Assembly: GCA_963667255.1 (NCBI GenBank)
Contig: OY762940.1
Coordinates: forward strand, 1,079,503 to 1,143,502
Reading direction: 5' to 3'
Origin: Candidatus Cloacimonadota bacterium
GTDB lineage: Bacteria > Cloacimonadota > Cloacimonadia > G963667145
Length of the DNA stretch: 64,000 bases
Made by a program: the position numbers and the translations under genes. This document shows positions 1-64,000 of this stretch, one piece after another (positions within the stretch are counted from its first letter, which is position 1; each line of letters opens with the position of its first letter). The notes beneath the pieces are model-generated. The model was given only the letters and a program-made list of their open reading frames with translations. It had not been told where the DNA came from and made no database searches.

Positions 1-1695
1 AGTCTGTTTGCTCAGGATAAGCTGCAGGAATCTTTGAAATTTTATCAAGATTATTTGGATGAAAAATCAGGAAACAAATCGTTTGCCGACCAAGCTTATT
101 ACAAAATAGGTGTAGCTAATTATCGATTGGAAAAAAGCTCTGTGGCTCAAGACAAATTTAAGGCTGTTATAAATCTTTTCCCTAATTCTCTCAAACTTGC
201 TAGCAGTTATTTTTATCTTGGAGAAATTGAGTTCCAAAACAAAAATTACAAACAAGCCAAAGCGTATTTTTTGCAGTCAATTGGGAAAGAGAAATCGGAA
301 AGCACCTATTCCCGCTTGGCAGCTACTTGTTACAAATTAGGCGAATTGACGGAATCTTCCGAGTATTTGACAAAAGTGAAAAATGTTAACTTATACGAAA
401 AATTTCTTTTGGAAGGAGATATTTTCTTTAGTAAACAAAATTTGAATTTGGCACTGGAAAGCTATAACAAGGCTCTGACGGCGAAAAATGCCGATAAGAC
501 GGAGATAATGGTTAGGATTGCTTCTGTTTACTACAACGGGCAAGATTACGAAAAAGCGTTGCAGATTTATCAAGATTTATACAAAGATAGCCACGATGTT
601 GATTATTTGTTGAACATTGCCAACATCTATTTTGCCAAGGAAGATTATAAAAATGCCGTGAAGTTTTTCATCTCTTATAAGGAAAAAAGCAAAAGCACTT
701 CTCCCGACCTTCTTTTTTCGATAGCGAATTGCTATTATAACGAAGGCGATTATCGTCAGTCGGTTGTTTATTACAAAAGCGTAATCTATCCGCAAAGCAA
801 ATTTTTGCAAGAGGCTTTGGACGGTTTGGTTTGGGCAGGTTCGTGTGATTCTGCGATTGCGGTCGAGAGCGAGCTTAATCAATTGTTTGCCAAATATTCG
901 GATAACTCTTTCAAATCCGATATAATGATGAAAAAAATAAACTATTTTCAAAATCAGCAAAATCCAACTAAGACCGTAGATGCCTGTAAGGAGTTTTTGT
1001 CCGTTAAGCCACAAGATTTGCAGGTTAATTTGATTCTGTCAAAAAATTATGCTTTGTTGGGCGAATACAAAAAAGCGGATAATGTCCTGAGTGTGTGCAA
1101 GACGGATGATCCGGAAGTGATACTTAGTTGGGCGAAGTTGAAATTGAAGCAAAACGATACTTTGGGTGCTCTTGAGAAATTGCAAAAAGGTGCACTTTCC
1201 GCTAAAAATCAGCCGATTTGGTTGGAATATTTGAGGCTTCTGTCGCTAAAAGTCAGTCCGATTTTTGAGAGCAAATTTGCTGAGTTCTCTTCGTTTGCAA
1301 ACCAAGTCTATTTGCAACAGGCGAAGATTTATAAGGTTGACTATCTGATACGAAGCAAAGATTATCCGAAAGCGACCGTTTTGGTCAATGAGTTGCGAGG
1401 CAGTAAATATGAGGAAATTGTCAGTAAAGCGGGTTATTTTTTGGGACTGATTTATTACGAACAGCAACAGTATAAAGAGGCTGTGATTGAGTTTTTGAAA
1501 ACCGTTTACCTCTTTCCCGATAGGCAAGATTTGGCTTTGCAGGCTAATGTGAAAGCGATTTATTGCTACTATTATCTCAAAGACCCGTCAAGAGCAACAA
1601 TCATATATGATAAAATTAAAAATAACTTGACTGAAAAAATGGCGAAAGAGATTGCCTTTATGTTGGGGGTGACTTATGAGAAAGATAATATTTAG
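1..1695 (+). CDS. TPR repeat protein (5' end probably truncated by window start; reading frame is open from base 1)
   Basis: Repeated TPR-like Y/F-rich helical motifs (e.g. AYYKIGVANYRL, YFYLGEIEFQNKNYKQAKAYF, IANCYYNEGDYRQS); frame 1 is open upstream of the TTG at 34. Confidence 0.55.
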   Translation, partial: SLFAQDKLQESLKFYQDYLDEKSGNKSFADQAYYKIGVANYRLEKSSVAQDKFKAVINLFPNSLKLASSYFYLGEIEFQNKNYKQAKAYFLQSIGKEKSESTYSRLAATCYKLGELTESSEYLTKVKNVNLYEKFLLEGDIFFSKQNLNLALESYNKALTAKNADKTEIMVRIASVYYNGQDYEKALQIYQDLYKDSHDVDYLLNIANIYFAKEDYKNAVKFFISYKEKSKSTSPDLLFSIANCYYNEGDYRQSVVYYKSVIYPQSKFLQEALDGLVWAGSCDSAIAVESELNQLFAKYSDNSFKSDIMMKKINYFQNQQNPTKTVDACKEFLSVKPQDLQVNLILSKNYALLGEYKKADNVLSVCKTDDPEVILSWAKLKLKQNDTLGALEKLQKGALSAKNQPIWLEYLRLLSLKVSPIFESKFAEFSSFANQVYLQQAKIYKVDYLIRSKDYPKATVLVNELRGSKYEEIVSKAGYFLGLIYYEQQQYKEAVIEFLKTVYLFPDRQDLALQANVKAIYCYYYLKDPSRATIIYDKIKNNLTEKMAKEIAFMLGVTYEKDNI

Positions 1696-2380
1696 TTTAT
1701 TTTTTATCTGTTTTTCTTGTTTGTTGTTTGCTCAAATCTCTTCGAGCAAAGCGAGTGAGTATTATACTCAAAAAAAATATCAGGCTGCATTGCAGGAATA
1801 TTTCAACTTGCCGGAAAATGCCGATACTTACTACAATATCGGTAATTGCTATTACAAATTGGGAGATTATGGGAAAGCTATTCTTTTCTATCATCGTGCG
1901 TTAAGACTAAATCCCAATTCTTGGCAGATTTTGAAAAATCTACAAATTGCCGAGAAAACCCTTTTGGATAAGCCTGTTGAGTTGACCAAAATGGAAAAAT
2001 TGTGGGAGCAAGCGGATAGGCTCTTGTCACTAAATGCGTTGGCTTTGCTTATCTTGGCTTTGCTGTTCATTATGTGTGTTTTTTGGATAGTTGCGGTTTA
2101 CAAGCCTCGCATCAGATATTTGTCGTTTCTTTCGCTTTTGGTTTGCTTGGCTTTTGGATATTTTGCGTTTCAAAAGCACGAAGCGATGAAATCTGAGGCA
2201 GTTTTGATTGCCGATGAGGCTACGGGGTATAGTGGTCCTGCGGAAGATTTTAAGACTGTTTTCACTATTCACGAAGGCAATTTTTTCACGGTGCTTGAGC
2301 AAGATGGTCTTTGGAGCAAAATCAAGCTGAAACAAGGGTTTGTAGCTTGGATTAAATCGGAAAATTTAGAAAAAATATAA
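1676..2380 (+). CDS. TPR plus TM plus SH3-like protein, BatE-like
   Basis: N-terminal signal/TM segment, TPR motif (YYNIGNCYYKLGDYGKAILFYHRALRLNP), central hydrophobic helices, C-terminal SH3b-like tail; overlaps upstream TPR gene by 20 nt. Confidence 0.45.
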   Translation: MRKIIFSLFFICFSCLLFAQISSSKASEYYTQKKYQAALQEYFNLPENADTYYNIGNCYYKLGDYGKAILFYHRALRLNPNSWQILKNLQIAEKTLLDKPVELTKMEKLWEQADRLLSLNALALLILALLFIMCVFWIVAVYKPRIRYLSFLSLLVCLAFGYFAFQKHEAMKSEAVLIADEATGYSGPAEDFKTVFTIHEGNFFTVLEQDGLWSKIKLKQGFVAWIKSENLEKI

Positions 2381-2400
2381 ATAGTTTAAAGGAGATTCAG

Positions 2401-3639
2401 ATGGCAAAAATTAGAGGAATTAGGGGATTGCGTCCAGCGTTGGATAAGGTGGATAAGGTAGCTTCAAGACCTTATGATGTGCTCAATTCTGCTGAAGCGA
2501 GGGTAGAGGCAAAGGGCAACCCTTATAGTTTTTTGCATGTGGTCAAACCGGAGATAGATTTGCCGGAAAGTGTTGATTTGTATTCCGACGAGGTTTATCG
2601 AAAAGGGAAAGAAAATCTTTATCGTTTTTACGAAGAAGGCGTATTTGTCAGAGATGAGAAGCCCACGATGTATGTTTACAAGCTTGTTTGGAAAAGCGTT
2701 TGCCAAATTGGCTTGGTGGTAGGTGCATCTGTGGAAGATTATGAAAACGACATTATCAAAAAGCACGAGAAAACCCGTTCTGACAAAGAAGCTGACAGAG
2801 TAAAACATGTTGAGACGCAAAACGCTAACGCTGGACCGATTTTTTTGACTTATCGTGACAAGGCTGAAATTGACAAAATTATCAATAAAGAGATGGAGAG
2901 TGCACCTTTATACGATTTTGACTGTGGCGATGGCGTGCAACACACTCTTTGGAAAATTTCTGACGATGGAGTCATCGCAAAGTTAAAAAGTGAATTTGCC
3001 AAGATAGACTATTTGTATGTAGCAGACGGACATCATCGCTCCGCCAGTGCCGCTATAGTTGGCAAACGCAAAAGGGACGCTAATCCCAATCATACAGGTG
3101 ATGAAGGTTACAATTTCTTTTTGTCCGTTTTGTTCCCTGCATCTCATTTGTATATAATGGATTATAACAGAATTGTGCAAGATTTGAATGGCTATTCTGT
3201 TGACGAGTTTTTGTCCAAAGTGAAAGAGAAATTTGTAGTGGAGAAACTTTCAGGTGAACAAAAACCGAGCAAAATGCACGAATTTTCTATGTATTTGGCA
3301 GGAAGTTGGTATAAGCTCACAGCCCAAGCGGAGATAATTGACAATAGCAGTGTTATAGGTGTTTTGGACACTTCTATCTTGCAGGATAATCTTTTGGAGC
3401 CTCTGTTGGACATCCAAGACCCCAAGACTAGTAAGCGAATCGATTTTGTCGGTGGCATCAGAGGTTTGGGAGAACTCTCCAAGAGAGTTGACAATGGCGA
3501 GGCAGTTGCTTTCGCTTTATATCCTACTTCTATCAAGCAACTTATGGATATTGCCGATGCAGGCAAAATAATGCCTCCTAAATCTACTTGGTTTGAGCCG
3601 AAACTCAGATCAGGTTTGGTGGTAAATCTTTTAGATTAA
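2401..3639 (+). CDS. DUF1015 family protein (function unknown)
   Basis: About 410 aa with conserved ADGHHR motif and overall DUF1015-like layout; RBS aaaggag upstream of ATG. Confidence 0.5.
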   Translation: MAKIRGIRGLRPALDKVDKVASRPYDVLNSAEARVEAKGNPYSFLHVVKPEIDLPESVDLYSDEVYRKGKENLYRFYEEGVFVRDEKPTMYVYKLVWKSVCQIGLVVGASVEDYENDIIKKHEKTRSDKEADRVKHVETQNANAGPIFLTYRDKAEIDKIINKEMESAPLYDFDCGDGVQHTLWKISDDGVIAKLKSEFAKIDYLYVADGHHRSASAAIVGKRKRDANPNHTGDEGYNFFLSVLFPASHLYIMDYNRIVQDLNGYSVDEFLSKVKEKFVVEKLSGEQKPSKMHEFSMYLAGSWYKLTAQAEIIDNSSVIGVLDTSILQDNLLEPLLDIQDPKTSKRIDFVGGIRGLGELSKRVDNGEAVAFALYPTSIKQLMDIADAGKIMPPKSTWFEPKLRSGLVVNLLD

Positions 3640-3711
3640 ATTTGGAATGTTTATTTTTCACGCCTTGACGATTTGGTTCGGCAGGGCGTTGTTTTTTTGG
3701 AGAGTTGGAGA

Positions 3712-4329
3712 ATGAATATAATTTTTGATTATTTAGGACTTGCTGGAGCGTTTGTTATGGCTGTCTCTGGGACTTTGACGGCGATGCAGAAGAGGTTTGA
3801 TATTTTTGGCATCGTTATTATCGCTTTTGTTACAGCAGTCGGTGGAGGAACTCTCAGGGATATGCTAATCAATGGTAGGTCTGTTTTTTGGTTGCACGAT
3901 TTACTTTATATTTATGCCATTTTTGCGGGGACGATTTTTGCCATTATTTTCAGAAATTATTTGAGTTATCTTCGACAAACTTTTTTGGTCTTTGATGCCG
4001 CAGGATTGGCACTTTTTACCATTTTGGGTGTTCAGATAGGAATTGATTTTAGCTTAGATTTTTTGGTTTGCATCATTTTGGGAACTGTTACGGGAGCATT
4101 TGGAGGGATTTTGCGGGACATTTTTGTTGGCGATGTTCCTATCATTTTCAAGCAAGAAATTTATGCCACCATTTCTATACTGGGAGGAGCGTTCTTTTAT
4201 CTGCTCGATAGTTATTGTGATTTGGTGTATTTGACCAAAATTTTACCCATAATTTTCATTATAGTCAGCAGAGTGATTGTGGTGCGTTACAAAATACATC
4301 TTCCGTGTTTTACTCTAAAGGAAAAATGA
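3712..4329 (+). CDS. UPF0126/TRIC-like membrane protein (YadS/YicG family)
   Basis: Two repeated halves each with G-G-x-(L/I)-R-D motif (GGGTLRDM, GGILRDIF) and multiple TM helices; ATG at 3712 preferred over upstream ORF-track start. Confidence 0.55.
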   Translation: MNIIFDYLGLAGAFVMAVSGTLTAMQKRFDIFGIVIIAFVTAVGGGTLRDMLINGRSVFWLHDLLYIYAIFAGTIFAIIFRNYLSYLRQTFLVFDAAGLALFTILGVQIGIDFSLDFLVCIILGTVTGAFGGILRDIFVGDVPIIFKQEIYATISILGGAFFYLLDSYCDLVYLTKILPIIFIIVSRVIVVRYKIHLPCFTLKEK

Positions 4330-4352
4330 TTGTGGTTTCATATCAATAAAAA

Positions 4353-4373
4353 AAGAGCCGATTTTCGGCTCTT
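4353..4373. terminator. Bidirectional rho-independent terminator hairpin between convergent genes
   Basis: agagccga-ttt-tcggctct stem-loop flanked by A-run upstream and T-run downstream. Confidence 0.5.
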
Positions 4374-4392
4374 TTAGTTGTCTAAAACTTAA

Positions 4393-5325
4393 TTAGTCTC
4401 TATTTTCTCTAAAATAAGGTATTCCCAAAGATTTTGGAGTTTGGGAAATTCTCCCTCTCAGGTTAACATAAAGCAAGAAAACTATAGTCGCAAGATAGGG
4501 AATAGTGTTCAAAAGGAAAGTCGGCACATGAAATCCCATCGCTTGAAGTCGTGGTTGCATAGCTTCCAAAATTCCGAAAAGGAAAGCCCCGCCGAAAGCG
4601 TAATAAGGATTCCAGTTGGCGAAAATAACCAAAGCGATAACAATCCAACCTTTCCCCGAGGTCATCTTTTCCACCCAAAACGGAGTGTAGCAAAGGGAAA
4701 GATATGCTCCGGCAATACCTGCCAAAAATCCTCCGAAAATAGTGCAAAGATATCTGATTTTAATAACATGTATTCCCATGATTTCGCTGGCGAGAGGCTC
4801 TTCTCCTGCGGATTTTACGCCGAGTCCGTATTTGGTTTTGTTGAGGAAAATCCAAGCACAAATCACCAAAACATAGCTAAGGTAAACCAAAATATTTTGG
4901 TCAAAAAATACCAGTCCGATAAGTGGAATTTTGGACAAAAGAGGAATGGCAAGATTGGGAAGATGATGAGACAGAGATTTGCCGATTAGCTCTTCACCCA
5001 ACATAGCACTAAGCCCTGTGCCAAAAGTGGTTAAAGCAATTCCAGTTACATATTGGTTTGTTCTCAGAGTGATGGTCAAAAAAGCGAAAATCAAAGAGAG
5101 TAACAAACCTACAACTCCCGCTAAAAGTATTCCGAGAGCAATGCTATTGTAGTGAAAGGCTGTTCCAAACCCGACACATGCTCCCATAAGCATCATTCCT
5201 TCTATACCAAGGTTACAAATTCCGGATTTCTCCGTGATAATTTCCCCGATAGTGGCGAACAGGACAACCGTGCCACTGGCGACACCTGTAATCAATATAG
5301 ATTGTAAAACTGTATACCAACTCAT
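4393..5325 (-). CDS. ABC transporter permease (BMP/nucleoside-type, second permease)
   Basis: Polytopic membrane protein, typical branched-chain/sugar-type ABC permease architecture, in operon with dual-domain ATPase. Confidence 0.7.
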   Translation of the reverse strand: MSWYTVLQSILITGVASGTVVLFATIGEIITEKSGICNLGIEGMMLMGACVGFGTAFHYNSIALGILLAGVVGLLLSLIFAFLTITLRTNQYVTGIALTTFGTGLSAMLGEELIGKSLSHHLPNLAIPLLSKIPLIGLVFFDQNILVYLSYVLVICAWIFLNKTKYGLGVKSAGEEPLASEIMGIHVIKIRYLCTIFGGFLAGIAGAYLSLCYTPFWVEKMTSGKGWIVIALVIFANWNPYYAFGGAFLFGILEAMQPRLQAMGFHVPTFLLNTIPYLATIVFLLYVNLRGRISQTPKSLGIPYFRENRD

Positions 5326-5326
5326 A

Positions 5327-6391
5327 TTACTTTCTCTCCTTTCCTACCACTTTGATGTTATAGTTTTTGAAAATTTCGCTACCCAAAATTGCGAATAAAA
5401 TAATCCCTTGAGCGATAGTTCCCATAGATGCGGGCAGACCCATCAACATTTCCAACATCTCCGAAGCTGTGATGACAGCACTCATAAAGAGGGCATAAAC
5501 GACAATCCCAACTGGATTGGCACGGGCAAGCCAAGCAACGATAATTCCTGTGAAGCCGTAACCCATGGAAAGCTGGTGTTGCAGTTTATATTGAACTCCG
5601 GCAACTTCACTCATTCCGGCAAGTCCGGCAAGCAAGCCACTTACCAAAAAGACAGAAAACATAATTCTCTTAACATTGATTCCCGAGTAAGTTGCGGATT
5701 TTGTGGACGCTCCTGTAATGCGAACTTTGTATCCCCACGAAGAGTATTTTATGAGCACATAGATAATGACAGTGGCTATTATGGCTAAAATCAAACCAGA
5801 GTGAACTCTCTCAAATCCAAGGAGAGGTAATTGTGCTTGCAGAGGGAATTCGGGTGTAAAAGGATAGTTGTCTTCATTTTTCCAAATACCGAAAATCAAA
5901 TGGTCAACCAAATAAACAGCAACATAGTTTAGGAGCAGAGTTGTGATAATCTCGTCAACTTTGAACCGAATTTTTAGAACCGCAGGAATAAATGCCCAAA
6001 ACGCACCTCCGATACCACCAGCGACAACCATTACAGTTAATTCGACAAATCTCGGCATAGTGGGCAAGTGCATTACTATGGCGGTAGCGAACATAGCTCC
6101 GATGTAGAGTTGTCCGTCGGCACCGATATTCCAAACCTTACTGGTGAGAGCTATACCAACAGCCAGCCCACAAAACAAAAGAGGAGTGGCTTTTACCAAA
6201 ACTTCGCTTAGTCCGTATTCTGTAAAAAGAGTAGTGTCTATAGAGACCCAAAAAGCCTCAAGCGGATTTACACCTTTGAGAGCCACTATGATGCCGCAAA
6301 CAATGAAAGCAATACAAATGGCAATCAAGGAGATACCTACATCCATTTTGGCACTTACTCTTTCTTTTTGGATTAATTTTAATTTCATCAT
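5327..6391 (-). CDS. ABC transporter permease (BMP/nucleoside-type, first permease)
   Basis: Polytopic membrane protein; 1-nt spacing to downstream permease. Confidence 0.7.
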   Translation of the reverse strand: MMKLKLIQKERVSAKMDVGISLIAICIAFIVCGIIVALKGVNPLEAFWVSIDTTLFTEYGLSEVLVKATPLLFCGLAVGIALTSKVWNIGADGQLYIGAMFATAIVMHLPTMPRFVELTVMVVAGGIGGAFWAFIPAVLKIRFKVDEIITTLLLNYVAVYLVDHLIFGIWKNEDNYPFTPEFPLQAQLPLLGFERVHSGLILAIIATVIIYVLIKYSSWGYKVRITGASTKSATYSGINVKRIMFSVFLVSGLLAGLAGMSEVAGVQYKLQHQLSMGYGFTGIIVAWLARANPVGIVVYALFMSAVITASEMLEMLMGLPASMGTIAQGIILFAILGSEIFKNYNIKVVGKERK

Positions 6392-6405
6392 TAGTTAAGC
6401 TCCTT

Positions 6406-7926
6406 TTATTTATCCAAATCTTCTTGATGAGTTCCACTCATCATCAAACCGATTTCGCTGATGTCATATTCGCCGTTTTTGAACTGACCCATGAATTTTC
6501 CTTCATACATCACAGCCAACTTATCAGCAAGTCCGAAAAGCTCATCAAAATCGCTGGAAACCAATAAGATAGATTTCCCTTGATTCCGCAAATCCAAGAG
6601 TGCTTTTCTAACAAAATCTGTCGCACCTACATCCAAGCCTCTGGTAGGGTAGGAGCAGATAAAAAGGTCGCTTCCTGCTTCGATTTCCCGACCGATAATA
6701 ATTTTTTGCAGGTTTCCTCCGGAGAGCAAAACAGCAGGGAAGTTCATCCCGGGGTGCAAAACATCGTATTTTTTCAAAATATTGCAAGCGGTGTAATCTT
6801 TCAGTAAATTGATTCTTAAGAAATTTCTTTTTTGGTAGCCGGCTTTTCGATAAATTTTACTCACGGAATTTTCCCAAATAGGTCTATTCCCAGCCACTCC
6901 CACATTCACTCTGTCGCTGGGCACATAGCTGATTCCGGCATCTATTCTCTGGCAAATACTACAGTTTGAAATATCCTTTCCGTTAAGAGAAATTTTCCCC
7001 GATTTAATAGGTATAATTCCCATAATGGCTTCCATCAATTCAAGTTGTCCATTACCGGTAACACCAGCAATCCCCAAAATCTCGCCCTTTTTGATGTCGA
7101 AGCTGACATTGTCCACAGTAGGCACTCTCTCTCCGACAGTTAAATTTTCGACAGCGATAGTGCATTCAGAAGAATTAATCTCTTTGCGGTCGAAGATGAT
7201 TGTCTCTTTTTCCCCGACCATCATTACCGACAGTTCTTTGGGCTCAACATCTTTTGTAGCAATAGTGCCGATTTTGTCTCCTTTACGCATAACCGTAATC
7301 GTGTCGGCAACTTTGAAAACTTCCGGCATTTTGTGAGTAATAAAGATTACACCCTTGCCAGTTGAGGCAATTTTTTTGAAAGTTTCCAACAAGTTGTCGG
7401 CTTCTTGCTTGGTAAGCACGGTGGTAGGTTCATCAACTATCAATACCTTTACATCGCGAACCAGCATTTTCAGAATTTCAGCTTTTTGTCTCACACCGAT
7501 AGGGACTTGGTCGCATCTGGCATCCCAATCAAGTTTGAAATCGAATTTTTTGGCATACTCCATGATTAACTCTTTGCGTTCTTTCATGTTAAGCCAAACC
7601 TTATTCGAGGGCAAACCCAAAATTATATTTTCCAAAATGGTAAGACTGCCCACGAGGGAAAGTCTCTGGTGAACCATACCAATACCTTTTTGCAAGGCTT
7701 CACCAGGAAAATTTAATTTGAAAGGTTTTCCGTCAAATTCGATAGTGCCGGAATCTTGTTGGTAAACGCCTGTTAATATATTCATCAAAGTCGTTTTACC
7801 GGCACCGTTTTCGCCGAGCAGGGCGTGAATCTCGCCCTTTTTGAGAACAAAATCAATATCGCTGTTGGCTTTGTTGCCAAAGAAACTTTTATTGATTTTA
7901 TTCATTTTTACTAAAATGTCACTCAA
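6406..7926 (-). CDS. ABC transporter ATP-binding protein with two fused ATPase domains
   Basis: Walker A GENGAGKTT, signature LSGGNLQK, second P-loop GVTGNGQ; 506 aa typical of sugar/nucleoside dual ATPases. Confidence 0.8.
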   Translation of the reverse strand: MSDILVKMNKINKSFFGNKANSDIDFVLKKGEIHALLGENGAGKTTLMNILTGVYQQDSGTIEFDGKPFKLNFPGEALQKGIGMVHQRLSLVGSLTILENIILGLPSNKVWLNMKERKELIMEYAKKFDFKLDWDARCDQVPIGVRQKAEILKMLVRDVKVLIVDEPTTVLTKQEADNLLETFKKIASTGKGVIFITHKMPEVFKVADTITVMRKGDKIGTIATKDVEPKELSVMMVGEKETIIFDRKEINSSECTIAVENLTVGERVPTVDNVSFDIKKGEILGIAGVTGNGQLELMEAIMGIIPIKSGKISLNGKDISNCSICQRIDAGISYVPSDRVNVGVAGNRPIWENSVSKIYRKAGYQKRNFLRINLLKDYTACNILKKYDVLHPGMNFPAVLLSGGNLQKIIIGREIEAGSDLFICSYPTRGLDVGATDFVRKALLDLRNQGKSILLVSSDFDELFGLADKLAVMYEGKFMGQFKNGEYDISEIGLMMSGTHQEDLDK

Positions 7927-8152
7927 ACTTCCTCCTAATCAAACAGTTATTAATCAAAATATTACAACATCTTGACCATACAAAGCAATGACAAAAATAG
8001 TGGCAAGGAAAAATTCTAAATTTTGACCCCTCTATTTTTCGGACTAAAAATTCATATGTGATAAAAAAATCGTTAATATATTTAGTAAAAAATGTTTGAC
8101 ATATAAAAAGGAATTTTCTCAAATTGACAAAGAAATATCACATAACAAGGAG

Positions 8153-9244
8153 ATGATGATGAGAAAAAGAGCAAAATTGTTTCTCACAGTTGTAGCGATG
8201 CTTTCTTTGACAGTTAGTTTGATGGCTGCAGGTGTGGACGAATTGAGAGTAGGAGCGGTATATATTGGACCTGCTCGTGACGGTGGTTGGACTCAAGCCC
8301 ACGATGATGGTATTGAGTCTTTGCGTGATTTGCCTTATGTAAAGAAAATCATGAAAAAAGAGGAAGTTCCGGAAAGTTCTGAAGCTAGTAAAGCTATGAC
8401 TCAAATGATCAAATTGGGAAAATGTAATCTTATTTTTGCCACTTCTTTTGGTTACATGGATCAATCTTTGGGTGTAGCTAAAGATAATCCAGATGTAGTT
8501 GTCATGCACTGTTCCGGATACAAAACAGCTGATAATATGGGAACATATTACGGTAAAATTTACCAAGCTAAATTCTTGGGCGGTATGGTAGCTGGAATGA
8601 TGACAAAGTCTAACAAAATCGGTTATGTTGCTCCTATCGCTATCCCTGAGATTTATCGTCTTGTTGATGCTTTCGCTCTTGGTGTAAAATCTGTAAACAA
8701 AAAAGCCAAAGTGCAAGTTGTTTGGGTTGGTTCTTGGTTCGATCCTGCCAAAGAGATGGATGCCGCTAAATCTATGATTGAGCAAGGTTGTGATGTTATT
8801 ACCCAAGGTGGAGACTCTCCAGCTCCTCAACAAGCTGCTGAAAAAGCAGGTGTTTGGGCTATCGGTCATGACAATGACATGAGTGCTTATGCTCCTACAA
8901 AGAGCCTTACTTCTGTGGTATGGCACTGGGGTGTAATTTACAAGATGGTAGCAGAAGCTGTTCATAATGGGACTTGGAAAGCTCAAGGTCCTTCTGACTT
9001 TTGGCCAGATATCAGCACTGGTGTAGCTGGTCTTACACCTTATACCAAAAATGTACCTAAGAAAGTTCAAGACAAAGTTGAAGCTATGAAGGCGAAAATT
9101 GTTAGCGGTGACTACAAAATTTTCGAAGGTCCTCTTTATGATCAAGACGGCGAACTCAGAGTTAAGAAAGGTCAAGTTATGAAACCTCAAGAACTTTTGA
9201 GCATGGACTGGCTTGTTGACAACATCGTAGGGAATAAAAAATAA
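8153..9244 (+). CDS. BMP-family (Med/PnrA-like) ABC transporter substrate-binding lipoprotein
   Basis: Signal peptide MMRKRAKLFLTVVAMLSLTVSLMAAG, BMP-family periplasmic binding fold pattern; divergently transcribed from permease/ATPase operon; start chosen among ATG triplet after RBS aaggag. Confidence 0.7.
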   Translation: MMMRKRAKLFLTVVAMLSLTVSLMAAGVDELRVGAVYIGPARDGGWTQAHDDGIESLRDLPYVKKIMKKEEVPESSEASKAMTQMIKLGKCNLIFATSFGYMDQSLGVAKDNPDVVVMHCSGYKTADNMGTYYGKIYQAKFLGGMVAGMMTKSNKIGYVAPIAIPEIYRLVDAFALGVKSVNKKAKVQVVWVGSWFDPAKEMDAAKSMIEQGCDVITQGGDSPAPQQAAEKAGVWAIGHDNDMSAYAPTKSLTSVVWHWGVIYKMVAEAVHNGTWKAQGPSDFWPDISTGVAGLTPYTKNVPKKVQDKVEAMKAKIVSGDYKIFEGPLYDQDGELRVKKGQVMKPQELLSMDWLVDNIVGNKK

Positions 9245-9260
9245 TTTTATTTTTTGTTTA

Positions 9261-9291
9261 AGCGGAAACTGAATAGTTTCCGCTTTTTTTT
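9261..9291 (+). terminator. Rho-independent terminator
   Basis: agcggaaact-gaat-agtttccgct perfect hairpin followed by T8. Confidence 0.65.
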
Positions 9292-9336
9292 GTTCAGAAT
9301 AATTGACATTTTCATTGCCTATCAATTTGTTTCGTC

Positions 9337-11580
9337 ATGATAAATTTTAGATTTGAAGTTTCGGGCTTCTCTTTTTGTTCCAATAAAACTTATGTTTTTT
9401 CCGATGAATTTTGTTTGAAGCGAAGTCTTTATAAATTGCAGACTTCGGGGAAGATACTCGAAGGAGCTTTCATTACGCAAAGCCAATTTTTCGATAGCTT
9501 GAAGAACTCCTTGGATTTCCCCTTAATATCTCCTGAATTGAGGGAGTTAGTTTTTTGGCAAGCCTGTGCTAACGAAGATAGTTTTGAGGTCGTTTCTGAA
9601 AAAGCAAAACGGTTTTTTTCTTTTTGGAGAGAGGTTAACGGCTTGGTGTTTGAGCAAAACGAGATAGAAAAAATTTTGATTTCTAATCAGCTAAAGCGAT
9701 GGAACAGGCAATGCGGATACAGAGAGAAATATTTAGAGAAAATTAGGTCTATGGGGTTTGCAGACGATGAGGTTGAAAGCGTTGAATACAGTGCTGAGTC
9801 GCTTTATGAAACCTCGATTGTTTTTTATGATTGCTTGAATTTTACACCTAAACAAGCGAATTGGCTGAAAAATTCTGAAGAGAGAATTGAGTTCAGTTTC
9901 TCTTTTCCCGAGGCAATTTACGATAAAGAAAGATTGTGTGTTCGTGATTTTGCTGTGAAACAATTGGAGCACTTTTCTTTTCCTCGGGTCGAGATTAAGC
10001 AATACGAAGACAAATTTTTCATGGATGCTGCTTTGGTGAATGATGGAGTTAAGAGTGCTTATGGCAACTATTCTGAGCCTGCATTTAATGTTTTTGGCAG
10101 AGATTTTTTCTTAAAAAATAGGAAGAGTTTCCGCTTTTTGTCGGCTCTCAAGGGACTTATAACGGGCATCAAAAATAATAGAATCCCTTTGGAGAAGTTG
10201 TTGTCTTTGGTCTTGGTTCATTCGTGGAAAGGCGAAAGTAGTGATGCCGTTGTTATTGATAAAAACTTGGTTCTAAATCTAATAGACAGGCAGTATAAGT
10301 TTTTGTTTGGTAGTGAAATAAAGACGGAATTTCTTGCTTTTATCAAGGAGTTGAGCTCGAATTTTGATTTCTTCTTTTCATATTTGAAAAAATTGGACGA
10401 TAGCCCTATTTACCTTGAGAAAATCGATGAGTTGCTTGAGTTGACCAAAACAATTAATTTCAGTCCATTACAGGCTTTGGATTACTTCTTGTCCAAAAAT
10501 GCAAAAGAGTTGGTAGCGACTAACAAAAATAAGGTTAATATCAAACCTTTGCATATCAAGGTTTCGTTGGGAGATTTTACCGCCTATAATGCGACCGAGG
10601 GCTTCTTAAATGGCTTCTGCAAAGACGGAGATTTTTTTAGTGAAGAGCAGAAGAAAAATCTGGGACTTCTTTCCAGCGAGCAAGCTAAGAATATTCGCAA
10701 ATTTTGTTTTTTATCCCTGCTTCAATCTCACAAGAATGTTACTATTTATACTTACGAAGAGCCGATTAACAGTATTCAGATAGCTTCTGTTTTAGAGGAG
10801 TTGAGGGCTTCCGATTTGGATGTTGAGTTTACCAAATATTCTGATTTGGATTTGAAAAGGTTGCTTTCTTTGATATTGCCGAGTGAAAATAGTTATGATT
10901 TTGGGGAAGAAACCGAGTTTGTTTTCCCGTATTCTGGAGAGAAGTTGGACAATTTTTCTTATAGTGAAGCCAAGAGTTTGTTGGAAAATGCGGAGAGCTA
11001 TTACCTTAATTATGTGCTGAAGATTAGAGAGTTTAATTTGCCGTCGAGGAGTATCGAAAGCAATTTGCTGGGGGAGATTGCCCACAAGATTTTCCAGGTG
11101 TATCTTCAAAAAGGGAAGCCGGAAAATATTTCCGAAATTGCTGAAAAGGTTTTGTCCAGCTATTCTGACAAATTGCCTGACAATTATCACAAGCTATTTT
11201 TTGAAAAATATACAGTTGAGACGATAATGGAAAGTTTGCAATATTTTGTTTCTGAAGTTGAACAGGCAGTCGGCGAGTGCGAAAAAAATCTCGAAAAATA
11301 TTTTCCCGATTGTGGAATAACTTTACGGGGAAGATTGGATTATTTGACTGAAAACGCTTTGTTTGACTTCAAAACTGGCAGTAAAAATAATTTAGATCCT
11401 GCACAATTGGAGTTTTACTCTTTGCTCGCCGAAAATCTGCCAGCGTGTTTCTATCTTGTTTTTGAAAAAGAGGTAGTGCCATTTTGGGAGAAAAGAAATT
11501 ACCAGCCTATTTTATCTGCTTTAAAAGAGAAGATTAGAAGAGTGAAAACGGAAGGCTTTAAGGGAAATTACGACGAGTAG
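9337..11580 (+). CDS. PD-(D/E)XK nuclease superfamily protein (AddB/Cas4-like C-terminal nuclease domain, no helicase motifs seen)
   Basis: C-terminal GRLDYLTENALFDFKTG ... QLEFYSL resembles RecB-family nuclease motifs II/III and QxxxY; N-terminal start uncertain. Confidence 0.4.
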   Translation: MINFRFEVSGFSFCSNKTYVFSDEFCLKRSLYKLQTSGKILEGAFITQSQFFDSLKNSLDFPLISPELRELVFWQACANEDSFEVVSEKAKRFFSFWREVNGLVFEQNEIEKILISNQLKRWNRQCGYREKYLEKIRSMGFADDEVESVEYSAESLYETSIVFYDCLNFTPKQANWLKNSEERIEFSFSFPEAIYDKERLCVRDFAVKQLEHFSFPRVEIKQYEDKFFMDAALVNDGVKSAYGNYSEPAFNVFGRDFFLKNRKSFRFLSALKGLITGIKNNRIPLEKLLSLVLVHSWKGESSDAVVIDKNLVLNLIDRQYKFLFGSEIKTEFLAFIKELSSNFDFFFSYLKKLDDSPIYLEKIDELLELTKTINFSPLQALDYFLSKNAKELVATNKNKVNIKPLHIKVSLGDFTAYNATEGFLNGFCKDGDFFSEEQKKNLGLLSSEQAKNIRKFCFLSLLQSHKNVTIYTYEEPINSIQIASVLEELRASDLDVEFTKYSDLDLKRLLSLILPSENSYDFGEETEFVFPYSGEKLDNFSYSEAKSLLENAESYYLNYVLKIREFNLPSRSIESNLLGEIAHKIFQVYLQKGKPENISEIAEKVLSSYSDKLPDNYHKLFFEKYTVETIMESLQYFVSEVEQAVGECEKNLEKYFPDCGITLRGRLDYLTENALFDFKTGSKNNLDPAQLEFYSLLAENLPACFYLVFEKEVVPFWEKRNYQPILSALKEKIRRVKTEGFKGNYDE

Positions 11581-11581
11581 T

Positions 11582-12160
11582 TTATCCCATTTTTTCTTCA
11601 ATGAGAGACAATTTTGTTTCACAATCTTCTTTTGTTTTGAGGTAAATAGGCTCGGAATAGTTTGCTTCAATTCTGCTGAAAGGCTTGGGAATTATCAATC
11701 TGTCCCAAGATGATAGTCGCCAACAAGAGCTGAATCTCATCTCTATGCAGACTATGGGAATTTGTTTTTTTTGAGCAATGAAGAGAAATCCCGGTTTGCA
11801 CTGTTTGGCAGGACCTCTTGGACCATCTAAGGCGGTGGCAATTGTGTTGTCAATTTTCAGCAGAGCTTTGAGTGCAGAGACTCCGTTGTTGCCGGAGGAA
11901 CCGCGAACAGTCTCAAATCCAAGTGCTTCCAAGGGACCGGAGATTAGTTGACCGTCTTTGGATGAAGAGACCAAAACAGCCTCTCCTTCGTTTCTGTGGC
12001 AATAGGCAAGAGTGATTAAATTGCAATGCCAAAAGGCGAAAATTTTTTTCATCTCGATGGGAGGAACATTGGTTCGCACAATTCTGCAGGTCAAACAAAG
12101 AAGCTTGATTAGCCAAGCACCCAAGTGTTTTTCTAAAAAAATAAAAATTTTGTTTTTCAT
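11582..12160 (-). CDS. DUF374 / lysophospholipid acyltransferase-like protein
   Basis: FAFWHCNL ... SSKDG ... TVRGSS ... DGPRGP motif series typical of DUF374. Confidence 0.5.
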   Translation of the reverse strand: MKNKIFIFLEKHLGAWLIKLLCLTCRIVRTNVPPIEMKKIFAFWHCNLITLAYCHRNEGEAVLVSSSKDGQLISGPLEALGFETVRGSSGNNGVSALKALLKIDNTIATALDGPRGPAKQCKPGFLFIAQKKQIPIVCIEMRFSSCWRLSSWDRLIIPKPFSRIEANYSEPIYLKTKEDCETKLSLIEEKMG

Positions 12161-12397
12161 AATCTTTACTCTCTTCGAGCAATGAAATTTTGTGTCAATG
12201 AAAATCTGTTTGATGAAATCTTCACTTTTAATTTGACAAAAAATTATTTAATTAAATTAATCGAGCATGTTTCCGAGTTCACTATCTCGTAGCGATTATC
12301 AGAACCGCCGAATACTGAACCGTTAGGGCATAATTGGAAACGATTATACCTCCCGCATTTGGAAAGGAAACAAAACCAAATTAGGGAGGATTTTAGT

Positions 12398-12880
12398 ATG
12401 TCCAAGAAAAAAGTGTTGCTTTTGCAACCTGAGAAATGTGTTGATTGTCACAATTGCCAATTGGCGTGTTCTCTCGCTCATGAGGGCGTTTTTAGCCCCA
12501 CCAAATCTTGTATTTCCGTTTTAGCTTCCAAATTAAAATTTTCTGTACCTCTCACATGTTTGCAATGTAAAGAACCGGCTTGTGCGACCGTTTGCACTAC
12601 TGGAGCTTTGAGCAAAAACCAAGAAACAGGCAGAGTTGACTACGACAAGAGCAAATGTATAGGTTGCAGATTGTGTGTAGCTGCTTGTCCTTTTGGCAAT
12701 ATTTCCTATTCTACCGATGCGGGTAAAGTTTACAAGTGTGATACTTGCGACGGCGATCCTTCATGTGCCAAAGTTTGCCCAACAGGAGCTATCTCTTGGG
12801 TTGATGAAAATGAAGAGACTTTGGAGAGGAAAAAAGTTATTTCGGAAAAGTTGCTTCAAGCTTTTGGGATGGAGGTGTAA
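12398..12880 (+). CDS. 4Fe-4S dicluster ferredoxin-type electron-transfer subunit
   Basis: Several CxxCxxCxxxCP motifs (CVDCHNCQLAC, CLQCKEPACATVC, CIGCRLCVAACP, CDTCDGDPSCAKVCP); RBS gggagg 8 nt upstream of ATG 12398; stop 1 nt before AOR start. Confidence 0.8.
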   Translation: MSKKKVLLLQPEKCVDCHNCQLACSLAHEGVFSPTKSCISVLASKLKFSVPLTCLQCKEPACATVCTTGALSKNQETGRVDYDKSKCIGCRLCVAACPFGNISYSTDAGKVYKCDTCDGDPSCAKVCPTGAISWVDENEETLERKKVISEKLLQAFGMEV

Positions 12881-12881
12881 G

Positions 12882-14699
12882 ATGAATGCATGGACAGGAA
12901 AAGTTTTAAGAGTTAATTTGACTAAAGGCTTGGTTGAAGTCGAAAAATTGAATTTCGATTTTGCCAAAAACTACATTGGCGGTAGAGGCTTGGGTGTCAG
13001 ATATTTTGTGAACGAAGTATCGCCCAAAGTTGATCCGCTTTCCGCAGAAAACAAACTGATTTTTGCTACTGGTCCGTTGACTGGATGTATGGGAGCTTCT
13101 ACGGGAAGATATGAGGTTGTGACTAAATCTCCTTTGACAGGAACTATTGCTGGTTCAAACTCGGGTGGACATTTCGGCCCAGAATTGAAATATGCTGGAT
13201 ACGATATGGTGATTTTCGAAGGCAAATCCCCCAAACCGGTTTATTTGAGTATTGATGATGACAAAGTTGAACTTCGCTCTGCTGAAGAACTTTGGGGGAA
13301 AGATGTCCCCACTACTACCGACACGATTGTGCAAGCTACTTCTCCAAGTGCCAAAGTTTGCTGTATAGGTCTTGCCGGAGAAAAAATGGCTTTGCTTGCT
13401 TGTATAATGAACGACAAGGACAGAGCTGCCGGAAGAACAGGTCTTGGTGCAGTGATGGGTTCTAAAAATCTCAAGGCTATTGCTGTGCACGGAACTGGCA
13501 ATGTAATTCCAGCAGATGCTAAAAAAGCCCTTGATGTGACTATTGATGTTATCGGGAAATTGAAGGCTCACCCCGTTGGTGGAACAGGTCTTCCTACTTA
13601 CGGGACCAACATTTTGGTCAATATCATCAATGAATCTGGTGGTTTCCCTACTCGCAACTTTACGGATGCTCAATTTGCAACCGCCAACAAAATTGGTGGA
13701 GAGTCTTTGGCGGATAAGCAATTGGTTAAGAAAAAATCTTGTTTCGGTTGTCCTATCTCTTGCGGTCGGGTTTGCAAGGTCACTAACGAAAAATATGCTG
13801 GATATGGTGAAGGACCTGAATACGAAAGTGCTTGGTCTTTCGGTGGAGAGTGCGGTGTTGACAATCTTGATGCCGTGGTTAAGGCGAATTTCATTTGTAA
13901 CGAGAATGGTTTGGATACGATTTCCATCGGTTCTACTATCGGTTGTTTGATGGAGATGTATGAAGCAGGTTTGGTAAAAAAAGAGGATATAGGCTTTGAA
14001 ATCGGTTTTGGCGATGAAGAAGCTATGGTTAAATTGGTAAGTATGGCAGCTAATTTGGAAGGAATTGGGAAATTGATTGCCCAAGGTTCTTACAGATTGT
14101 CCGAAAAATTTGGCGACACCAGTTATTCAATGAGTGTGAAAAAACTTGAAATGCCGGCTTACGACCCCCGAGCTATTCAAGGTATAGGTTTAAACTATGC
14201 CACTTCGAATAACGGTGCCGCCCATGTTAGAGGCTACACTATCTCTCCTGAGGTTTTGGGTGTGCCACAAAAAATCGACCAATTTACCACCGAAGCCAAA
14301 GAGGTTTGGGTAAAAGGTTTCCAAGATTTGACTGCTTGTATAGATTCTTCAGGAATTTGCTTGTTCACTACTTTTGGTCTTGGAGCTCCTGAGATTGCCG
14401 ATCAACTTGCTGCCAATACCGGCTTGGATTACACAGCCGACAGTATCGTGGCTATCGGAGAGAGAATACACAACTTGGAGAGATTGTTCAATCTCAAGGC
14501 TGGGATTACTCCTGCTGATGATACTCTTCCCAAGAGAATGTTCGAGTTGCCGGTGATAACAGGACCAGCCAAAGGCAATACCAGTAAAGTAAAGGAAATG
14601 CTTCCTGCTTATTATAAATTACGAGGTTGGGGGAATGATGGTATTCCTTCCAAAGATAAATTGAAAGAATTGGAGTTATCAGAAATTAAATTTCTCTAA
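12882..14699 (+). CDS. aor: Aldehyde:ferredoxin oxidoreductase family (tungsten-cofactor type) catalytic subunit
   Basis: N-terminal MNAWTGKVLRVNLTKG...GGRGLG typical AOR start, about 605 aa, pterin/4Fe-4S binding Cys pattern (CFGCPISCGR). Confidence 0.85.
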   Translation: MNAWTGKVLRVNLTKGLVEVEKLNFDFAKNYIGGRGLGVRYFVNEVSPKVDPLSAENKLIFATGPLTGCMGASTGRYEVVTKSPLTGTIAGSNSGGHFGPELKYAGYDMVIFEGKSPKPVYLSIDDDKVELRSAEELWGKDVPTTTDTIVQATSPSAKVCCIGLAGEKMALLACIMNDKDRAAGRTGLGAVMGSKNLKAIAVHGTGNVIPADAKKALDVTIDVIGKLKAHPVGGTGLPTYGTNILVNIINESGGFPTRNFTDAQFATANKIGGESLADKQLVKKKSCFGCPISCGRVCKVTNEKYAGYGEGPEYESAWSFGGECGVDNLDAVVKANFICNENGLDTISIGSTIGCLMEMYEAGLVKKEDIGFEIGFGDEEAMVKLVSMAANLEGIGKLIAQGSYRLSEKFGDTSYSMSVKKLEMPAYDPRAIQGIGLNYATSNNGAAHVRGYTISPEVLGVPQKIDQFTTEAKEVWVKGFQDLTACIDSSGICLFTTFGLGAPEIADQLAANTGLDYTADSIVAIGERIHNLERLFNLKAGITPADDTLPKRMFELPVITGPAKGNTSKVKEMLPAYYKLRGWGNDGIPSKDKLKELELSEIKFL

Positions 14700-14708
14700 T
14701 TGATTTGA

Positions 14709-14750
14709 GACGGAGCTCTGTATTAATTGCAGAGTTCCGTTTTCTTTATT
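14709..14750 (+). terminator. Hairpin plus T-tract downstream of aor (possible terminator/attenuator before nuoE-like gene)
   Basis: gacggagctctg...cagagttccgt imperfect inverted repeat followed by tttctttatt. Confidence 0.4.
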
Positions 14751-14773
14751 AAAAAAAGCTAAAGGATTTTTAA

Positions 14774-15226
14774 ATGGATGAAATATTATCTCGGTATAAA
14801 AAACCTTCCGATGTGATTGCGGTTCTGCAAGATACACAAGAAAAATTTTCTTATCTTTCCGAAGAAAATTTACGAAAAATCAGCCAACACTACCAAATTT
14901 CTTATGCTTATTTGCATTCCATAGTAACCTTTTACAAAGCTTTTTCGTTGGTGAAAAAGGGCAAAAATGTTATTAGGGTGTGTGATGGCACGGCTTGTCA
15001 TATAAAAGGTTCGGTCAAAATTTTGGAAGAACTTCACCGATTGCTGGGCATTAATCCTGGGCAGACAACTGCCGATGAAATGTTTTCCGTGGAAACTGTA
15101 GCTTGCCTTGGTGTGTGTGCGATTGCTCCGGTTATGCTGATAAACGACAAATATTACGGAAATTTGCAAATGGGAGAAATCAGCGGAATAGTTGAAAGCT
15201 ATAAAAAGCAGGAGTCGGAAAAATGA
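14774..15226 (+). CDS. NuoE/HoxE-like [2Fe-2S] thioredoxin-like subunit
   Basis: CDGTACH ... CLGVCAIAPV cysteine motif of NuoE family; overlaps downstream gene by ATGA. Confidence 0.8.
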   Translation: MDEILSRYKKPSDVIAVLQDTQEKFSYLSEENLRKISQHYQISYAYLHSIVTFYKAFSLVKKGKNVIRVCDGTACHIKGSVKILEELHRLLGINPGQTTADEMFSVETVACLGVCAIAPVMLINDKYYGNLQMGEISGIVESYKKQESEK

Positions 15227-16995
15227 AAACTATTTATGTATGTTACGGAACAGGTTGCAAAGCCGGTGGTGGTGGTCCTATATCCGATAAATTTGCTGCT
15301 TTGTGCCGAGATAACGAAGTGCGGGTAAAGAGAACCGGTTGCCACGGTTTGTGCCAAGAAGGTCCCTTGGTTCACATCTCTCCCGACGAGATAACTTACA
15401 CCAAAGTCAAAGTGGAAGATGTTCAGGAGATTGTTGAAAAAACGATTAGGAATAACGAGGTTGTCGAGAGATTGCTTTACATCGACAAGGCTCAAAAAAA
15501 ACGGGTAAAATCCAAAAATGATTGGTCTTTTTGTAGCAAGCAAAAACGAGTTGTTTTAAAAGAAGTGGGCGAGATTGACCCTCAAAAAATAGAAGACTAT
15601 TTGCAAGCTGGTGGCTACAAGGCACTCAAAAAAGCTTTGGAAATTGGTAGTCAACAGATTTTGCAAGAAGTAAACGATTCCGGTTTGCGAGGTAGAGGTG
15701 GTGGAGGTTTCCATACCGGTAGGAAGTGGAACTCTGTTGCTAAAGCCACAGGTGAACAAAAATTCGTTTTGTGCAACGGAGACGAGGGCGACCCGGGTGC
15801 TTTTATGGACAGGAGCATCATGGAGGGTAATCCTCATTTGGTTTTGGAAGGAATGGCTATCGCAGCTGTCGCCGTGGGAGCGAGTAGAGGCTATGTGTAT
15901 GTGCGAAACGAATATCCTATGGCAGTTGAGCATCTGCAAATGGCTATCGATAGTGCCGAGGGAAAAGGGTATTTGGGACAGAATATTTTGGGTAGCGGTT
16001 TCAATCTGAAAATCGAAATTAAGCGAGGTGCCGGTGCTTTTGTTTGTGGAGAGTCTTCGGCTCTGATGCGGTCAATTGAGGGTAAAATCGGTCAGCCCAA
16101 CGAAAAGCACATTCATGCTTCGGACAAAGGTGTGTTTGAAAGCCCAACACTTCTGAACAATGTGGAGACTTATGCCAATGTTCCTACCATAATTTTGGGT
16201 GGAGGAAAAGCTTATGCAGCAACTGGAACGAAAAAATCCCCGGGAACAAAAGTCTTTTCACTGGTCGGCAAAGTGGTAAACACTGGTCTGATAGAAGTGG
16301 AAATGGGTGTGAGCTTGCGAGAAATTATTTTTGATATCGGAGGTGGTATAAAAAACGGCAGAAAGTTCAAGGCGGTGCAAACAGGCGGTCCTTCAGGCGG
16401 TTGCCTTACCGCTGACCATCTTGATGTGAAAATCGACTTTGACACACTCATCGAATACGGCTCAATGATGGGCTCAGGTGGAATGATTATCATGGACGAG
16501 TTTGACTGTATGGTGGAGGTTGCTCGCTATTTCACGGGATTTCTCATTGAAGAGTCTTGTGGCAGATGCACTCCATGCAGAGACGGACTTTTGCAGGTTT
16601 ACAAAATTTTGGACAGGATTAGCAAAGGCGAAGGCAAAATGGAAGATTTGGACACTTTGGAAGAGTTCGGACAATACTTGGAATCTTCGGCCTTGTGTGG
16701 CTTGGGCAAATCCGCAGCCAATCCTTTTTTATCAACTTTAAAATATTTCCGCCACGAATTTGTGGAACACATTGAACAAAAATTTTGCCGAGCCGGAGTT
16801 TGTAAGGAACTTTCGACTTTTGTAATTGACGAAGAAAAGTGCAAGAGTTGCGGAATGTGTGCCAAGGTTTGTTCGTTTGGAGCAATCCAAGTTGACGGCA
16901 AAAAATACAGCATCGACCAGTCAAAATGTATGAAATGCAGGGCTTGTTTGGAAGCTTGTAAATTCGGAGCTGTGAGCATAGCAGGGAGGCAATAA
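15223..16995 (+). CDS. NuoF-like NAD(H)-binding flavoprotein subunit with extra N-terminal 2Fe-2S and C-terminal 2x[4Fe-4S] domains
   Basis: GLRGRGGGGFHTGRKW FMN/NADH motif, ESCGRCTPCRDG 4Fe-4S motif, C-terminal CKSCGMCAKVC / CMKCRACLEACKFGA. Confidence 0.85.
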   Translation: MKTIYVCYGTGCKAGGGGPISDKFAALCRDNEVRVKRTGCHGLCQEGPLVHISPDEITYTKVKVEDVQEIVEKTIRNNEVVERLLYIDKAQKKRVKSKNDWSFCSKQKRVVLKEVGEIDPQKIEDYLQAGGYKALKKALEIGSQQILQEVNDSGLRGRGGGGFHTGRKWNSVAKATGEQKFVLCNGDEGDPGAFMDRSIMEGNPHLVLEGMAIAAVAVGASRGYVYVRNEYPMAVEHLQMAIDSAEGKGYLGQNILGSGFNLKIEIKRGAGAFVCGESSALMRSIEGKIGQPNEKHIHASDKGVFESPTLLNNVETYANVPTIILGGGKAYAATGTKKSPGTKVFSLVGKVVNTGLIEVEMGVSLREIIFDIGGGIKNGRKFKAVQTGGPSGGCLTADHLDVKIDFDTLIEYGSMMGSGGMIIMDEFDCMVEVARYFTGFLIEESCGRCTPCRDGLLQVYKILDRISKGEGKMEDLDTLEEFGQYLESSALCGLGKSAANPFLSTLKYFRHEFVEHIEQKFCRAGVCKELSTFVIDEEKCKSCGMCAKVCSFGAIQVDGKKYSIDQSKCMKCRACLEACKFGAVSIAGRQ

Positions 16996-17741
16996 TGAAA
17001 ATTTTTATAAACGACAAAGAATGTTCCGCTTGCAAAGGGCAAACTTTATTGCAAGTTGCTCTGGATAACGGCTTTTATATCCCGACTTTGTGCCACAATA
17101 AAGAGCTTGGAAACTATGCGGGCTGTAGATTGTGTGTGGCTGAACTTCGCGAGGGAGATTGGAGCAAGTTGGTCGCTTCCTGTGAGTTTCCGGTCAAAGA
17201 TGGACAAACTTTTTATTTGGATACAGAGAATGTTAAGAAATCGCGAGATTTGTCGGCAAGTCTGCTTTTGGCAAGGTCTCCGGAGTCCAAAAAAGTTTTA
17301 GATGAGATTATGCGAAAAGATGTGGAGATGAGATTTGAGCCGATGACACCGCATTTGGAAGGTTGTATTCTTTGCGGAAAGTGTTATAGGGCTTGTCAAA
17401 AATTGGGAACGGGAGCAATTTCCACCATCAATAGAGGTCACGAAATCACCGTGGAAACTCCGTATGAACAAGGGAATCCCGATTGTATTGGCTGTCTTGC
17501 TTGTGCCGAGGCTTGTCCTACAGGTGCGATTAAGGTTTTCAGGTCGAAAACTCAAGTTGGTATTTGGCATCTTACTCACGAATTGCTTGCTTGTCCGATG
17601 TGTGGCAAGAGACATATCACGCAAAAATCTTTGGATTTCTTTAGTAAAAAAACAGGAATCCCAAGCGAAGAATTGATTATTTGTCCCGATTGTCGCCAGA
17701 AAAAAACCTCAATGGATCTTCTGTCAGGAATTTCCAGATGA
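16995..17741 (+). CDS. NuoG N-terminal-like / HydA-N-like 2Fe-2S plus 4Fe-4S ferredoxin subunit
   Basis: Plant-type 2Fe-2S pattern (CHNKELGNYAGCRLCVAE), His-ligated cluster region, CIGCLACAEACPTGA. Confidence 0.6.
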   Translation: MKIFINDKECSACKGQTLLQVALDNGFYIPTLCHNKELGNYAGCRLCVAELREGDWSKLVASCEFPVKDGQTFYLDTENVKKSRDLSASLLLARSPESKKVLDEIMRKDVEMRFEPMTPHLEGCILCGKCYRACQKLGTGAISTINRGHEITVETPYEQGNPDCIGCLACAEACPTGAIKVFRSKTQVGIWHLTHELLACPMCGKRHITQKSLDFFSKKTGIPSEELIICPDCRQKKTSMDLLSGISR

Positions 17742-17962
17742 GTATAACCCTCAAACTTTTTGCATATTTCAGGGATAATAGAGGCGAAGTTTTGCAAATA
17801 GAATTCAGCGAAGGAATGCGACCTTCGGACTTGTGTAAGAAAATAAAGCTCGATTTAGACGAAGTCTCCATTCTTTTGGTAAATGGTGTCTATACCAAAG
17901 AAGACCCGATACTTAAAGATGGAGATTTGGTTTCTATGTTCCCCGCTGTTGGTGGCGGTTAG
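17738..17962 (+). CDS. moaD: MoaD/ThiS-family sulfur carrier protein
   Basis: About 74 aa ending in diglycine (AVGGG); ATG overlaps upstream stop (ATGA). Confidence 0.6.
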   Translation: MSITLKLFAYFRDNRGEVLQIEFSEGMRPSDLCKKIKLDLDEVSILLVNGVYTKEDPILKDGDLVSMFPAVGGG

Positions 17963-17975
17963 GAAAATTTATTTG

Positions 17976-18626
17976 CTACTCTTCTTCCAAATCTATTTCA
18001 ATTTTTAAAGATTTTATCTCGTCAATTTTCTTCAAGTTTTTGGCATAAGCCAAAATCACATCGGCAAAAGTTTTGCTGACATAGTCAATCATCGGCACGA
18101 CTTTTCCGTTGACACTCAAAGAGATTTTCATCTTGCTTTCTCTGTTGCCTTTGCACATCATTTTGAATATTTTCTCCGAATTTTTTGTGGCATCTATCAA
18201 TTTATAGTTCCCAATCTCTTGTTTTCCACTTTGTGAGCAAACTCCCGAATAACACACAATATTGCTAAAATCAATATCTTTCAAATCGGCTTCATCTTTT
18301 AGGCAAACCACTTTTTCATAATCAGAATCTTTAAAACCTTCTAAAATCAAAAAATCTGTTTTAGCTTCGTTTACGATTTTTGATAAAGACTTTTCCTCAT
18401 TGCTTACCGAAAAACAGATTTTGGGACTGCTCCCGATTACTTTGTCCGCACCTGCTTTGAGAGCTTTATCTGTATCCGTATTTTCTTCATCAAAAGTTAT
18501 ATTTTCGCAATGAATATCTTTGGCATAAGTGACCGAAAATCCTTTATTTTTCAGATTTTTAATCAAGTTGATGGAAGTTGTCGTTTTACCCGATTTACTA
18601 AACCCGCAAACATTGATAATTTTCAT
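17976..18626 (-). CDS. MobB-like P-loop protein (molybdopterin-guanine dinucleotide biosynthesis adapter family) with C-terminal extension
   Basis: N-terminal MKIINVCGFSKSGKTTT P-loop as in MobB. Confidence 0.5.
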   Translation of the reverse strand: MKIINVCGFSKSGKTTTSINLIKNLKNKGFSVTYAKDIHCENITFDEENTDTDKALKAGADKVIGSSPKICFSVSNEEKSLSKIVNEAKTDFLILEGFKDSDYEKVVCLKDEADLKDIDFSNIVCYSGVCSQSGKQEIGNYKLIDATKNSEKIFKMMCKGNRESKMKISLSVNGKVVPMIDYVSKTFADVILAYAKNLKKIDEIKSLKIEIDLEEE

Positions 18627-18762
18627 AATTTTATTCCTTTTATTCTTTGTTTAAATTCAGATTATCTCATTCAATTTCGTGAAAATACAAATTGTTTTTT
18701 CTATTATAAAAATGTAAATTTATTTCTTGACTTTAATTAGATTTTACTTGTAATTAGTTCGT

Positions 18763-19938
18763 TTGGGGGTCAGGTCAATGAATAGAAAAATCGCTTTGGA
18801 AATTTTATTGCAAAAAGTTTCCGCTTTAAATTCTTTTAAAATTAATGTCTCAAAAAGCGAAAATTGTGTTCTTGCTTCTCCCGTTTTTTCTCAAATAGAT
18901 TTACCTTCTTTTGATAAATCCGCCATGGACGGCTTTGCCATTTGTGAAGATGAAACTCAAGAAACTTTGCAAGTGGTTGATTTTACAGCTGCTGGCGAAT
19001 CTCCTTCCTCAAAACTTAGCAAAGGGAAAGCGGTTAAAATTTTGACTGGAGCACCTGTTCCTAAAAATGCTTGGAAAATTATTCCCAAAGAATTGGTTAG
19101 TGAAAATGAGAATACTATTGTTCTTAATTGTCAGCTTAAGGAAGCTCCAAACAATATTTGCTCAAAAGGCGAGGATATCCCCCAAGGGCAACTTTTGTAT
19201 CCCAAGGGGACTTTGATTGATATCCGAAAAAAAGCGACTTTGGTTTTTGCAGGAGTAAATGAGGTTGAGGTTTTTTCCAAGCCGAGAATATCGGTGATTA
19301 CCACAGGAAGCGAGGTAGTTTCCTTTGGCGATAAAAGAGGCAAATACCAAGTTTATAATGCCAATGCAGAGTTGCTTTTCGGACTTTTAAATAAAGAGTT
19401 GGACACGGCAGATTTTTCGCATGTTGCCGACGAATACTCTTTGGTGGAAGCGGAATTTAATCAAAAATTTGAGAAGTCCGATTTGTTGATTTTTACCGGT
19501 GGAGCTTCCGTAGGCAAATTTGATTATGTGAAAAAAATGCTGAAATCTTTGGGAGCGGAGGAACTTTTTTCTGGTTTGTCCATCAGACCCGCACGACCTA
19601 CAGCTTGCTATTTGTTTAAGGGCAAATTGATTTTTTCGCTTCCGGGTAATCCTGTGGCGGTTTTTTTGGCTTACCATTTGTTTGTTTTGCCTGTGATTTA
19701 CAAAATGCAGTCCAAAGTTTGTAATTTATTTAGAGAAGTAGAAATTACTGGAAAATTACAAGTTAGATTAAAAGACAGAGAAAATTTTGTTCCGATAAAA
19801 TATAATGACAAAAAAATCGAAATTCTTGATTATAACGGACCTGCGGATTTATATCATATCTCACTTGCAGATGGGTTTTTAGTCGTTCCGCCGGAAACAA
19901 AAATTGTAGAAGGCAAAGCGAAAGTTTTGCTCTTTTAA
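18763..19938 (+). CDS. moeA: MoeA-family molybdopterin molybdenum/tungsten transferase
   Basis: SAMDGFAI motif and GGASVGKFDY / SLPGNP MoeA-type motifs; start may be the ATG at 18778. Confidence 0.75.
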   Translation: MGVRSMNRKIALEILLQKVSALNSFKINVSKSENCVLASPVFSQIDLPSFDKSAMDGFAICEDETQETLQVVDFTAAGESPSSKLSKGKAVKILTGAPVPKNAWKIIPKELVSENENTIVLNCQLKEAPNNICSKGEDIPQGQLLYPKGTLIDIRKKATLVFAGVNEVEVFSKPRISVITTGSEVVSFGDKRGKYQVYNANAELLFGLLNKELDTADFSHVADEYSLVEAEFNQKFEKSDLLIFTGGASVGKFDYVKKMLKSLGAEELFSGLSIRPARPTACYLFKGKLIFSLPGNPVAVFLAYHLFVLPVIYKMQSKVCNLFREVEITGKLQVRLKDRENFVPIKYNDKKIEILDYNGPADLYHISLADGFLVVPPETKIVEGKAKVLLF

Positions 19939-19962
19939 AATAACAAAAAAATTAAGGAGGAC

Positions 19963-20910
19963 ATGATTATGTTCAAAAAATTGAAATTAGTGGCTTTGAT
20001 TTGCATTTTTGCTTTTTCGTCTCTTTTGGCTAAAGAAAGTAAGTTGGTAATTTTCCATGCGGGGAGTTTGGCTATTCCTTTGCAAAAAATGAGCGAGGCT
20101 TTTAACGAGAAGTATCCAGATGTGCAAATAATGAGAGAAGCAGCCGGTTCTCGTGTATGTGCAAGAAAAATCAGTGAGTTGAATAAAAAAGCCGATATTA
20201 TGTTTTCTGCTGATTATACGGTAATTGATGAACTTTTGATTCCTAAGTTTGCCGATTGGAACATTCATTTTGTAACCAACGAAATGGCTATTATGTTTGG
20301 TCATAATGCAAAATATGCCGATGAGATTACTGTTGAAAATTGGCCTGAAATTTTACTTCGCAAAGATGTAACTTACGGACATTCAGACCCTAATGCTGAC
20401 CCATGTGGCTATAGAAGTCAACTTGTTTGGCAATTGGCTGAAAAGTATTACAAATTACCTGGTTTGTATGAAAAATTGAGAGAAAACAATCCTATCGTGA
20501 GACCAAAAGAGACTGACTTGGTGGCTTTGTTGGAAGCCGGAACTCTTAACTATTTGTTTATCTATCGTTCTGTTGCTCAGCAACATGGAGCTAAATATTT
20601 GGTATTGCCTGATGAAATAAATTTGAAGACTGCCAAATTTGCTGATTTTTACAAACAAGCTACTTTTGATATTAGCGGCAAAAAGCCTGGGGAGTTCATT
20701 ACCAAAAAAGGTGCTCCAATGGTTTATGGATTGACTATTCCTAACAATGCGGTAAACAAAAAAATGGCTGAAAAGTTTGTAGCTTTTGTTTTGAGTGAAG
20801 AGGGAAGAAAAATTATGGAAGATTGTGGTCAACCTGCTATCGTTCCGGCAAAGATTACCGGCAAAGAAAAATCACTTCCTTCTTCTATAAAAAAATTTGT
20901 AAAAGAGTAA
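19963..20910 (+). CDS. Tungstate/molybdate ABC transporter substrate-binding protein (WtpA/ModA-like)
   Basis: Signal peptide, periplasmic binding protein pattern similar to WtpA; adjacent permease and TOBE-domain ATPase. Confidence 0.6.
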   Translation: MIMFKKLKLVALICIFAFSSLLAKESKLVIFHAGSLAIPLQKMSEAFNEKYPDVQIMREAAGSRVCARKISELNKKADIMFSADYTVIDELLIPKFADWNIHFVTNEMAIMFGHNAKYADEITVENWPEILLRKDVTYGHSDPNADPCGYRSQLVWQLAEKYYKLPGLYEKLRENNPIVRPKETDLVALLEAGTLNYLFIYRSVAQQHGAKYLVLPDEINLKTAKFADFYKQATFDISGKKPGEFITKKGAPMVYGLTIPNNAVNKKMAEKFVAFVLSEEGRKIMEDCGQPAIVPAKITGKEKSLPSSIKKFVKE

Positions 20911-20925
20911 AAACAGGAAAATCAA

Positions 20926-21696
20926 GTGAAAAAAGTTTTTATTGCTTTGGGTGCGATAATCATCTTTATGATTGTTTTTCCGATTATAAAGATTTTTTGG
21001 GGAATTGACCTTACTATTCTTAGCGATACTTTGAGAGATTCTGTGGTTTTTTCGGCAGTTTTTACTTCTTTGGAATGTTCGCTCTATGCCACACTTGCAG
21101 GATTTCTTCTGGGAATTCCGCTTGCTTACATTATCGCCAGACACAATTTTTATGGTAAAGAACTGGTTTCTTCAATTATAAATATCCCTATCGTCGTGCC
21201 ACATTCGGCGGCAGGGATAGCTCTTTTGTCGGCTTTTGCTTCTCATACTTTTTTGGGGAAAGGGCTTGCCGCACTTGGACTTACCATCATCGATACCAAG
21301 CTTGGTATAAGTTTGGGGATGTTTTTTTTGAGTGTGCCTTTTCTCATCAATCAAAGTATTGGGGGGTTTCTAAGCTATGACGAGAGAATAGAAAAATCTG
21401 CTAGAGTTTTAGGAGCTGGTTTTAGCAGAACTTTTTTTACCATCAGTTTGCCACTTGCTCGGCACGGCATCATCAAAGGTTTCATCATGATGTGGGCAAG
21501 AGGTATTTCGGAGTTCGGAGCTGTGGTCATTTTGGCTTATCATCCGCTTACAGCTTCCGTTTTGATTTTTGAAAGATTTGGAGCTTTCGGCTTGAGATAT
21601 TCCAAGCCGATTGCTTCTTTATTAATTTTAATCTGCCTGTTCATTTTTATGGTAGTGCAATTGATTTCCAATGTTAAAAATAAATCAGATAACTAA
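20926..21696 (+). CDS. ABC transporter permease (WtpB/ModB-like)
   Basis: Polytopic membrane protein with EAA-like loop region typical of ABC importer permeases. Confidence 0.7.
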   Translation: MKKVFIALGAIIIFMIVFPIIKIFWGIDLTILSDTLRDSVVFSAVFTSLECSLYATLAGFLLGIPLAYIIARHNFYGKELVSSIINIPIVVPHSAAGIALLSAFASHTFLGKGLAALGLTIIDTKLGISLGMFFLSVPFLINQSIGGFLSYDERIEKSARVLGAGFSRTFFTISLPLARHGIIKGFIMMWARGISEFGAVVILAYHPLTASVLIFERFGAFGLRYSKPIASLLILICLFIFMVVQLISNVKNKSDN

Positions 21697-22699
21697 AAAA
21701 TTTTCCCAATTTACTCTAAACGAGATAAATTTTACCATTAATAAGGGCGAATGCACCGCAATTTTGGGTCCGTCAGGTTCGGGCAAAACTATTTTGATGG
21801 AGACGATTGTCGGCATTCACAAGCAAACTTCGGGGCAACTATTCCTAAACGGCAAAGAGATTAGCCATACCAAGCCCGAAAATCGCGATATTTCGCTTTT
21901 GTATCAAAATTATATGCTTTTCCCACATCTCAATGTTTACGAAAATATAGCTTTCCCGCTAAAATTACGAAAAATTCCTGAAATTCCGCAAAAGATAAGC
22001 AAAATTGCTCATTTATTGAAGATTGAACATCTTTTGAAAAGGTCGGTTCATAACCTTTCTGGTGGAGAAAAACAGCGGGTCGCTCTTGCCAGAGCCATTA
22101 TTTTTGAACCGCAAGTTCTTCTTTTGGACGAGCCAACTTCGGCGATTGACACTCATATGAAGCGAAAAGTTCGCAAGCTAATTCGGGAAATTCACAAAAG
22201 TCTCAATCTGACTATTCTCTTGGTCACTCATTCCATTGAGGAGGCTATCTATTTGGCGGATTCTTTTGTCTTCCTAAAAGATGGTCAGCAATTACAACAA
22301 GGCAAAAAGTTTGAAGTTTTCAACAATCCCCAAAATCGTTATATCGCCAATTTTCTCGGCTATGACAATGTTTTTGAAGGAGAGGTTGAAGACGGCAAAT
22401 TTGCTATCAAAAACACCAATCTCAAAATATCTTTTTTTAAAGAAGAGATTCCCAAGTGTATTCATGTTTCGCCCGACAATATCATCATTTCCAAGGAAAA
22501 GCCCGAGAGTTCGGCAGTGAATGTTTTTGAAGGAACATTGCAAGATTTTGCTTTCAAAGGCAGTTTCTATCAATTGTTTTTCGACATCGGAGTGGAAATT
22601 TTGGTAAATATCACAGATGCCTCATTCGAAAATCTCCAACCAAAACTCGGCACCAAATTTTATCTATCATTCAAAGAAAGAGGAGTGAAGGGGTTTTAG
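21671..22699 (+). CDS. ABC transporter ATP-binding protein with C-terminal TOBE-like domain (WtpC/ModC-like)
   Basis: Walker A GPSGSGKT, signature LSGGEKQR, Walker B LLLDEPTSAID, about 110 aa C-terminal extension. Confidence 0.75.
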   Translation: MLKINQITKKFSQFTLNEINFTINKGECTAILGPSGSGKTILMETIVGIHKQTSGQLFLNGKEISHTKPENRDISLLYQNYMLFPHLNVYENIAFPLKLRKIPEIPQKISKIAHLLKIEHLLKRSVHNLSGGEKQRVALARAIIFEPQVLLLDEPTSAIDTHMKRKVRKLIREIHKSLNLTILLVTHSIEEAIYLADSFVFLKDGQQLQQGKKFEVFNNPQNRYIANFLGYDNVFEGEVEDGKFAIKNTNLKISFFKEEIPKCIHVSPDNIIISKEKPESSAVNVFEGTLQDFAFKGSFYQLFFDIGVEILVNITDASFENLQPKLGTKFYLSFKERGVKGF

Positions 22700-22708
22700 G
22701 AAATAAAA

Positions 22709-22716
22709 TAATTTAA
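22709..22716. repeat. Target-site duplication (left copy) TAATTTAA
   Basis: Identical 8-mer directly abuts the outer ends of both inverted repeats. Confidence 0.65.
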
Positions 22717-22733
22717 GGTTCAAGATAACTTGA
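22717..22733. repeat. IS left terminal inverted repeat GGTTCAAGATAACTTGA
   Basis: Perfect 17-bp reverse complement of 23437-23453. Confidence 0.8.
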
Positions 22734-22763
22734 CAAGTGAATTATACTAGTTAAGTTGTTGAT

Positions 22764-23450
22764 ATGCCAATAAGAAACAAGTACGTAAAAAACTCCAAAA
22801 TTTCTGAAGAAAAATTTAGAGAAATAATTAAGTTTTTTTCTTTGGATATTGAGGCTAGTAAAATAGCACTTTTGACCAAAATTAGTAGAAAAACAGTTAA
22901 CAATTATTTACTTAAAATTAGAGAGAGAATTGCTGAATTTTGTTGTGAGGATTCTCATCTTTCTGGAATAATTGAAGTTGATGAATCTTACTTTGGAGCG
23001 AAAAGAGTTAAGGGGAAACGAGGACGAGGTGCTGGAGGTAAAATTAAAGTTTTCTGATTGCTCAAAAGAGGCGACAAAGTTTACACTCAAATGGTTGATA
23101 ATTGTAGCAGAAAGACATTACAAGCGATAATAAAAGAAAGGATAGAAAAGGGTAGTGAAATTCACTCTGATGGATGGAAAGCTTATAATGGATTGGTTGA
23201 TTTAGGATACCAAAAACACTATAGAGTTGACCATTCGAGCAATGAATTTGCCAATAAAAATGGACATATTAATGGGATTGAGAACTTTTGGGGAATAGCA
23301 AAATTGAGACTAACAAAATTTAAAGGAATTCATAAAAATATGTTCTATTTACACTTAAAAGAATGTGAATTTAGGTTTAATCATAGAAAGCAAAATTTAT
23401 ATAAAATTTTGCTAAAAATGTTCCGAAATAATCCGCTCAAGTTATCTTGA
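22764..23450 (+). pseudogene. IS1595-family (ISXO2-like) DDE transposase interrupted by a single in-frame TGA (23055-23057) at a conserved Gly position
   Basis: Translations ...IIEVDESYFGAKRVKGKRGRGAGGKIKVF*LLKRGDKVYTQ...SEIHSDGWKAYNGL...HYRVDHS...NGIENFWG... match the family pattern ETYFGGKRKGKRGRGA-GK-VFG-LER-G-V; stop replaces the G of VFG. Confidence 0.7.
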
Positions 23451-23453
23451 ACC
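23437..23453. repeat. IS right terminal inverted repeat
   Basis: Reverse complement equals GGTTCAAGATAACTTGA. Confidence 0.8.
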
Positions 23454-23461
23454 TAATTTAA
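23454..23461. repeat. Target-site duplication (right copy) TAATTTAA
   Basis: Identical to 22709-22716. Confidence 0.65.
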
Positions 23462-23471
23462 ATATTTTGAA

Positions 23472-23500
23472 TTGACAGATTTTAATTTAAAGTGTTTATA
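23472..23500 (+). promoter_or_regulatory. Sigma70-like promoter candidate for the HerA-NurA-MTase operon
   Basis: TTGACA, 17-nt spacer ending in TG, then TTTATA; about 37 nt upstream of the ATG at 23538, with gagg RBS in between. Confidence 0.3.
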
Positions 23501-23537
23501 GGTATTTGTTTTTTCCAAAATTTTAATTGAGGTTTAG

Positions 23538-25781
23538 ATGAGTATAGAACAAAGTATAATTTCTAGGCGAGAAAGTGATAAGAAAGTTGAAACCCAACAA
23601 TGGTTTCAAAAACTTATACAAACAAGCGAATATGTTGGTGATTTGTATTCTATCAACTATGAAACCGCAAGAGTAATAATTCATGATTTCTATAGAGAGA
23701 AAGTCGGAGGAATTCCAAGCTTAAGTTTTTTAATTGCCTCAAGAGTTGACCCCAATAATTCAGAAATTGATTTTAAAACAGAGGATGCATCATTTATTCT
23801 TTTAAGAGTAATGGATGCTATAGCGCTTCCGCAGGATAGAGAGGCAGAAAGAATTAGAGTTGAAACAGCACAAAGAATAAGTGGTGAAACTGAAAAAAAT
23901 TGGGATGAAGCAGGTTCAATGGATTTAAGAACAAAAAATCTGTTAAGTTTTGCTGGTGTTCAGTGCAGAATAATTGGAACATTTTATCTCGAAGAAAATG
24001 GAGAAAATGGAGAAGCACCACTTAATTTAAAATTTGGTAGTGATATTTCAAATTATTATCCAAACAGAGGATTAAAAGTTTATAAACCAAACGGGAAGGC
24101 TCTTGAGTTAATAGTAAATTATTCTGATCCTTCAAATATTCAAGCACACATTGAAAAATATGGAAACACAGAAAATGTAAAATTGGGTTTTGTAAGATAT
24201 GCTTCAACAAATAGAAAATATCAACAAATTAGTGATGTCCCTGTTTATATTTATCCAGCAGACCTTCTATCTCAAAAATCTGCCTTGTTTGGAATGACAA
24301 GGACAGGAAAATCCAATACGACTAAAATAATTGCAAAATCTGTTTTTGAATTACGAAATGCACAACGGTCTGGAGAAAATCCATTAAGAATTGGACAAAT
24401 AATTTTTGATCCCAACGGTGAATATGCCAATGAAAATGTTCAAGATAGGGACGGTAGCGGTAATCCAAATGCATTAAAAAATATTTGGCGAAAAGACGAA
24501 ACTTTAAGAAATATTGCTGATAAGCTGAAACAACAATATATTCAAGAAACAGAAATCGAAGAAAAGAAAAGATTATGGAATGAAATAAAATCATTGGTTG
24601 AAACAGAGGTGGTTACATATGGTATTTTACCACATCCACTAGACCCATTTCGTAGATTAATGAAAATAAACTTTTATGAAGAAGACAATCTTCAAATAGG
24701 TAAAGAAATCATTGATTTTAAAATTGCGGAGCAGTCAGCTCAGTATATTAAAAATTTTCGACAAGTTGTTTTCAAAAGACCAGTAGAAGATGAATACGAG
24801 AATGAGGTTGAATTTAATGGACAATTAAGGCGTTTTGAGAGAAGAGTTCTTGTTTATTGTGCATTGCTAAATAAAGCAGGTTTTAATCCACCGTTTCGAA
24901 CAGTTAATATTTCAAGAATGTTTAATGCTGACCTAAGAAATGCTATGATTAACTATTCTGAAAAAAAATTTACACGTAAACAAGGATTAATAAATGCAGC
25001 GGGTCAAACTCTGTCACAAACAAATGTAACCTGGGATAGTCTTGCACCTGCTTTTGAAGGTTTGTTCCATTTCCTTTCAACTGCTGATTACAATACATTC
25101 AACCAAGATTACATAAATAATCATCGTGATGATGAGAATGAGGATGCTACAGGAGAAGGTTGGGCTGAAGCAGAACTTGAAAGTTTGTTGGAAATGTTTA
25201 ATTATTCAAAAGCTATTAATCTAATTGGTGGTGTAAATACACAACATACAACATCAATAAGAACAGATTACGCCGAAGATATTTATAATGATTTAACTGA
25301 AGGGAAACTTGTTATTATTGACCAATCAAGTGGTGAGCCAGAACTAAACAAGTCTTCAGCAAATAGAATAATGTGGCATATTTTTAAAGCTAACCAAAGT
25401 GCATTTCGAGAGGGTGAGAAATTAATTCCCGAAATATTGGTTTATGTGGAGGAAGCTCATAATATATTACCAGCTGGTAATGATTTAGATTTAACCGATG
25501 TTTGGGTTAGGACAGCAAAGGAAGGTTCAAAATATAGAATTGGGATGGTTTACGCAACCCAAGAAGTAAGTAGTATTCAAAGAAATATTTTAAAAAATAC
25601 AGCGAATTGGTTTATAAGCCATTTAAACAATACTGATGAAACCAAAGAACTATGCAAGTACTATGATTTTGAAGACTTTGAGCCATCAATAAGGCGAGCA
25701 CAGGATAAGGGTTTTTTAAGAGTTAAAACTTTAAGCAATCTGTTTGTAATTCCAGTTCAGGTTGACAAATTTGAAGTCTAA
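23538..25781 (+). CDS. HerA/DUF87-like (FtsK-HerA superfamily) ATPase with about 250-aa N-terminal domain of unknown type
   Basis: Walker A GMTRTGKS (about aa 252), Walker B of hhhh-EEAH type ILVYVEEAH (about aa 637), downstream ATQ motif RIGMVYATQEV typical of HerA-family ATPases. Confidence 0.6.
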   Translation: MSIEQSIISRRESDKKVETQQWFQKLIQTSEYVGDLYSINYETARVIIHDFYREKVGGIPSLSFLIASRVDPNNSEIDFKTEDASFILLRVMDAIALPQDREAERIRVETAQRISGETEKNWDEAGSMDLRTKNLLSFAGVQCRIIGTFYLEENGENGEAPLNLKFGSDISNYYPNRGLKVYKPNGKALELIVNYSDPSNIQAHIEKYGNTENVKLGFVRYASTNRKYQQISDVPVYIYPADLLSQKSALFGMTRTGKSNTTKIIAKSVFELRNAQRSGENPLRIGQIIFDPNGEYANENVQDRDGSGNPNALKNIWRKDETLRNIADKLKQQYIQETEIEEKKRLWNEIKSLVETEVVTYGILPHPLDPFRRLMKINFYEEDNLQIGKEIIDFKIAEQSAQYIKNFRQVVFKRPVEDEYENEVEFNGQLRRFERRVLVYCALLNKAGFNPPFRTVNISRMFNADLRNAMINYSEKKFTRKQGLINAAGQTLSQTNVTWDSLAPAFEGLFHFLSTADYNTFNQDYINNHRDDENEDATGEGWAEAELESLLEMFNYSKAINLIGGVNTQHTTSIRTDYAEDIYNDLTEGKLVIIDQSSGEPELNKSSANRIMWHIFKANQSAFREGEKLIPEILVYVEEAHNILPAGNDLDLTDVWVRTAKEGSKYRIGMVYATQEVSSIQRNILKNTANWFISHLNNTDETKELCKYYDFEDFEPSIRRAQDKGFLRVKTLSNLFVIPVQVDKFEV

Positions 25782-25792
25782 ATTGAGTTAAT

Positions 25793-27160
25793 ATGGGGTT
25801 TGAAGGAGAATTTGCCAGTTATGAGCCATTAAGGCGAATGCTTGATAGTGATAAAGTTAAATCACTACAAGACAGACTGAAAATACGAAAACAAGAAGAA
25901 GAAACAGATACTTTCACTGGCTCAATTGTTAAAAAGTCAGACTTGACTGAAAGCTCAATACAACCTGATTTAGTTTTAGCAATTGATGGAAGCAATTTGG
26001 CGGCTAAAGCTGAAAGTGGATTTCCGGGTGCTGAATTTGGATATATTACAATAGCTTCTGTTTTAATAGATTTAAAACTTATTGATGATTTAGAAAAGAA
26101 ACAGTTTATTGACCCCAAAAAGGTTAGAGAAACAGAAAAAGCATCGACAATAGAAAGTGTCTTCCCCGGTTGCAATGTAATTTTGGACACAGAAAAAAAT
26201 GCAAATGCTTCACTTCGAAGAGCATTATTTGAAGAATTAAAATGTAACACAATATTTGCTAACGGTGGAGAAACATTATTGGATACTTATGAATACCTCT
26301 TCAGAATAAAGAGAGAGCATTTCTCTGAAAGCCGTCTTCCAAGAAGCCCTATTGATGGTATTGATAAAGAAATGACTTATGGATACGATGAATATCCTTG
26401 TCCTCATTCAGGAGAGCCATTATATTCAACTGATGCTTTGCGTTTACATGAATTAATGAATCCTGGTGGTAGTAATGGTGAAATGTTTGGGCAAATAATG
26501 TCAACTCTTGAAAAGGTATGGTTGGTTCATATACTCAGAGCATTTGAACAAAAAGAATGGTTATCAACCCTTCGGAGAGTAGCATTTATTATGGATGGAC
26601 CATTAGCTGTATTTAGTACTTCATCTTGGTTGACAAAAGTTATTAATTATGAATTAAATAGGCTAAATGAATTGCAGAAAGCAGTTAACGGTCAGGATTT
26701 ATTAATTATCGGTATTGAAAAATCAGGAACATTCGTAAATCATTTCGAAGAAATTGATACGACTAAAGATGGAGTTACAGATAAATTTCCAAAACAATCA
26801 GCATTACTGCTTGACGATGGCTATATAAAAAGAAATATTATTTTTTCTGAAAGCATAAAACCATATGGTCAAGACACTTATTTTGGAAGAAAAATATTTT
26901 ATAAAACTGCTTCTGGACAAAAAATAGTTCCAGTAATTGCATGTTATAATGACCAACAAAGAAATACCTCAACAGCAAATCCAAATCAATTTTCAAGGCT
27001 TTCAGATGTTATGAATTTGCTTGATAAATTGGTTTCAAGTAGATATCCAAATTCCGTTTCTCCTTTAGTATCTGCTCATGCAGAAGCAGCAATTCCTTTA
27101 AATTTAGGTAAACGGATATTTGAGGATATTGCAAGAGAAATAAGAGAAAAATCAAATTGA
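25793..27160 (+). CDS. NurA-like nuclease
   Basis: N-terminal LVLAIDGS motif, central IIGIEKSG motif, C-terminal His (SAHAEAA) consistent with NurA D-E-D-H layout; 11-nt gap to upstream gene. Confidence 0.5.
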   Translation: MGFEGEFASYEPLRRMLDSDKVKSLQDRLKIRKQEEETDTFTGSIVKKSDLTESSIQPDLVLAIDGSNLAAKAESGFPGAEFGYITIASVLIDLKLIDDLEKKQFIDPKKVRETEKASTIESVFPGCNVILDTEKNANASLRRALFEELKCNTIFANGGETLLDTYEYLFRIKREHFSESRLPRSPIDGIDKEMTYGYDEYPCPHSGEPLYSTDALRLHELMNPGGSNGEMFGQIMSTLEKVWLVHILRAFEQKEWLSTLRRVAFIMDGPLAVFSTSSWLTKVINYELNRLNELQKAVNGQDLLIIGIEKSGTFVNHFEEIDTTKDGVTDKFPKQSALLLDDGYIKRNIIFSESIKPYGQDTYFGRKIFYKTASGQKIVPVIACYNDQQRNTSTANPNQFSRLSDVMNLLDKLVSSRYPNSVSPLVSAHAEAAIPLNLGKRIFEDIAREIREKSN

Positions 27161-28287
27161 TGATTACAAAGGAAAAGATATTAAAAGGTTATAAAACCGC
27201 GGAGGCTCGATGGGCAAGATTTGGTCCATATTATGCCATGTTTCCTTTGGATTTTGCATTTGAGGTTGTTGAGAAATACTCAAAAAAAGGTGATTACATA
27301 CTTGACCCTTTTGCAGGTAGATGTAGCAGTATCTATGCTGGTGGTGTGCTTGGTCGAGTTAGCTTAGGTATTGAAATTAATCCCGTAGGCTGGCTCTTTG
27401 GGAAAGTAAAATTAGAACCTGCAGATAAGGAAGATGTAATTGACCGTTTACTTGAAATTTATGGTAAGCGAAATTATTATAGATGCTCAACTAAAAAATT
27501 ACCAGAATTTTATAGGATATGTTATAGCGATGAAGTCCTAAAATTCCTATTAGCAGCGAGAGCAAATCTTGACTGGATAAATAATGACATTGATGCAACT
27601 CTTATGTCAATTCTTTTGGTTTACTTACATGGTAAATTAGGAGAATGTTTGTCAAATCAAATGAGAATGACAAAGTCAATGGGAATGAACTATTCTGTTG
27701 AATGGTGGAAAAAAAATGGACTAACAAAACCACCTGAAATTAATCCCTTTGAATTCATTCTTAAAAAGATTGAATGGAGATATGAAAAAGGGACACCAAA
27801 TGTTACTGAAAGTGCAGTTGTATTTGGTGATAGTTCTAATCAATTAATCAACATTTCAGAGAGAGCCATTCAAAATGATATTAAATTTTCGCTTCTGTTT
27901 ACATCTCCACCATATTATTCAATCACAGATTACCATGCAGACCAGTGGCTGAGATTATGGCTGTTAGGAGGTTCAGAAAATCCGCAATCATTAAAAGACA
28001 AACATAAAGGAAGATTTGTAAACAAAGTTGATTACTACAATTTACTTGATACTGTATTTGAACTTAGTTCACGAATGATGGACGAAAGGAGTACAATTTA
28101 TGTCAGGACAGACAAGCGTGAATTTACTTTTAATTCTACTTTAGAGATTTTAAACAAGCATTTTCCAAATTATAAAACAAAGATTATTGAAAAGCCTTTA
28201 ACTAAAGACACCAAGACTCAGACAAAATTATTTGGTGACAAATCAATGAAGCCTGGAGAAGTTGATATAATATTACAAATAGAATAA
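27157..28287 (+). CDS. DNA methyltransferase (N6-adenine or N4-cytosine type)
   Basis: AdoMet motif I ILDPFAGRCSS followed by GRVSLGIEINP; catalytic motif IV FTSPPYY about 200 aa downstream; start overlaps upstream stop (ATGA). Confidence 0.6.
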   Translation: MMITKEKILKGYKTAEARWARFGPYYAMFPLDFAFEVVEKYSKKGDYILDPFAGRCSSIYAGGVLGRVSLGIEINPVGWLFGKVKLEPADKEDVIDRLLEIYGKRNYYRCSTKKLPEFYRICYSDEVLKFLLAARANLDWINNDIDATLMSILLVYLHGKLGECLSNQMRMTKSMGMNYSVEWWKKNGLTKPPEINPFEFILKKIEWRYEKGTPNVTESAVVFGDSSNQLINISERAIQNDIKFSLLFTSPPYYSITDYHADQWLRLWLLGGSENPQSLKDKHKGRFVNKVDYYNLLDTVFELSSRMMDERSTIYVRTDKREFTFNSTLEILNKHFPNYKTKIIEKPLTKDTKTQTKLFGDKSMKPGEVDIILQIE

Positions 28288-28324
28288 TTAGCTGTTTTTT
28301 AAGAAATAGTTGTATAATTCTTTT

Positions 28325-28987
28325 TCACTCCCCAACCACTCTCATCTCATAATTTCCCAAATCAGCGAGCAAGATTTTATTTAATAGTTTCGGCTTTCTC
28401 CAAACCACATTTATAACTTCGTCGGCTATCAAACTGCCAATAAACATCACGGATTGCGGGCAGATAGCACGGGAAATAGCATTGTCATCTTTTCTTTTGT
28501 ATAGCTCGTCCAAGCTTAAAAAATCGCTTTCTCCGTGAAAAGTGGCGACTTGCCCGTATTTTTTTTCTACCGCTCCATGCACCAAGAAATTTTGTTTGCC
28601 GACCAATTTTTGAATTTGTTTTTTGGTTGCAAAGCCGTCCACACAATCCACAAAGCAATCAGATGAGTGGATTTCGCTTGTTTTGTTTATATCTTGCAAA
28701 TGGCAATAAATTTGGCAGTCGGGATTTATTTGGCTCAATTTGGCAAAAGCAGTTTCCGTTTTGAGTTTGCCGATATCTTGGCTATCATACAAAAGCTGTC
28801 TGCCAATGTCGGAATCATTGATTTTGCCGTTGTCGTATAGATGGAAATTTTGCACTCCAGCACGAATTAAAACTTGCAAAACACTGCAACCAAGTCCGCC
28901 CAAGCCGAAAATGCTAATCTTACAATTTTTCAAAATTTCTTGTTTTTCTTTGCCCCAGAGCATCTCGTTTCTACTGAAAAAATTCAT
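28325..28987 (-). CDS. ThiF/MoeB-family E1-like adenylyltransferase
   Basis: Rossmann motif IFGLGGLGCSV near N-terminus, about 220 aa; plausible MoaD partner of the W/Mo cofactor locus. Confidence 0.65.
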   Translation of the reverse strand: MNFFSRNEMLWGKEKQEILKNCKISIFGLGGLGCSVLQVLIRAGVQNFHLYDNGKINDSDIGRQLLYDSQDIGKLKTETAFAKLSQINPDCQIYCHLQDINKTSEIHSSDCFVDCVDGFATKKQIQKLVGKQNFLVHGAVEKKYGQVATFHGESDFLSLDELYKRKDDNAISRAICPQSVMFIGSLIADEVINVVWRKPKLLNKILLADLGNYEMRVVGE

Positions 28988-29134
28988 AAATCAACTCCTA
29001 ATTGCATATTAGACAGTTTGTAATGCTATTTTATTTTAGCAAGAAAAATTTGAGATTAATGGCATCATATTTAATATTACTTGACATCAGCATAAATCAA
29101 TCAGATTAGTGCCGTAGAAATAAGGAGATTTTTT

Positions 29135-30340
29135 ATGGAAGGTAAAGTTTTAGTTGCACAGGGAGGAGGTCCTACCGCTGTGATTAATCAGTCGCTGGTA
29201 GGAGTGGTTTTGGAGTCTCGCAAATTCCCTCAAGTTACCAGAGTGTATGGCTCTCTTAATGGTTTGGAAGGCATAGTAAACGAGAATTTTTTGGATTTGA
29301 CTCAAGAAACTACTCACAATTTGGAACAAGTTGCCTTGACGCCTTCTTCCGCATTATTGTCCACCAGAATCAAACCTGATGCAGCTTATTGTAAGAAGAT
29401 TTTTGCAGTGCTAAAAAAATATAATATTCGCTATTTCTTCTATATCGGAGGCAACGATTCGTCTGATACCGTGAGAATAGTGAAAGAAGAGGCTGTGAAA
29501 GATGGTTACGATTTCAGGGCAATTCATATTCCCAAGACTATCGACAACGATTTGGTCGGCAATGATCATTCTCCAGGTTACGGCTCTGCTGCCCGCTTTG
29601 TTGCTCAGGCTTTTATGGGAGTCAATTTGGACAACAAGGCTTTGCCAGGAGTTTACATAGGCGTAATAATGGGTCGTCATGCGGGCTGGCTCACCGCTGC
29701 CTCCAGTTTGGCTCAAAAGTATCCCGATGATGGTCCGCACTTGATATATTTGCCGGAGAGAGCCTTTGATAAGCAAAAGTTTATTGGGGATATAAAGGCT
29801 GTTTATGCGAAATTCGGTCGCTGTGTGGTGGCTGTTTCCGAGGGCATCGTTGATAAGGATGGCATAGAGATTATTACCAAGTTGATGACAAATCAGGAGT
29901 GTGATGCACACGGCAATGTGCAGTTGTCGGGAACAGGAGCTTTGGGCGATTTGTTGGCTGAGTATGTTAGGAAAAATACGGATATTTCCCGAGTGAGAGC
30001 GGACACTTTCGGCTATCTGCAAAGGTCTTTTTATGGATGTGTTTCCGATGTTGACCAGAGTGAAGCCAGAGAAATTGCCGAGAGAGCTGTGCAATTTGCC
30101 ATTTGGCACAAAGAGGATGGCTCTATGAGTATTCAGAGAACAGGGTTTTATTCTGTGGATTACAAGCTAATTCCTATCGAGGAAGTTGCTGGCAAGACAA
30201 GAAAAGTCCCAGATTATTATATAAACGAAAAAGGGAATAATGTTACCGAAGAGCTGAAATACTATTTGCGACCTCTTGTCGGTTCAGGGTTTCAACTACC
30301 TAATCGTTTGAGAGCTCCGAGAGTGGAAAAAATTTTATGA
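29135..30340 (+). CDS. Phosphofructokinase family protein, probably PPi-dependent (Pfp-like)
   Basis: PFK fold motifs [25 protein letters not shown]; GGNDS in place of GGDGS (Asp at the position that discriminates PPi from ATP enzymes). Confidence 0.65.
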   Translation: MEGKVLVAQGGGPTAVINQSLVGVVLESRKFPQVTRVYGSLNGLEGIVNENFLDLTQETTHNLEQVALTPSSALLSTRIKPDAAYCKKIFAVLKKYNIRYFFYIGGNDSSDTVRIVKEEAVKDGYDFRAIHIPKTIDNDLVGNDHSPGYGSAARFVAQAFMGVNLDNKALPGVYIGVIMGRHAGWLTAASSLAQKYPDDGPHLIYLPERAFDKQKFIGDIKAVYAKFGRCVVAVSEGIVDKDGIEIITKLMTNQECDAHGNVQLSGTGALGDLLAEYVRKNTDISRVRADTFGYLQRSFYGCVSDVDQSEAREIAERAVQFAIWHKEDGSMSIQRTGFYSVDYKLIPIEEVAGKTRKVPDYYINEKGNNVTEELKYYLRPLVGSGFQLPNRLRAPRVEKIL

Positions 30341-31449
30341 GGCAAACCATGAAAAAAAAATGTTTGGTTGTAACAGGTGGCGGTGACTGCCCGGGTTTGA
30401 ATGCGGTTATCAGAGCGATAGTAAAGCGTGCCGATAGTGAGCCAGACTGGGAAATCTGGGGTAGCATGGATGCGTATAATGGTGTTTTGCAACAGCCTTG
30501 GCGGCTTATCAGATTGGACAAGAAAAAGGTTTCCGGTATTCATGTGCAGGGTGGCACTATTTTGGGAACTACCAACAAAGGTGGTCCTTTCGGATTTCCT
30601 GTGAAAAATTCCGACGGAGAGATTGTTTTGGAAGATAGGTCAGATTTGATGATTAGAGAGCTGAAAGAGGCTGGATTTGAGGCAGTTATCAGTATTGGCG
30701 GTGACGGCTCACAAACTATAAGCCAAAAGCTTTTTGAAAAAGGCTTGAATATGGTTGGTGTGCCGAAGACTATCGACAACGATTTGTCTTGCACCGACTA
30801 CACTTTTGGGTTCTCCACCGCTGTAGATGTGGCGACAGATGCGATAGACAAATTGGTAACGACCGCTGCGTCTCATCATCGTGTTTTGATTTTGGAAGTT
30901 ATGGGCAGATATGCTGGTTGGATTGCTTTGCACAGTTCGTTGGCAGCCGGAGCGGAAATCTGTTTAATTCCCGAGATACCTTACGATTTGGAGATTGTGA
31001 AGAATAAAATCAAAGAGCGGACAGAGAGGAAAGGGTTCTTGATTTTGGTAGTTGCCGAGGGTGCGAAGCCCAAAGATGGCGACATTTTCAGCAAAAAAAG
31101 CGAAGAGGTTGGGCATGAACAAAATGTTTTGGGTGGAATAGGTTTGCAATTGGAAAAATTGTTTAGCTCTGACCCCACAATAACAGCGGATGTTCGCACC
31201 TCTGTGCTTGGGCACTTGCAACGCGGAGGCAGACCGAGTGCTTTTGACCGCAATCTTGCCACACAATTTGGCGTGAAAGCGTTTGAGATGGTGCTGAATA
31301 AAGAGTTTGGCAAAATGGTGGTGGTCAATCACAAGAAAATGGAGTCCGTGAGCCTGAAAGAAGCAATCTCAACTTACAATTTGGTGGATAAAAACTCCGA
31401 TATGATTAAGACCGCTAGAGGTGTGGGGATTTGCTTCGGAGACGAATAA
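30337..31449 (+). CDS. pfkA: ATP-dependent 6-phosphofructokinase
   Basis: [35 protein letters not shown] motifs. Confidence 0.8.
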
Positions 31450-31450
31450 A

Positions 31451-31540
31451 TGGCGGAGATGTAGGGATTCGAACCCTAGATACAGGTAACCGTATACACG
31501 CTTTCCAAGCGTGCTCCTTCAACCACTCGGACACATCTCC
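31451..31540 (-). tRNA. tRNA-Ser (anticodon GGA), with encoded CCA
   Basis: Manual fold: acceptor GGAGATG/CATCTCC, anticodon stem CACGC/GCGTG with loop TTGGAAA, long variable arm, TTCGAAT T-loop. Confidence 0.85.
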
Positions 31541-31558
31541 ATATAAATTTCAAAAAGA

Positions 31559-31936
31559 TTAGAGTTCAGCTACGACGAATGCGATTGCTGTCTCTTTTTC
31601 GTGAGAGATACTTAGATTAATTTTTTTAATTCCAAGGCTCTCACATTTTTTTTTTGTCTCGAAATGCAAAGCGATGTCAACTTTTCCGTTTTCGCTCTTC
31701 ACAACTTCGACTTGATTTGGACTGACTCCATCGCTAAAGCCGGTTCCTAACGCTTTGCTAAAAGCCTCTTTAGCTGCAAATCTCGCTGCGAAGTGTATAG
31801 CCGGATTTGGCTTGCATTGACAAAAAGAGATTTCTTCTTCCAAAAAAATCTTCTGCAAGAACTTATCACCAAATTTCTCAATCGATTTCTGTATTCTTGC
31901 TACTTCGACGATATCAACACCAATTCCGTAAATCAT
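31559..31936 (-). CDS. acpS: Holo-[acyl-carrier-protein] synthase
   Basis: [12 protein letters not shown]...[14 protein letters not shown]...[17 protein letters not shown]; ORF-track N-terminal extension rejected because it crosses tRNA-Arg. Confidence 0.75.
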
Positions 31937-31958
31937 ATCTATATTCCAAACAAAAAAA

Positions 31959-32035
31959 TGGCACGCCCGTAGGGATTCGAACCCCAAACCTTCTGATCCG
32001 TAGTCAGATGCTCTATCCAATTGAGCCACGGGCGC
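31959..32035 (-). tRNA. tRNA-Arg (anticodon ACG), with encoded CCA
   Basis: Manual fold: acceptor GCGCCCG, anticodon stem TCTGA/TCAGA with loop CTACGGA, GGTTCGAAT T-loop. Confidence 0.85.
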
Positions 32036-32294
32036 AACGACCGATACAAAGTTAAGAGGCACGATTTTCAGTCAATATTTTTCTTTGTGAAATGGCGGGA
32101 AACCTAATATGTATAGATTTGAGTTATAAATAGGGAATTTGCTTGACGGGAATATTGGGAGTTTAAAACAATTTAGAATAAGATTTCCAGGAGGGAACAA
32201 TTGAAGTATAAAATTTTAGAATTTTATCAAAAATTGTTGAAGAATATATGAAACTGTTTACTAAAAATTTAAAAAAGACAGAAGTTAATAAAAA

Positions 32295-32837
32295 ATGAGA
32301 ACACTCACAATGCCTAACGAAATCAATCTAACCCAACTTAAATCATCTGACGCTGTTGCCATTTTTAATACAATCGACAGTCAAAGAGAGTATCTGGGGA
32401 AGTGGTTGCCGTTTGTGGAGTTTACCAAGGAGCTGTCCGACACGGAGGGTTTTGTAAACTCTATCGCCAACGCTCCGCAAGACAGATTTGAGTTCGTTTT
32501 CACGATAAGAAAGTCGGACGAATTTATTGGTTTGATTGGCTTTAAAGACACGGACAGAGTGAACAAAAAGACGGAAATTGGTTATTGGCTCTCTGAGAAG
32601 TATCAGAGGCAGGGAATCGTTACCAAAGCGGTGGAGAGGCTTTGTGATTTTGCCTTTGCTGAGTTGGGAATTAACAGAATCCAGATAAAATGTGCAGTCG
32701 GCAATGAGCCAAGTCGAAAGATTCCACAGCGATTGGGTTTCAAATATGAAGGAATGGAGAGACAAGGAGAATTGCTCACCGGTGGAGTTTACGCAGATTT
32801 GGAGATTTACAGCAAGTTGAAAAGCGACTGGAGATAA
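32295..32837 (+). CDS. GNAT-family N-acetyltransferase (RimJ/RimL-like)
   Basis: Acetyl-CoA binding motif QRQGIVTKAVERL ... GFKYEG. Confidence 0.7.
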   Translation: MRTLTMPNEINLTQLKSSDAVAIFNTIDSQREYLGKWLPFVEFTKELSDTEGFVNSIANAPQDRFEFVFTIRKSDEFIGLIGFKDTDRVNKKTEIGYWLSEKYQRQGIVTKAVERLCDFAFAELGINRIQIKCAVGNEPSRKIPQRLGFKYEGMERQGELLTGGVYADLEIYSKLKSDWR

Positions 32838-32989
32838 AATTTTCTCTAAATTTGTAAAACTGCTTGACTTGTATAGGCTTAGTTAAATTTTGGCGTGGTA
32901 AAAGAAATGAAACTTGAGTTTCTACCTTGCGATGCGGGTCGGTCGAGATTATCGGCTATGACTTTAGAGACATTGTCCAAGGTTTTGAT

Positions 32990-33080
32990 TTTAGATTATT
33001 ATCTGTATTAGGATAATAATCGTAGCTACGATAAATTTTGTAGGCAAGTTGTATTCTTTACAATTTGCCTTTTTTATTGG
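32990..33080 (+). promoter_or_regulatory. Structured leader upstream of infC-rpmI-rplT (L20-leader-like attenuator candidate)
   Basis: Two hairpins: gattattatc/gataataatc, and ggcaagttgta...tacaatttgcc followed by T6. Confidence 0.35.
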
Positions 33081-33119
33081 CAAAAATTAAGTAAAAGAGA
33101 ATTGAGGAGGTTAATCATC

Positions 33120-33677
33120 ATTCGAATAAGAAAGGGTAAAGCCAAGCTGAAACCCACCGTATCTAAGGAAAGAATCAATAGAGAAATAAAAGCCGAGAGT
33201 ATTAGACTTATTGATGAAGTAGGCAATCAAGTAGGAGTAGTATCGTTGATGGATGGGCTCTCCAGAGCTAGAGCTGCTGAGATGGATTTGGTGGAAATTT
33301 CTCCAAAGGCAGAGCCACCTGTGTGCAAGATTTTGGATTTTGGTAAGTATCATTATCAAAAAGAAAGAAGCATGCGTGAGTCAAGAAAAAATCAACATAT
33401 TGTGCTGACGAAAGAGATAAAGTTTGGACCTCTTACCGACGAACATGACTATCAGTTTAAGCTGAAAAATGCGATAAAATTTTTGCAAGCTAAGGACAAG
33501 GTTAGGTTTACAGTTCGGTTCAAGGGTCGTCAATTAGCCAATAAGCAACTGGGTTTTGATTTATTGGAAAAGATTAGAATAGATATGACGGAATACGCCA
33601 AAGTTGACCAAGCTCCTTCCAACGAGGGACGCGTGGTTTACATGGTAATGTCGCCGTTGAGTAGTAAGAATTCATAG
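33120..33677 (+). CDS. infC: Translation initiation factor IF-3, probable non-AUG (AUU or AUC) start
   Basis: Conserved RINREIKAESIRLIDEVGNQVGVVSL...LVEISPKAEPPVCKI; no ATG/GTG between SD gaggagg (33104-33110) and conserved N-terminus, only ATC/ATT codons at 33114-33122. Confidence 0.8.
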   Translation: MRIRKGKAKLKPTVSKERINREIKAESIRLIDEVGNQVGVVSLMDGLSRARAAEMDLVEISPKAEPPVCKILDFGKYHYQKERSMRESRKNQHIVLTKEIKFGPLTDEHDYQFKLKNAIKFLQAKDKVRFTVRFKGRQLANKQLGFDLLEKIRIDMTEYAKVDQAPSNEGRVVYMVMSPLSSKNS

Positions 33678-33692
33678 AATAGGGAGTTTATT

Positions 33693-33884
33693 ATGCCTAA
33701 GATTAAAACTCGTAAGGGAGCGTCTAAACGATTTAAGTTAACCGCTACGGGGAAAGTAAAAAGAAATCAAGCTTTTGTAGGACACATCATGACCAAGAAA
33801 AGCCCAAAAAGAGAGAGAAACCTAAGAGGTTCTACTTTGGTGAGTAGTGCCGATGTTCCAAGAGTAAAGAGAATGTTGGGTTAG
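33693..33884 (+). CDS. rpmI: 50S ribosomal protein L35
   Basis: [24 protein letters not shown]. Confidence 0.9.
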
Positions 33885-33893
33885 GAGGATAAA

Positions 33894-34250
33894 ATGCCAA
33901 GAAGTACAAATAATGTAGCAGCTAAAAAGAGAAGAAAAAAGATTTTAGACTCCGCCAAAGGTTATTTCGGAGCTAAGAGCAAATTGTATCGCACAGCAAA
34001 GTTGGCTGTGGAAAAAAGCGGTGTGTATGCTTATCGTGACCGCAAGGCTCGTAAAAGAGAGTTCAGAAAGTTGTGGATTGTCAGAATCAACGCTGCCGCC
34101 AGAATTAATGGACTTAGTTACAGCAGATTTATAGATGGTCTTGCCAAGAGCAATATTCAATTGGATAGAAAAACTTTGGCGTATTTGGCTATGAACGATG
34201 CCGATGCTTTTGCTAAAATTTGTGATCAAGTGAAGAGTGTGGCAAATTAA
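33894..34250 (+). CDS. rplT: 50S ribosomal protein L20
   Basis: [18 protein letters not shown]...[23 protein letters not shown]. Confidence 0.9.
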
Positions 34251-34269
34251 AAAAAATAAGGACTAAATC

Positions 34270-35277
34270 ATGCAGGCAAGGTTAGAGGAAATTTACAACG
34301 AACTGAAAGAAAAGCTCAACAAAGCCAAGAGTAGTCACGAAATTCAGAATATCAAATCTGCGTTTGTGGGCAAAAAGAGTGAGATTTCGGCTTTGCTTGC
34401 CAGAATGAAAGAGTTGCCGGACAAAGAGAGACCGGAATTTGGTAAACTTGTGAATATCATCAAATCTAAGGCTCTTGTGAAAATTGCTAACGCTTTGGAA
34501 TCTCTGGAGCAGAGTAAGGAAGTTGCTGGGGTAGATTTGACTATGCCAGCTGTCCGAAGGAGTTTGGGCAGATTGCATCCTCTTACCATAGTTTCGCGTC
34601 AGATAGAGGATGTCTTTATCTCTATGGGGTTTGAGATTTCCGCTTATGGAGAGGTGGAAGACGAATATCACAATTTTGATGCTCTCAACACTCCTCCTGA
34701 CCATTCTTCGCGAAATGTTACCGACACTTTTTATGTGAAAGGTGGCAAACTCTTGCGTTCGCAAACTTCTACCGAGCAGATACGGGTGATGGAAAACTTC
34801 AAGCCACCGATTAAGATTATCTCGTTGGGAAGGTGTTATCGCAAAGACAGTCCAGACGCTTCTCATTCACCGGTTTTTCATCAGGTGGAGGCTCTCGTAG
34901 TTACGGAGAATACCACTTTTACGGATTTGCGAGACACCTTGCAAATGTTCGCTACCAAGATGTTCGGAGAGGGTGTTAAGTCTCGTTTCAGACCGCATTT
35001 TTTCCCGTTTACAGAGCCGAGTGGCGAGATAGATATTTCGTGCGTGTCTTGTGGTGGCAAGGGTTGTGCCGTCTGCAAGAATAGCGGTTGGTTGGAAATG
35101 GGCGGTTGTGGTATGGTTGACCCGAATGTGTTGCAAAATGTTGGCATCGACCCCGAAAAATATAGTGGATTTGCCTTCGGTTTGGGGATAGACAGGATTA
35201 CGATGTTGAAATACAATATTCCCGATATTAGGATGCTTTTTGAAAACGATGTGGAGTTTTTGAAACAGTTTAAATAG
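34270..35277 (+). CDS. pheS: Phenylalanine--tRNA ligase alpha subunit
   Basis: Class II aaRS motifs (FFPFTEPSGEIDI, GWLEMGGCGMV, AFGLGIDRI). Confidence 0.9.
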   Translation: MQARLEEIYNELKEKLNKAKSSHEIQNIKSAFVGKKSEISALLARMKELPDKERPEFGKLVNIIKSKALVKIANALESLEQSKEVAGVDLTMPAVRRSLGRLHPLTIVSRQIEDVFISMGFEISAYGEVEDEYHNFDALNTPPDHSSRNVTDTFYVKGGKLLRSQTSTEQIRVMENFKPPIKIISLGRCYRKDSPDASHSPVFHQVEALVVTENTTFTDLRDTLQMFATKMFGEGVKSRFRPHFFPFTEPSGEIDISCVSCGGKGCAVCKNSGWLEMGGCGMVDPNVLQNVGIDPEKYSGFAFGLGIDRITMLKYNIPDIRMLFENDVEFLKQFK

Positions 35278-35356
35278 AAGAAGTTAGATAGCAAAATTTA
35301 TTTGCCTTACTGCTTCCATCCGCTTTTGATAGAGTTGTAGTTTTTTAGGAGACAAA

Positions 35357-37732
35357 ATGAAAATTTCTTTGAAATGGTTAAGACAGTTTATTGATTTCGA
35401 CCTTACGATAGATGAGTTTACCGACAAATTAACTTTTTCTGGTATAGAGGTGGAAGAGGTTATTGATACTCAGACAACCATCAAAGATATTATTGTTGGC
35501 AAGATTGTCAAAGCGGAAAAACATCCCGATGCGGAAAAGTTAAAAGTTTGCACAGTTTTCGACGGGAAAGCTGAACATCAAGTCGTGTGTGGAGCACCCA
35601 ATTGTCGTGAAGGCTTACTATCGGCTTTTGCTCCTGTCGATGCAGTAATCGGCGACATCAAGATAAAGAAGGCTAAACTCAGAGGATTGGAATCTTGCGG
35701 TATGCTTTGCAGTAGCAAAGAGCTATCCATCGACAGCGACCACAGTGGCATAATGGAATTGCCCGAAGATGCTGTTGTTGGCTCGCCTTTGTCAGCTTTA
35801 GGTTATGGAGATATTGTTGTCGATGTGGAGATTACGCCCAATAGACCGGATTTATTGGGAATGGTTGGTCTTGCACGCGATATTGCTGCTATTCTCGGCA
35901 AGCCTTACAAAAAGCCGGAAACAAGCGATGTAAAGTTTACTGCGGGGGAATTGCCGTGTGGGATTAAGCTGATTAATAATGTTCCTGAGGCTTCTCCGAG
36001 ATTCATTTTGTCCGAGATTAACGGCGTGACCGTCAGCAAGAAAATGCCTTTTTGGATGAGCACCGCTCTTGATTCTAACGGGGTCAATAAGGTTAGCGAC
36101 TTGGTTGGTGTTACCAACTATCTGCTTTTGGAGCAGGGTCAGCCTATGCACGCTTACGATATGGACAAAATTGAGGGTGGAATTATTGAGGTTCGCTTTG
36201 CTAAAAAAGGCGAGAAAATCGAGGCTCTCAACGGTAAGACTTATGAACTTCGGGAGACAGATTTGGTCATTGCCGATGCCGTCAAAGTCCTCAGTATAGC
36301 CGGTGTTATCGGTGGTAAGTCGTCAGCAATTAGTTTGGAAACCAAAAATGTTCTGTTGGAGATAGGGAATTTTTCTTATCCGTTCATTCATAAAACTTCT
36401 CATCATTTCAAGATTTTTACAGATGCTTCTTACCGATGTGAGAGGGATTTGTCGCCAAAGGCTTTGGGAGAAGTTTTGCCCCGAGCAACCGAGATGATGG
36501 CTCAAGTCGGCAAGGGCAAATTTCAGACTGTTTATGCTGATTCTTGTCCCGAGACAAAAGAGGATATTGTGGTTTCTTTGCGACCATCGAGAGTTCGCAA
36601 ATTTCTCAATGTTGAAATTTCCGACAAAAAAATTATCTCTTATTTAACCGATTTGGAGATTAAACTATTGTCTGAAAAAGAAGATTTGTTGGAATTTTCC
36701 GTGCCGTATTTTAGAGGAGATATTTATCGTGAAGCGGATTTGATAGAGGAAATTATCAGACTGCACGGATATAACAATGTCCCCTCGTTTATCAATAATC
36801 AAGTGATTGGCGATAGATTTAAGAGGGAAATTAAGCGGAAAACCGAAGATTTCCTTGTTCTGAATGGATTTTATCAAGCAATTAATACCAGTTTTGTCAG
36901 CGAAGATTTGAGTAGTGGGATAGTGGACAAACCGATTGTTGAGCTTATTAATCCTCTCGGTGCTGATATGGCTTTTATGCGTCGCGAGTTGCTCCCGCAA
37001 TTGCTCAAAAATGTGGAACTCAATCTGAATAAGGGTCAAGAGATTGTTAAGCTGTTTGAGTTGAACAAGGTCTATTTTGCCAAAGAAGATGGATTTGCTC
37101 ACGAGCCTTTGCAGTTGGCTATGGTTGCTTGCGGCAAAACCGAAAAAATGCATTGGATGAACAGCGGACACGATTATGGTATTTACGAATTGAAAGGGAT
37201 TTTGGAAGACTATTTGGATTTTCTCGGAGAGGACGATTACAAATATGCTATCTCTCAAAGTGAAACTGTGTTCGAGCCTTCTTGCAGTTTGGATTTGGAG
37301 ATTAAGGGGCAAAAATTGGTTAGCTTGGGAAGAGTGAAGAAAGCAATTACAAAGAAATTCGGTATTAAAAAAGATGTTTTTGCTTTGATTTTTGATTTTG
37401 AGAAATCTTTGTCATTGTTTGCTGATAAGAGTTTTCAGTTTGCTTTGCCACAAAAATATCCGTCTGTGAAGAGGGATTTGTCCATTGTTATCGATTTGAA
37501 ATACTCTTATGAGGAGATAAAGAAGGCGATAGAGAAAAGTTCCGCTTTTATCCAATCGGTTGAACTTTATGACAAATACGAAGGTAAGGGGATAGACCAA
37601 GAGAAGAGAAGTTTGACATTTGCTCTGAATTTCTTTTCAAAAGAAAAAACCTTGACCGATAGTTTGGTAGCGGAAGACTTTGATAAGATAGTTTGTGAGT
37701 TGCAAGAGAGTTTTGGTGCTAAACTCAGATGA
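35357..37732 (+). CDS. pheT: Phenylalanine--tRNA ligase beta subunit
   Basis: N-terminal MKISLKWLRQFIDFDLTIDEF, tRNA-binding domain, 791 aa. Confidence 0.9.
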   Translation: MKISLKWLRQFIDFDLTIDEFTDKLTFSGIEVEEVIDTQTTIKDIIVGKIVKAEKHPDAEKLKVCTVFDGKAEHQVVCGAPNCREGLLSAFAPVDAVIGDIKIKKAKLRGLESCGMLCSSKELSIDSDHSGIMELPEDAVVGSPLSALGYGDIVVDVEITPNRPDLLGMVGLARDIAAILGKPYKKPETSDVKFTAGELPCGIKLINNVPEASPRFILSEINGVTVSKKMPFWMSTALDSNGVNKVSDLVGVTNYLLLEQGQPMHAYDMDKIEGGIIEVRFAKKGEKIEALNGKTYELRETDLVIADAVKVLSIAGVIGGKSSAISLETKNVLLEIGNFSYPFIHKTSHHFKIFTDASYRCERDLSPKALGEVLPRATEMMAQVGKGKFQTVYADSCPETKEDIVVSLRPSRVRKFLNVEISDKKIISYLTDLEIKLLSEKEDLLEFSVPYFRGDIYREADLIEEIIRLHGYNNVPSFINNQVIGDRFKREIKRKTEDFLVLNGFYQAINTSFVSEDLSSGIVDKPIVELINPLGADMAFMRRELLPQLLKNVELNLNKGQEIVKLFELNKVYFAKEDGFAHEPLQLAMVACGKTEKMHWMNSGHDYGIYELKGILEDYLDFLGEDDYKYAISQSETVFEPSCSLDLEIKGQKLVSLGRVKKAITKKFGIKKDVFALIFDFEKSLSLFADKSFQFALPQKYPSVKRDLSIVIDLKYSYEEIKKAIEKSSAFIQSVELYDKYEGKGIDQEKRSLTFALNFFSKEKTLTDSLVAEDFDKIVCELQESFGAKLR

Positions 37733-37962
37733 ACAGATTATCTGCAATAGAAGAAAAAATTAGCAGGCTTGTGGAGAGGTGTAGGGAGTTGGAATTGGAG
37801 GCAAATCAAGGTGTTGTAAATTTTTCTGAACCTGACTTTGTTTCTGAGAATTTGGAAAATGAGTTAAATAATCTTAGGGAACAGTTGGGGAAGAAAGACG
37901 ATAAATTGAAAAAAATTGCTTCCAAGATGGAAAAATTAGAAAATCTTGTGAAAGATTTATGA
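37729..37962 (+). CDS. Small coiled-coil protein, ZapB-like
   Basis: 77-aa heptad-rich sequence immediately upstream of and overlapping zapA-like gene. Confidence 0.35.
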   Translation: MNRLSAIEEKISRLVERCRELELEANQGVVNFSEPDFVSENLENELNNLREQLGKKDDKLKKIASKMEKLENLVKDL

Positions 37963-38225
37963 CGAGTTCCGATAATAAGGTTCCTGTACAACTTAATATT
38001 TTTGGCATTTCTTACAAATTTATGGTGGATGCAGGGAGTGAAGACAAATTTAAAATTTGTGCAGAAAAATTAAATAAACTGATAAGTCAAGAAAGTGCGA
38101 AGAGGGGAGACGCGATGTCTCAAATCAAGATTTTAGTTTTGCTTTGCTTGGATTTTTTGTCTAATCAGATAGATAGTGAAGAAGTGATTATCAGAATAGA
38201 AAATTTATTAGATAAAAGCCTGTAA
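37959..38225 (+). CDS. zapA: Cell division protein ZapA-like
   Basis: PVQLNIFGISYKF N-terminal motif and about 88-aa helical tail. Confidence 0.55.
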   Translation: MTSSDNKVPVQLNIFGISYKFMVDAGSEDKFKICAEKLNKLISQESAKRGDAMSQIKILVLLCLDFLSNQIDSEEVIIRIENLLDKSL

Positions 38226-38414
38226 TATTTGTGATAGTTGGCTAATTATATCATTTGAACTAATTATAATTAGGGATGTAAGCTTCTACTTTTGGCTTGT
38301 GCCGAGATTGTACTCGGATTTGCGAAGTAGGTTTAGATGAATATCCCACCTTGAATTTAAGTTCAAGATAAGCTTAGCTACACGGTATTATGGGTTTTTG
38401 TTTTTTTTAAGGAG

Positions 38415-39968
38415 ATGTTAATGAATTTGCAAACTCTAAATTATACTTTATTTGGTGCTGCCGCATTTTTGGTGGTTTTTATTGTTTTTTTGAAGGTAAG
38501 GCTTTCCGGAAATTATAAGAAAGCTCAGTTAACCATAAAAGAGGCTCAAAAAAAAGCTGAGAAGATTATGAGCCAAAAATTAATTGAAGCTAATAATGTG
38601 ATTGCCAAAAAAGAGAAGGTGAGATTAAAAAAGATTGCTGGAAGAGAAGATGAACTCAGAAGGCAGGAGTCGGCTTATAACAAGCGAATTAGCAAGTTGG
38701 ATGCAAGGTTGGAGGCTTTGGACAAGAAAGAGGAGAGCTTGAAAGGTCTTGAGGATAAAGTGCAAGAGCAATCCAAAATGGTTGATGAAAAAGAGAGCAA
38801 AATTGACGAATTAATTTTGGCTCAAAACGACAAATTGTCGCAGATTTCCGGATATTCCAAGGACGAAGCTTTGGAAGTTCTTATGGGGAATTTATTGACT
38901 GATGCCAGAGAGAAAGTTGCTCGCAAAATAAACGACATTGAGCAGGAAGTGAAAGAGAATGCCAAAGAGAAGTCGGCTAAAATTTTGGCGGAAACAGTGC
39001 AAAAATTGGCTGTTGATTATGCTTCCGATTCTGTGGTGAATGTTATTACTTTGCCTTCGGACGAGATGAAGGGTAGAGTGATAGGACGGGAAGGTCGTAA
39101 CATCAGGACTTTTGAGAAAGAGACAGGTGTTGATGTGATTGTTGATGATACACCGGGTGCTATCGTTTTGTCTTGTTTTTCCGCTGTCCGCAGAGAGATA
39201 GCTTCTTATGCGATGCAAAAGCTTATTGAAGACGGGAGAATTCACCCTGCACGAATAGAAGAGGTGGTGGCGAAGTCCAAAGAGGAAATCGAAAGAAGAA
39301 TAGCTAATTATGGTAAACAGGCGTGCATAAAAATGAATATCGGAACAGTTAATAAGAATATTGTTAACTTGATAGGTAGGCTTCATTATCGCACGAGTTA
39401 TGGGCAAAATGTGCTAAAACACAGCATGGAAGTGGGTTGGATAGCCGGAATGATAGCTTCTGAACTTGGCTTAAATCAAAGACTTGCTAGAAGAGCGGGA
39501 TTTTTGCATGATATTGGGAAAGCTATAGATTTTGAGGTGGAGGGAACTCACGCTATTATTGGAGCGAACTTTGCCAAGAAAAATGGCGAAAAGCAAGAGA
39601 TTGTTGACGCTATCAAGGCTCACCATGAGGAAGTTGAAGCGACAAATGTTTATTGCCCGATTGTTCAGTCCGCCGATGCTATCTCCGGAGCGAGACCGGG
39701 GGCAAGACGCGAAGTGCTGGAGTCTTATGTTGAGCGTTTGGACAAATTGGAAGAGATTGCCAATTCAATAGAAGGAGTAAAGCAAACTTTTGCCGTGCAA
39801 GCTGGTAGAGAGTTGCGAGTGATTGTTGACCCTGAAAAAATACAAGAAGATAATTGCGTCTTCTTGGTAGAGGATATCGTGAGTAGGATTGAGTCGGAGA
39901 TGCAATATCCCGGGCAAATCAAAGTTACTGTTATCAGAGAAAATAGGATGTCAGGCATCGCCAAATAA
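38415..39968 (+). CDS. rny: Ribonuclease Y
   Basis: N-terminal TM helix, coiled coil, KH domain (GRVIGREGRNIRTFE), HD domain (GFLHDIGKA). Confidence 0.9.
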   Translation: MLMNLQTLNYTLFGAAAFLVVFIVFLKVRLSGNYKKAQLTIKEAQKKAEKIMSQKLIEANNVIAKKEKVRLKKIAGREDELRRQESAYNKRISKLDARLEALDKKEESLKGLEDKVQEQSKMVDEKESKIDELILAQNDKLSQISGYSKDEALEVLMGNLLTDAREKVARKINDIEQEVKENAKEKSAKILAETVQKLAVDYASDSVVNVITLPSDEMKGRVIGREGRNIRTFEKETGVDVIVDDTPGAIVLSCFSAVRREIASYAMQKLIEDGRIHPARIEEVVAKSKEEIERRIANYGKQACIKMNIGTVNKNIVNLIGRLHYRTSYGQNVLKHSMEVGWIAGMIASELGLNQRLARRAGFLHDIGKAIDFEVEGTHAIIGANFAKKNGEKQEIVDAIKAHHEEVEATNVYCPIVQSADAISGARPGARREVLESYVERLDKLEEIANSIEGVKQTFAVQAGRELRVIVDPEKIQEDNCVFLVEDIVSRIESEMQYPGQIKVTVIRENRMSGIAK

Positions 39969-40783
39969 TGAAAATTTTGTTCCTTGGGGATATCTATGGG
40001 AGTCCCGGTCGTTACTTGATGGAGAAATATCTTCCTGATATGAAACGGGAATTTGACATTGATTTGTGCATTGCCAATTGTGAAAACCTCAATCATGGGA
40101 GGGGAGTTAGCAAAATGACTATTTTGCAAATGAAAAAAGCTGGAGTAGATGTTTTTACTTCCGGTAATCATTTGTGGGATAACAAACCGAGCTTAGATTT
40201 TATCGCTGAGAGTCCCGAGATTTTGAAGCCGATTAATGTTCCCAAGAGTGCCTTGGGTGGAGAATATTTTTTGTTTGAAGCACCTAATGGGGAAAAGTGT
40301 GCAGTGGTCAATTTGATAGGACAGATTTTTATGCCGAATGCAGATATGCCGATACCTGCTTTGGAGGAGCTTTTGCAGGCGAAATTAGCCGACTGCCAAA
40401 ACATTTTCGTAGATTTCCATGCGGAAGCTACAGCGGAAAAAAGAGTTGTGGGATTTTACTTTGACGGAAAAATTTCTTGCTGTGTAGGAACGCACACTCA
40501 TGTTCAGACGACCGATGAGCAAATCTTGCCCGCAGGGACAGGATATATTACTGATGTTGGGATGTGTGGCGGACACTTATCGGGAATAGGTGTAAAGAAA
40601 GAGATAGTGATACAGAAAGCTATTAGCGGTATGCCGGAGAGATATCATCCTTCGTGGGAAGGTCTGGAGATAAACGCTGTTTTTGTGGAGATAAAAGACG
40701 GGAAGACCGTTAATATTGAGCGAATAAAACGAAAATATGAGCAAGTTAAAAGTAATATCGATTCTGCACCGTCTAAAAACTGA
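39968..40783 (+). CDS. ymdB: YmdB-like metallophosphoesterase (TIGR00282 family)
   Basis: MKILFLGDIYGSPGR...GNHLWD; conserved position downstream of rny. Confidence 0.8.
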   Translation: MKILFLGDIYGSPGRYLMEKYLPDMKREFDIDLCIANCENLNHGRGVSKMTILQMKKAGVDVFTSGNHLWDNKPSLDFIAESPEILKPINVPKSALGGEYFLFEAPNGEKCAVVNLIGQIFMPNADMPIPALEELLQAKLADCQNIFVDFHAEATAEKRVVGFYFDGKISCCVGTHTHVQTTDEQILPAGTGYITDVGMCGGHLSGIGVKKEIVIQKAISGMPERYHPSWEGLEINAVFVEIKDGKTVNIERIKRKYEQVKSNIDSAPSKN

Positions 40784-41594
40784 AATAAATGCTGACTTGA
40801 AGAAGTTGGGCAGAGTTCCCACTTTGGCTGTGATTTTGGTTGATGGCGATGAAGCCTCTTCTATCTATTCCGAGAGCATCCAAAAAAAAAGTTGGGAATT
40901 GGGTATAAATTGCGAAATTGTTAAATTGCCTTCTTCCGTTTCTCAAAAAGAGTTGGAAGGTGTTCTTATCTCAGCTGGGAATGATAGCGAAATTGACGGG
41001 ATAATGATTCAGCGACCATTGCCAAAATCTATAAACATTGACTCCATTTGCTCGTATTTGCCGGCAGAGAAAGATGTTGAGGGAATTACCAACGAAAGCT
41101 TGGGAAAAATTTTGTCAGGAGATAAAGCTCCCGAGCCTTGCACAGCCAAAGCGGTTTATGAAATTATCAAGCATTATGGGTTGTTGCAATTTGGCAGTAA
41201 GATTGCGTTGATGGGCATTTCAACTTTGGTTGGCAAGCCTCTTCTCAATTTGCTGGCTTATCGTGGCGGAGTCGAGATAACGATGATTGACATCAATACT
41301 CCCAATCCTCAAAAATATACCAAGCAAGCAGATTTGCTGGTCGTAGCCATAGGTGACCCCGAGGCAGTGACTTCCGATTATCTCAAAGAAGGTGCTGTGG
41401 TGATAGATGTGGGAATTAATCAGGTTTGCAAAAACGGCGAAGAAGTGGTGGTTGGCGATGTTGATTATGAAGATTGCTCACGGGTCGCTTCCGCTATCAC
41501 AGCAGTTCCCGGAGGAGTTGGCAGAGTTACCACTTTATGTATTTTCAAGAATCTTTTGTTTTTGTGTAACGAGAAGAAATTTTCGGTTTTGTAG
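40737..41594 (+). CDS. folD: Bifunctional methylenetetrahydrofolate dehydrogenase/cyclohydrolase
   Basis: PTLAVILVDGDEASSIY...MIQRPLP...ITAVPGGVGRVT motifs. Confidence 0.8.
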   Translation: MSKLKVISILHRLKTEINADLKKLGRVPTLAVILVDGDEASSIYSESIQKKSWELGINCEIVKLPSSVSQKELEGVLISAGNDSEIDGIMIQRPLPKSINIDSICSYLPAEKDVEGITNESLGKILSGDKAPEPCTAKAVYEIIKHYGLLQFGSKIALMGISTLVGKPLLNLLAYRGGVEITMIDINTPNPQKYTKQADLLVVAIGDPEAVTSDYLKEGAVVIDVGINQVCKNGEEVVVGDVDYEDCSRVASAITAVPGGVGRVTTLCIFKNLLFLCNEKKFSVL

Positions 41595-41603
41595 GTAAAT
41601 CAG

Positions 41604-42944
41604 ATGTCCGCTTATAAAAATGCTCTCGGAGACAGCAATATTAATAGAGCCCTTCTGAATATGTCGATACCAGCGATTGTGGGGATGAGTGTTGTTGCGA
41701 CATACAGTATGGTGGATACGATTTTTGTCGGGCATTGCGTTGGACCGCGTGGCATTGCGGGCATTTTCATCGGATTCCCCTATCAAATTTTCATTATGTC
41801 CGTAGCGATGATGTTGGGAGTTGGGGGAGGTTCTATAATTTCCAGAGCCTTGGGAGAGGGCAACATAGACAAAGCATACACTACGCTGAGCACTGTTGGC
41901 ATTGGGACTGTTGTCATCGGAGTGTTAATAACCTTAATCAGCTATTTGTTACTCCCTGTATTTTTGAAATTGTCTGGTGCAAAGGGGCTGGTATTTTACC
42001 ACGCCAAGCCATATTTTGCCGTAATGATTTTGGGCACTGTGTTTTTTATGATTTCCTTAGTTGCCAACTCTCTTTTGCGTGCTGAGGGGAAGAGCAATGC
42101 AGCTATGTGGATACTGGTTATGGCAGCCGGAATGAATATCATCTTGGATTTTTTTCTGATATATTTGTTCAATATGGGAACATTCGGAGCGTCCTTGGCT
42201 ACAGTGATAGCCGAAATAACTGCAGTTATTTATGTTGGATTTCACTTTTCCAAACACGGTAGCAGGATACATTTTGAGAAAATGATTTTCAAATGGGAAA
42301 TTTTTAAGGAGACACTTGTTCTTGGGTTTTCCTCTTTTATAAATCAGGTAAGTTCCTCTATTTTGTTGGTTGTGCTCAATAACCGTTTGGCTGTTTACGG
42401 TGGCGGAATTGCCATAGGAATTTTCAGTATTTATCATCGAATGGCAATGCTGATTTGTATGCCTGTTTACGGGCTCGCTCAAGGGATGCAACCTTTGGCT
42501 GGATATCACTTTGGTTCACGAACATTCGATAAGGTCAAAGAGGTTTTTCATAAGGCGACTTTTTGGGCAACGGTAGTCACGACATTGGGATTTGTGATTT
42601 TGGTTTTTTTCCCGTCTTTTGTCATCAGTATTTTTACCAAGAATGTGGAAATTTTGCCCAAAGGCAGTCACGCTCTAATCCTGTTGAGTTTGGCTTATCC
42701 TTTGGTAGGCTTCCAGATGATAGGCTCTATGGGGTTTATGGCTATTGGGAAATATCGCCCTGCTTTGATACTCAATACACTCAGACAATTGATTTTCCTG
42801 ATTCCCTTTGTTTACCTGTTGGCTCCTTGGCTGGGATTGTTTGGTATTTGGATTTCGTTTCCCATCTCCGATGTTTTGGCTTTTATCGTTACACTTATTT
42901 TGTATAGACGCTACATTCACAAATTGGAAAAAGAGTATAATTAA
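41604..42944 (+). CDS. MATE-family efflux transporter
   Basis: 12-TM protein with MATE-like N-terminal motif (PAIVGMSVVATYSMVDTIFVGH). Confidence 0.7.
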   Translation: MSAYKNALGDSNINRALLNMSIPAIVGMSVVATYSMVDTIFVGHCVGPRGIAGIFIGFPYQIFIMSVAMMLGVGGGSIISRALGEGNIDKAYTTLSTVGIGTVVIGVLITLISYLLLPVFLKLSGAKGLVFYHAKPYFAVMILGTVFFMISLVANSLLRAEGKSNAAMWILVMAAGMNIILDFFLIYLFNMGTFGASLATVIAEITAVIYVGFHFSKHGSRIHFEKMIFKWEIFKETLVLGFSSFINQVSSSILLVVLNNRLAVYGGGIAIGIFSIYHRMAMLICMPVYGLAQGMQPLAGYHFGSRTFDKVKEVFHKATFWATVVTTLGFVILVFFPSFVISIFTKNVEILPKGSHALILLSLAYPLVGFQMIGSMGFMAIGKYRPALILNTLRQLIFLIPFVYLLAPWLGLFGIWISFPISDVLAFIVTLILYRRYIHKLEKEYN

Positions 42945-42946
42945 TT

Positions 42947-43681
42947 ATGAATTGTTATTTTATTTCGGACACACACCTCAAGCCTGTGCCTAAAAGCTCT
43001 GACGATAGAGAGCGACAAATTCGAGTTGTGAAATTTTTGGAAAAGATAACAGGAGAAGCCGATTATTTGATAATCGACGGAGACTTTTTCGATTTGTGGT
43101 ATGATTGGTCTAATATCGTTCTTTCCGAATTTTTCCCCGTGTATTTTGCGTTAAGACAGTTGGCAAATTCAGGATGCAAAATCAAAATGTTGTCAGGGAA
43201 TCACGATTTCTATTTTCGTTTTTTCTTGCAAAAATATCTTGATATAGAAATATTTGCGGACAGTTGTAGCTTGGAAATTGACAACAAGAGGGTTTTTGTA
43301 ACTCATGGCGATTCTCATAGTCAAAACGATTTTAGATATAAGATTTATAAATACCTTATTCGTTCCAAAATTTTTGAGATATTTTTTGGCATTGTTCATC
43401 CGGTTACAGCGATAAAAATCGGCTCTCTTGCTTCGAGAAGTTCTAGAAATAGAAAAACTGATACCAAAAAATTAGAAAGAAAAGAGAACGATTTTTTGCA
43501 ATTTGCTGAAAACAAAATAAAAAACGAAAATTTTGATTTGGTTGTAATGGGGCACACTCACAATCCTATTTTAAAAAAAATAGAGAACGGTTTTTATGCC
43601 AATTGTGGAGATTGGCTTACACACAACTCATTTGTTCAGTTAAAAGACGGCAAAGTTTTTTTAGATAGGTTTGAGTTTTGA
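42947..43681 (+). CDS. Calcineurin-like metallophosphoesterase, LpxH-like
   Basis: FISDTHL ... IDGDFFDLW ... GNHDF motif series. Confidence 0.55.
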   Translation: MNCYFISDTHLKPVPKSSDDRERQIRVVKFLEKITGEADYLIIDGDFFDLWYDWSNIVLSEFFPVYFALRQLANSGCKIKMLSGNHDFYFRFFLQKYLDIEIFADSCSLEIDNKRVFVTHGDSHSQNDFRYKIYKYLIRSKIFEIFFGIVHPVTAIKIGSLASRSSRNRKTDTKKLERKENDFLQFAENKIKNENFDLVVMGHTHNPILKKIENGFYANCGDWLTHNSFVQLKDGKVFLDRFEF

Positions 43682-43740
43682 TAAAAAGCAACGGGATATT
43701 TGTAAAAGTGAGTAAATGAAATTAATAAAAGGGGATTATT

Positions 43741-44499
43741 GTGGCTAAGTATAATGTTTCTTCGTCGGTTGGAAAGGCTTTTCGTCTATTGGAGTGTATA
43801 GCCGCCAATCAACCGATGACTGCACCCGAAGTTTCTCAAAAGTTAAAATTTAACAAGACTAATACTTACAGATTGTTATCGACTTTGAGTGAAATTGGCT
43901 ATATTTATAAAGGAGACAGAGGATATAATTTAACATTTAAGCTTTTGTCTTTGGGCAGAACTGCTCCGGTGACCAAAGTTATCAAAAATATTGCCGAGCC
44001 TGTTATGGAAAAATTGATGAACTTGGTGCATGAAAATGTGTATCTTACAAGTATGATAGATACAAAGGTATTTGCAATTCATACTATTAGGTCGCCTGAA
44101 CACCATCTTATGCTTAATCCCGAGAAAACTTCCGTTTTCCCTATCCATTCTTGTTCTTCAGGAAAATTATTTTTGGCATATTTGCCCAAAGATAAAAGGG
44201 GAAAAATAATGAGCAAATTAAAATTTGAGAAATTAACCGAAACCACTATCACAGACAAAGATAAATTTATTAAAGAGTTGGATAAATGTAAAAAGCAAGG
44301 ATATGCTATCGAGAATAGAGAATTTTCGGATGAACTTATAAGCATTAGTGCTCCTATTTTTGGTGTAGAAGATGAAGTGTTGACTTGTTTGTCTGTTTCT
44401 GGTCCGAATATTAGGATTTCGCATGAATTTTTGGAAAGATACTCGGATGATGTTGTTAGATTTGCTGATGAGATTACCAATCATCTTCGTCTAAATTAA
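43741..44499 (+). CDS. IclR-family transcriptional regulator
   Basis: N-terminal wHTH (VGKAFRLLECIA...MTAPEVSQKLKFNKTNTYRLLSTL) and C-terminal effector domain. Confidence 0.75.
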   Translation: MAKYNVSSSVGKAFRLLECIAANQPMTAPEVSQKLKFNKTNTYRLLSTLSEIGYIYKGDRGYNLTFKLLSLGRTAPVTKVIKNIAEPVMEKLMNLVHENVYLTSMIDTKVFAIHTIRSPEHHLMLNPEKTSVFPIHSCSSGKLFLAYLPKDKRGKIMSKLKFEKLTETTITDKDKFIKELDKCKKQGYAIENREFSDELISISAPIFGVEDEVLTCLSVSGPNIRISHEFLERYSDDVVRFADEITNHLRLN

Positions 44500-44524
44500 T
44501 TTCTATAAAAAAGGAATATTGTTT

Positions 44525-45781
44525 ATGATAGTTTGTAAATTTGGTGGAACATCTTTGGCAGATGCCGAGAATATAAAGAAAGTTGCTTCTATAATCAAAA
44601 GCGACCCAGAGAGGTCAATGGTGGTTGTTTCAGCTCCGGGGAAAAGATTTGATAGTGATATCAAGGTAACAGATTTGTTATACAGTTTGGCTGCAAATAA
44701 ATCGGAGAAGATTAAATTTGAACAAATTTTGCATGAGATAAAATCGAGATTTGTGCAGATGATAAAAGAGCTTGAAGTTGAAGGTAAATCCGTTTTGAAT
44801 AGTTTGGATATTATTGCCGAAGAAATTTTGCAGGGAGTTAGCCAAGATTTTGTAGCATCTCGTGGGGAGTATCTCAACGCTTTGTTGATTAGTGAATATA
44901 TGGGTTTTAAGTTCGTGGATTCTACGGAATTTGTTCGCCTTTATGATGACGGCAGTATTAATCCCGAAACTTATGAATTGGGGAAGAAAGCTCTGGATAA
45001 AAAAGTGCCGACCATAGTTCCTGGGTTTTATGGACTGGATAGTGGTGGTCATATTAAAACTTTTTCTAGAGGTGGGTCTGATATTTCAGGTGCAATTTTG
45101 GCTGTTTGCGTTGATGCCGATTTGTATCAAAACTGGACAGATGTTTCAGGTGTGTTGGCTGCCGACCCACGCATCGCACAGTCACCTGCTTTAGTCCCCG
45201 AGATTACCTATGCGGAGTTACGACAGCTTGCATGCTTTGGAGCAAATGTTTTTCATAGTGCGGCGATTGCTCCGGTTGCCAGTGCAGGCATTCCGATACA
45301 GATAAAAAATACGCTAATTCCTGAGGCGGAAGGCACGACTATTTCCTGTGAACGACAAATTGACAAAATGCCCATTGTCGGTGTTTCTGGTTTGCAAAAT
45401 TTGAAAAGAGTTTGGGTGAACAAAGAGAATTTGAGTCAAAAAAACCTTTCCGAGTTAATTAATGAAATTAGTCATTTCGGGTTTAATCCATTCTTTTCGC
45501 GTTTGGCTACAGATTATGCTTATGTCTATGGGACTTGCCTTGAGAGCAGTTCTCCTGATTCTTTGCAATCCAAATTTAATCTTAGCGAAGAAGAGTTCAG
45601 CGTAGTCGGAATTGTAGGACAAAGATTGTCGTGGGACAGGATTTTACCTATGATTAATTCATTGAAATCTATAGATGTTATAGAGGTGAGCTTCGAGGCT
45701 TTATCTTCTACTGTTATAGTTGTAGTAAAGAATTCTGACTACAAAAAAACTTTGCAGATTTTGGCTAAGTTGATAAATTAA
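44525..45781 (+). CDS. Aspartate kinase
   Basis: KFGGTSLAD N-terminal amino-acid-kinase motif, VVVSAPG, about 420 aa. Confidence 0.7.
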   Translation: MIVCKFGGTSLADAENIKKVASIIKSDPERSMVVVSAPGKRFDSDIKVTDLLYSLAANKSEKIKFEQILHEIKSRFVQMIKELEVEGKSVLNSLDIIAEEILQGVSQDFVASRGEYLNALLISEYMGFKFVDSTEFVRLYDDGSINPETYELGKKALDKKVPTIVPGFYGLDSGGHIKTFSRGGSDISGAILAVCVDADLYQNWTDVSGVLAADPRIAQSPALVPEITYAELRQLACFGANVFHSAAIAPVASAGIPIQIKNTLIPEAEGTTISCERQIDKMPIVGVSGLQNLKRVWVNKENLSQKNLSELINEISHFGFNPFFSRLATDYAYVYGTCLESSSPDSLQSKFNLSEEEFSVVGIVGQRLSWDRILPMINSLKSIDVIEVSFEALSSTVIVVVKNSDYKKTLQILAKLIN

Positions 45782-45973
45782 CCCAAAAAAGCCAGTAGCA
45801 TAGTTGAAAAATAGAAATATAAAAATCCCCGCAATTTTGTAATAATTTTATTTTACAGTGCGTTGTGAGCTTAAAAAAGATTAAAAATTAATTGACACGG
45901 ACAAAGCTTTTCTTATCTATGCCCGTAGTGACCTGTATATACATAAACTAATTTCAAATAAGGAGAGATATAA

Positions 45974-46903
45974 TTGAGAAAGCGTTGGTTTTTTAGTTTT
46001 GGACATGTTGAGTGGACAAAGAGTTATATTTTTTCTTTTTCTAATAGATTTTTTTTGTTTCTTCTCTTTTTTGTTTCTTTATTTGCTATGCTTCTGTTAT
46101 GGAAAGGTGGTGTGGCTGTCTCTTATTTTAGCAAAGTCTCCAGACAGGACAAATTGGAAAGAGAGAACGAAATTTTGAAGAGCCAATTAGCTAAGTTTAG
46201 TGCAATTATAGATTCGGTTAAGGGAGATCTCAGCGTTATTCAATCTTGGGAAAGTGAAATCCGCAAGCAAAGAAATTTCAAGCCTGTTGATCCCCAAATC
46301 AGAGAGATGGGTATAGGTGGTGTGCCGACATTAGATAGTGCTACTTCAGAACTTTCTTCAGATTTGAGGTTGGATTGTGCTTTTCTGAAGTTACAACTTG
46401 AGCAATTGACAGCTATGTCGGAGTTGGAGTTTGAGTTGATGGGCGAACTGCGAAAAAACAGTGAGTTTCGCCAAGATATGTATGACTATATGCCCACTAT
46501 CTATCCTGTTTATGGTTATGTTACCAGTCCTTTCGGTTATAGGATTCATCCTATTCTTGGACGGAAAATATTTCACGAGGGTATTGATATAGCCAATAAA
46601 AAAGGAACTTTAGTTCATGCTACGGCTGATGGAGTGGTTTCTGACACCAAATACTCCAGTAGTTTTGGAAACAATATTTTGATTGACCACAAGTATGGAT
46701 TTTCTACCCGTTATGCTCATTTGTCAAAACTATTGGTAAAAGATGGACAAAAGGTAAAAAAAGGCGAAGTTATAGGTTTGATGGGATCTACCGGAAGATC
46801 TACGGGAACTCATTTGCATTATGAAGTTCGCAGGTATGGTAGCTATAGAGACCCTGAGCCTTATCTTGCTAAGTCTGCAGATTTGGATTTAGCTGTTAAT
46901 TAA
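45974..46903 (+). CDS. M23-family metallopeptidase (LytM-like)
   Basis: HEGIDIA ... GSTGRSTGTHLHYEV catalytic motifs; N-terminal TM/coiled coil. Confidence 0.75.
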   Translation: MRKRWFFSFGHVEWTKSYIFSFSNRFFLFLLFFVSLFAMLLLWKGGVAVSYFSKVSRQDKLERENEILKSQLAKFSAIIDSVKGDLSVIQSWESEIRKQRNFKPVDPQIREMGIGGVPTLDSATSELSSDLRLDCAFLKLQLEQLTAMSELEFELMGELRKNSEFRQDMYDYMPTIYPVYGYVTSPFGYRIHPILGRKIFHEGIDIANKKGTLVHATADGVVSDTKYSSSFGNNILIDHKYGFSTRYAHLSKLLVKDGQKVKKGEVIGLMGSTGRSTGTHLHYEVRRYGSYRDPEPYLAKSADLDLAVN

Positions 46904-46974
46904 GTCCGATTTATTTTACTTCAAAATCCCCATCGACGGTATAGGGATGATTTGGAGTAAATTTTTTTTATAAA

Positions 46975-47169
46975 TTGTTGAATAAAATGAAGAAAAGTTT
47001 TGAAGACGAAGTTAAAAAAATAGACGAAATTGTCCGCCAACTTGAGGAAGAGAATTTGGAATTTGACCAAATTTTGAACTTGTATAAAGAAGGGCAAACT
47101 TTGATTAAAAGTTGTAAAAAAAGATTGGAAAGTGTAGAAAATATTTTGGTTGAGTTGGATAAGGAGTAG
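46975..47169 (+). CDS. xseB: Exodeoxyribonuclease VII small subunit (start possibly ATG at 46987)
   Basis: SFEDEVKKIDEIVRQLEEENLEFDQILNLYKEGQTLIKSCKKRL. Confidence 0.75.
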   Translation: MLNKMKKSFEDEVKKIDEIVRQLEEENLEFDQILNLYKEGQTLIKSCKKRLESVENILVELDKE

Positions 47170-48058
47170 TGTTGTGTACAAAGCTCTAAAGAAAGACCTC
47201 AAAAAAATACGCGAAAGTGTTAACATTCAGATTGATAGATTTTTGCCGAGAAAAGACGAATATCCGAAGAATATTCATAAGGCTATTAGACATTCGCTTT
47301 TTGCTGGTGGTAAGGGCATTAGAAGTTACATGCTGATTAAAATTTATTCTATCTTCTGTGAAAAGATTGAACCGATAATGCCGTTGGCTGTCGCTTTTGA
47401 AATGTTGCATACTTACACACTTATTCACGACGATTTGCCGTATTTGGACAATGATGATTTTCGCAGGGGAAAACCAACTTGTCATAAACTTTTTGGGGAA
47501 GATGTGGCACTTTTGGCTGGCGACACTTTGCTGATTTATGCTTTCGATATCATTTCACAAATGGAAGTGGATTACAAAATTAAAGCAGGGATATTACAAA
47601 AGTTTTCTGAAATGGCAGGTGCTCGTGGTTTGGTCGGAGGACAATGGGAAGATATCAATTGTGAAGGCAAAACTGTAGATAAAGAGAAATTGGCATATAT
47701 TCATAACAATAAAACTGCGGGATTTATTAAATTGACTGCAACCTTGGCGTGTCTTTTGGCGGGAGCATCGGAAGAAGATACGGAGTTATTGGATGAGTAT
47801 GCCGGAAATATAGGTTTGGCTTTTCAGATTGTGGATGACATTCTTGATATTGAGGGTTCTTTTCAGGAAAGAGGGAAATCTATAGGCAAAGATATGAAAT
47901 CAAAGAAGATAACTTATCCCGCTCTATACGGATTGCAAGAGTCCAAAGATGAAGTGGAAAAACTTATGACAAGAGCTAAAGAGATTTTGGACAAATATCA
48001 TGATAAGGGTCTGATGTTGCAACGATTTACCGATTATATCTACCTTAGCAAATGGTAA
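47150..48058 (+). CDS. ispA: Polyprenyl (farnesyl/geranylgeranyl) diphosphate synthase
   Basis: First and second Asp-rich motifs LIHDDLPYLDNDDFRRG and FQIVDDILD; true start likely downstream of 47150. Confidence 0.8.
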   Translation: MSWIRSSVVYKALKKDLKKIRESVNIQIDRFLPRKDEYPKNIHKAIRHSLFAGGKGIRSYMLIKIYSIFCEKIEPIMPLAVAFEMLHTYTLIHDDLPYLDNDDFRRGKPTCHKLFGEDVALLAGDTLLIYAFDIISQMEVDYKIKAGILQKFSEMAGARGLVGGQWEDINCEGKTVDKEKLAYIHNNKTAGFIKLTATLACLLAGASEEDTELLDEYAGNIGLAFQIVDDILDIEGSFQERGKSIGKDMKSKKITYPALYGLQESKDEVEKLMTRAKEILDKYHDKGLMLQRFTDYIYLSKW

Positions 48059-48489
48059 AAATAAAGTTTAAGTTGTTGAATAAAAACGCTCGTTTGCCCA
48101 AAATAATGAGCAATTTTGCTGCCGGAGCTGACCTTGGTGCGTGTTTGCATAAGCCTTTTGTCCTTGCTCCCGGTTCTGTTGGTCTCATTCCTTGCGGATT
48201 TGCTATGGCGATTCCCGAAGGTTATGAGGCTCAAATAAGACCTCGCAGTGGTCTTGCCGTTAAGCATTGTATCGGAGTTCTTAATTCTCCCGGGACGATA
48301 GATGCTGATTACAGAGGCGAAGTGAAAATAATTTTGTTTAATTTTGGTAAGGAAAGTTTTACTGTTAAAAACGGCGATAGAATTGCCCAGATGGTGTTTC
48401 AAAAATTGCCGGAAGTTAAATTTGAGTGTGTGGAAATGCTGGATACAACTGTGAGAGGTGAGGGCGGATTTGGTCACACTAAATTATAA
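48052..48489 (+). CDS. dut: dUTP diphosphatase
   Basis: AAGADL, RPRSGLA, GTIDADYRGE motifs. Confidence 0.85.
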   Translation: MVKIKFKLLNKNARLPKIMSNFAAGADLGACLHKPFVLAPGSVGLIPCGFAMAIPEGYEAQIRPRSGLAVKHCIGVLNSPGTIDADYRGEVKIILFNFGKESFTVKNGDRIAQMVFQKLPEVKFECVEMLDTTVRGEGGFGHTKL

Positions 48490-48509
48490 TTGTTTGTAAG
48501 GAGAGAGTT

Positions 48510-49793
48510 ATGGCATCATTTAGAAAGAGAATTGAGGAAGAGGTAATAAGAATAAAAGATAAAAACGCTGAGATTTTGGCTAATTATAGGGATAAAGAGG
48601 TTTGTAAAGTTACTCCTGCGAATATTTTTGCGGGGATGAGAGGTATTGTTGAGGTTGTTTGCAACACTTCTTATGTTGACCCTGAAAATGGTCTAATGCT
48701 CAAAGGTATTCCTATCGGAGACTTGGCAGATAAATGTGCGGAAGAAATTTTTTATTTATTGTGTACCGGCAAACTTCCTCAAGATGATGAATTACAAATG
48801 CTGCAAAAGAGTTTGACTTTGCGTTCTTCTGTGCCTCGAGAGGTTTGGAATATTCTATTTGCTTTGCCTGTAAATACTCATCCTATGACGATGTTGAGTA
48901 TTGCGGTTTTGATATTGGAAAGAGAATCTATCTTCCGTGAAAAATATGAAGAGGGTTTGCGGAAAAAAGATTTTTGGAAATCAACTCTAGAAGATTCTAT
49001 GGAATTGATAGCGAAAATCCCCAGTATTGCTGCTGCGATTTATAGGATTAGTTACGAAAAAACTGATTTGATTCAAAGTTACGATCCTGACTTGGATTGG
49101 TCTGCTAATTTTGCTGCGATGTTGGGAATTGATACGCCTGACGAGGAAGTTTTTGCTGATTTAATCAGGCTTTACCTTGTTCTCCATTGTGACCACGAAG
49201 GGTGCAATGCCAGTGCTTTTACAGCAAGGATTGTCAACTCTACTTTGTCGGATGTGTATAGAGCTGTTTCTTCAGGTTTAAACGCTTTAGCCGGACCTTT
49301 GCACGGACTGGCAAATCAAAACGCTTTGAAATTTGTTTTGGACATCAAAGACGAATTTGATGGCTGTCCTACCAAAGAGCAGCTGGAAAGATATCTTGGA
49401 GGTTGGTTGGATGCCGGCAAAGTTATCCCGGGATATGGACACGCTGTTTTGCGAAAAACCGATCCGAGATTTACCGAGATTAAAAAATTTGCTGATAAAT
49501 ATCTTCCCGATGATGTTCTTATTAAGATTGTTGGTTTAATGAGTGAAGTTGCTCCAATTGTCTTGAAAGAGAAAGGGAAAGCTACTTCTGTGTATCCGAA
49601 TGTTGATGCTATCTCCGGAGCGGTTTTATATACGCTTGGCTTGGAGAGATTTGATTATTATACCGTTATTTTTGGAGTTTCGAGGATTTTGGGATTTTGT
49701 GCTCAATTGATTATTGCCCGAGGCGTGAATTCATCTATTATCAGACCAAAGAGTGTGACAAGTGAGATGTTGGAAGAGATGCTCTCAAAATAG
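48510..49793 (+). CDS. Citrate synthase (eukaryotic-like type)
   Basis: GYGHAVLRKTDPRF motif and overall length. Confidence 0.8.
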   Translation: MASFRKRIEEEVIRIKDKNAEILANYRDKEVCKVTPANIFAGMRGIVEVVCNTSYVDPENGLMLKGIPIGDLADKCAEEIFYLLCTGKLPQDDELQMLQKSLTLRSSVPREVWNILFALPVNTHPMTMLSIAVLILERESIFREKYEEGLRKKDFWKSTLEDSMELIAKIPSIAAAIYRISYEKTDLIQSYDPDLDWSANFAAMLGIDTPDEEVFADLIRLYLVLHCDHEGCNASAFTARIVNSTLSDVYRAVSSGLNALAGPLHGLANQNALKFVLDIKDEFDGCPTKEQLERYLGGWLDAGKVIPGYGHAVLRKTDPRFTEIKKFADKYLPDDVLIKIVGLMSEVAPIVLKEKGKATSVYPNVDAISGAVLYTLGLERFDYYTVIFGVSRILGFCAQLIIARGVNSSIIRPKSVTSEMLEEMLSK

Positions 49794-49819
49794 AATTTGA
49801 GATTTAACGGAGAGTAATT

Positions 49820-51490
49820 ATGAACTCCAATATAGAATGTGATTTTTTGGTGATTGGCTCGGGGATTGCAGGTTTGATGGCGGCTGTTCATTTGAGCAAG
49901 GACAAAACGAATAAAGTTGTTCTTGTTTCCAAAGGCGAATTGTCGGAAAATAATTCTTATTATGCCCAGGGAGGTATAGCAGCTGTTGATGAAAAGAGAA
50001 TTGCTTCGGGATTGGACAACTACGAATCTCATTGCCAAGACACTTTAATCTCGGGTGATGGTTTATGCATTGAGGAAGTGGTCAGGGACTGTATCAAAGG
50101 ATTTTATTCTTCATCTATCAACTCTCTTTTGGATTTAGGAGTTAATTTTAGCAGAGAAGCAAACGGAGATTTTTTGCTACATCAGGAAGGTGGGCATGAA
50201 CGCGAGAGAATTTATTGTGTTGATGACCATACCGGAAGATACATTATAGAAACGCTGGTGGACAGAGTTCAAAAAACCGACAATATTCAGTGTGTTGATA
50301 ACCATATGGCTATCAATTTAATTACACAAAATTATCTGCTCGGGAGCACAAATTTTGAAGATAAGTGCTTGGGTGCTTATGTTTTGAATATTAAGAACGA
50401 CAAAGTTTTTACCATAAAGGCGAAAAAGACTATTTTGGCGACAGGCGGTGCCGGTAGAGTTTTCAAATTCACAAGTAACCCTTCTGCCGCTACCGGAGAC
50501 GGAATTGCTATGGCGTTTAGAGCGGGAGCGAGAATTTCCAATATGGAGTTCATCCAGTTTCACCCGACTGTTTTGTATCAGCCCAAAGTCGAATTTGGCG
50601 AAAGAAGATTTTTGATAACGGAAGCGTTGAGAGGGGAAAATCTCGGTGGAATTTTGACTTTGGCAAAAAATAGTGAGGAAGATTTTGTTTTGTCTTTTGA
50701 TAAACGAGGCTCTCATGCGACAAGAGACATAGTTTCCAGAGCAATTGACACCAAGATAAAAGAGCTTGGTTTGGAGCATGTTTGGCTCAACTTGACTACA
50801 AAAGTTACCGGAAAGGACAAAGAGTTTTTCCAAAAGCATTTCCCTAATATTTATAAAAAATGTGAAGAGAACGGCTACAATTTAGAAAAAGATCCAGTGC
50901 CTGTTGTGCCTGCTGCTCACTATGTGTGCGGAGGTGTGAAGGTTGATGAAAGCGGATTGAGCGATATAAAAAATCTCTATGTTGTGGGTGAGAGTGCTTG
51001 TACAGGGCTAATGGGAGCCAATAGACTTGCTTCCAATTCGTTGCCAGAGGGATGCTATTTTGCTCAAAAAGCGGCAAAACACGCTTTGCAAACTAAGAAC
51101 GAAGATTTGTCTAATTTGTCGATTCCGGATTGGCAAAGCGTAGAGACAAGTAAGAAACTTGATTTGGCAACGATAAATCAGTTTTGGGATGTTACAAGGG
51201 AAGTTATGACCAATCTTTGCGGAATAGAGAGAAATAGGCAGAGGTTGTATTTGTCGGCGGAAATCACAGCTTCTCTGGCGAAATCGGCTCATGATATTTA
51301 CAAATTGTTCCCCGCTTCCCTGCAAACTTTGGAACTTCGCAATCTTACTTTGGTGGCTCGACTTATAGCTGCGTGTGCTTTGTCTCGCAACGAATCCCGA
51401 GGGTGTCATTATCGCGGAGATTTTCCGAAGAAAGACGAAAAATTTGAAATGTGCACGGTTATCAAGAAAGATATTTTTCCTCGAATTTAA
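49820..51490 (+). CDS. nadB: L-aspartate oxidase
   Basis: FAD motif DFLVIGSGIAGL, succinate-dehydrogenase-flavoprotein-like fold; followed by nadA and nadC. Confidence 0.8.
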   Translation: MNSNIECDFLVIGSGIAGLMAAVHLSKDKTNKVVLVSKGELSENNSYYAQGGIAAVDEKRIASGLDNYESHCQDTLISGDGLCIEEVVRDCIKGFYSSSINSLLDLGVNFSREANGDFLLHQEGGHERERIYCVDDHTGRYIIETLVDRVQKTDNIQCVDNHMAINLITQNYLLGSTNFEDKCLGAYVLNIKNDKVFTIKAKKTILATGGAGRVFKFTSNPSAATGDGIAMAFRAGARISNMEFIQFHPTVLYQPKVEFGERRFLITEALRGENLGGILTLAKNSEEDFVLSFDKRGSHATRDIVSRAIDTKIKELGLEHVWLNLTTKVTGKDKEFFQKHFPNIYKKCEENGYNLEKDPVPVVPAAHYVCGGVKVDESGLSDIKNLYVVGESACTGLMGANRLASNSLPEGCYFAQKAAKHALQTKNEDLSNLSIPDWQSVETSKKLDLATINQFWDVTREVMTNLCGIERNRQRLYLSAEITASLAKSAHDIYKLFPASLQTLELRNLTLVARLIAACALSRNESRGCHYRGDFPKKDEKFEMCTVIKKDIFPRI

Positions 51491-51499
51491 AGTGATATT

Positions 51500-52399
51500 A
51501 TGTCGATTTTAAAAGAAATAAACGAATTAAAAAAAAACAAAAACGCCATAGTTTTGGCACATAATTATCAGCCTGAAGAAATTTATCAGGTTGCCGATTT
51601 TGTTGGAGATAGCTTGGAATTGGCAAAGGTCGCCAGCGAAGTTGTTGCCGATATTATTGTTTTTTGTGGTGTGCGATTTATGGCTGAAACTGCTAAGATT
51701 TTAAATCCCAGGAAAAAAGTTTTGCTGCCGGCTGCGAATGCCGGATGTCAGATGGCTGATATGGTAAATGCGGAGAAAGTTCGAGAGCTACGCGAGAAAT
51801 TCCCGAATGCTATAGTGGCGTGCTATGTAAATACTACCGCTGAAACGAAAACCGAGTGTGATGTTTGTGTGACCAGTGCTAATGCTGTGAAAGTCATAAA
51901 TTCATTAACGCAAAATCAGATTATTTTTGTTCCTGACAAAAATTTGGGTTCGTTCGTAGCAAAAAACAGCAAGAAAGAGATTATTTTAGCAGATGGATAT
52001 TGCTATGTTCACGATTGCATTTCTATTGAGGATGTGGAAATTGTGAGAGAGCAGTATCCCGATGCTCCGATTTTGATTCATCCGGAGTCCAAACGAGAAG
52101 TTGTGGATATGTGCGACTATGTGTGCTCTACTTCTCAGATGATTTCTGTTTCCAAGGAGATAGATGCACAGACTATTGTTGTGGGAACGGAGGTGGGAAT
52201 GTTGGCTAAACTGAGGCAAGAAGTTCCTGAGAAAATTTTTGTTCCTCTGAAGTCTAATGCTCTATGTAGTGACATGAAGTTGACGACTTTAGAGATGGTT
52301 AGAGATTGTTTGGCGTTTGAAAAAAACGAGATTATTTTAGATAAAGAAGTTATGGAAAAGGCAAAGGTTTGCATTGATAGAATGCTTCTTTTGAGTTAA
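51500..52399 (+). CDS. nadA: Quinolinate synthase
   Basis: AHNYQ ... FCGVRFMAET ... three-repeat NadA layout. Confidence 0.85.
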   Translation: MSILKEINELKKNKNAIVLAHNYQPEEIYQVADFVGDSLELAKVASEVVADIIVFCGVRFMAETAKILNPRKKVLLPAANAGCQMADMVNAEKVRELREKFPNAIVACYVNTTAETKTECDVCVTSANAVKVINSLTQNQIIFVPDKNLGSFVAKNSKKEIILADGYCYVHDCISIEDVEIVREQYPDAPILIHPESKREVVDMCDYVCSTSQMISVSKEIDAQTIVVGTEVGMLAKLRQEVPEKIFVPLKSNALCSDMKLTTLEMVRDCLAFEKNEIILDKEVMEKAKVCIDRMLLLS

Positions 52400-52411
52400 T
52401 ATTTTTGGGAA

Positions 52412-53347
52412 ATGGATAGATTAAAAAGAGTTAACGAAGTTTATCAACAGGGGAAAAATCTCAATTTTGATAATCCGGAGTATCGTCGGCAGGTCGGAGA
52501 ATTTATCAACACAGCATTGAGAGAGGATATTGGTTTCGGCGATATTACTACGCAGACCGTTATTCCGCCCGACTTGGAGATGAATGCTGTTATTGGTTGC
52601 AAAGAGGACGGGATTTTTTGTGGTGAGCAGGAGCTTAAATTTTTATACGAATCTAAAGGGATTGATACTAATTTTTTGGTGCATGACGGGCACAACATTA
52701 AGAAAGGTCAGCGATTAGTGGAATTGTCCGGATTGGTGCAATCGTTACTCTCTTTGGAGAGAGTTGGTTTGAATGTCGTGCGGAGAATGTCGGGAATCGC
52801 TACAACTACTTCCAAATTCGTTAATCTTTTGCAGGGCTCAGGAGCGATGATAGCTGCCACACGAAAAGTAGTTACATGTGAACTAATGGAAAAGCGAGCA
52901 GTTTATGTGGGTGGTGGACTTACGCATCGCATAGGTCTTGACAAGCACATTATGATTAAGGATTGTCATTTGGATATATTGCGGAGATTTCAGGGCAATG
53001 AAGCTATTCAATCAGTGATACAATTGTGTGAAAATGTGGAAGTTCCCGTGGAAATTGAGGTGGAAAATTTGGAAGATGGCTTCTTGGTAGCCGAGACTTT
53101 TGCGAATAGTGATTATGAGGGGATTCCTATTATTATGCTGGATAATATGAAACCGGAACAGATGTCATATTTTGTGCAAAAATTGAGAGATAAATCGCTC
53201 TATGACAAGATAATTTTGGAAGCGTCCGGAGGCGTAAATTTGAATAATTTGGCTGAATATGGTGCGTGTGGTGTAGATGTAATCTCAACTTCCGGCGTTA
53301 CAGAGGGAGCTTTTAGTTTAGACTTAAATCAGAAGATAGAGGGATGA
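52412..53347 (+). CDS. nadC: Nicotinate-nucleotide pyrophosphorylase (carboxylating)
   Basis: QPRTase-type sequence; completes nadB-nadA-nadC. Confidence 0.75.
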   Translation: MDRLKRVNEVYQQGKNLNFDNPEYRRQVGEFINTALREDIGFGDITTQTVIPPDLEMNAVIGCKEDGIFCGEQELKFLYESKGIDTNFLVHDGHNIKKGQRLVELSGLVQSLLSLERVGLNVVRRMSGIATTTSKFVNLLQGSGAMIAATRKVVTCELMEKRAVYVGGGLTHRIGLDKHIMIKDCHLDILRRFQGNEAIQSVIQLCENVEVPVEIEVENLEDGFLVAETFANSDYEGIPIIMLDNMKPEQMSYFVQKLRDKSLYDKIILEASGGVNLNNLAEYGACGVDVISTSGVTEGAFSLDLNQKIEG

Positions 53348-53383
53348 TATTGGAGTTCAAACACAAATCTAAAATATACAAAG

Positions 53384-55387
53384 CTAATTATCAAACCAAA
53401 TCTTTTCTTGCTCGAATGCTTGAGCAAAAAGCATTTCATCGCCGAAAATAACGGTTGCTCCCTGCAGTTCTGATAGTTGTAGCATTGTTGTTTTTCTCGG
53501 CTGATAGACCATATCCATCACAACTTGTTCAGGTCTGAATTTTGCTACTAAACTTTTGTTTTCGTTCATTCCCACGCTGGTTGCGTTGATAACCACATCA
53601 AAATTAACACAATTTTTTTCGGCTTCTTCGAGGGTGCAAGAGGTAAAATCGCCGATATTGGATAGCTCATCATTTTTTTGCAATGACCTTGCGGCTATAG
53701 TGACCTTGGCGTTTTCTTTTAATAGCCCGAATAGAGCAGCTTTGGCAGCACCACCATTCCCGAGAAGCAAAACTTTCTTACCAGCAAGAGAACAATTATA
53801 GGAGAGAGGTTTAATCGCTCCGATATAGTCGGTATTAAATCCGAGCAATTTCCCTTTTTCGTTTTTGAGGGTGTTGACGGCACCGATTTTTTGAGCGGTT
53901 TCATCCAATTTATTTAGTAAGGGCAAAACCTCTTGTTTAAAAGGCATTGTTATAGCCACACCTTTCCATCCATACGATTTGAAATTAGCCAAAAATTCTT
54001 CGAGTTCAGGTCCGCTGTCGATAGGGAAATTTACAAAACAGGCGTTGATTTGCTTGCTCAAGAATTGCTGATTGTGGTAGGCTCGAGAAAAGCTCTTCTC
54101 AATATTTTTGCCGATAAGCCCGTAAACACAGGTATTTTCGTTGGTGTTCAAGACTCCATACATATCGGTGAGAGTGCTCAAATCTATCTGTCCCGGAGCG
54201 ACAGCTTTCCCAGTTGGTAAAAAAGAGTAGGTGAAAGGCGAGCCGTACTTTAGGGAAAGAATTCGCGAAAATTCCCCTTTGACTCCCATGCCGAAAGCAA
54301 TAAGGTTGGGAAATTTCTTCAAGGCATTAAAGAGCAAAAAGTTGTCATTTATGTTGTTTATCAAAGTTGCAACTTTTAGGTAAGGAGTTCCCAAAATCTC
54401 CATTTTAGAGATGATTTCCACTATATTTTTAGGCGTCTCTGCAAAATTGTGATAAGATAAAACGATTTTTGAGTTCAATTCGCTGAAATCCAAATCTTTG
54501 CCCAAATCGTATTCAATATCGATAAATTCAAACCCAAGTTTGTCAATTTGCAAAATAGCTTTCTTGTATTCTTCTTCCGTAAGATTGGCTTTTCCGCCTT
54601 GTTTAACGGTTCTCAGGGTTGCTATAACGCCTCTTTTGTTCCAAGTGTCTAAATTATTGGGAATTTCGTTCAGATAGTCCAAGCGAAACTCCGCCAAATA
54701 ATGCAAACTCCTGATGTAATCTATCTCTTTTTTGGCATTTTGGACATCAGATTTGCTAACACAAACACAAATTTTTGGCAGGTAAACAGAGGAAAGAGGC
54801 TTTTTTCTTTTCGGTGTAATCTTTTTGCATAAAGCCAACAACTCATGAGCTTTTTCGCGTAGTTCCTGCAAAGAGCCGTAGTTTTCCACTATGTGGTTGC
54901 AATTTGTGATAAGAGCGTTGTTCTTTTGCGAGTTTATTCTAGAGAGAAGAGAGCTGTTTTTGATTTGCAGTCTCTGAATTTGCAAGTCCACAGAGGTTTC
55001 GACATTCACATCCAAGTCAAAACAATCGCTGATGTTGCGAGAAAAAACAGGCGGGATTTCCACGAAAATCAAATCTTCTTCTTGTTTCTTTATAATGTCT
55101 TCGATTGTTGCCAAAATCACGGGATGAGTAATCTCGTTTAGCTTATTTAGTTTTTCGCTATCCGAAAATGCTAACTTGCTCAAAGAATTTTTGTCTATTT
55201 CGTTATCACAATTCAATATCGATTCGAAAAACTCTTTGACCAAATCGTCTTTGACCAGGGGTAAAATTTGGTGTCCGACTTCATCGGCATAAACTATTTT
55301 GCAGTCCAGTTCTTCCAAGAATTTGCAGAGCGACGACTTCCCGCAACCTATTGTTCCAGTGATGGCGACTAAGGTTTTTTGTTTCAT
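53384..55387 (-). CDS. Tri-domain fusion: dephospho-CoA kinase (CoaE) / 3-dehydroquinate dehydratase type I (AroD) / shikimate dehydrogenase (AroE)
   Basis: N-term ITGTIGCGKSS ... ITHPVI (CoaE-like); middle FGMGVKGEFSRILSLKYGSPFTY (type I DHQase motif); C-term ITMPFKQ, NTDYIG, GNGGAAKAA (AroE motifs). Confidence 0.65.
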   Translation of the reverse strand: MKQKTLVAITGTIGCGKSSLCKFLEELDCKIVYADEVGHQILPLVKDDLVKEFFESILNCDNEIDKNSLSKLAFSDSEKLNKLNEITHPVILATIEDIIKKQEEDLIFVEIPPVFSRNISDCFDLDVNVETSVDLQIQRLQIKNSSLLSRINSQKNNALITNCNHIVENYGSLQELREKAHELLALCKKITPKRKKPLSSVYLPKICVCVSKSDVQNAKKEIDYIRSLHYLAEFRLDYLNEIPNNLDTWNKRGVIATLRTVKQGGKANLTEEEYKKAILQIDKLGFEFIDIEYDLGKDLDFSELNSKIVLSYHNFAETPKNIVEIISKMEILGTPYLKVATLINNINDNFLLFNALKKFPNLIAFGMGVKGEFSRILSLKYGSPFTYSFLPTGKAVAPGQIDLSTLTDMYGVLNTNENTCVYGLIGKNIEKSFSRAYHNQQFLSKQINACFVNFPIDSGPELEEFLANFKSYGWKGVAITMPFKQEVLPLLNKLDETAQKIGAVNTLKNEKGKLLGFNTDYIGAIKPLSYNCSLAGKKVLLLGNGGAAKAALFGLLKENAKVTIAARSLQKNDELSNIGDFTSCTLEEAEKNCVNFDVVINATSVGMNENKSLVAKFRPEQVVMDMVYQPRKTTMLQLSELQGATVIFGDEMLFAQAFEQEKIWFDN

Positions 55388-55740
55388 AAGTATTTTTTGA
55401 TTTCTCCGATTATTTGTGCAAATTCAAAATAGTTTTTTTGTTTTTCTAATCTTTCGACAAGTTGTGCAATCTTTCTTCTGTTTCCTATCAAAATGGCGTT
55501 GCTCCTCTCAATCTTGCCACATACACACATCTTGTGAGCGGCGACATCCATGCCGATTGCCAGAGCCTCTTGTTTCATTATATTAACGCTACCGCACAGG
55601 AGATTGTCAAGCCGGATATTCAGAGGCAACATTTTGTCCGCCATCACTTCGATGCCCGCCGAACTGCATCCGATTTCGTTCAAAAAATTCTTTGCTTCGC
55701 TGGTATTTTGCGGAGTTAGTTTACTTGATTTGATAGACAA
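55384..55740 (-). CDS. Hypothetical protein (118 aa) downstream of tonB
   Basis: ORF with overlaps at both ends consistent with operon membership; no recognised motif. Confidence 0.3.
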   Translation of the reverse strand: MSIKSSKLTPQNTSEAKNFLNEIGCSSAGIEVMADKMLPLNIRLDNLLCGSVNIMKQEALAIGMDVAAHKMCVCGKIERSNAILIGNRRKIAQLVERLEKQKNYFEFAQIIGEIKKYL

Positions 55741-56419
55741 AAGTGATAAATCCCGTTTGATTTTGTTCGCCCAAAATTGGGTTGAATTTCCATTGAGCGA
55801 AAGCCTCTCTGCTTGCTTTTTCCAGCAGAGGATTGGCTCTTTTTATAATGACGATATTGGAGACAGTTCCTTGCGGAGAGAGGGAAAAACGAAGTTTGAC
55901 TTTGGCATTTTTTTGTAGTCCGTCAGGATATTTAGGCAAAACTTTGCTCACAATTTTTCGGCTGACGACTTCACCTTCCAATTGAAAATCTTGCTCATTT
56001 TCGCTTTTCTTTAGCTCTTCCGAAAATTGCTCAAAAAAATCTTGGTTGTCCGGCAAATTGTTGTTTTGGCTGAGAGTGGGAGACTTCGGCTCGGGATTTA
56101 GATTATTGATGGAGTTGCCGATTTTTTCTTGCGTAATCACTTTATTTTTAACAACAATTTTTTCGGGCGAGGAGGTAATCTTTTTGTCCAAAGATTTGGT
56201 TATACTTTTGGGTAAATTGATTTTTTTGGGAACATAGCGATTATCCAAACCTTTTTTAACGCTCTTCTGTCCACTTGCATCAGAGGAAAAAATCCCCACA
56301 ATTTGAATTGTGGGAGGAATTTTATTCAGAACGGTATCGTAACTCAAAACCAAAAATATTGCCACAAAAAACAAGTGTGTCGCAACGGAAATCAAAAAAC
56401 TCAATCGCTTGTCGTTCAT
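55721..56419 (-). CDS. tonB: TonB-family energy transducer
   Basis: N-terminal TM helix, Pro/Lys-rich linker, C-terminal TonB domain (PKYPDGLQKNAKV...FNPI). Confidence 0.65.
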   Translation of the reverse strand: MNDKRLSFLISVATHLFFVAIFLVLSYDTVLNKIPPTIQIVGIFSSDASGQKSVKKGLDNRYVPKKINLPKSITKSLDKKITSSPEKIVVKNKVITQEKIGNSINNLNPEPKSPTLSQNNNLPDNQDFFEQFSEELKKSENEQDFQLEGEVVSRKIVSKVLPKYPDGLQKNAKVKLRFSLSPQGTVSNIVIIKRANPLLEKASREAFAQWKFNPILGEQNQTGFITFVYQIK

Positions 56420-56428
56420 AACAAAAGT

Positions 56429-56833
56429 TTATTTTAAATCAACTCCGCGAGTGGCAAGGCAGAACTTGGTTGCTCCGGACAATTTGGCGACATCCATAAC
56501 TTTGACTATTTTTTGAAACTCCAAACTCTTATCCGCTTGCACCACGATAATTTTCCCTGGTTGTGAGTTGTCCAATTTCTCTTTGAGTAACCCCGGCAAA
56601 TCGTCCAAATCTATCTGATTTTGGTCTAAATAAACTTGACCTTCGTGATTGATGCTGATGAAGATATTGTTTGTGTAGTCGCTTTGACTACTTGAAGCGT
56701 CCGGCAAATTGACCTTGATGCCCGAATAAGTGATGAAACTCGACGAGACAAGGATAAAAATCAGCAGAAGCATAATAATGTCGGTAAACGAAATCAAAGC
56801 TATGGAACTAATTCTTTTTTTCTTCAAAATCAT
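56429..56833 (-). CDS. exbD: ExbD/TolR biopolymer transport protein
   Basis: Single N-terminal TM helix, about 134 aa, ExbD-like periplasmic domain. Confidence 0.8.
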   Translation of the reverse strand: MILKKKRISSIALISFTDIIMLLLIFILVSSSFITYSGIKVNLPDASSSQSDYTNNIFISINHEGQVYLDQNQIDLDDLPGLLKEKLDNSQPGKIIVVQADKSLEFQKIVKVMDVAKLSGATKFCLATRGVDLK

Positions 56834-56835
56834 GG

Positions 56836-57438
56836 TTAATTAAATTTCCCGATTATCATATTTGCTTTTTGTTGTAAATCAACAGCTTCGTAGTCGAGTT
56901 TGTCCAAGAGCAAATTGTAAAAACTCAAGGCAACGATACCGACGACCAAACCGGCAACCGTGGTAATTAGTGCTTCCCAAATACCTCCTGCCAAAAGAGA
57001 GATGTCAACGCCTCCAGCAGTTTGTTGGATTTTCATAAACACTTTTATCATTCCCAAAACAGTGCCCATAAAACCGAACAAAGGTCCTACGGCTGCAATT
57101 GTGGAGAGACTTCCTAACCCTTTTTCCATAGTGAGGATTTCGCGTTGCACACAGGAAGAGATTGTTTGTTCCACATTTTCGTTTCCCATATTTGACAAAA
57201 CTCCAGCATAGACTCTGGAGATGGGAATTGAATCGACAGCTTCGCACAATTGGTTAGCTCTGTTGAGGTCTTTCTCTTGTATCACTTTGCCAAACTCCAA
57301 TAAGAAATCTTCTTTCTCTTTTCTGTTCTTTTTAAGGCTTAAGAATTTTTCGATAATAATAGCCAAAGCGATGATGGAAAGCATTGCCAAAATTATCATA
57401 ATGTAGCCGCCTTTGACGGCGATAGACAGATAGCTCAT
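56836..57438 (-). CDS. exbB: MotA/TolQ/ExbB proton-channel protein
   Basis: Three TM helices with conserved C-terminal region. Confidence 0.8.
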   Translation of the reverse strand: MSYLSIAVKGGYIMIILAMLSIIALAIIIEKFLSLKKNRKEKEDFLLEFGKVIQEKDLNRANQLCEAVDSIPISRVYAGVLSNMGNENVEQTISSCVQREILTMEKGLGSLSTIAAVGPLFGFMGTVLGMIKVFMKIQQTAGGVDISLLAGGIWEALITTVAGLVVGIVALSFYNLLLDKLDYEAVDLQQKANMIIGKFN

Positions 57439-57452
57439 TTGTTCCTCTCGTT

Positions 57453-58913
57453 TTATTTATCAAATATTTTCGTCATTTCTCTATCGGGAGTTTTGCCTGA
57501 CAAAGAAACAACAATAATTACAATGGAGGCGATAATAAATCCGGGCAATAATTCGTATAAATCAAAAAGACCACCGCTTAAATTTTTCCAAATGATGATG
57601 GTCGCTCCTCCGCTTATCATTCCCCCAATGGCAGCATAGCGAGTCATTCTTTTCCAAAAGAGGCTAAATAAAAGCACCGGTCCGAAGGCTGCTCCAAAGC
57701 CTGCCCAAGCATAAGAAACTAAGCCGAGAACCGAAGAGTTTTGATTGGAAGCAATAATTCCCGCTAACACGGCAACGGCTACAACAGTAATTCTGCTGAC
57801 ATAAACCAACTCTTTTTCGCTGACATCTCTTTTGGTAAAAAACTTGTAAAAATCTTCGGTAAAAGAAGAGGCTACTACGATGAGTTGAGAATCGGCGGTG
57901 CTCATCACGGCAGCAAGAATGGCAGCGAGCATTATTCCGGCAACAAGCGGATGGAAGAAAACTTCGATTAAGAGCATAAAAACTTTTTCGGAGTCGAAGC
58001 CCGCAGGAACGGCTGTAGAGTGAGTGTAAGCATAGCCGATAAGCCCTATCAAAGTGGCGGCTGCAAGACTGACAACAGTCCACGAAACTGCAATAACTCT
58101 GGCTGGACGGACATCTTCTTCTGATTTCAGCCCCATAAATCTGGTGAGAATATGCGGTTGCCCGAAATAGCCAAGCCCCCAAGCCATGGAAGATAAGATT
58201 GTCAGTAGCGAAAGATTTTCTGAGGCTCCAAACTCTCTGAAAATCGATAAATGGTCGCTTATCAAAGAAAAATTGCTGGAAAATATTTTGTATCCAAAAA
58301 TACAGACGAAGCAGATGGAAAACAGCATCAAGAGTCCTTGGAAAAAATCTGTCCAAGACACAGCCAAAAATCCGCCCAAAAAGGTATAGCTGATGATAAC
58401 CACTACGGAAATGAGCAGGGAGTAAATGTAGGGAATGCTGAAAACGGTGTTGAAAAGTTTGGCTCCGGCGACAAATCCCGAGGAGGTATAAATTACAAAA
58501 AAGATAATGATGAAAGCACCAGATAGGAAACGAAGAGTTTTGGATTTATCTTGAAATCTGACTTCCAAATATTCGGAAATTGTCAGAGAATCGTCGGCTG
58601 ATTCGGTAAATCTACGAAGTCTTTTAGCAACGAATTTCCAGTTGCACCAAGTGCCGATAGCAAGACCTAAAGCCATCCAAAAAGCTCCGGCAAGTCCGAA
58701 AGCATAAGCTGCTCCGGGCAGTCCCATCAAAAGCCAACCGCTCATATCCGAAGCACAAGCCGACAGAGCTCCAACCCAAGGACCAAGCGACCTACCGCCC
58801 AAAACATAATCGGACAAACTTTCTGTTTTGCGATAAAAGTGCAAACCGATGAACAGCATAAACACGAAATACAAAGTAAAGGTCAAATAAATACTTCCGT
58901 TATTGACAAACAT
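57453..58913 (-). CDS. Sodium:solute symporter family transporter (PutP-like)
   Basis: SSF-family 13-TM layout; start set at internal Met (MFVNNGS). Confidence 0.75.
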   Translation of the reverse strand: MFVNNGSIYLTFTLYFVFMLFIGLHFYRKTESLSDYVLGGRSLGPWVGALSACASDMSGWLLMGLPGAAYAFGLAGAFWMALGLAIGTWCNWKFVAKRLRRFTESADDSLTISEYLEVRFQDKSKTLRFLSGAFIIIFFVIYTSSGFVAGAKLFNTVFSIPYIYSLLISVVVIISYTFLGGFLAVSWTDFFQGLLMLFSICFVCIFGYKIFSSNFSLISDHLSIFREFGASENLSLLTILSSMAWGLGYFGQPHILTRFMGLKSEEDVRPARVIAVSWTVVSLAAATLIGLIGYAYTHSTAVPAGFDSEKVFMLLIEVFFHPLVAGIMLAAILAAVMSTADSQLIVVASSFTEDFYKFFTKRDVSEKELVYVSRITVVAVAVLAGIIASNQNSSVLGLVSYAWAGFGAAFGPVLLFSLFWKRMTRYAAIGGMISGGATIIIWKNLSGGLFDLYELLPGFIIASIVIIVVSLSGKTPDREMTKIFDK

Positions 58914-59641
58914 TAATTCACTCCTTATAAAAAACAAATTAGGATTCTCACAATGTGTAATAATCACGATAAGTCAGTATTTTGTAACTTATTTTATTGT
59001 CAAATCTAAAAAATTAATCTTTGTTCATTCTTTGAAAGGGGAAACGAGCCAAAAAAACTTCTTTTGTTATAAGGTTGTTAAGATAGCTACTTTTCCCATC
59101 CATCCTCATTCCAGCGAAAGCGGTAATCCAGTCGGGACAAGGTAGGGACATTAGCACTAGCTTCTTTATAAAAAACGAGTTAAGAACGGGCATGAGGATT
59201 AGAGGAGCAGGGAACTTAAACAACAATTCCGTCAGACCCCAATCAACTAAGGCTGGACAACGATTTGGCAAGGGGCTATGTGGATTATTTGGGGGATAAT
59301 AACCTTGATAGAACAGGGAAGAAGAAGGGCAATGATACGAGTATGGCAACGCCAAAGAGAGTGGCACAACCTACTGCTCAAACTCCTGTGCAAAACTTGG
59401 CTCCACAGCCAAAGCCCGAAGAAGAAGAGGAAACAGCAAGAGACGACACAAACGGATTTTGAGAAAAGTCTTGACTTTCTCCTCGAAAAGAATGTTTTGG
59501 GTTTGTTTTAAAGGCAAAACTCTTGACAATTATCCTCACAATCGCCCATTGGATTGTAGTGGGCATAGGAGGAAACGATGGCAAAGGAAAAGTCCTCTTG
59601 GTTGACCACGGTAAAACCACAAAATTGAGGGGAAACACGAA

Positions 59642-60292
59642 ATGAAAGCTATCTTGATATCGCTTGTTGAGAGCATCTTTGCTAATCCTGCAAACTATGG
59701 AATATTTCTTCTTTGTTGTATAGTTTTAACCGCTATTGTAACTATTAAGATTAAAGGGTTTTTGAATAAATGCAAAAATTCTAACAAAAAGTTTGGTAAT
59801 ATAGATAAAAGCTTTGTTAATGTTAATGAAAAGATGGATTCTTTTGGTGGGAAGCTTGATGCTATAGGTGCAAGTTTGATGAATTTATGCACTGCATTAC
59901 ACGAAAAAAAAGTGGTTGTAAAGAATTATACTCCCCAAGCTTTAATTCAGTCAAGTAGCCCCATTAATTTAACAGAAAACGGTATTAAATTTGTAGAAAA
60001 AAGCGGGGCTAAAACTGCTTATTTGTCTATGAAGCAAGAGTTAACCGATAAAGTCCTTAGCAATGCTCCTTACAAAAATTATTTAGACTTTGAACAAGCG
60101 TGTTTAAGGGCAATTGATAACACTCAAAGAGAAGAATTGAACGAGCCTAAAAACTACATATATGAAAATCCTGTTACTAATGGTATTGCTGTTACTATCT
60201 ATGACATTGTTAAAATGATAGGAATTATGCTCAGAAATGACATCTTAAAAGAACATAAAGATATTGTTACCAGTTCGTTAAAAAAGAAATAA
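59642..60292 (+). CDS. Hypothetical membrane-anchored protein
   Basis: N-terminal hydrophobic helix (GIFLLCCIVLTAIVTI); no recognised catalytic motif; directly upstream of Panacea-domain gene. Confidence 0.35.
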   Translation: MKAILISLVESIFANPANYGIFLLCCIVLTAIVTIKIKGFLNKCKNSNKKFGNIDKSFVNVNEKMDSFGGKLDAIGASLMNLCTALHEKKVVVKNYTPQALIQSSSPINLTENGIKFVEKSGAKTAYLSMKQELTDKVLSNAPYKNYLDFEQACLRAIDNTQREELNEPKNYIYENPVTNGIAVTIYDIVKMIGIMLRNDILKEHKDIVTSSLKKK

Positions 60293-60306
60293 TTTTGGAG
60301 TAAGTT

Positions 60307-60780
60307 ATGGGAAAGAAAATTGATGCTGTAGCTATTGCTAAATGGTTTTTGTGCAATATTGATTTGGCAAGTGGAGATTTAATAACTCATTTAAAGTTGC
60401 AAAAATTAGTTTACTATGCTCAAGCGTGGTATTTGGCTCTCAACGACAAAGAGTTGTTTCCCGAAGAAATAGAAGCGTGGGCTCACGGTCCGGTTGTTCC
60501 TTGTATTTTCCAAGCATTTAAAGGGAATGGATTTGACCCTATTCCTTGCCCAAGTGATTGCCCTGTTTTCGATAAGGAAATAACCTCACATCTTAGCGAA
60601 ATACTGGATGTCTATGGTATTTATGAAGCAAAATATTTGGAAAGATTAACTCATCAAGAAGCTCCTTGGCTGCTTGCAAGAGGGAATTTACCTATTGAGG
60701 TTTCTTCTCACAATATTATTTCCAAAGAGAGTATGAAAGATTTTTACAAAAAAATGAACGAAGAAAACAAGAGTGCATAG
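60307..60780 (+). CDS. Panacea-domain (DUF4065, SocA/GepA-like) protein, putative antitoxin
   Basis: LKLQKLVYYAQAWYLA ... WAHGPVVP motifs characteristic of DUF4065. Confidence 0.55.
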   Translation: MGKKIDAVAIAKWFLCNIDLASGDLITHLKLQKLVYYAQAWYLALNDKELFPEEIEAWAHGPVVPCIFQAFKGNGFDPIPCPSDCPVFDKEITSHLSEILDVYGIYEAKYLERLTHQEAPWLLARGNLPIEVSSHNIISKESMKDFYKKMNEENKSA

Positions 60781-61204
60781 GATAAATGCAAAGGTAAATA
60801 ACGAGAACAAAAAAGCCTTTTATGATACATCTATAAAACCAAAAGAAGATTTCCCCAATGTTAGCTTAAAATATTTTAATGATGGGTTTGAGTGTTTTAG
60901 TGAATGGGGAAAGAAAGAGTTAAAGGGGCTTACATCTTTTATAAAAAAACTAAGAAATTCGACTTGGCAAAAGATATTTAACTCTGGTGGCAAGTGTAGT
61001 AAAAACAGTAAGAATGGTTTTGCCTTAACTACTCACAAAGGCAGCAATATTATCAAGAGGCTTTCTGGGAAATTGGCTTATATAGAAAAAAAAGAAATTA
61101 TTTTTTTTGAACTTAGAACGAGTGGGAAAGCGAGAGTTCACGGATTTAAACAAGGGGAAACATTCTTTTTAATTCTTCTCGATAGAAATCACAAACTCTA
61201 TTAA
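60773..61204 (+). CDS. Hypothetical protein, candidate toxin/effector partner of the Panacea-domain protein
   Basis: 8-nt overlap with upstream gene suggests translational coupling; basic protein, no recognised motif. Confidence 0.3.
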   Translation: MHRINAKVNNENKKAFYDTSIKPKEDFPNVSLKYFNDGFECFSEWGKKELKGLTSFIKKLRNSTWQKIFNSGGKCSKNSKNGFALTTHKGSNIIKRLSGKLAYIEKKEIIFFELRTSGKARVHGFKQGETFFLILLDRNHKLY

Positions 61205-61926
61205 TAAATTCTTGTAAAAACAGTAATAGTATAGCCTCCTTTGTAGCCTTCTTTGGGAGGGAATACAGCTTTGGTAACAAGCCTGTCTTTCGATTGTTCA
61301 ATGATGGGGTCGCAAATATCTCCATCGTAAACTAACATCTTTTCGCTATAAGAATATGGAACTCTGTATGGGTCTGTGGAAACTTGGCTTGTCCCATCTA
61401 AGTAAAATGCTTCTGTTTGATTTTTGTGATAGTCTTGACCTGTCTTGTAATGATTGTATAGGTCAAACTTAGTCTTCCAAGTCCCAACCATATAGTCATC
61501 TTTATTCAGATAGCAGGTAGCCTTGATGTAGTATGTTCTCTCTAAATCGTCATACTTTTCTTTGGTTATTCTGTAAGCGAATTTGTCGCCTTTTCCTGCG
61601 AGCAGGAGATTGATTTCTTTTTCGATAAACGATGTAACTTTGCCGTTCTTTTCGGCATCGTAGGTGGTAACACTACCAGAGACCTCGACTCCTCTGTCGA
61701 TGAGAGTCTTGCCAATGAGCATTCGCACTACTTTGTCGTAGGCTTCGTTCTTGGTTTCGCCCTCTTGCAAATGATAGGTGGCTTCTTGGACTGTCTCGTG
61801 GTAGATTGACTTCTGATATTTGAACTCTACTGGGTCTCTGAAATAGTAGTCTCTTGGGTGCCACATAGCAAGCAAAGAAGTGAATATGAGTGTGAGCAAG
61901 ATGAGTAGAGATATTAGCTTTTTCAT
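61201..61926 (-). CDS. Hypothetical secreted protein/lipoprotein
   Basis: Signal peptide MKKLISLLILLTLIFTSLLA; RBS aggaga upstream of internal ATG. Confidence 0.45.
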   Translation of the reverse strand: MKKLISLLILLTLIFTSLLAMWHPRDYYFRDPVEFKYQKSIYHETVQEATYHLQEGETKNEAYDKVVRMLIGKTLIDRGVEVSGSVTTYDAEKNGKVTSFIEKEINLLLAGKGDKFAYRITKEKYDDLERTYYIKATCYLNKDDYMVGTWKTKFDLYNHYKTGQDYHKNQTEAFYLDGTSQVSTDPYRVPYSYSEKMLVYDGDICDPIIEQSKDRLVTKAVFPPKEGYKGGYTITVFTRIY

Positions 61927-62104
61927 TTTACTTGGTCTCCTTTTTTGATTTATTTGAGTTTTCGGGGCATAGGTTGTCAAGAAATTTTAATCTTGTTGTT
62001 TTTATGCAAAAATTCCTTCTTTCAAATAAAAGTTGTTGACACCTGACACGATTTAATAAGTTTCAAACAAAATTTTATAGATATGTTTAACGAAAGGGGT
62101 GTAA

Positions 62105-62815
62105 ATGAACTCATCGCAAATTTTGGCTAAAATGCAAGGTATAGATGATAAGATTAGCGATTTGCTTAAAAAGTCCGCACATCTGCCGGAACAGCTCAAA
62201 GGTCTGCAAGATAAGAAGAGCGAGACAGGAACGGCGTTGGATGAACTTGTTGAGCAAATAAAAAAGTGCAAGGAGTCGCAAAGCTTGTTGGAGCTGGAAG
62301 TGCAGACTAACAAGAACTTGGTCGAGAAATACAAAGAGCAACTTAACTCTATATCTAACAACAAGGAATACAAGGCTTTAAATAGTGAAATAACGCTAAT
62401 TAAAAGCAAAAATGTGCAACTTGATGAAAAAGAGCTCGGTTTGATGGAAGAAGAGAAGTTATTGAATGAGCAGAAGAGAGTTGCCGAAGAGAACAATATA
62501 TCTGCAAAAAAAGCTCTCGAAGAGGGTGAGGCTACTATCAAGGTGCAGATTGACGAAGTGAACAAGCAGATAGAAGCTGAAAAGTCCGAGAGGAATGCAC
62601 TTGCCGGAAAATTGCCGACCTCCCTTGTAAAACAATATGTTCTCTTGATAAAGAAGAAGAATCGTAAAGCTGTTGCTTTTGCTTATAAAGACGCTTGCAG
62701 TGAATGTGGCTTTCGTTTGCGTCCACAATTGCTCTTGGAGCTTGATACTTGCAGTGAGCCGAAAGTGTGTGAGAATTGTGGCAGGTTTTTGATTAAATTG
62801 GAAGAAAATAAATAA
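62105..62815 (+). CDS. Coiled-coil plus C-terminal zinc-ribbon protein (COG1579/DUF164-like)
   Basis: Long heptad-rich region followed by CSECGFRL...CENCGRFL zinc ribbon. Confidence 0.55.
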   Translation: MNSSQILAKMQGIDDKISDLLKKSAHLPEQLKGLQDKKSETGTALDELVEQIKKCKESQSLLELEVQTNKNLVEKYKEQLNSISNNKEYKALNSEITLIKSKNVQLDEKELGLMEEEKLLNEQKRVAEENNISAKKALEEGEATIKVQIDEVNKQIEAEKSERNALAGKLPTSLVKQYVLLIKKKNRKAVAFAYKDACSECGFRLRPQLLLELDTCSEPKVCENCGRFLIKLEENK

Positions 62816-62827
62816 AGATATATTTTT

Positions 62828-63248
62828 GAGGAGAGGATAACATCTCTGCCGAAGTCGATTTTGTTGGCTTCGAAGGAAAGTCCGAACACCGCAGAGCAGA
62901 TTGCTTCTTAATACGGAAGTCTTGGCAACAAGGAATAATCCAACAGAAAGATACTCCAAGCACCTATTTTAGCTTTCAAATTTGTAGAAAATAGGTATAT
63001 TAAAAAGGCTAAAATAGGTGCTTGATAAGGTGAAATGGTGGTGTAAGAGATCACCGGCACGGAGCGTGAGCCTCGTGGACAGGGAGTTTCAATCGGTGCA
63101 ATGCCAAATAGGGGACTGATAGGTTGCTCGCCTTGCTAAGGTCTCGGGTAGGCAGCAAGAGTCGGTTAGTGATAATCGACCGAGATAAATAGAGATAGTT
63201 TGGCTGTTTAGTAGGTCAAAGACAGAATTCGGCTTAATATCTTCTCCT
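62828..63248 (+). ncRNA. rnpB: RNase P RNA (bacterial type A)
   Basis: Conserved blocks GGAAAGTCCGAACACCGCAGAGCAG, GGTGAAATGGTGGTGTAAGAGATCACC, GGGTAGGCAGCAAGAG and 3' ACAGAATTCGGCTTAAT; 10-bp P1 helix aggagaggat/atcttctcct. Confidence 0.8.
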
Positions 63249-63273
63249 TAAAATAATCAAAAGAATGTTGTTA

Positions 63274-64000
63274 TGAAATCTTCGTGGATATTGGCTGAAA
63301 ACAAAGAAAATGAATCTTTGCTCGCGGAACTTGAACGGGAGCTGTCTTGTAGTAGCCGTTTTGCACAAATTTTGCTTAATTTGGATTTGAACTCTTTGCA
63401 AGAAGCAAAATCTTTTTTATCTCCTGAAATTGGAGATTTGTTAAATCCTTTTTCTTTTAAACAGATGACAAAAGCTGTCGAATTGGTGGTAAAAGCAATT
63501 AAGAGAAAGCGAAAAATCATTATCTACGGTGATTTTGACGCTGATGGCATCACTTCGGTAACTGTTCTTTACAGGGGCTTGCGAGAGCTGGGTGCGGATA
63601 TTGACTTTTTTATTCCTGACAGGCTGAAAGATGGTTACGGGCTTAGCATGAGATGTGCGGAGAGGATTTTAGAAGAGCCTCCTTATTTGTTGATAACGGT
63701 CGATTGTGGCATCTCTGCTGCTGATGTGGTGGACAAGCTGAAGGCGGAAAGCGTCAAAGTCATTATCACAGACCACCATTTACCACAGGGCAAGATTCCG
63801 TCCGCTGATGCCGTGCTAAATCCGCAATTGGAAGACAGCGGTTATGCATGCAAATATCTGGCAGGAGTGGGAGTTGCTTTCAAATTGTTAAGCGGAGTTT
63901 GCAGTTTGCTGGAGGTTGACCCTAATCGTTATCTTTATCCGAATTTGATTTTTGTCTGCTTGGGGACTGTGGCAGATATTGTGCCTTTGACAGAGGAGAA
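63274..64000 (+). CDS. recJ: Single-stranded-DNA-specific exonuclease RecJ (3' partial, runs off window)
   Basis: DHH motifs IIYGDFDADGITS, LITVDCGIS, ITDHH in frame from ATG 63274 with no stop before window end. Confidence 0.8.

What the first reader, a model, noticed from the sequence alone, without database searches (positions are those of the whole stretch)
27157..28287. Methyltransferase with motif I upstream of motif IV and an SPPY catalytic motif
DPFAGRCSS followed by GR-x-LGIEINP (AdoMet binding) lies about 200 residues before SPPYY. This is the reverse of the beta-class PF01555 order (IV then I) and suggests an alpha-like permutation; SPPY rather than DPPY/NPPY is more typical of N4-cytosine enzymes. 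The ATGA overlap with the nuclease gene suggests stoichiometric co-expression, as expected for a protective modification enzyme.
Basis: partly seen in the sequence, partly recalled or inferred. Interest (0 to 1): 0.5.

Follow-up and report, generated by a model that had tools for sequence, protein, structure and literature searches.

The report
Methyltransferase of a HerA–NurA three-gene module
The gene encodes a DNA methyltransferase with the Dam-like (alpha) motif order, and it is the third, almost never-missing gene of a mobile HerA ATPase–NurA nuclease–methyltransferase cassette that looks like an uncatalogued, methylation-based relative of a recently described phage-defence system.

Summary
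ORF 27160-28287 (+) encodes a 375-aa protein with DPFAGRCSS at residues 49-57 and SPPYY at 249-253. Only the C-terminal (motif X/I) part of Pfam PF01555 matches, and it matches at the protein's N-terminus.

A confident AlphaFold model (pLDDT 92.7) shows strands b1 and b2, a 145-residue helical insert, then b3 and b4 followed by SPPY. This is the known alpha / "topology D" arrangement, and E. coli Dam is the top Foldseek hit. The permutation itself is therefore not new. N4-cytosine specificity is plausible but unproven.

The more interesting result is the context. In 79 of 80 genome loci found through the MTase, and 78 of 78 informative metagenome loci found through NurA, the same three genes (HerA-like ATPase, NurA nuclease, this MTase) are contiguous. 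Stop and start codons usually overlap, flanks differ every time, and no fourth gene is conserved. Diverged triads (26-31% identity, sometimes a different gene order) occur in a haloarchaeal plasmid, Deferribacter and Helicobacter pullorum.

The HerA profile's best solved relative is TdpA, and NurA's only significant structural match is TdpB. Both belong to the phosphorothioate-based TdpABC defence system. PADLOC 2023 and the searchable literature do not list this triad as a defence system. The nearest described operon is Thermus ICEth1.

Best reading: a restriction-modification-like module with HerA-NurA as the degradative arm. This is inferred, not shown.

The parts
23538..25781 (+). HerA/FtsK-type ATPase, 747 aa, first gene of the triad. 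Walker A GMTRTGKSNT is at residues 252-261 and the EEAHN (Walker B region) at 638-642. Residues ~301-570 form a variable insert.
   Evidence: Pfam DUF87/HerA central domain, E 2.4e-12. The family profile's best PDB hit is TdpA 8wet (E 6.7e-27), against 1.3e-13 for Sir2-HerA and 2.8e-10 for archaeal HerA. Conservation profile over 74 sequences. Scores are far below the NCBIfam equivalog cut-offs for archaeal and anti-phage HerA.
25793..27160 (+). NurA-family nuclease, 455 aa, second gene. Invariant residues are D65, D214, H219, G269, G312 and H317.
   Evidence: Pfam NurA PF09376, E 1.7e-31, 110 bits against a cut-off of 21, covering residues 60-434. Invariant columns in a 25-sequence alignment down to 23% identity. 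The only significant Foldseek PDB hit of a low-confidence model is TdpB 8wfd_G (E 3.4e-5).
27157..27162 (+). Gene junction TTGATG. The NurA stop TGA (27158-27160) shares one base with the MTase ATG (27160-27162).
   Evidence: Sequence. Stop and start overlap in 121 of 136 distinct loci, with ATGA in 77 and TGATG in 9.
27160..28287 (+). SAM-dependent DNA amino-methyltransferase, 375 aa, alpha-like (topology D) motif order, third gene.
   Evidence: AlphaFold model mdc7504aa7157, pLDDT 92.7, pTM 0.92.
27229..27384 (+). AdoMet-binding region: YYAMFP (residues 24-29), motif I DPFAGRCSS (49-57, after strand b1 46-49), and motif II GRVSLGIEINP (65-75, strand b2 67-72, with E72).
   Evidence: Matches PF01555 profile positions 159-213. 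D49/F51/G53/R54 are invariant and E72 is at least 98% conserved.
27382..27813 (+). All-helical insert of about 145 residues (75-218) between strands b2 and b3. It sits where the target-recognition domain of alpha-class enzymes sits.
   Evidence: Secondary structure of the model. No Pfam match. It is as conserved as the catalytic core.
27826..27972 (+). Catalytic region: GDS (223-225, after b3), motif IV TSPPYY (248-253, after b4 243-248), and the family signature DQWLRLWLLGG (261-271).
   Evidence: S249-P-P-Y252, W263 and W267 are invariant, and D224 is conserved in at least 90% of the 47 sequences and at least 98% of 84.
22716..23454 (.). IS1595-family remnant immediately upstream of the triad. 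It marks the left edge of the low-GC acquired segment.
   Evidence: Perfect 18-nt terminal inverted repeats. DDE_Tnp_IS1595 is split over two ORFs. GC is 31-34% across 23000-28000, against 38-44% in the flanks.

Best explanation
The ORF encodes an active SAM-dependent DNA amino-methyltransferase of the alpha / topology D type. Its specificity is probably N4-cytosine but possibly N6-adenine. It is the modification arm of a self-contained, horizontally mobile three-gene module: HerA-like translocase, NurA nuclease and MTase.

Proposed mechanism (inferred):
1. The MTase marks the host chromosome at a fixed short motif.
2. A HerA hexamer-NurA complex, like archaeal HerA-NurA and TdpAB, loads on DNA and uses ATP to thread it into the nuclease.
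3. Methylated self DNA stalls or excludes this machine, as phosphorothioate does for TdpAB.
4. Unmethylated incoming DNA is degraded processively.

Shown here: the fold and motif order, intact SAM-binding and catalytic residues, intact ATPase and nuclease motifs, near-obligate reciprocal gene linkage with translational coupling, mobility, and the relationship of HerA (and tentatively NurA) to TdpA/TdpB.

Inferred: methylation activity, base and sequence specificity, complex formation, and the self/non-self logic.
For: **MTase identity and integrity**
- PF01555 scores above threshold, and type II MTase HMMs match over 260 residues.
- Motif I D49/F51/G53, motif II E72, motif III D224 and motif IV SPPY are conserved across the family.
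- The structural model is confident, and Dam is the top Foldseek hit.

**Linkage**
- HerA and NurA lie directly upstream in every one of 80 genome loci with room, except L062.
- In the reverse direction, the MTase lies directly downstream of NurA in 78 of 78 informative metagenome loci, and HerA is present in all.
- The NurA stop and MTase start overlap in 121 of 136 loci.
- No fourth gene is conserved over 149 loci.

**Depth of the association**
- Triads exist at 54% and 43% MTase identity.
- A Halorarius plasmid triad has 31/28/26% identity for the three proteins.
- The order MTase-HerA-NurA occurs in Deferribacter and Helicobacter pullorum.

**Asymmetry expected of a toxic nuclease and a protective MTase**
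- One solitary MTase was found (L062).
- No HerA-NurA pair of this clade was found without the MTase.

**Mobility and defence context**
- Flanks are unique to each locus.
- The window shows a GC dip and an IS remnant.
- Recurrent neighbours are dGTPase, Type III Mod, PIN_8, Schlafen/AlbA_2, PRTase and integrases.
- Identity of 60-95% spans many phyla, including Archaea-labelled MAGs, Acinetobacter and Bacteroides.

**Relationship to a known modification-sensing machine**
- The HerA profile hits TdpA at E 6.7e-27.
- The NurA model hits TdpB at E 3.4e-5 as its only significant match.
Against: - There is no functional, methylome or phage-challenge evidence of any kind.
- The putative recognition insert of the MTase is as conserved as the core. 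Typical R-M systems diversify their recognition domains.
- Neither HerA nor NurA shows an obvious sequence-specific or methyl-reading domain, so how methylation would be sensed is unknown.
- Motif I carries C (or F) in place of the second glycine in this clade (GRC rather than GRG). This is probably tolerated but was not tested.
- In the only experimentally studied NurA/HerA-like/PF01555-methylase operon (Thermus ICEth1), the genes serve DNA donation, and loss of the methylase had only minor effects (PMC5365140, PMC7767461).
- The NurA-TdpB link rests on a poor model (pLDDT 55). Sequence profiles give E = 1 or no hit.
- The triad was not found in IMG/VR viral contigs. Close relatives of the MTase were not found on PLSDB plasmids or in the phage collection. 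The vehicle of transfer is therefore unknown.
Confidence: 0.6

Rival explanations
1. The MTase is a targeting or regulatory subunit of the complex, as Mod is in Type III and HsdM in Type I systems. It both methylates and supplies the only sequence-specific DNA recognition, recruiting or licensing HerA-NurA at unmethylated sites, rather than acting as a free-standing protective enzyme.
For: - It is the only component with a plausible recognition domain, the insert at 75-218.
- Coupling to NurA is tight, with overlapping codons.
- The three proteins have diverged to similar degrees in remote triads (31/28/26%), as expected for interacting partners.
Against: - A solitary copy exists and looks intact (L062).
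- Different gene orders place the MTase next to HerA or next to NurA.
- No interaction evidence exists, and no extra docking domain appears in the model.
Confidence: 0.15
2. It is a DNA-transfer (donation/'transjugation'-type) or mobile-element maintenance module like Thermus ICEth1. There a NurA-like nuclease, the HerA-like pump TdtA and a PF01555 methylase are co-transcribed and push chromosomal DNA out of the cell.
For: - The same three protein families sit in one operon in ICEth1, and NurA and TdtA are required for DNA donation (PMC5365140; PMC7767461).
- The triad is clearly mobile.
- Tyrosine integrases or resolvases occur near some copies.
Against: - No Type IIG enzyme, integrase or other ICE gene is conserved with the triad over 149 loci.
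- The window copy sits between housekeeping genes beside a dead IS.
- None of the three proteins has a hydrophobic segment.
- Orthology of TdtA and TTC1880 to these proteins could not be tested.
Confidence: 0.12
3. HerA-NurA is a housekeeping double-strand-break resection system, as annotated by NCBI and as in Deinococcus and archaea. On this view the MTase is an unrelated epigenetic or orphan enzyme that happens to travel with it.
For: - NCBI names the NurA homologues 'DNA double-strand break repair nuclease NurA'.
- One locus sits among replication genes (gyrB, dnaN).
Against: - The distribution is sporadic and cross-phylum, with 60-95% identity and different flanks each time.
- The window copy has low GC and an adjacent IS.
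- There is no mre11/rad50 linkage.
- HerA scores 42 bits against the archaeal HerA equivalog, whose cut-off is 800.
- Reciprocal linkage to the MTase is near-obligate.
Confidence: 0.05
4. The enzyme methylates RNA or protein rather than DNA, for example as an m2G-type amino-methyltransferase.
For: - Distant relatives also touch PF01170 (RMKL-like) weakly.
Against: - The window protein hits only PF01555, even at E up to 10.
- Type II DNA MTase HMMs match 260 residues.
- There is no THUMP or other RNA-binding domain.
- The obligate partners are a DNA translocase and a DNA nuclease.
Confidence: 0.03

Closest known systems
Alpha-class / 'topology D' DNA amino-methyltransferases (E. coli Dam, T4 Dam, M1.DpnII, M.CbeI)
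   Same: The linear order is the same: motif X/I, b2, inserted recognition domain, b3, motif IV and the rest of the catalytic region. It is a single-domain protein with an (S/D)PPY catalytic tetrapeptide. Dam is the top Foldseek hit.
   Different: - The insert is about 145 residues and all-helical, against 60-80 aa in the solved enzymes.
- TM-scores to Dam are only 0.34/0.47.
- There is no hit to the Dam family Pfam PF02086. Sequence similarity is instead to the motif X/I half of the beta-class family PF01555.
- The catalytic motif is SPPY rather than DPPY.
- The family has its own signature, TSPPY-x8-DQWLRLWxLG.
TdpABC phosphorothioate-based defence system (An et al. 2025, Nat Chem Biol; PDB 8wet/8wfd/8y1k)
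   Same: The logic is three genes: one DNA-modifying enzyme, a HerA/FtsK-type hexameric translocase and a nuclease. TdpA is by far the best solved relative of this HerA family (E 6.7e-27). TdpB is the only significant structural match of the NurA model. From my own recollection of the published abstract, self-DNA modification inhibits TdpAB translocation and nuclease activity.
   Different: - The modification enzyme here is a methyltransferase, not the PT-forming TdpC.
- HerA here is 747 aa with a large variable insert, against 586 aa for TdpA.
- The NurA-TdpB relationship is not established at sequence level.
- The Tdp paper itself could not be read.
Thermus thermophilus ICEth1 tdtA operon (Tth111II/TthHB27I - NurA-like TTC1878 - TdtA - PF01555 methylase TTC1880)
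   Same: It is the only experimentally studied operon that combines a NurA-like nuclease, a HerA-like ATPase and a PF01555 methylase (410 aa), and it sits on a mobile element.
   Different: - The gene order is NurA-HerA-MTase, and a Type IIG enzyme and an integrase are part of the unit.
- Its function is DNA donation (transjugation), and the methylase is dispensable.
- Sequence relationship to the present proteins was not tested because the sequences could not be retrieved.
Sir2-HerA and DUF4297-HerA anti-phage systems (Gao_Her)
   Same: A bacterial HerA-family ATPase is paired with an effector in a compact mobile defence operon. PADLOC HerA models give weak partial hits.
   Different: - The effector here is NurA, not Sir2 or DUF4297, and a modification enzyme is present.
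- The NCBIfam HerA_antiphage equivalogs score 27-32 bits against cut-offs of 800-850.
- The PDB profile hit is 13 orders of magnitude weaker than the hit to TdpA.
Archaeal/Deinococcus HerA-NurA end-resection complex
   Same: The NurA Pfam domain is covered end to end. A HerA-type ATPase is adjacent and probably forms a translocase-nuclease complex.
   Different: - There is no Mre11-Rad50 linkage.
- HerA is not an equivalog (42 bits against 800).
- The distribution is sporadic and mobile, and the MTase partner is obligate.
ATP-dependent restriction-modification systems (Type I, Type III, Type ISP, CglI-type)
   Same: A methyltransferase is combined with an NTP-driven DNA motor and a nuclease. 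The operon is compact and lies in a defence-island neighbourhood.
   Different: - The motor is a ring-forming HerA/FtsK ATPase rather than an SF2 helicase.
- The nuclease is RNase H-like NurA rather than PD-(D/E)xK.
- There is no specificity subunit, and the recognition region does not diversify.

Membership tests
Pfam PF01555 N6_N4_Mtase (beta-class DNA amino-MTases) | Whole-protein score above the Pfam gathering threshold | tested here: met
   42.6 bits against 26.7, E 8.7e-11.
Pfam PF01555 N6_N4_Mtase (beta-class DNA amino-MTases) | Beta motif order: catalytic motif IV (D/S)PPY N-terminal to AdoMet motif I | tested here: not met
   Motif I is at residues 49-57 and SPPY at 249-252. Profile positions 159-213 align to protein residues 17-75. 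The alignment to beta-class TTHA0409 is circularly permuted.
Alpha class / topology D amino-MTases | Order Hd1-S5(motif I)-S6-[TRD]-S7-S4(motif IV)-S3-S1-S2 in a single domain | tested here: met
   The AlphaFold model has strands at 46-49 and 67-72, helices at 75-218, then strands at 219-222, 243-248, 307-318, 339-345 and 367-373. Dam is the top Foldseek hit.
Alpha class / topology D amino-MTases | Sequence membership of the Dam/D12 family (PF02086) and a DPPY motif | tested here: not met
   The window protein has no PF02086 hit at E up to 10. Distant relatives give only weak hits (E 3.8e-5 and 1.5e-3). The motif is SPPY.
N4-cytosine-specific DNA MTases | S-P-P-Y/F at motif IV | tested here: met
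   TSPPY is invariant. The motif is suggestive only, because the class D m4C enzyme M.CbeI has DPPY.
N4-cytosine-specific DNA MTases | Demonstrated m4C product at a defined motif | not testable with these tools
   This needs a methylome or biochemistry. Automatic names of relatives conflict, some cytosine-N4 and some adenine-specific.
Classical Type II R-M system | Adjacent cognate restriction endonuclease (PD-(D/E)xK, HNH, GIY-YIG, PLD) | tested here: not met
   The neighbours are NurA, HerA, an IS1595 remnant, ThiF and PFK. The conserved partners in about 160 loci are only HerA and NurA.
TdpABC | TdpA-type HerA/FtsK translocase | tested here: met
   The HerA family profile hits TdpA 8wet at E 6.7e-27 in two stretches that include the Walker A region. 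The next best PDB family is at 1.3e-13.
TdpABC | TdpB-type nuclease partner | tested here: inconclusive
   Foldseek gives E 3.4e-5 as the only significant hit, but the model has pLDDT 55. hmmsearch gives E = 1 with one profile and no hit with a larger one.
TdpABC | TdpC phosphorothioate-forming modification enzyme | tested here: not met
   The third gene is a SAM-dependent methyltransferase.
Sir2-HerA / DUF4297-HerA (Gao_Her) | HerA_antiphage equivalog score and a Sir2 or DUF4297 partner | tested here: not met
   NF042943 and NF042944 score 31.7 and 27.2 bits against cut-offs of 800 and 850. The partner is NurA.
Archaeal HerA-NurA-Mre11-Rad50 resection system | NurA domain | tested here: met
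   PF09376 scores 110 bits and matches profile positions 2-254 of 254.
Archaeal HerA-NurA-Mre11-Rad50 resection system | HerA equivalog and mre11/rad50 linkage | tested here: not met
   NF040937 and NF040819 score 42 and 37 bits against cut-offs of 800 and 970. There is no mre11 or rad50 among the neighbours.
Thermus ICEth1 transjugation operon | NurA-like, HerA-like ATPase and PF01555 methylase in one operon | tested here: met
   All three families are present and contiguous, though in a different order.
Thermus ICEth1 transjugation operon | Type IIG restriction enzyme and integrase in the same element; orthology to TdtA and TTC1880 | tested here: not met
   The first half was tested and not met: no Type IIG enzyme or integrase is conserved with the triad.

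The most novel reading that the evidence does not exclude
The HerA-NurA-MTase triad is a widespread restriction-modification type that is not yet catalogued. Its restriction arm is a ring translocase-nuclease 'resection machine' held in check by base methylation, which would make it the methylation counterpart of the phosphorothioate-based TdpABC system. It occurs in at least two large clades with different gene orders, across Bacteroidota, Campylobacterota (Helicobacter pullorum), Acinetobacter, CPR bacteria and haloarchaea.
Probability: 0.45. Interest if true: 0.75.

Novelty: new variant of a known kind. Interest (0 to 1): 0.58.

Why it matters
The permuted motif order is ordinary once the fold is seen, because it is the Dam-like class. 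What matters is the company the gene keeps.

**Scale.** A compact three-gene cassette recurs in thousands of database sequences from many phyla and both prokaryotic domains. PADLOC 2023 has no NurA model that matches, and the searchable literature does not describe the cassette as a defence system.

**If it is a defence system.**
- It would add a new restriction architecture built from a HerA/FtsK ring motor and a NurA nuclease.
- Together with TdpABC, it would show that this motor-nuclease pair has been combined with at least two chemically different self-marks, phosphorothioate and methyl.
- It would pose a clean mechanistic question: how does a processive translocase sense a methyl group?

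**Practical consequences.**
- 'DNA double-strand break repair nuclease NurA' annotations in bacteria would need revisiting.
- The MTase would be a new, probably fixed-specificity enzyme for methylome interpretation in hosts such as Helicobacter pullorum, Acinetobacter towneri and Bacteroides hominis.

Tried and rejected
- **G-to-C change in motif I as a marker of HerA-NurA linkage.** Rejected. Triad members at 54% and 43% identity have GRG, and one has GRF.
- **Thermus TTC1880/TdtA orthology.** I could not obtain the sequences. Plasmid and phage tblastn searches and a search seeded with the Deferribacter MTase returned no relevant Thermus hit. The listing of cluster members was uninformative.
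- **NurA structure.**
  - The permitted alignment (77-96% identity) gave a poor model, pLDDT 55. I treat its TdpB hit as a lead only.
  - Sequence profiles of NurA against the PDB mostly find C2H2 zinc fingers.
- **Domain searches of the extra regions.** Pfam searches of the HerA N-terminal 245 residues, the HerA variable insert and the MTase insert found nothing.
- **Viral contigs.** There was no NurA relative in IMG/VR.
- **Papers.** Ten full-text searches were run, including one wasted on 'TdpA', which returned FTLD-TDP pathology papers. None describes a HerA-NurA-methyltransferase defence system. The Tdp paper and Iyer et al. 2004 are not held.
- **Promoter and terminator scans.** These were at background level and are uninformative for a probable Bacteroidota genome.
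- **att-like direct repeats.** I searched around the triad and found none convincing. Only the IS1595 terminal inverted repeats turned up.


Full report
**1. The observation**

- The ORF listing gives an ORF at 27157 (TTG) to 28287 on the + strand. It follows ORFs at 23538-25781 and 25793-27160 on the same strand.
- The translation contains DPFAGRCSS, GRVSLGIEINP and TSPPYY. Counting from the ATG at 27160, these are residues 49-57, 65-75 and 248-253. Homologues also start there, with 'MI..'. SPPY therefore begins exactly 200 residues after motif I.
- Pfam PF01555 matches above threshold (42.6 bits, E 8.7e-11). Only its C-terminal motif X/I part (profile 159-213 of 221) matches, and it falls at the protein's N-terminus (residues 17-75).
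- phmmer against PDB sequences shows the permutation explicitly against the beta-class enzyme TTHA0409. Query 25-75 aligns to chain 217-267, and query 243-259 to chain 41-57.
- Two PADLOC type II MTase models align co-linearly over about 260 residues (E 4e-17 and 4e-15). Enzymes with this order therefore already exist in restriction-enzyme collections.
- The 'ATGA overlap' is not literal here. The NurA TGA (27158-27160) shares one base with the ATG, giving TGATG.

**2. Fold and class**

- I built an alignment of 47 sequences reaching down to 21% identity. It gave an AlphaFold model with pLDDT 92.7 and pTM 0.92.
- The strand order is:
  - b1 at 46-49, followed by motif I;
  - b2 at 67-72, carrying E72;
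  - eight helices spanning 75-218;
  - b3 at 219-222, followed by GDS;
  - b4 at 243-248, followed by SPPY;
  - b5, b6 and b7 at 307-318, 339-345 and 367-373.
- This is the arrangement Samokhina & Alexeevski define as topology D, the old alpha class (Dam, T4 Dam, M1.DpnII, M.CbeI). In that class the recognition domain is inserted between S6/Hd3 and S7.
- Foldseek against the PDB puts E. coli Dam first, at E 5e-6, though TM-scores are only 0.34/0.47.
It is a known class, here with an unusually large (about 145 aa) all-helical insert that has no Pfam match.

**3. The MTase family**

- The word-indexed search found 2227 relatives. The best 120 are 75-100% identical and come from very different taxa.
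- The exhaustive search of 50% cluster representatives found 1618 clusters at E up to 1e-3, and 81 at E up to 1e-30.
- D49, F51, G53, R54, S249-P-P-Y252, W263 and W267 are invariant across the 47-sequence alignment.
- The family signature is DPFxGR[G/C/F]xx … TSPPY-x8-DQWLRLWxLG.
- The window's clade has GRC where most members have GRG.
  - The change does not track gene context.
  - From my own knowledge, active enzymes such as M.PvuII also lack the second glycine. I do not read the change as inactivation.
- All SAM-binding and catalytic positions are conserved in at least 98% of 84 sequences: D49, E72, D224 and SPPY.
- SPPY favours N4-cytosine but does not prove it. M.CbeI (m4C, same topology) has DPPY. 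Automatic names for relatives conflict.

**4. Context: a three-gene cassette**

- Upstream lie a 747-aa HerA/DUF87 ATPase and a 455-aa NurA nuclease (PF09376, 110 bits, end to end).
- I fetched 80 species-representative genome loci through the MTase and located all three proteins by tblastn.
  - HerA, NurA and MTase are contiguous and co-oriented in every locus with enough sequence.
  - The one exception is L062, where a 68%-identical MTase stands alone next to a Vsr-like ORF and a Dcm-like MTase.
- As a reciprocal test, I fetched 80 metagenome loci through a NurA alignment.
  - The MTase lies directly downstream in 78 of 78 loci with room.
  - HerA is present in all.
- The NurA stop and MTase start overlap in 121 of 136 distinct loci. 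ATGA accounts for 77.
- Clustering the flanking ORFs of 149 distinct loci shows no fourth conserved gene.
  - The most recurrent neighbours appear in at most 12 loci each.
  - They are PIN_8, Schlafen/AlbA_2, a Type III Mod methylase, an anti-phage dGTPase, a PRTase and tyrosine integrases. This is defence-island and mobilome company.
- No other locus shares the window's flanks.
- In the window, the cassette has 31-34% GC against 38-44% around it.
- The cassette begins 83 nt after a dead IS1595 element that still has intact 18-nt inverted repeats.

**5. Depth of the association**

Triads persist at every level of divergence I could sample:
- 54% MTase identity (L084) and 43% (L085, motif GRG).
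- A Halorarius halobius plasmid, with 31%, 28% and 26% identity for HerA, NurA and MTase.
- The order MTase-HerA-NurA on the Deferribacter megaplasmid, where herA is split by an IS200/IS605 element.
- The same order in Helicobacter pullorum. That second clade has more than 2000 members, in Campylobacterota and Clostridia.

Other distant MTase relatives are solitary or sit with different partners: dGTPase plus a 1416-aa AAA protein, or ParA plus SIR2.

Close relatives of the MTase were not found on PLSDB plasmids or in the phage collection, and a NurA-seeded scan found no relative in IMG/VR.

**6. The partners**

HerA:
- It keeps Walker A (GMTRTGKSNT, 252-261) and the EEAHN region (638-642).
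- The only strongly variable part of the whole cassette is a HerA insert at about 301-570.
- A HerA family profile hits TdpA (PDB 8wet) at E 6.7e-27, in two stretches that include the Walker A region. Sir2-associated HerA scores 1.3e-13 and archaeal HerA 2.8e-10.
- It is far below the NCBIfam equivalog cut-offs for both archaeal and 'anti-phage' HerA.

NurA:
- It keeps invariant D65, D214, H219, G269, G312 and H317.
- It contains a C2H2-zinc-finger-like segment that is degenerate in the window copy.
- Only closely related sequences were allowed into the structure job, and the model is poor (pLDDT 55).
- Even so, its single significant Foldseek hit is TdpB in the TdpAB-DNA complex (E 3.4e-5). 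Archaeal NurA ranks fourth.
- Sequence profiles do not confirm the TdpB link, so I treat it as suggestive.

None of the three proteins has a membrane-like segment.

**7. Mechanism**

The evidence fits a restriction-modification-like module. The supporting points are:
- a nuclease-motor pair that is never seen without the MTase;
- an MTase that can occur alone;
- translational coupling;
- mobility and defence-island neighbours;
- a motor most closely related to TdpA.

TdpABC is a three-gene system in which one enzyme (TdpC) phosphorothioates DNA and TdpAB restricts (PMC12914056). From my recollection of An et al. 2025, the modification inhibits TdpAB translocation and cleavage on self DNA.

I therefore propose that methylation plays the role of the phosphorothioate here. 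All activity claims are inferred.

Points that do not fit a textbook R-M system:
- the conserved, non-diversifying MTase insert;
- the absence of any recognisable methyl- or sequence-reading domain in HerA or NurA;
- the Thermus precedent, described next.

**8. Comparison with the literature**

- The only described operon with the same three families is Thermus ICEth1: Tth111II, NurA-like, TdtA, and the 410-aa PF01555 methylase TTC1880.
  - There, NurA and TdtA are needed for DNA donation.
  - The methylase is nearly dispensable (PMC5365140, PMC7767461).
- I could not test whether those proteins belong to this clade.
- No ICE genes are conserved with the triad. I therefore rank a DNA-transfer role as a minority alternative.
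- PADLOC 2.0 has no model matching this NurA. It gives only weak, partial HerA/mad8 hits.
- Ten full-text searches found no paper describing a HerA-NurA-methyltransferase defence system. Subscription papers and newer catalogues were not searchable, so prior description cannot be excluded.

**9. Verdict**

- m4C specificity is open.
- The protective-MTase idea is well supported by comparative genomics and points to a widespread three-gene module. That module is best described as a new, methylation-based variant of the HerA-type translocase/nuclease defence architecture exemplified by TdpABC.
- Interest is moderate to high and depends on experimental confirmation.

Noticed in passing
window 22716-23454: A 739-bp IS1595-family remnant with perfect 18-nt terminal inverted repeats (22716-22733 and 23437-23454). 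Its transposase is split into two ORFs (22764-23057 and 23058-23450). It ends 83 nt before herA.
   Followed up: partly
window 29135-30340 and 30337-31449: Two tandem phosphofructokinase paralogues (401 and 370 aa) with a 4-nt overlap. tRNA-Ser and tRNA-Arg lie just downstream.
   Followed up: no
window 24438-25247 (HerA residues ~301-570): This is the only strongly variable segment of the whole cassette, with 18-45% of sequences sharing the window residue against 70-95% elsewhere. It has no Pfam match. It could be an interaction or anti-inhibitor surface or a sensor.
   Followed up: partly
window 26300-26480 (NurA residues ~170-229): The NurA family profile resembles C2H2-type zinc fingers in this segment (Aart 2i13, E 0.004). 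Distant members have CxxC…CxxC. The window copy has lost most cysteines but keeps the invariant C203, D214 and H219.
   Followed up: partly
L062 3973-7312 (Nitrospiraceae UBA665): This is the only close MTase (68% identity, canonical GRGSS) without HerA-NurA. It overlaps a downstream ORF whose C-terminus looks Vsr-like, followed by a Dcm-like C5 methyltransferase.
   Followed up: partly
L091 5923-8982 (Salmonella Infantis plasmid); L089 4583-11309 (Bradyrhizobium plasmid): Distant members of the same SPPY/DQWLRLW MTase family sit in other candidate defence trios. One is MTase-ParA-SIR2. The other is anti-phage dGTPase, MTase, and a convergent 1416-aa AAA protein.
   Followed up: no
L088 7172-10970 (Deferribacter desulfuricans pDF308): The herA gene of an MTase-HerA-NurA triad is split by an IS200/IS605 tnpA-tnpB insertion. 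An identical IS copy lies 4 kb upstream.
   Followed up: no
L172-L174 5837-11506 (Helicobacter pullorum-type contigs): A Dam-like (PF02086) methyltransferase gene lies immediately upstream of the MTase-HerA-NurA triad. It is full length (343 aa) in one contig and truncated (221 aa) in two others.
   Followed up: no
L001 11271-18598 (Pontibacter liquoris): Just downstream of the triad, a comM-like Mg-chelatase gene is split into two fragments by an insertion that carries a resolvase and a tyrosine integrase.
   Followed up: no
L119 2406-3275; L117 and L166: In three metagenome loci the herA-nurA junction is interrupted. There is an insertion of about 860 nt between the genes, or herA is split into separate HSPs. 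This suggests decaying copies or an extra small ORF.
   Followed up: no
(identity table across loci): The three genes do not diverge in step between loci. HerA/NurA/MTase identities are 83/80/81% in L013, 67/86/84% in L004 and 74/50/67% in L060. This suggests recombination that shuffles HerA and NurA variants between cassettes.
   Followed up: no

What the first reader, a model, noticed from the sequence alone, without database searches (positions are those of the whole stretch)
53384..55387. Unusual tri-domain fusion of dephospho-CoA kinase with dehydroquinate dehydratase and shikimate dehydrogenase
AroD-AroE fusions are known, but the N-terminal P-loop domain here looks like CoaE (GTIGCGKSS, HPVI) rather than shikimate kinase. 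That would link the last step of CoA biosynthesis to two shikimate-pathway steps in one polypeptide, at the end of the exbB-exbD-tonB operon.
Basis: seen in the sequence. Interest (0 to 1): 0.4.

Follow-up and report, generated by a model that had tools for sequence, protein, structure and literature searches.

The report
CoaE–AroD–AroE three-enzyme fusion protein

Summary
Window 53384-55387 (- strand) is one uninterrupted 667-aa ORF. Residues 1-185 form a dephospho-CoA kinase (CoaE) domain. It scores above the curated Pfam and NCBIfam cut-offs, matches only DPCKs among solved structures, and its top 28 fold matches are all DPCKs. Residues 205-412 are a type I dehydroquinase and residues 413-667 an AroE-type shikimate dehydrogenase, both with catalytic residues intact. 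It is not an assembly artefact: the same architecture occurs in six full-length orthologues, five of them on independently assembled ~1.5-1.6 Mb chromosomes. The junction stays in frame through synonymous changes, and dN/dS is 0.06-0.10 in every domain. An exhaustive search of 1.84 billion cluster representatives found the fusion only in this clade. The closest relatives of the AroD-AroE body include shikimate kinase-AroD-AroE fusions (DPANN archaea where named), and the whole chain aligns to the SK/DHQase/SDH modules of fungal AROM. A CoaE-family kinase therefore occupies the shikimate-kinase slot. The best reading is a genuine trifunctional enzyme whose DPCK module has no metabolic link to its partners. 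A minority reading (~0.1) is that the domain acts on shikimate. I could not check the whole genome for aroK or a second coaE.

The parts
53384..55387 (-). Complete coaE-aroD-aroE fusion gene (667 aa plus stop)
   Evidence: Single ORF. Three-domain profile matches. Full-length orthologues at 42-78% identity. AF2 model with mean pLDDT 92.4 and pTM 0.88.
54833..55387 (-). Dephospho-CoA kinase (CoaE) domain, residues 1-185. P-loop G11-S18; catalytic Asp D35; H88-P89; E110-x-P112-P113; lid R139; Q154; N169
   Evidence: PF01121 88 bits and TIGR00152 105 bits, both above cut-off. All kinase matches among solved structures are DPCKs. Foldseek ranks 1-28 are DPCKs. Every position that is 100% conserved in 120 stand-alone CoaEs is retained, apart from one Leu that is Ile in a single member. 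dN/dS 0.056.
54776..54832 (-). Lys-rich linker, residues 186-204 (…CKKITPKRKKPLSSVYLP…). It has no internal ATG/GTG/TTG start for AroD
   Evidence: Read directly from the sequence. Present in all orthologues, with K195 invariant. In frame with synonymous differences against L001.
54152..54775 (-). Type I 3-dehydroquinate dehydratase domain, residues 205-412. Catalytic His313 in SYHNF; Schiff-base Lys338 in LKVAT; also E233, R235, R259, R375, Q400
   Evidence: PF01487 134 bits. Alignment to solved type I DHQases through both motifs. These residues are >=90% conserved across 30 relatives.
53387..54151 (-). AroE-type shikimate dehydrogenase domain, residues 413-667. S432/S434; catalytic K484 (TMPFK) and D520 (NTD); Gly-rich GNGGAAKA; R567
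   Evidence: TIGR00507 212.1 bits against a cut-off of 200.2. PF08501 and PF01488. Conserved columns. Foldseek matches to AroE structures at TM 0.8-0.88.
55384..55740 (-). Small upstream ORF (up to 118 aa; probably ~86 aa from an internal Met). Its TGA stop overlaps the fusion gene's ATG (ATGA)
   Evidence: Conserved with the same 4-bp overlap in L001 and L003, absent in L004. No Pfam, NCBIfam or PDB match.
55721..58967 (-). Upstream co-directional genes: putP (57453-58967), exbB (56836-57438), exbD (56429-56833), tonB (55721-56419)
   Evidence: Pfam SSF, MotA_ExbB, ExbD and TonB_C. TIGR02121 PutP 629 bits against a cut-off of 515.5, and not PanF. Same gene order in L003 and L004.

Best explanation
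The gene encodes a genuine trifunctional enzyme. An N-terminal dephospho-CoA kinase module (ATP + dephospho-CoA -> CoA) is joined by a short Lys-rich linker to a type I dehydroquinase. That enzyme would make 3-dehydroshikimate through the Lys338 Schiff base with His313. The third module is an NADP-type shikimate dehydrogenase (Lys484/Asp520), which would reduce 3-dehydroshikimate to shikimate. The AroD-AroE pair works as in the known bifunctional DHQ-SDH enzymes. The DPCK module is catalytically independent and has no substrate in common with its partners. I infer that an ancestor of this Cloacimonadota clade had its housekeeping coaE next to an aroDE gene and lost the intervening stop. The fusion has since been kept as the last, translationally coupled gene of the putP-exbB-exbD-tonB cluster. 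What is shown: the domain identities, intact catalytic residues, purifying selection on all three modules, and restriction to one clade. What is inferred: the enzyme activities, the fusion route, and the lack of functional coupling between DPCK and AroDE.
For: The CoaE assignment rests on curated profiles above cut-off, on solved-structure sequence matches that are DPCKs only, and on Foldseek ranks 1-28 all being DPCKs at TM 0.6-0.88 for the domain model. Every column that is 100% conserved in 120 stand-alone CoaEs (P-loop G/G/K, catalytic Asp, lid Arg, Q154) is retained in all six fused proteins, apart from one Leu that is Ile in a single member. dN/dS for the CoaE domain is 0.056, as low as for AroD (0.098) and AroE (0.073). 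Per-domain identity at the deepest split is 40/39/48%. The AroD and AroE catalytic residues are conserved. The AroDE body superimposes on Arabidopsis DHQ-SDH at TM 0.81. The architecture is found in six full-length orthologues with conserved synteny. There is precedent for CoaE as the N-terminal module of fusions with unrelated partners, namely M. tuberculosis CoaE-UPF0157 (PMC2765170).
Against: No lineage was found in which coaE and aroDE sit side by side unfused, so the fusion route is conjecture. The CoaE domain is only 25-38% identical to any stand-alone CoaE. It also carries clade-specific changes at positions that are otherwise highly conserved: PL->PP, R->K143, and Q136 lost in four of six. 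The first Asp of the DXD motif is Y/S/C. The kinase occupies exactly the slot that shikimate kinase holds in the nearest AroDE relatives and in AROM, which is an odd coincidence if DPCK is functionally unrelated. I could not establish whether it is the only coaE in these genomes.
Confidence: 0.8

Rival explanations
1. The CoaE-family domain has been recruited as the shikimate kinase of the pathway, either instead of or in addition to its DPCK activity. The protein would then be a functional analogue of the SK-DHQase-SDH module of AROM, catalysing steps 3, 4 and 5. This would be a non-orthologous displacement of AroK by a CoaE-type P-loop kinase.
For: Nine of the 150 best-scoring relatives of the AroDE body carry a true SKI domain immediately N-terminal to DHQase-SDH. 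Seven are SKI-AroD-AroE proteins of 658-717 aa and two are AroA-SKI-AroD-AroE. Eight of the nine fall in the sister group of the CoaE clade in the NJ tree. Foldseek aligns the whole chain (~735 columns) to the SK/DHQase/SDH constructs of fungal Aro1/AROM. Both kinase families share the P-loop NMP-kinase fold and the catalytic Asp of the DXD motif (PMC2765170). No aroK was found in the window or in the orthologue flanks. The domain is divergent from all stand-alone CoaEs and has changes at some conserved positions. Shikimate kinase has a precedent for non-orthologous displacement, the archaeal GHMP kinase (discussed in PMC3018139).
Against: The acceptor-binding part of the domain is CoaE-type over the full Pfam model (positions 2-178 of 180), with the H88-P89 and Q154 motifs kept. 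There is no trace of SK-type sequence similarity. Structures of shikimate kinase rank 37th or lower at TM ~0.5. The score passes NCBIfam's equivalog threshold for DPCK. CoA is essential, and most bacteria have a single coaE (general knowledge). The sister relationship to SK-fused proteins has only 48/100 bootstrap support, and the clade is not nested inside them. Only about 120 kb of ~1.5 Mb genomes was inspected for aroK.
Confidence: 0.1
2. The three-domain ORF is an artefact: two adjacent genes (coaE and aroDE) were merged by a frameshift or indel error in a long-read assembly, at the A-rich stretch in the linker.
For: The junction contains the homopolymer-rich run CCGAAAAGAAAAAAGCC, which is the kind of sequence where long-read assemblies make indel errors.
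Against: The same uninterrupted architecture occurs in six full-length proteins from different assemblies and sources at 42-78% identity, including a JGI short-contig metagenome. The linker is alignable in all of them, with K195 and C207 invariant. The junction differs from L001 by synonymous changes while staying in frame. There is no ATG, GTG or TTG start codon from which AroD could begin separately. AlphaFold models the chain as one confident unit, pTM 0.88.
Confidence: 0.01
3. The CoaE-like domain is a catalytically retired or regulatory nucleotide-binding module. It might act as an ATP/CoA sensor or as a folding or oligomerisation aid for AroDE, while real DPCK activity is supplied elsewhere.
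For: The domain has clade-specific substitutions at positions that are 92-97% conserved in stand-alone CoaEs: L->P113, R->K143, and Q136 variable. The lid region has lower pLDDT (63-73). In M. tuberculosis the partner domain of CoaE serves folding rather than catalysis (PMC2765170).
Against: All residues needed for phosphoryl transfer are invariant across the clade (P-loop Lys/Ser, catalytic Asp35, lid Arg139). dN/dS of 0.056 is the lowest of the three domains. A retired enzyme usually loses such residues.
Confidence: 0.06

Closest known systems
Bifunctional DHQ-SDH (AroD-AroE), e.g. Arabidopsis thaliana DHQ-SDH (PDB 2o7s/2gpt), and prokaryotic AroDE fusions
   Same: Residues 205-667 have the same two domains in the same order. 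Foldseek gives TM 0.81 (normalised to the target) over 494 columns at 30% identity. The catalytic His/Lys of DHQase and Lys/Asp of SDH are conserved. AroD-AroE fusions are catalogued in Planctomycetes, Acidobacteria and some archaea (PMC11237513).
   Different: This protein carries an extra N-terminal 185-residue kinase domain. It scores far below the cut-off of the Chlamydia-type bifunctional equivalog NF006802 (198.6 against 598 bits). It lacks a detectable SDH_C (PF18317) match, which most relatives have.
SK-DHQase-SDH modules: the C-terminal three domains of fungal pentafunctional AROM/Aro1 (PDB 6hqv, 7tbv, 7u5u), and prokaryotic SKI-AroD-AroE proteins (P0039, P0041, P0042, P0047, P0064, P0119, P0168; Woesearchaeota or Nanoarchaeota where named)
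   Same: The layout is identical: a P-loop kinase, then type I DHQase, then SDH, with near-identical length (658-717 aa against 667). The whole chain aligns structurally over ~735 columns. The AroDE bodies are the closest relatives outside the clade.
   Different: The kinase is a different family, PF01121 CoaE rather than PF01202 SKI. The two do not cross-match at E<=1e-3. TM to the AROM constructs is only ~0.33 because the relative domain orientations differ.
Stand-alone bacterial dephospho-CoA kinase CoaE (e.g. Thermotoga maritima 2grj, Thermus thermophilus 1uf9, E. coli 1vhl)
   Same: The match covers the full domain, with TM 0.75-0.88. The P-loop, catalytic Asp, HP motif, lid Arg and Q154 are retained.
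   Different: This domain is fused to two unrelated enzymes and is only 25-38% identical to any stand-alone CoaE. It has PPVF instead of PLLF, K143 for Arg, and Y/S/C for the first Asp of DXD.
Other CoaE fusions: M. tuberculosis CoaE-UPF0157/GrpB, and mammalian PPAT-DPCK CoA synthase (PDB 2f6r)
   Same: In these too, CoaE is one module of a multi-domain polypeptide. In M. tuberculosis it is also the N-terminal module, with a partner that is functionally unrelated (PMC2765170; 2f6r appears among the fold matches).
   Different: The partner domains are completely different. COASY joins two consecutive steps of the same pathway, whereas this protein joins two different pathways.

Membership tests
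Dephospho-CoA kinase, CoaE (PF01121 / TIGR00152) | Profile match above the curated cut-off over the full domain | tested here: met
   PF01121 scores 88.1 bits (gathering score 27) over model positions 2-178 of 180. The TIGR00152 equivalog scores 105.1 bits against a cut-off of 65.55.
Dephospho-CoA kinase, CoaE (PF01121 / TIGR00152) | Walker A P-loop, catalytic Asp of the DXD motif (E. coli D33 / M. tuberculosis D32), and lid Arg (R140) | tested here: met
   G11, G16, K17, S18, D35 and R139 are invariant in six orthologues and align to columns that are 94-100% conserved in 120 stand-alone CoaEs. The first Asp of DXD is Y/S/C, but that column is under 80% conserved in the stand-alone set too (motif described in PMC2765170).
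Dephospho-CoA kinase, CoaE (PF01121 / TIGR00152) | CoaE fold, including the helical CoA-binding sub-domain | tested here: met
   For the domain model (pLDDT 87.3), Foldseek ranks 1-28 are all DPCKs, with E from 8e-14 to 2e-08 and TM up to 0.88.
Dephospho-CoA kinase, CoaE (PF01121 / TIGR00152) | Phosphorylates dephospho-CoA; is the organism's DPCK | not testable with these tools
   This needs an enzyme assay or complementation, plus a whole-genome inventory.
Shikimate kinase AroK/AroL (PF01202 SKI) | Profile or sequence similarity to SKI | tested here: not met
   There is no SKI or AroK hit at E<=0.01 in Pfam or NCBIfam. No shikimate kinase appears among PDB sequence matches at E<=1. E. coli AroK (sequence from memory) and the SKI domains of P0039 and P0119 give no hit.
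Shikimate kinase AroK/AroL (PF01202 SKI) | SK fold as the best structural match | tested here: not met
   The first shikimate kinase (4y0a) is at rank 37, with E 7.4e-06 and TM 0.48-0.51.
Type I 3-dehydroquinate dehydratase (PF01487 / TIGR01093) | Profile match, catalytic His, and Schiff-base Lys | tested here: met
   PF01487 scores 134.1 bits over model positions 1-230 of 230. H313 (SYHNF) and K338 (LKVAT) are invariant and align to the same motifs in solved DHQases. TIGR01093 scores 125.9 bits, slightly below its cut-off of 139.3.
Shikimate dehydrogenase AroE (TIGR00507) | Equivalog-level profile match, catalytic Lys/Asp, and Gly-rich NADP loop | tested here: met
   TIGR00507 scores 212.1 bits against a cut-off of 200.2. 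The YdiB models score far below their cut-offs (79 against 349 bits). K484, D520 and G543-x-G545-G546-A547 are invariant. TM to AroE structures is 0.8-0.88.
AROM-like SK-DHQase-SDH tri-domain fusion | Domain order: kinase, then type I DHQase, then SDH, on one chain | tested here: met
   The whole chain aligns to 7tbv, 7u5u and 6hqv.
AROM-like SK-DHQase-SDH tri-domain fusion | The kinase module is a shikimate kinase (three consecutive pathway steps) | tested here: not met
   By sequence and by fold the kinase is CoaE family, not SKI. Activity on shikimate was not tested.

The most novel reading that the evidence does not exclude
In this Cloacimonadota clade a CoaE-family P-loop kinase has taken over the shikimate-kinase position of an SK-DHQase-SDH fusion and phosphorylates shikimate, alone or alongside dephospho-CoA. 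That would be a third, independently evolved type of shikimate kinase, after AroK/AroL and the archaeal GHMP kinase. It would also be a bacterial AROM-like module built with a non-homologous part.
Probability: 0.1. Interest if true: 0.75.

Novelty: new variant of a known kind. Interest (0 to 1): 0.38.

Why it matters
Fusion proteins are widely used to infer functional links ("Rosetta stone" logic) and to name genes automatically. This one is conserved and under selection, yet it joins enzymes of two pathways with no known shared metabolite. It is therefore either a clean counter-example to that logic or a hint of unrecognised coupling. Annotation pipelines are likely to name it after only one of its activities, which would hide the organism's DPCK or its AroD/AroE in metabolic reconstructions of Cloacimonadota, common syntrophs in anaerobic digesters. 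The kinase sits where shikimate kinase sits in AROM and in DPANN-type fusions. That gives a cheap and sharp experiment: does a CoaE-fold kinase act on shikimate? A positive answer would add a new case of non-orthologous enzyme displacement in a pathway that is a herbicide and antimicrobial target.

Tried and rejected
1. Shikimate-kinase identity for the N-terminal domain: rejected by profiles, PDB sequence search, direct phmmer and fold ranking.

2. Assembly or frameshift artefact: rejected.

3. A CoA link through the operon, with the SSF transporter acting as the pantothenate symporter PanF: rejected. It is PutP, at 629 bits against a cut-off of 515.5, while PanF scores 185 bits against 328.

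4. Other shikimate, aromatic or CoA genes nearby: none in the 64-kb window or in the flanks of L001, L003 and L004. The only CoA-related gene is a CoA-consuming ACPS.

5. Search for an unfused coaE + aroDE intermediate, or for more members in JGI metagenomes: unproductive, with three weak and irrelevant loci.

6. Single-sequence word search with the CoaE domain: nearly empty, with 2 hits. The profile version gave only distant stand-alone CoaEs and did not even list the fused proteins, so it cannot show that a second coaE is absent.

7. Inferring an SK-fused ancestor from the AroDE tree: not supported. The clade is monophyletic in 98 of 100 replicates, but its sister relationship has only 48 of 100.

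8. The context of the best AroDE-only hit, P0008, turned out to be an archaeal contig with a full shikimate operon, so it is not a useful bacterial outgroup.

9. Literature: no paper combines dephospho-CoA kinase, shikimate dehydrogenase and fusion, and none describes a trifunctional SK/DHQase/SDH in prokaryotes. One paper mentions both Cloacimonadota and shikimate, but only in passing.

10. Exact look-up of P0001 in the contig index: not on record.
Full report
**Observation**

Window 53384..55387 (- strand) is one uninterrupted ATG-to-stop ORF of 667 aa.

- **Pfam:** four domains above gathering score. These are CoaE at residues 6-173 (E 7.6e-25, 88 bits), DHquinase_I at 207-410 (1.1e-38), Shikimate_dh_N at 424-507 and Shikimate_DH at 533-605. 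No shikimate-kinase (SKI) match appears.
- **NCBIfam:** the dephospho-CoA kinase equivalog TIGR00152 scores 105.1 bits (cut-off 65.55) and aroE TIGR00507 scores 212.1 bits (cut-off 200.2). aroD TIGR01093 falls just under its cut-off (125.9 against 139.3).

**Not an artefact**

- The identical protein exists on a 1,587,896-bp contig. Full-length orthologues with the same three domains occur at 77%, 58%, 56% and 42% identity, and a fifth, P0033, at 58%. Four of these five lie on separately assembled ~1.54-1.58 Mb chromosomes and one on a 52-kb JGI contig.
- The 77% orthologue lies on OY762943.1, a MAG titled Candidatus Cloacimonadota bacterium. I infer the window's organism from that.
- The six proteins align end to end. 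The linker is present in all of them, with K195 and C207 invariant.
- At the DNA level the A-rich junction differs from L001 by synonymous changes while staying in frame. CCGAAAAGAAAAAAGCCT and CCTAAGCGAAAAAAACCT both encode PKRKKP.
- The linker contains no ATG, GTG or TTG from which AroD could start on its own.
- Nei-Gojobori dN/dS between the window and L001 is 0.056 for CoaE, 0.098 for AroD and 0.073 for AroE. dS is saturated, so these values are approximate.
- Per-domain identity at the deepest split is 40%, 39% and 48%. All three modules are under comparable purifying selection.

**Is the kinase CoaE or shikimate kinase?**

Every test says CoaE.

- All 15 solved-structure sequence matches of the kinase type are dephospho-CoA kinases, and no shikimate kinase appears even at E<=1.
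E. coli CoaE finds the fusion in all four.
- The SKI domains of related fusion proteins do not cross-match the CoaE domain.
- A domain-only AlphaFold model (pLDDT 87.3) gives Foldseek ranks 1-28 that are all DPCKs, with E from 8e-14 to 2e-08 and TM up to 0.88. The first shikimate kinase is at rank 37 with TM about 0.5.
- I compared the domain with 120 stand-alone CoaEs. All columns that are 100% conserved there are kept in all six fused proteins, apart from one Leu that is Ile in a single member. These are the P-loop G/G/K, the catalytic Asp (D35, equivalent to E. coli D33), the lid Arg (R139) and Q154. Of 30 columns conserved at 80% or more, 14 are identical in all six and 20 are kept if conservative changes are allowed.
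- The departures are clade-specific: PPVF for PLLF, K143 for Arg, Q136 lost in four of six, and Y/S/C for the first Asp of the DXD motif (motif described in PMC2765170).

**AroD and AroE modules**

- The DHQase His (H313, SYHNF) and Schiff-base Lys (K338, LKVAT) align to the same motifs in solved type I dehydroquinases. They are at least 90% conserved among 30 relatives, as are E233, R235, R259, R375 and Q400.
- In the SDH module, S432/S434, K484 (TMPFK), D520 (NTD) and the GNGGAAKA loop are invariant.
- The full-length AF2 model is confident (pLDDT 92.4, pTM 0.88). Its AroDE body superimposes on Arabidopsis DHQ-SDH at TM 0.81.

**Distribution and relatives**

- I ran an exhaustive HMMER search of 1.84 billion 50%-identity cluster representatives with the full-length profile. 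Only two representatives (P0004 and P0007) matched over all three domains, both above 1000 bits. Everything else scored 470 bits or less and matched only the AroDE part. The fusion is confined to this Cloacimonadota clade.
- Several of those next-best hits carry N-terminal extensions. Pfam shows them to be SKI-AroD-AroE (seven proteins, 658-717 aa), AroA-SKI-AroD-AroE (two) and AroA-AroD-AroE (one). Where a source gives a name, they come from Woesearchaeota or Nanoarchaeota. The locus of the AroDE-only hit P0008 is archaeal and holds a full shikimate operon.
- In an NJ tree of the AroDE part, the CoaE-fused clade is monophyletic in 98 of 100 replicates. It is sister to a 22-member group that holds 8 of the 9 SKI-fused proteins, but that sister relationship has only 48 of 100 support, and the clade is not nested inside the SKI-fused proteins. 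An SK-fused ancestor cannot be inferred.
- Foldseek also aligns the entire chain, about 735 columns, to the SK/DHQase/SDH constructs of fungal Aro1/AROM (7tbv, 7u5u, 6hqv).
- In short, the layout of kinase, then DHQase, then SDH is a known one. What is new is that the kinase comes from a different family.
- The CoaE domain has no close stand-alone relative. The nearest are ordinary bacterial DPCKs from many phyla at 25-38% identity.

**Context**

- The gene is the last of six co-directional genes: putP, exbB, exbD, tonB, a small ORF, then the fusion. The gaps are 14, 2, 9, -20 and -4 bp.
- The fusion's ATG overlaps the small ORF's TGA stop, which suggests translational coupling.
- The order putP-exbB-exbD-tonB-fusion is conserved in the 58% and 42% orthologous loci.
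- The transporter is the proline symporter PutP, not the pantothenate symporter PanF, so the operon offers no CoA logic.
- nadB-nadA-nadC converge on the 3' end. That side is not conserved in L003 or L004.
- No other shikimate, aromatic amino-acid or CoA-synthesis gene lies in the 64-kb window or in the flanks of the orthologues.

**Interpretation**

- **Best supported (about 0.8):** a genuine trifunctional protein. It combines an independent DPCK module with a DHQ-SDH pair that works like the known bifunctional enzymes. The activities, and the origin by loss of a stop codon between neighbouring genes, are inferences. I found no unfused intermediate.
- **Interesting minority reading (about 0.1):** the CoaE-fold kinase acts on shikimate, filling the slot that shikimate kinase has in the nearest relatives and in AROM. 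The full-length CoaE-type acceptor domain, the retained CoaE motifs and the equivalog-level score argue against it.
- **Regulatory or retired-enzyme reading (about 0.06):** unlikely, because the catalytic residues are invariant and dN/dS is the lowest of the three domains.
- **Artefact reading:** effectively excluded.

**What I could not do**

I could not inventory the whole genome for aroK, for a second coaE and for the rest of both pathways. It failed to list even the fused proteins themselves. This inventory is the decisive missing computation.

**Literature**

No paper in the searchable library combines dephospho-CoA kinase, shikimate dehydrogenase and fusion. A 2024 survey of archaeal fusions lists AroD-AroE and AroE-AroK but no CoaE combination (PMC11237513). 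Known CoaE fusions involve other partners, namely UPF0157/GrpB in M. tuberculosis (PMC2765170) and PPAT in mammals (2f6r among the fold matches).

**Verdict**

I rate this a new variant of a known kind: a multi-enzyme shikimate fusion with a kinase module from a different family. Interest is moderate.

Noticed in passing
window 55384-55740 (-); L001 ~5700-6004; L003 9744-10004: There is a small conserved ORF between tonB and the fusion gene: 86 aa as called in L003 and up to 118 aa here. It always ends in a 4-bp ATGA overlap with the fusion's start codon. It has no Pfam, NCBIfam or PDB sequence match, and it is absent from the most divergent orthologous locus, L004.
   Followed up: partly
proteins P0039, P0041, P0042, P0047, P0064, P0119, P0168 (SKI-AroD-AroE); P0038, P0040 (AroA-SKI-AroD-AroE); P0036 (AroA-AroD-AroE); P0085 (AroD-AroE-SKI): These are prokaryotic partial AROM-like fusions of three or four shikimate enzymes, from Woesearchaeota or Nanoarchaeota where named. 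The archaeal fusion survey I read (PMC11237513) lists only AroD-AroE and AroE-AroK, so these larger fusions may be under-described.
   Followed up: partly
window 23538-28287 (+): A HerA-like helicase (DUF87, 747 aa), a NurA-domain nuclease (455 aa) and a protein with a DNA methylase domain (376 aa) lie in tandem. A bacterial HerA-NurA pair with a methylase could be a defence or repair module.
   Followed up: no
window 59642-61204 (+): A SocA/Panacea antitoxin-domain protein (60307-60780) is flanked by two ORFs with no family match (59642-60292 and 60773-61204, the latter overlapping it). This may be a toxin-antitoxin cassette.
   Followed up: no
window 29135-31449 (+): Two tandem phosphofructokinase-family genes (401 and 370 aa) overlap by 4 bp. 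One matches the PFK profile much more weakly (164 against 314 bits), which suggests a two-subunit or diverged paralogue arrangement.
   Followed up: no
window 12693-22699: This cluster holds an aldehyde:ferredoxin oxidoreductase, NuoE-like and NuoF-like proteins and an Fe-S protein. Next come MobB, MoeA and an ABC transporter with a molybdate/tungstate-type binding protein. It fits an anaerobic, tungsten- or molybdenum-dependent fermentative lifestyle.
   Followed up: no
L003 12094-16290: In the 58% orthologous genome, the fusion gene is followed by HSP20 and two transposase genes (DUF772, Transposase_mut) instead of the convergent nadCAB seen in the window. The downstream boundary of the locus is not conserved, whereas the upstream putP-exbBD-tonB side is.
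   Followed up: partly
window 8096-9244 (+) versus 8138-9325 (-): Two long ORFs overlap almost completely on opposite strands. Only the + strand ORF has a family match (Bmp/PnrA substrate-binding protein), so the 395-aa antisense ORF is probably spurious.
   Followed up: partly

Follow-up and report, generated by a model that had tools for sequence, protein, structure and literature searches.

The window analysed here is a stretch of 64,000 nucleotides from a Candidatus Cloacimonadota bacterium. Do three small open reading frames that follow one another on its plus strand form a single toxin-antitoxin or defence module, as the earlier note proposed, or does the module consist of only two of them? 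I consider it probable (about 0.75) that ORF2 and ORF3 are a two-gene type II PanAT T1 module on an AT-rich insert, with a RelE-fold RNA-cleaving toxin bound by PanA, and that ORF1 is separate. The locus contains the following features.

57453-58967, minus strand: SSF transporter, the flank on the ORF1 side
58968..59641, no strand: intergenic spacer of 674 nt between the divergent SSF transporter (minus) and ORF1 (plus)
59642..60292, plus strand: ORF1, 216 aa, membrane-anchored, from an uncharacterised family; outside the conserved module
60307..60780, plus strand: ORF2 (panA), 157 aa, a stand-alone Panacea (DUF4065) antitoxin without an extra N-terminal domain
60773..61204, plus strand: ORF3 (panT), 143 aa, GTG start; a MAG6450-family / PanT cluster T1 toxin, putative mRNA endonuclease
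60773..60780, plus strand: overlap of the panA stop and the panT GTG start, 8 nt, sequence GTGCATAG
61201-61980, minus strand: an ORF of 259 aa, the flank on the ORF3 side

All three reading frames are open at these coordinates, ORF2 and ORF3 overlap by 8 nt as had been claimed, and ORF1 precedes panA on the same strand with a gap of 14 nt. The block had also been described as lying between convergent core genes, which is wrong on orientation: the SSF transporter and the 259-aa ORF are both on the minus strand. Thus, ORF1 is transcribed away from the SSF transporter, while ORF3 and the 259-aa ORF run towards each other, and the stop codons of these two overlap by 4 nt. The 259-aa ORF has no Pfam or NCBIfam match, and no relative turned up when metagenomes were scanned with the SSF transporter.

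The non-coding stretch of 0.7 kb upstream of the block, noted earlier, is the 674-nt spacer. Its GC content (0.414) is host-like. It is presumed to be the promoter region, and nothing specific was detected in it. No tRNA was found, no Rfam family matched at the gathering threshold (at E<=1 there was just one spurious lncRNA match), and the folding is not unusual, with a z-score of -0.75. In the promoter and terminator scan, promoter-like sites were at chance level and no terminator was predicted between ORF1 and panA. A search for att-like repeats flanking the block found none, nor were integration scars found. An RNA gene or the ends of a mobile element in the spacer were rejected given the lack of an Rfam match, the fold z-score and the lack of flanking repeats.

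What are the proteins encoded by ORF2 and ORF3? It was found that ORF2 matches the PF13274 SocA_Panacea model over residues 31-121 with an E-value of 5.1e-17 and a score of 63.2 bits (cut-off 25.7), far beyond chance, and phrog_1281 with an E-value of 2.8e-44. The two Panacea motifs by which the gene had first been recognised, LQKLVYYAQAWYLA and WAHGPVVP, are both found in ORF2. Its score against the NCBIfam SocA_antitoxin model (NF047745) is 68 bits, while the cut-off is 190. Thus, ORF2 is not a SocA equivalog. SocAB, the type VI toxin-antitoxin system of Caulobacter, has an antitoxin with the same Panacea domain, but ORF2 lies far under the SocA cut-off and its partner belongs to the MAG6450 family rather than being a SocB-like replication inhibitor. 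A GGAG sequence lies 8 nt ahead of the panA ATG. The closest relative of the window PanA among 5.8 billion proteins is about 53% identical. For stand-alone Panacea antitoxins, there is published support that the domain itself neutralises the toxin directly (PMC10440598).

The downstream 143-aa protein had been regarded as unrecognised. It belongs to a named family, MAG6450 or PanT T1, with a RelE-like fold in the predicted model. ORF3 passes the curated cut-off of the NCBIfam model NF046006 "MAG6450 family" (42.6 versus 40 bits) and matches phrog_8366. In addition, residues 41-142 match positions 192-280 of the 284 positions of the PADLOC NsnC model with an E-value of 2.4e-7, which corresponds to the C-terminal third of that model. 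I detected 192 homologs of ORF3. All of the aligned relatives (47/47) match both the MAG6450 and the NsnC models, the best NsnC E-value being 3e-11. ORF3 is basic (pI 9.98), as had been stated, while PanA is acidic (pI 5.3). This charge pattern fits the pair.

Is the pairing of the two genes a general trait? I fetched loci with an ORF3 relative from two sources, reference genomes (46 loci) and viral contigs (7 loci). The genomes sampled belong to Gamma-, Beta-, Alpha-, and Deltaproteobacteria, Bacteroidota, Clostridia, and Cyanobacteria. Among the 53 toxin-bearing loci, 52 have a Panacea gene as the immediate upstream neighbour of the toxin gene on its strand (51 of the fetched loci and L001, an independently assembled copy of the window's own block), and the single exception is cut off by a contig end. 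The 8-nt overlap is the commonest spacing in the longest-ORF survey, found in 13/53 rows including the window's own copy, and suggests translational coupling of panT to panA. Pairwise identities of PanA and of the toxin correlate across loci (Spearman 0.60), and none of 999 Mantel permutations reached this value. This indicates joint inheritance of the two genes. Next to the pair, these loci share no conserved third gene; the only neighbours that recur are fragments of transposases or integrases. In the phage and plasmid collections, ORF3 had a match in one Pontibacter plasmid only.

The pair has already been catalogued. In Dataset S1 of Kurata et al. 2022, the Clostridium cuniculi PanA WP_133014905.1 and toxin WP_133014904.1 are listed as pT1/T1 with the order A|T and a gap of -8 (PMC8832971). 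It was revealed that WP_133014904.1 is one of the ORF3 homologs (P0048), with 41% identity and an E-value of 8e-22. T1 with the order A|T is likewise the entry there for three loci recovered in the scan, those of Methylocapsa palsarum, Paraburkholderia aspalathi, and Giesbergeria anulus, and a gap of -8 is given for several T1 pairs (PMC8832971). The table opens with T1, which is found in many phyla (PMC8832971). Given this family placement of ORF3, the pairing in 52 of 53 loci and the T1 listing, ORF2 and ORF3 are a new, divergent and intact-looking member of an already published type II toxin-antitoxin family, PanAT T1. The toxin-antitoxin reading of the earlier note was therefore right for these two genes.

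The layout is that of T1. The gene for a stand-alone Panacea antitoxin lacking an N-terminal domain comes before the toxin gene and overlaps it slightly (-8 is a common T1 gap), and the pair is chromosomal and patchy across phyla, in both the window and the published cluster. Compared with other T1 members, the window pair is divergent, resides in a small genome of 1.59 Mb, and has an unrelated membrane-protein gene ahead of panA. The namesake of the MAG6450 family in Mycoplasma agalactiae adjoins MAG6440, which is annotated as "putative prophage protein ps3". This is an old label for DUF4065 proteins. MAG6440 and MAG6450 of M. agalactiae are probably the same kind of pair.

The first alternative concerns ORF1. 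It would make the locus a three-gene system in which ORF1 is a partner of PanAT, whether as a membrane sensor or trigger, as an anchor of the complex, or as a second, membrane-acting toxin neutralised by PanA. This is unlikely. The arrangement in the window invites such a reading, since ORF1 lies 14 nt ahead of panA on the same strand with no predicted terminator between them. ORF1 is also as AT-rich as the toxin gene, suggesting joint acquisition. In the published PanAT collection there are membrane PanTs, the order T|A occurs in 325 of 1268 pairs, and accessory third genes occur sporadically (Kurata et al., PMC8832971). However, ORF1 homologs are absent from all 53 PanA-MAG6450 loci, and the pair has no conserved third gene.

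Relatives of ORF1 were therefore compared in their own contexts, nine besides the window. The closest relative lies alone between hrcA and pyrG on a 1.56-Mb contig and lacks the small neighbouring gene that would be required if it were a toxin; its GC content is 0.26, versus 0.44 for its locus. One group has the order of a 272-aa gene, a D12 methyltransferase gene, the ORF1-like gene and a 141-aa gene. Another relative adjoins the same 140-aa gene and has a gene of the PLD-nuclease family (PLDc_2) further downstream, and another lies behind a different D12 methyltransferase gene with a PemK/MazE pair nearby. Others adjoin HNH or PD-(D/E)xK proteins, and the neighbours in the remaining three contexts are uninformative. 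Proximity to restriction-modification, nuclease or toxin-antitoxin genes is thus frequent, which speaks for the three-gene system. In contrast, no Panacea or MAG6450 gene was found in any of the nine contexts. A Panacea or toxin gene hidden among the neighbours, including the 140/141-aa gene (L055-L061), was rejected, as Panacea and MAG6450 HMMs gave no match (E >0.02).

Because ORF1 is absent from the 53 pair loci and its own contexts have neither a Panacea nor a MAG6450 gene, it is probably a separate, sporadic, AT-rich cargo gene, and the three-gene reading of the earlier note lacks support. ORF1 is probably co-transcribed with panAT in this genome only, and the 14-nt gap may leave room for a functional link of ORF1 here. 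It is improbable that the ORF1 family acts on its own as a new protein of defence or exclusion, or that ORF1 has been co-opted here by PanAT as a membrane trigger or sensor.

The ORF1 family is the truly undescribed element of the locus. ORF1 at first looked like an orphan, as a word-indexed search returned only ORF1 itself, and phmmer, run exhaustively on 1.84 billion representatives, then gave 76 relatives at E<=1e-3, the best with an E-value of 5e-29 at 35% identity. All are about 190-230 aa in length and align end to end. In the family, an N-terminal transmembrane helix is followed by a coiled segment that varies and a C-terminal domain that is conserved. In ORF1, the one strong hydrophobic segment spans residues 19-37, in agreement with the membrane anchor noticed before in this 216-aa protein, and is followed by five K/R residues. 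The positive-inside rule would place the C-terminal domain in the cytoplasm. Invariant residues are S106, P107, and R198, and the family consensus is SPxxLTxxG...SGA...LDVE (or D[VI][EQ])...KNx[VI]YxNP...LR[DN]xYLxxHPE. No model of Pfam, PADLOC, PHROG or NCBIfam covers the family, and ORF1 had no match in either the phage or the plasmid collection. A single-sequence AF2 model of ORF1 had a pLDDT of 40 and was unusable. When the ORF1 profile was compared with PDB sequences, influenza HA2 appeared with a whole-sequence E-value of 4e-6 and a per-domain E-value of 0.005; the coiled-coil stretch inflates the score, and the match is probably spurious.

The second alternative is that ORF3, rather than being an RNase, poisons DNA gyrase in the manner of ParE or is a RelE-fold effector with some other non-nucleolytic action. 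In the predicted model, ORF3 has the alpha/beta fold of the RelE/ParE superfamily (BECR), with low confidence at residues 1-18 and about 71-110. A Foldseek search with this model gave only E-values >1e-3. ORF3 has no Pfam match to RelE, ParE, YoeB or HigB and no such NCBIfam match, including the YafQ family, and the ORF3 family profile had no match among PDB sequences at E<=10. A tie to YoeB or YafQ at the sequence level was rejected, since the hhalign probability with hand-entered sequences of YoeB and YafQ was <1% and not significant. Thus, the relation of ORF3 to RelE-type RNases is at the fold level only.

In contrast to the ribosome-dependent mRNA interferases RelE, YoeB, YafQ, and HigB, to which it has no detectable sequence similarity, ORF3 has about 50 additional residues; its N-terminus is disordered, and it carries an insertion around residues 71-110. 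C41, S43, W45, and W65 are invariant in the ORF3 family only, and a Panacea domain takes the place of RelB, YefM, DinJ or HigA as the antitoxin. The invariant residues E113, R115, R121, H123, D137, and H140 lie on the strands 111-115, 121-127, and 130-137 and the tail of the predicted model. E113 and R115 share one strand, R121 and H123 are on the next, and D137 and H140 are at the C-terminal end. The catalytic residues of RelE, YoeB, and YafQ sit on the C-terminal strands and the tail.

Li et al. reported that the C-terminal domain of Menshen NsnC is an RNase domain of the BECR superfamily, PB-BECR1, whose closest structural match is YafQ and which has an H-R-H triad (Li et al. 2025, NAR, PMC12065111). 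This effector domain is similar to ORF3 at the HMM level. On the other hand, ORF3 lacks the N-terminal inactive-PIN domain of NsnC, and the locus has neither NsnA (ParB-DUF262) nor NsnB (ABC ATPase). The ORF3 domain is free-standing and would be controlled by an antitoxin, while NsnC is under ATPase control. Three separate labels, the NCBIfam "MAG6450 family", PanT cluster T1, and the PB-BECR1 domain of NsnC, are thus united. This link gives T1 a concrete catalytic hypothesis, in which His, Arg, and Glu residues of a RelE-like sheet would act. The T1 toxin of C. cadaveris has been classed as "mRNase" and as "toxic | failed to neutralise" in E. coli (SI Table S1, PMC8832971). ORF3 is likely an RNase, and a gyrase poison or another non-nucleolytic activity is very unlikely.

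The third alternative, that the locus is a decaying, inactive remnant, can hardly be credited: it would suit a small host genome (1.59 Mb; contig of 1,587,896 bp), a toxin at most 49% identical to its nearest relatives (among 5.8 billion proteins), and a panT GTG start with a weak RBS, but all three frames are open, ORF3 retains 16 of 16 invariant toxin residues, PanA retains 33 of 33 positions that are at least 90% conserved among 50 PanA partners of MAG6450-family toxins, the family-typical 8-nt overlap is preserved, and an identical 2,242-bp contig spanning 58984-61225 was assembled from an independent run (SRR34447527).

Where did the pair come from? The GC content of the block is 0.327, while that of 45 background ORFs in the window is 0.392 +/- 0.032. 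ORF1 (0.309) and the toxin gene (0.317) are under all 45 background ORFs. As the earlier note had expected, the genes do not behave as core genes; both families occur patchily in different phyla, and the block has a higher AT content than the window. The low GC content and the patchy distribution of both families point to horizontal acquisition and against a housekeeping role, which argues for panAT being carried on a small AT-rich, horizontally acquired insert.

How may the two-gene PanAT module work? PanA would be made first, and translation of panT would be coupled to it through the 8-nt overlap. The acidic stand-alone Panacea protein would bind the basic RelE-fold toxin directly and keep it inactive. 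Other PanAs bind their toxins directly and are not ClpXP adaptors, and PanA-PanT complexes have been pulled down for clusters other than T1 (PMC8832971). Since the sole tested T1 pair was not neutralised in E. coli, the antitoxin role in T1 rests on analogy and gene pairing. If the antitoxin were lost or the system triggered, as might happen when a phage infects the cell or the element is lost, the toxin would be set free. The free toxin would most likely cleave RNA, probably mRNA and possibly on the ribosome, leading to growth arrest, and the cleavage surface may be formed by the six invariant residues on the C-terminal beta-sheet and tail. The biological role could be addiction, which would stabilise the insert, or abortive-infection defence.

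For annotation, the pair can confidently be named panA and panT, of the T1 or MAG6450 family, with a RelE-fold putative mRNase as the toxin. With it, T1, the largest cluster of Panacea-associated toxins, gains a divergent member encoded in a small genome. If ORF1 were a trigger or sensor of PanAT after all, this might be relevant to the observation that, in E. coli, a T1 toxin was not neutralised by its PanA alone. In itself, the ORF1 family is a lead of minor weight: its members recur in mobile or defence islands and are described by no library.

The closest relative of ORF1, the 216-aa membrane-anchored protein encoded upstream of the Panacea antitoxin gene, was found on two other contigs at the following positions.

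Contig L064, 8001-8630: one copy
Contig L065, 4237-4866 and 8001-8630: two copies

Its GC content is 0.26 against 0.44 for its locus; thus, this relative looks foreign at its locus too. In a second contig of 17.7 kb from the same sample, the segment consisting of hrcA, the ORF1 homolog, and pyrG is present in two inverted copies, an arrangement explained either by variant assembly or by duplication with inversion.

Other relatives of ORF1 lie in a recurrent gene cluster. In the metagenomic contigs L056-L061, the recurring order is a 272-aa gene, a D12 N6-adenine methyltransferase gene, the ORF1-like gene, and a 141-aa gene. Neither the 272-aa nor the 141-aa product has a Pfam match, and the latter bears a PDIVV...EVET motif resembling PD-(D/E)xK nucleases. 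On metagenomic contig L055, the same gene (140 aa) is followed by a 386-aa gene without a Pfam match, with a PLDc_2 gene lying still farther downstream. The cluster of L055-L061 may be a restriction-modification-like or defence cassette.

The profile of the ORF1 family (alignment A2) also gave collinear matches to the HA2 chains of influenza haemagglutinin, covering HA2 residues 44-84 and 101-165 and including 'KNxxYxxPxY'. The whole-sequence E-value is 4e-6, while the per-domain E-value is only 0.005. The resemblance is probably a coiled-coil or compositional similarity.

The toxin gene panT belongs to the MAG6450 family, whose namesake in M. agalactiae adjoins MAG6440, annotated as 'putative prophage protein ps3'. 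This is an old label for DUF4065 proteins, and thus MAG6440 and MAG6450 are probably themselves a PanAT (Panacea antitoxin and toxin) pair.

Downstream of panT lies a convergent ORF.

61201-61980, minus strand: 259-aa ORF; N-terminus signal-peptide-like, after an internal Met

No match to it was found in Pfam or NCBIfam. Its stop codon and that of panT (plus strand) overlap by 4 nt, leaving no space for a terminator between the two genes. RNase P RNA is encoded immediately downstream of a gene for a CT398-like coiled-coil and zinc-ribbon protein (62105-62815). RNA genes and elements in the window include the following.

12259-12385, plus strand: Moco/tungsten riboswitch
31451-31540, minus strand: tRNA-Ser(GGA)
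31959-32035, minus strand: tRNA-Arg(ACG)
38214-38400, plus strand: 6S RNA
62830-63251, plus strand: RNase P RNA, bacterial class A (210 bits, E=1e-66)

Elsewhere in the window, a 667-aa ORF (53384-55387, minus strand) was read by eye as presumably a fusion of a P-loop kinase, a dehydroquinase, and a shikimate dehydrogenase, the kinase part (GTIGCGKSS) appearing dephospho-CoA-kinase-like.
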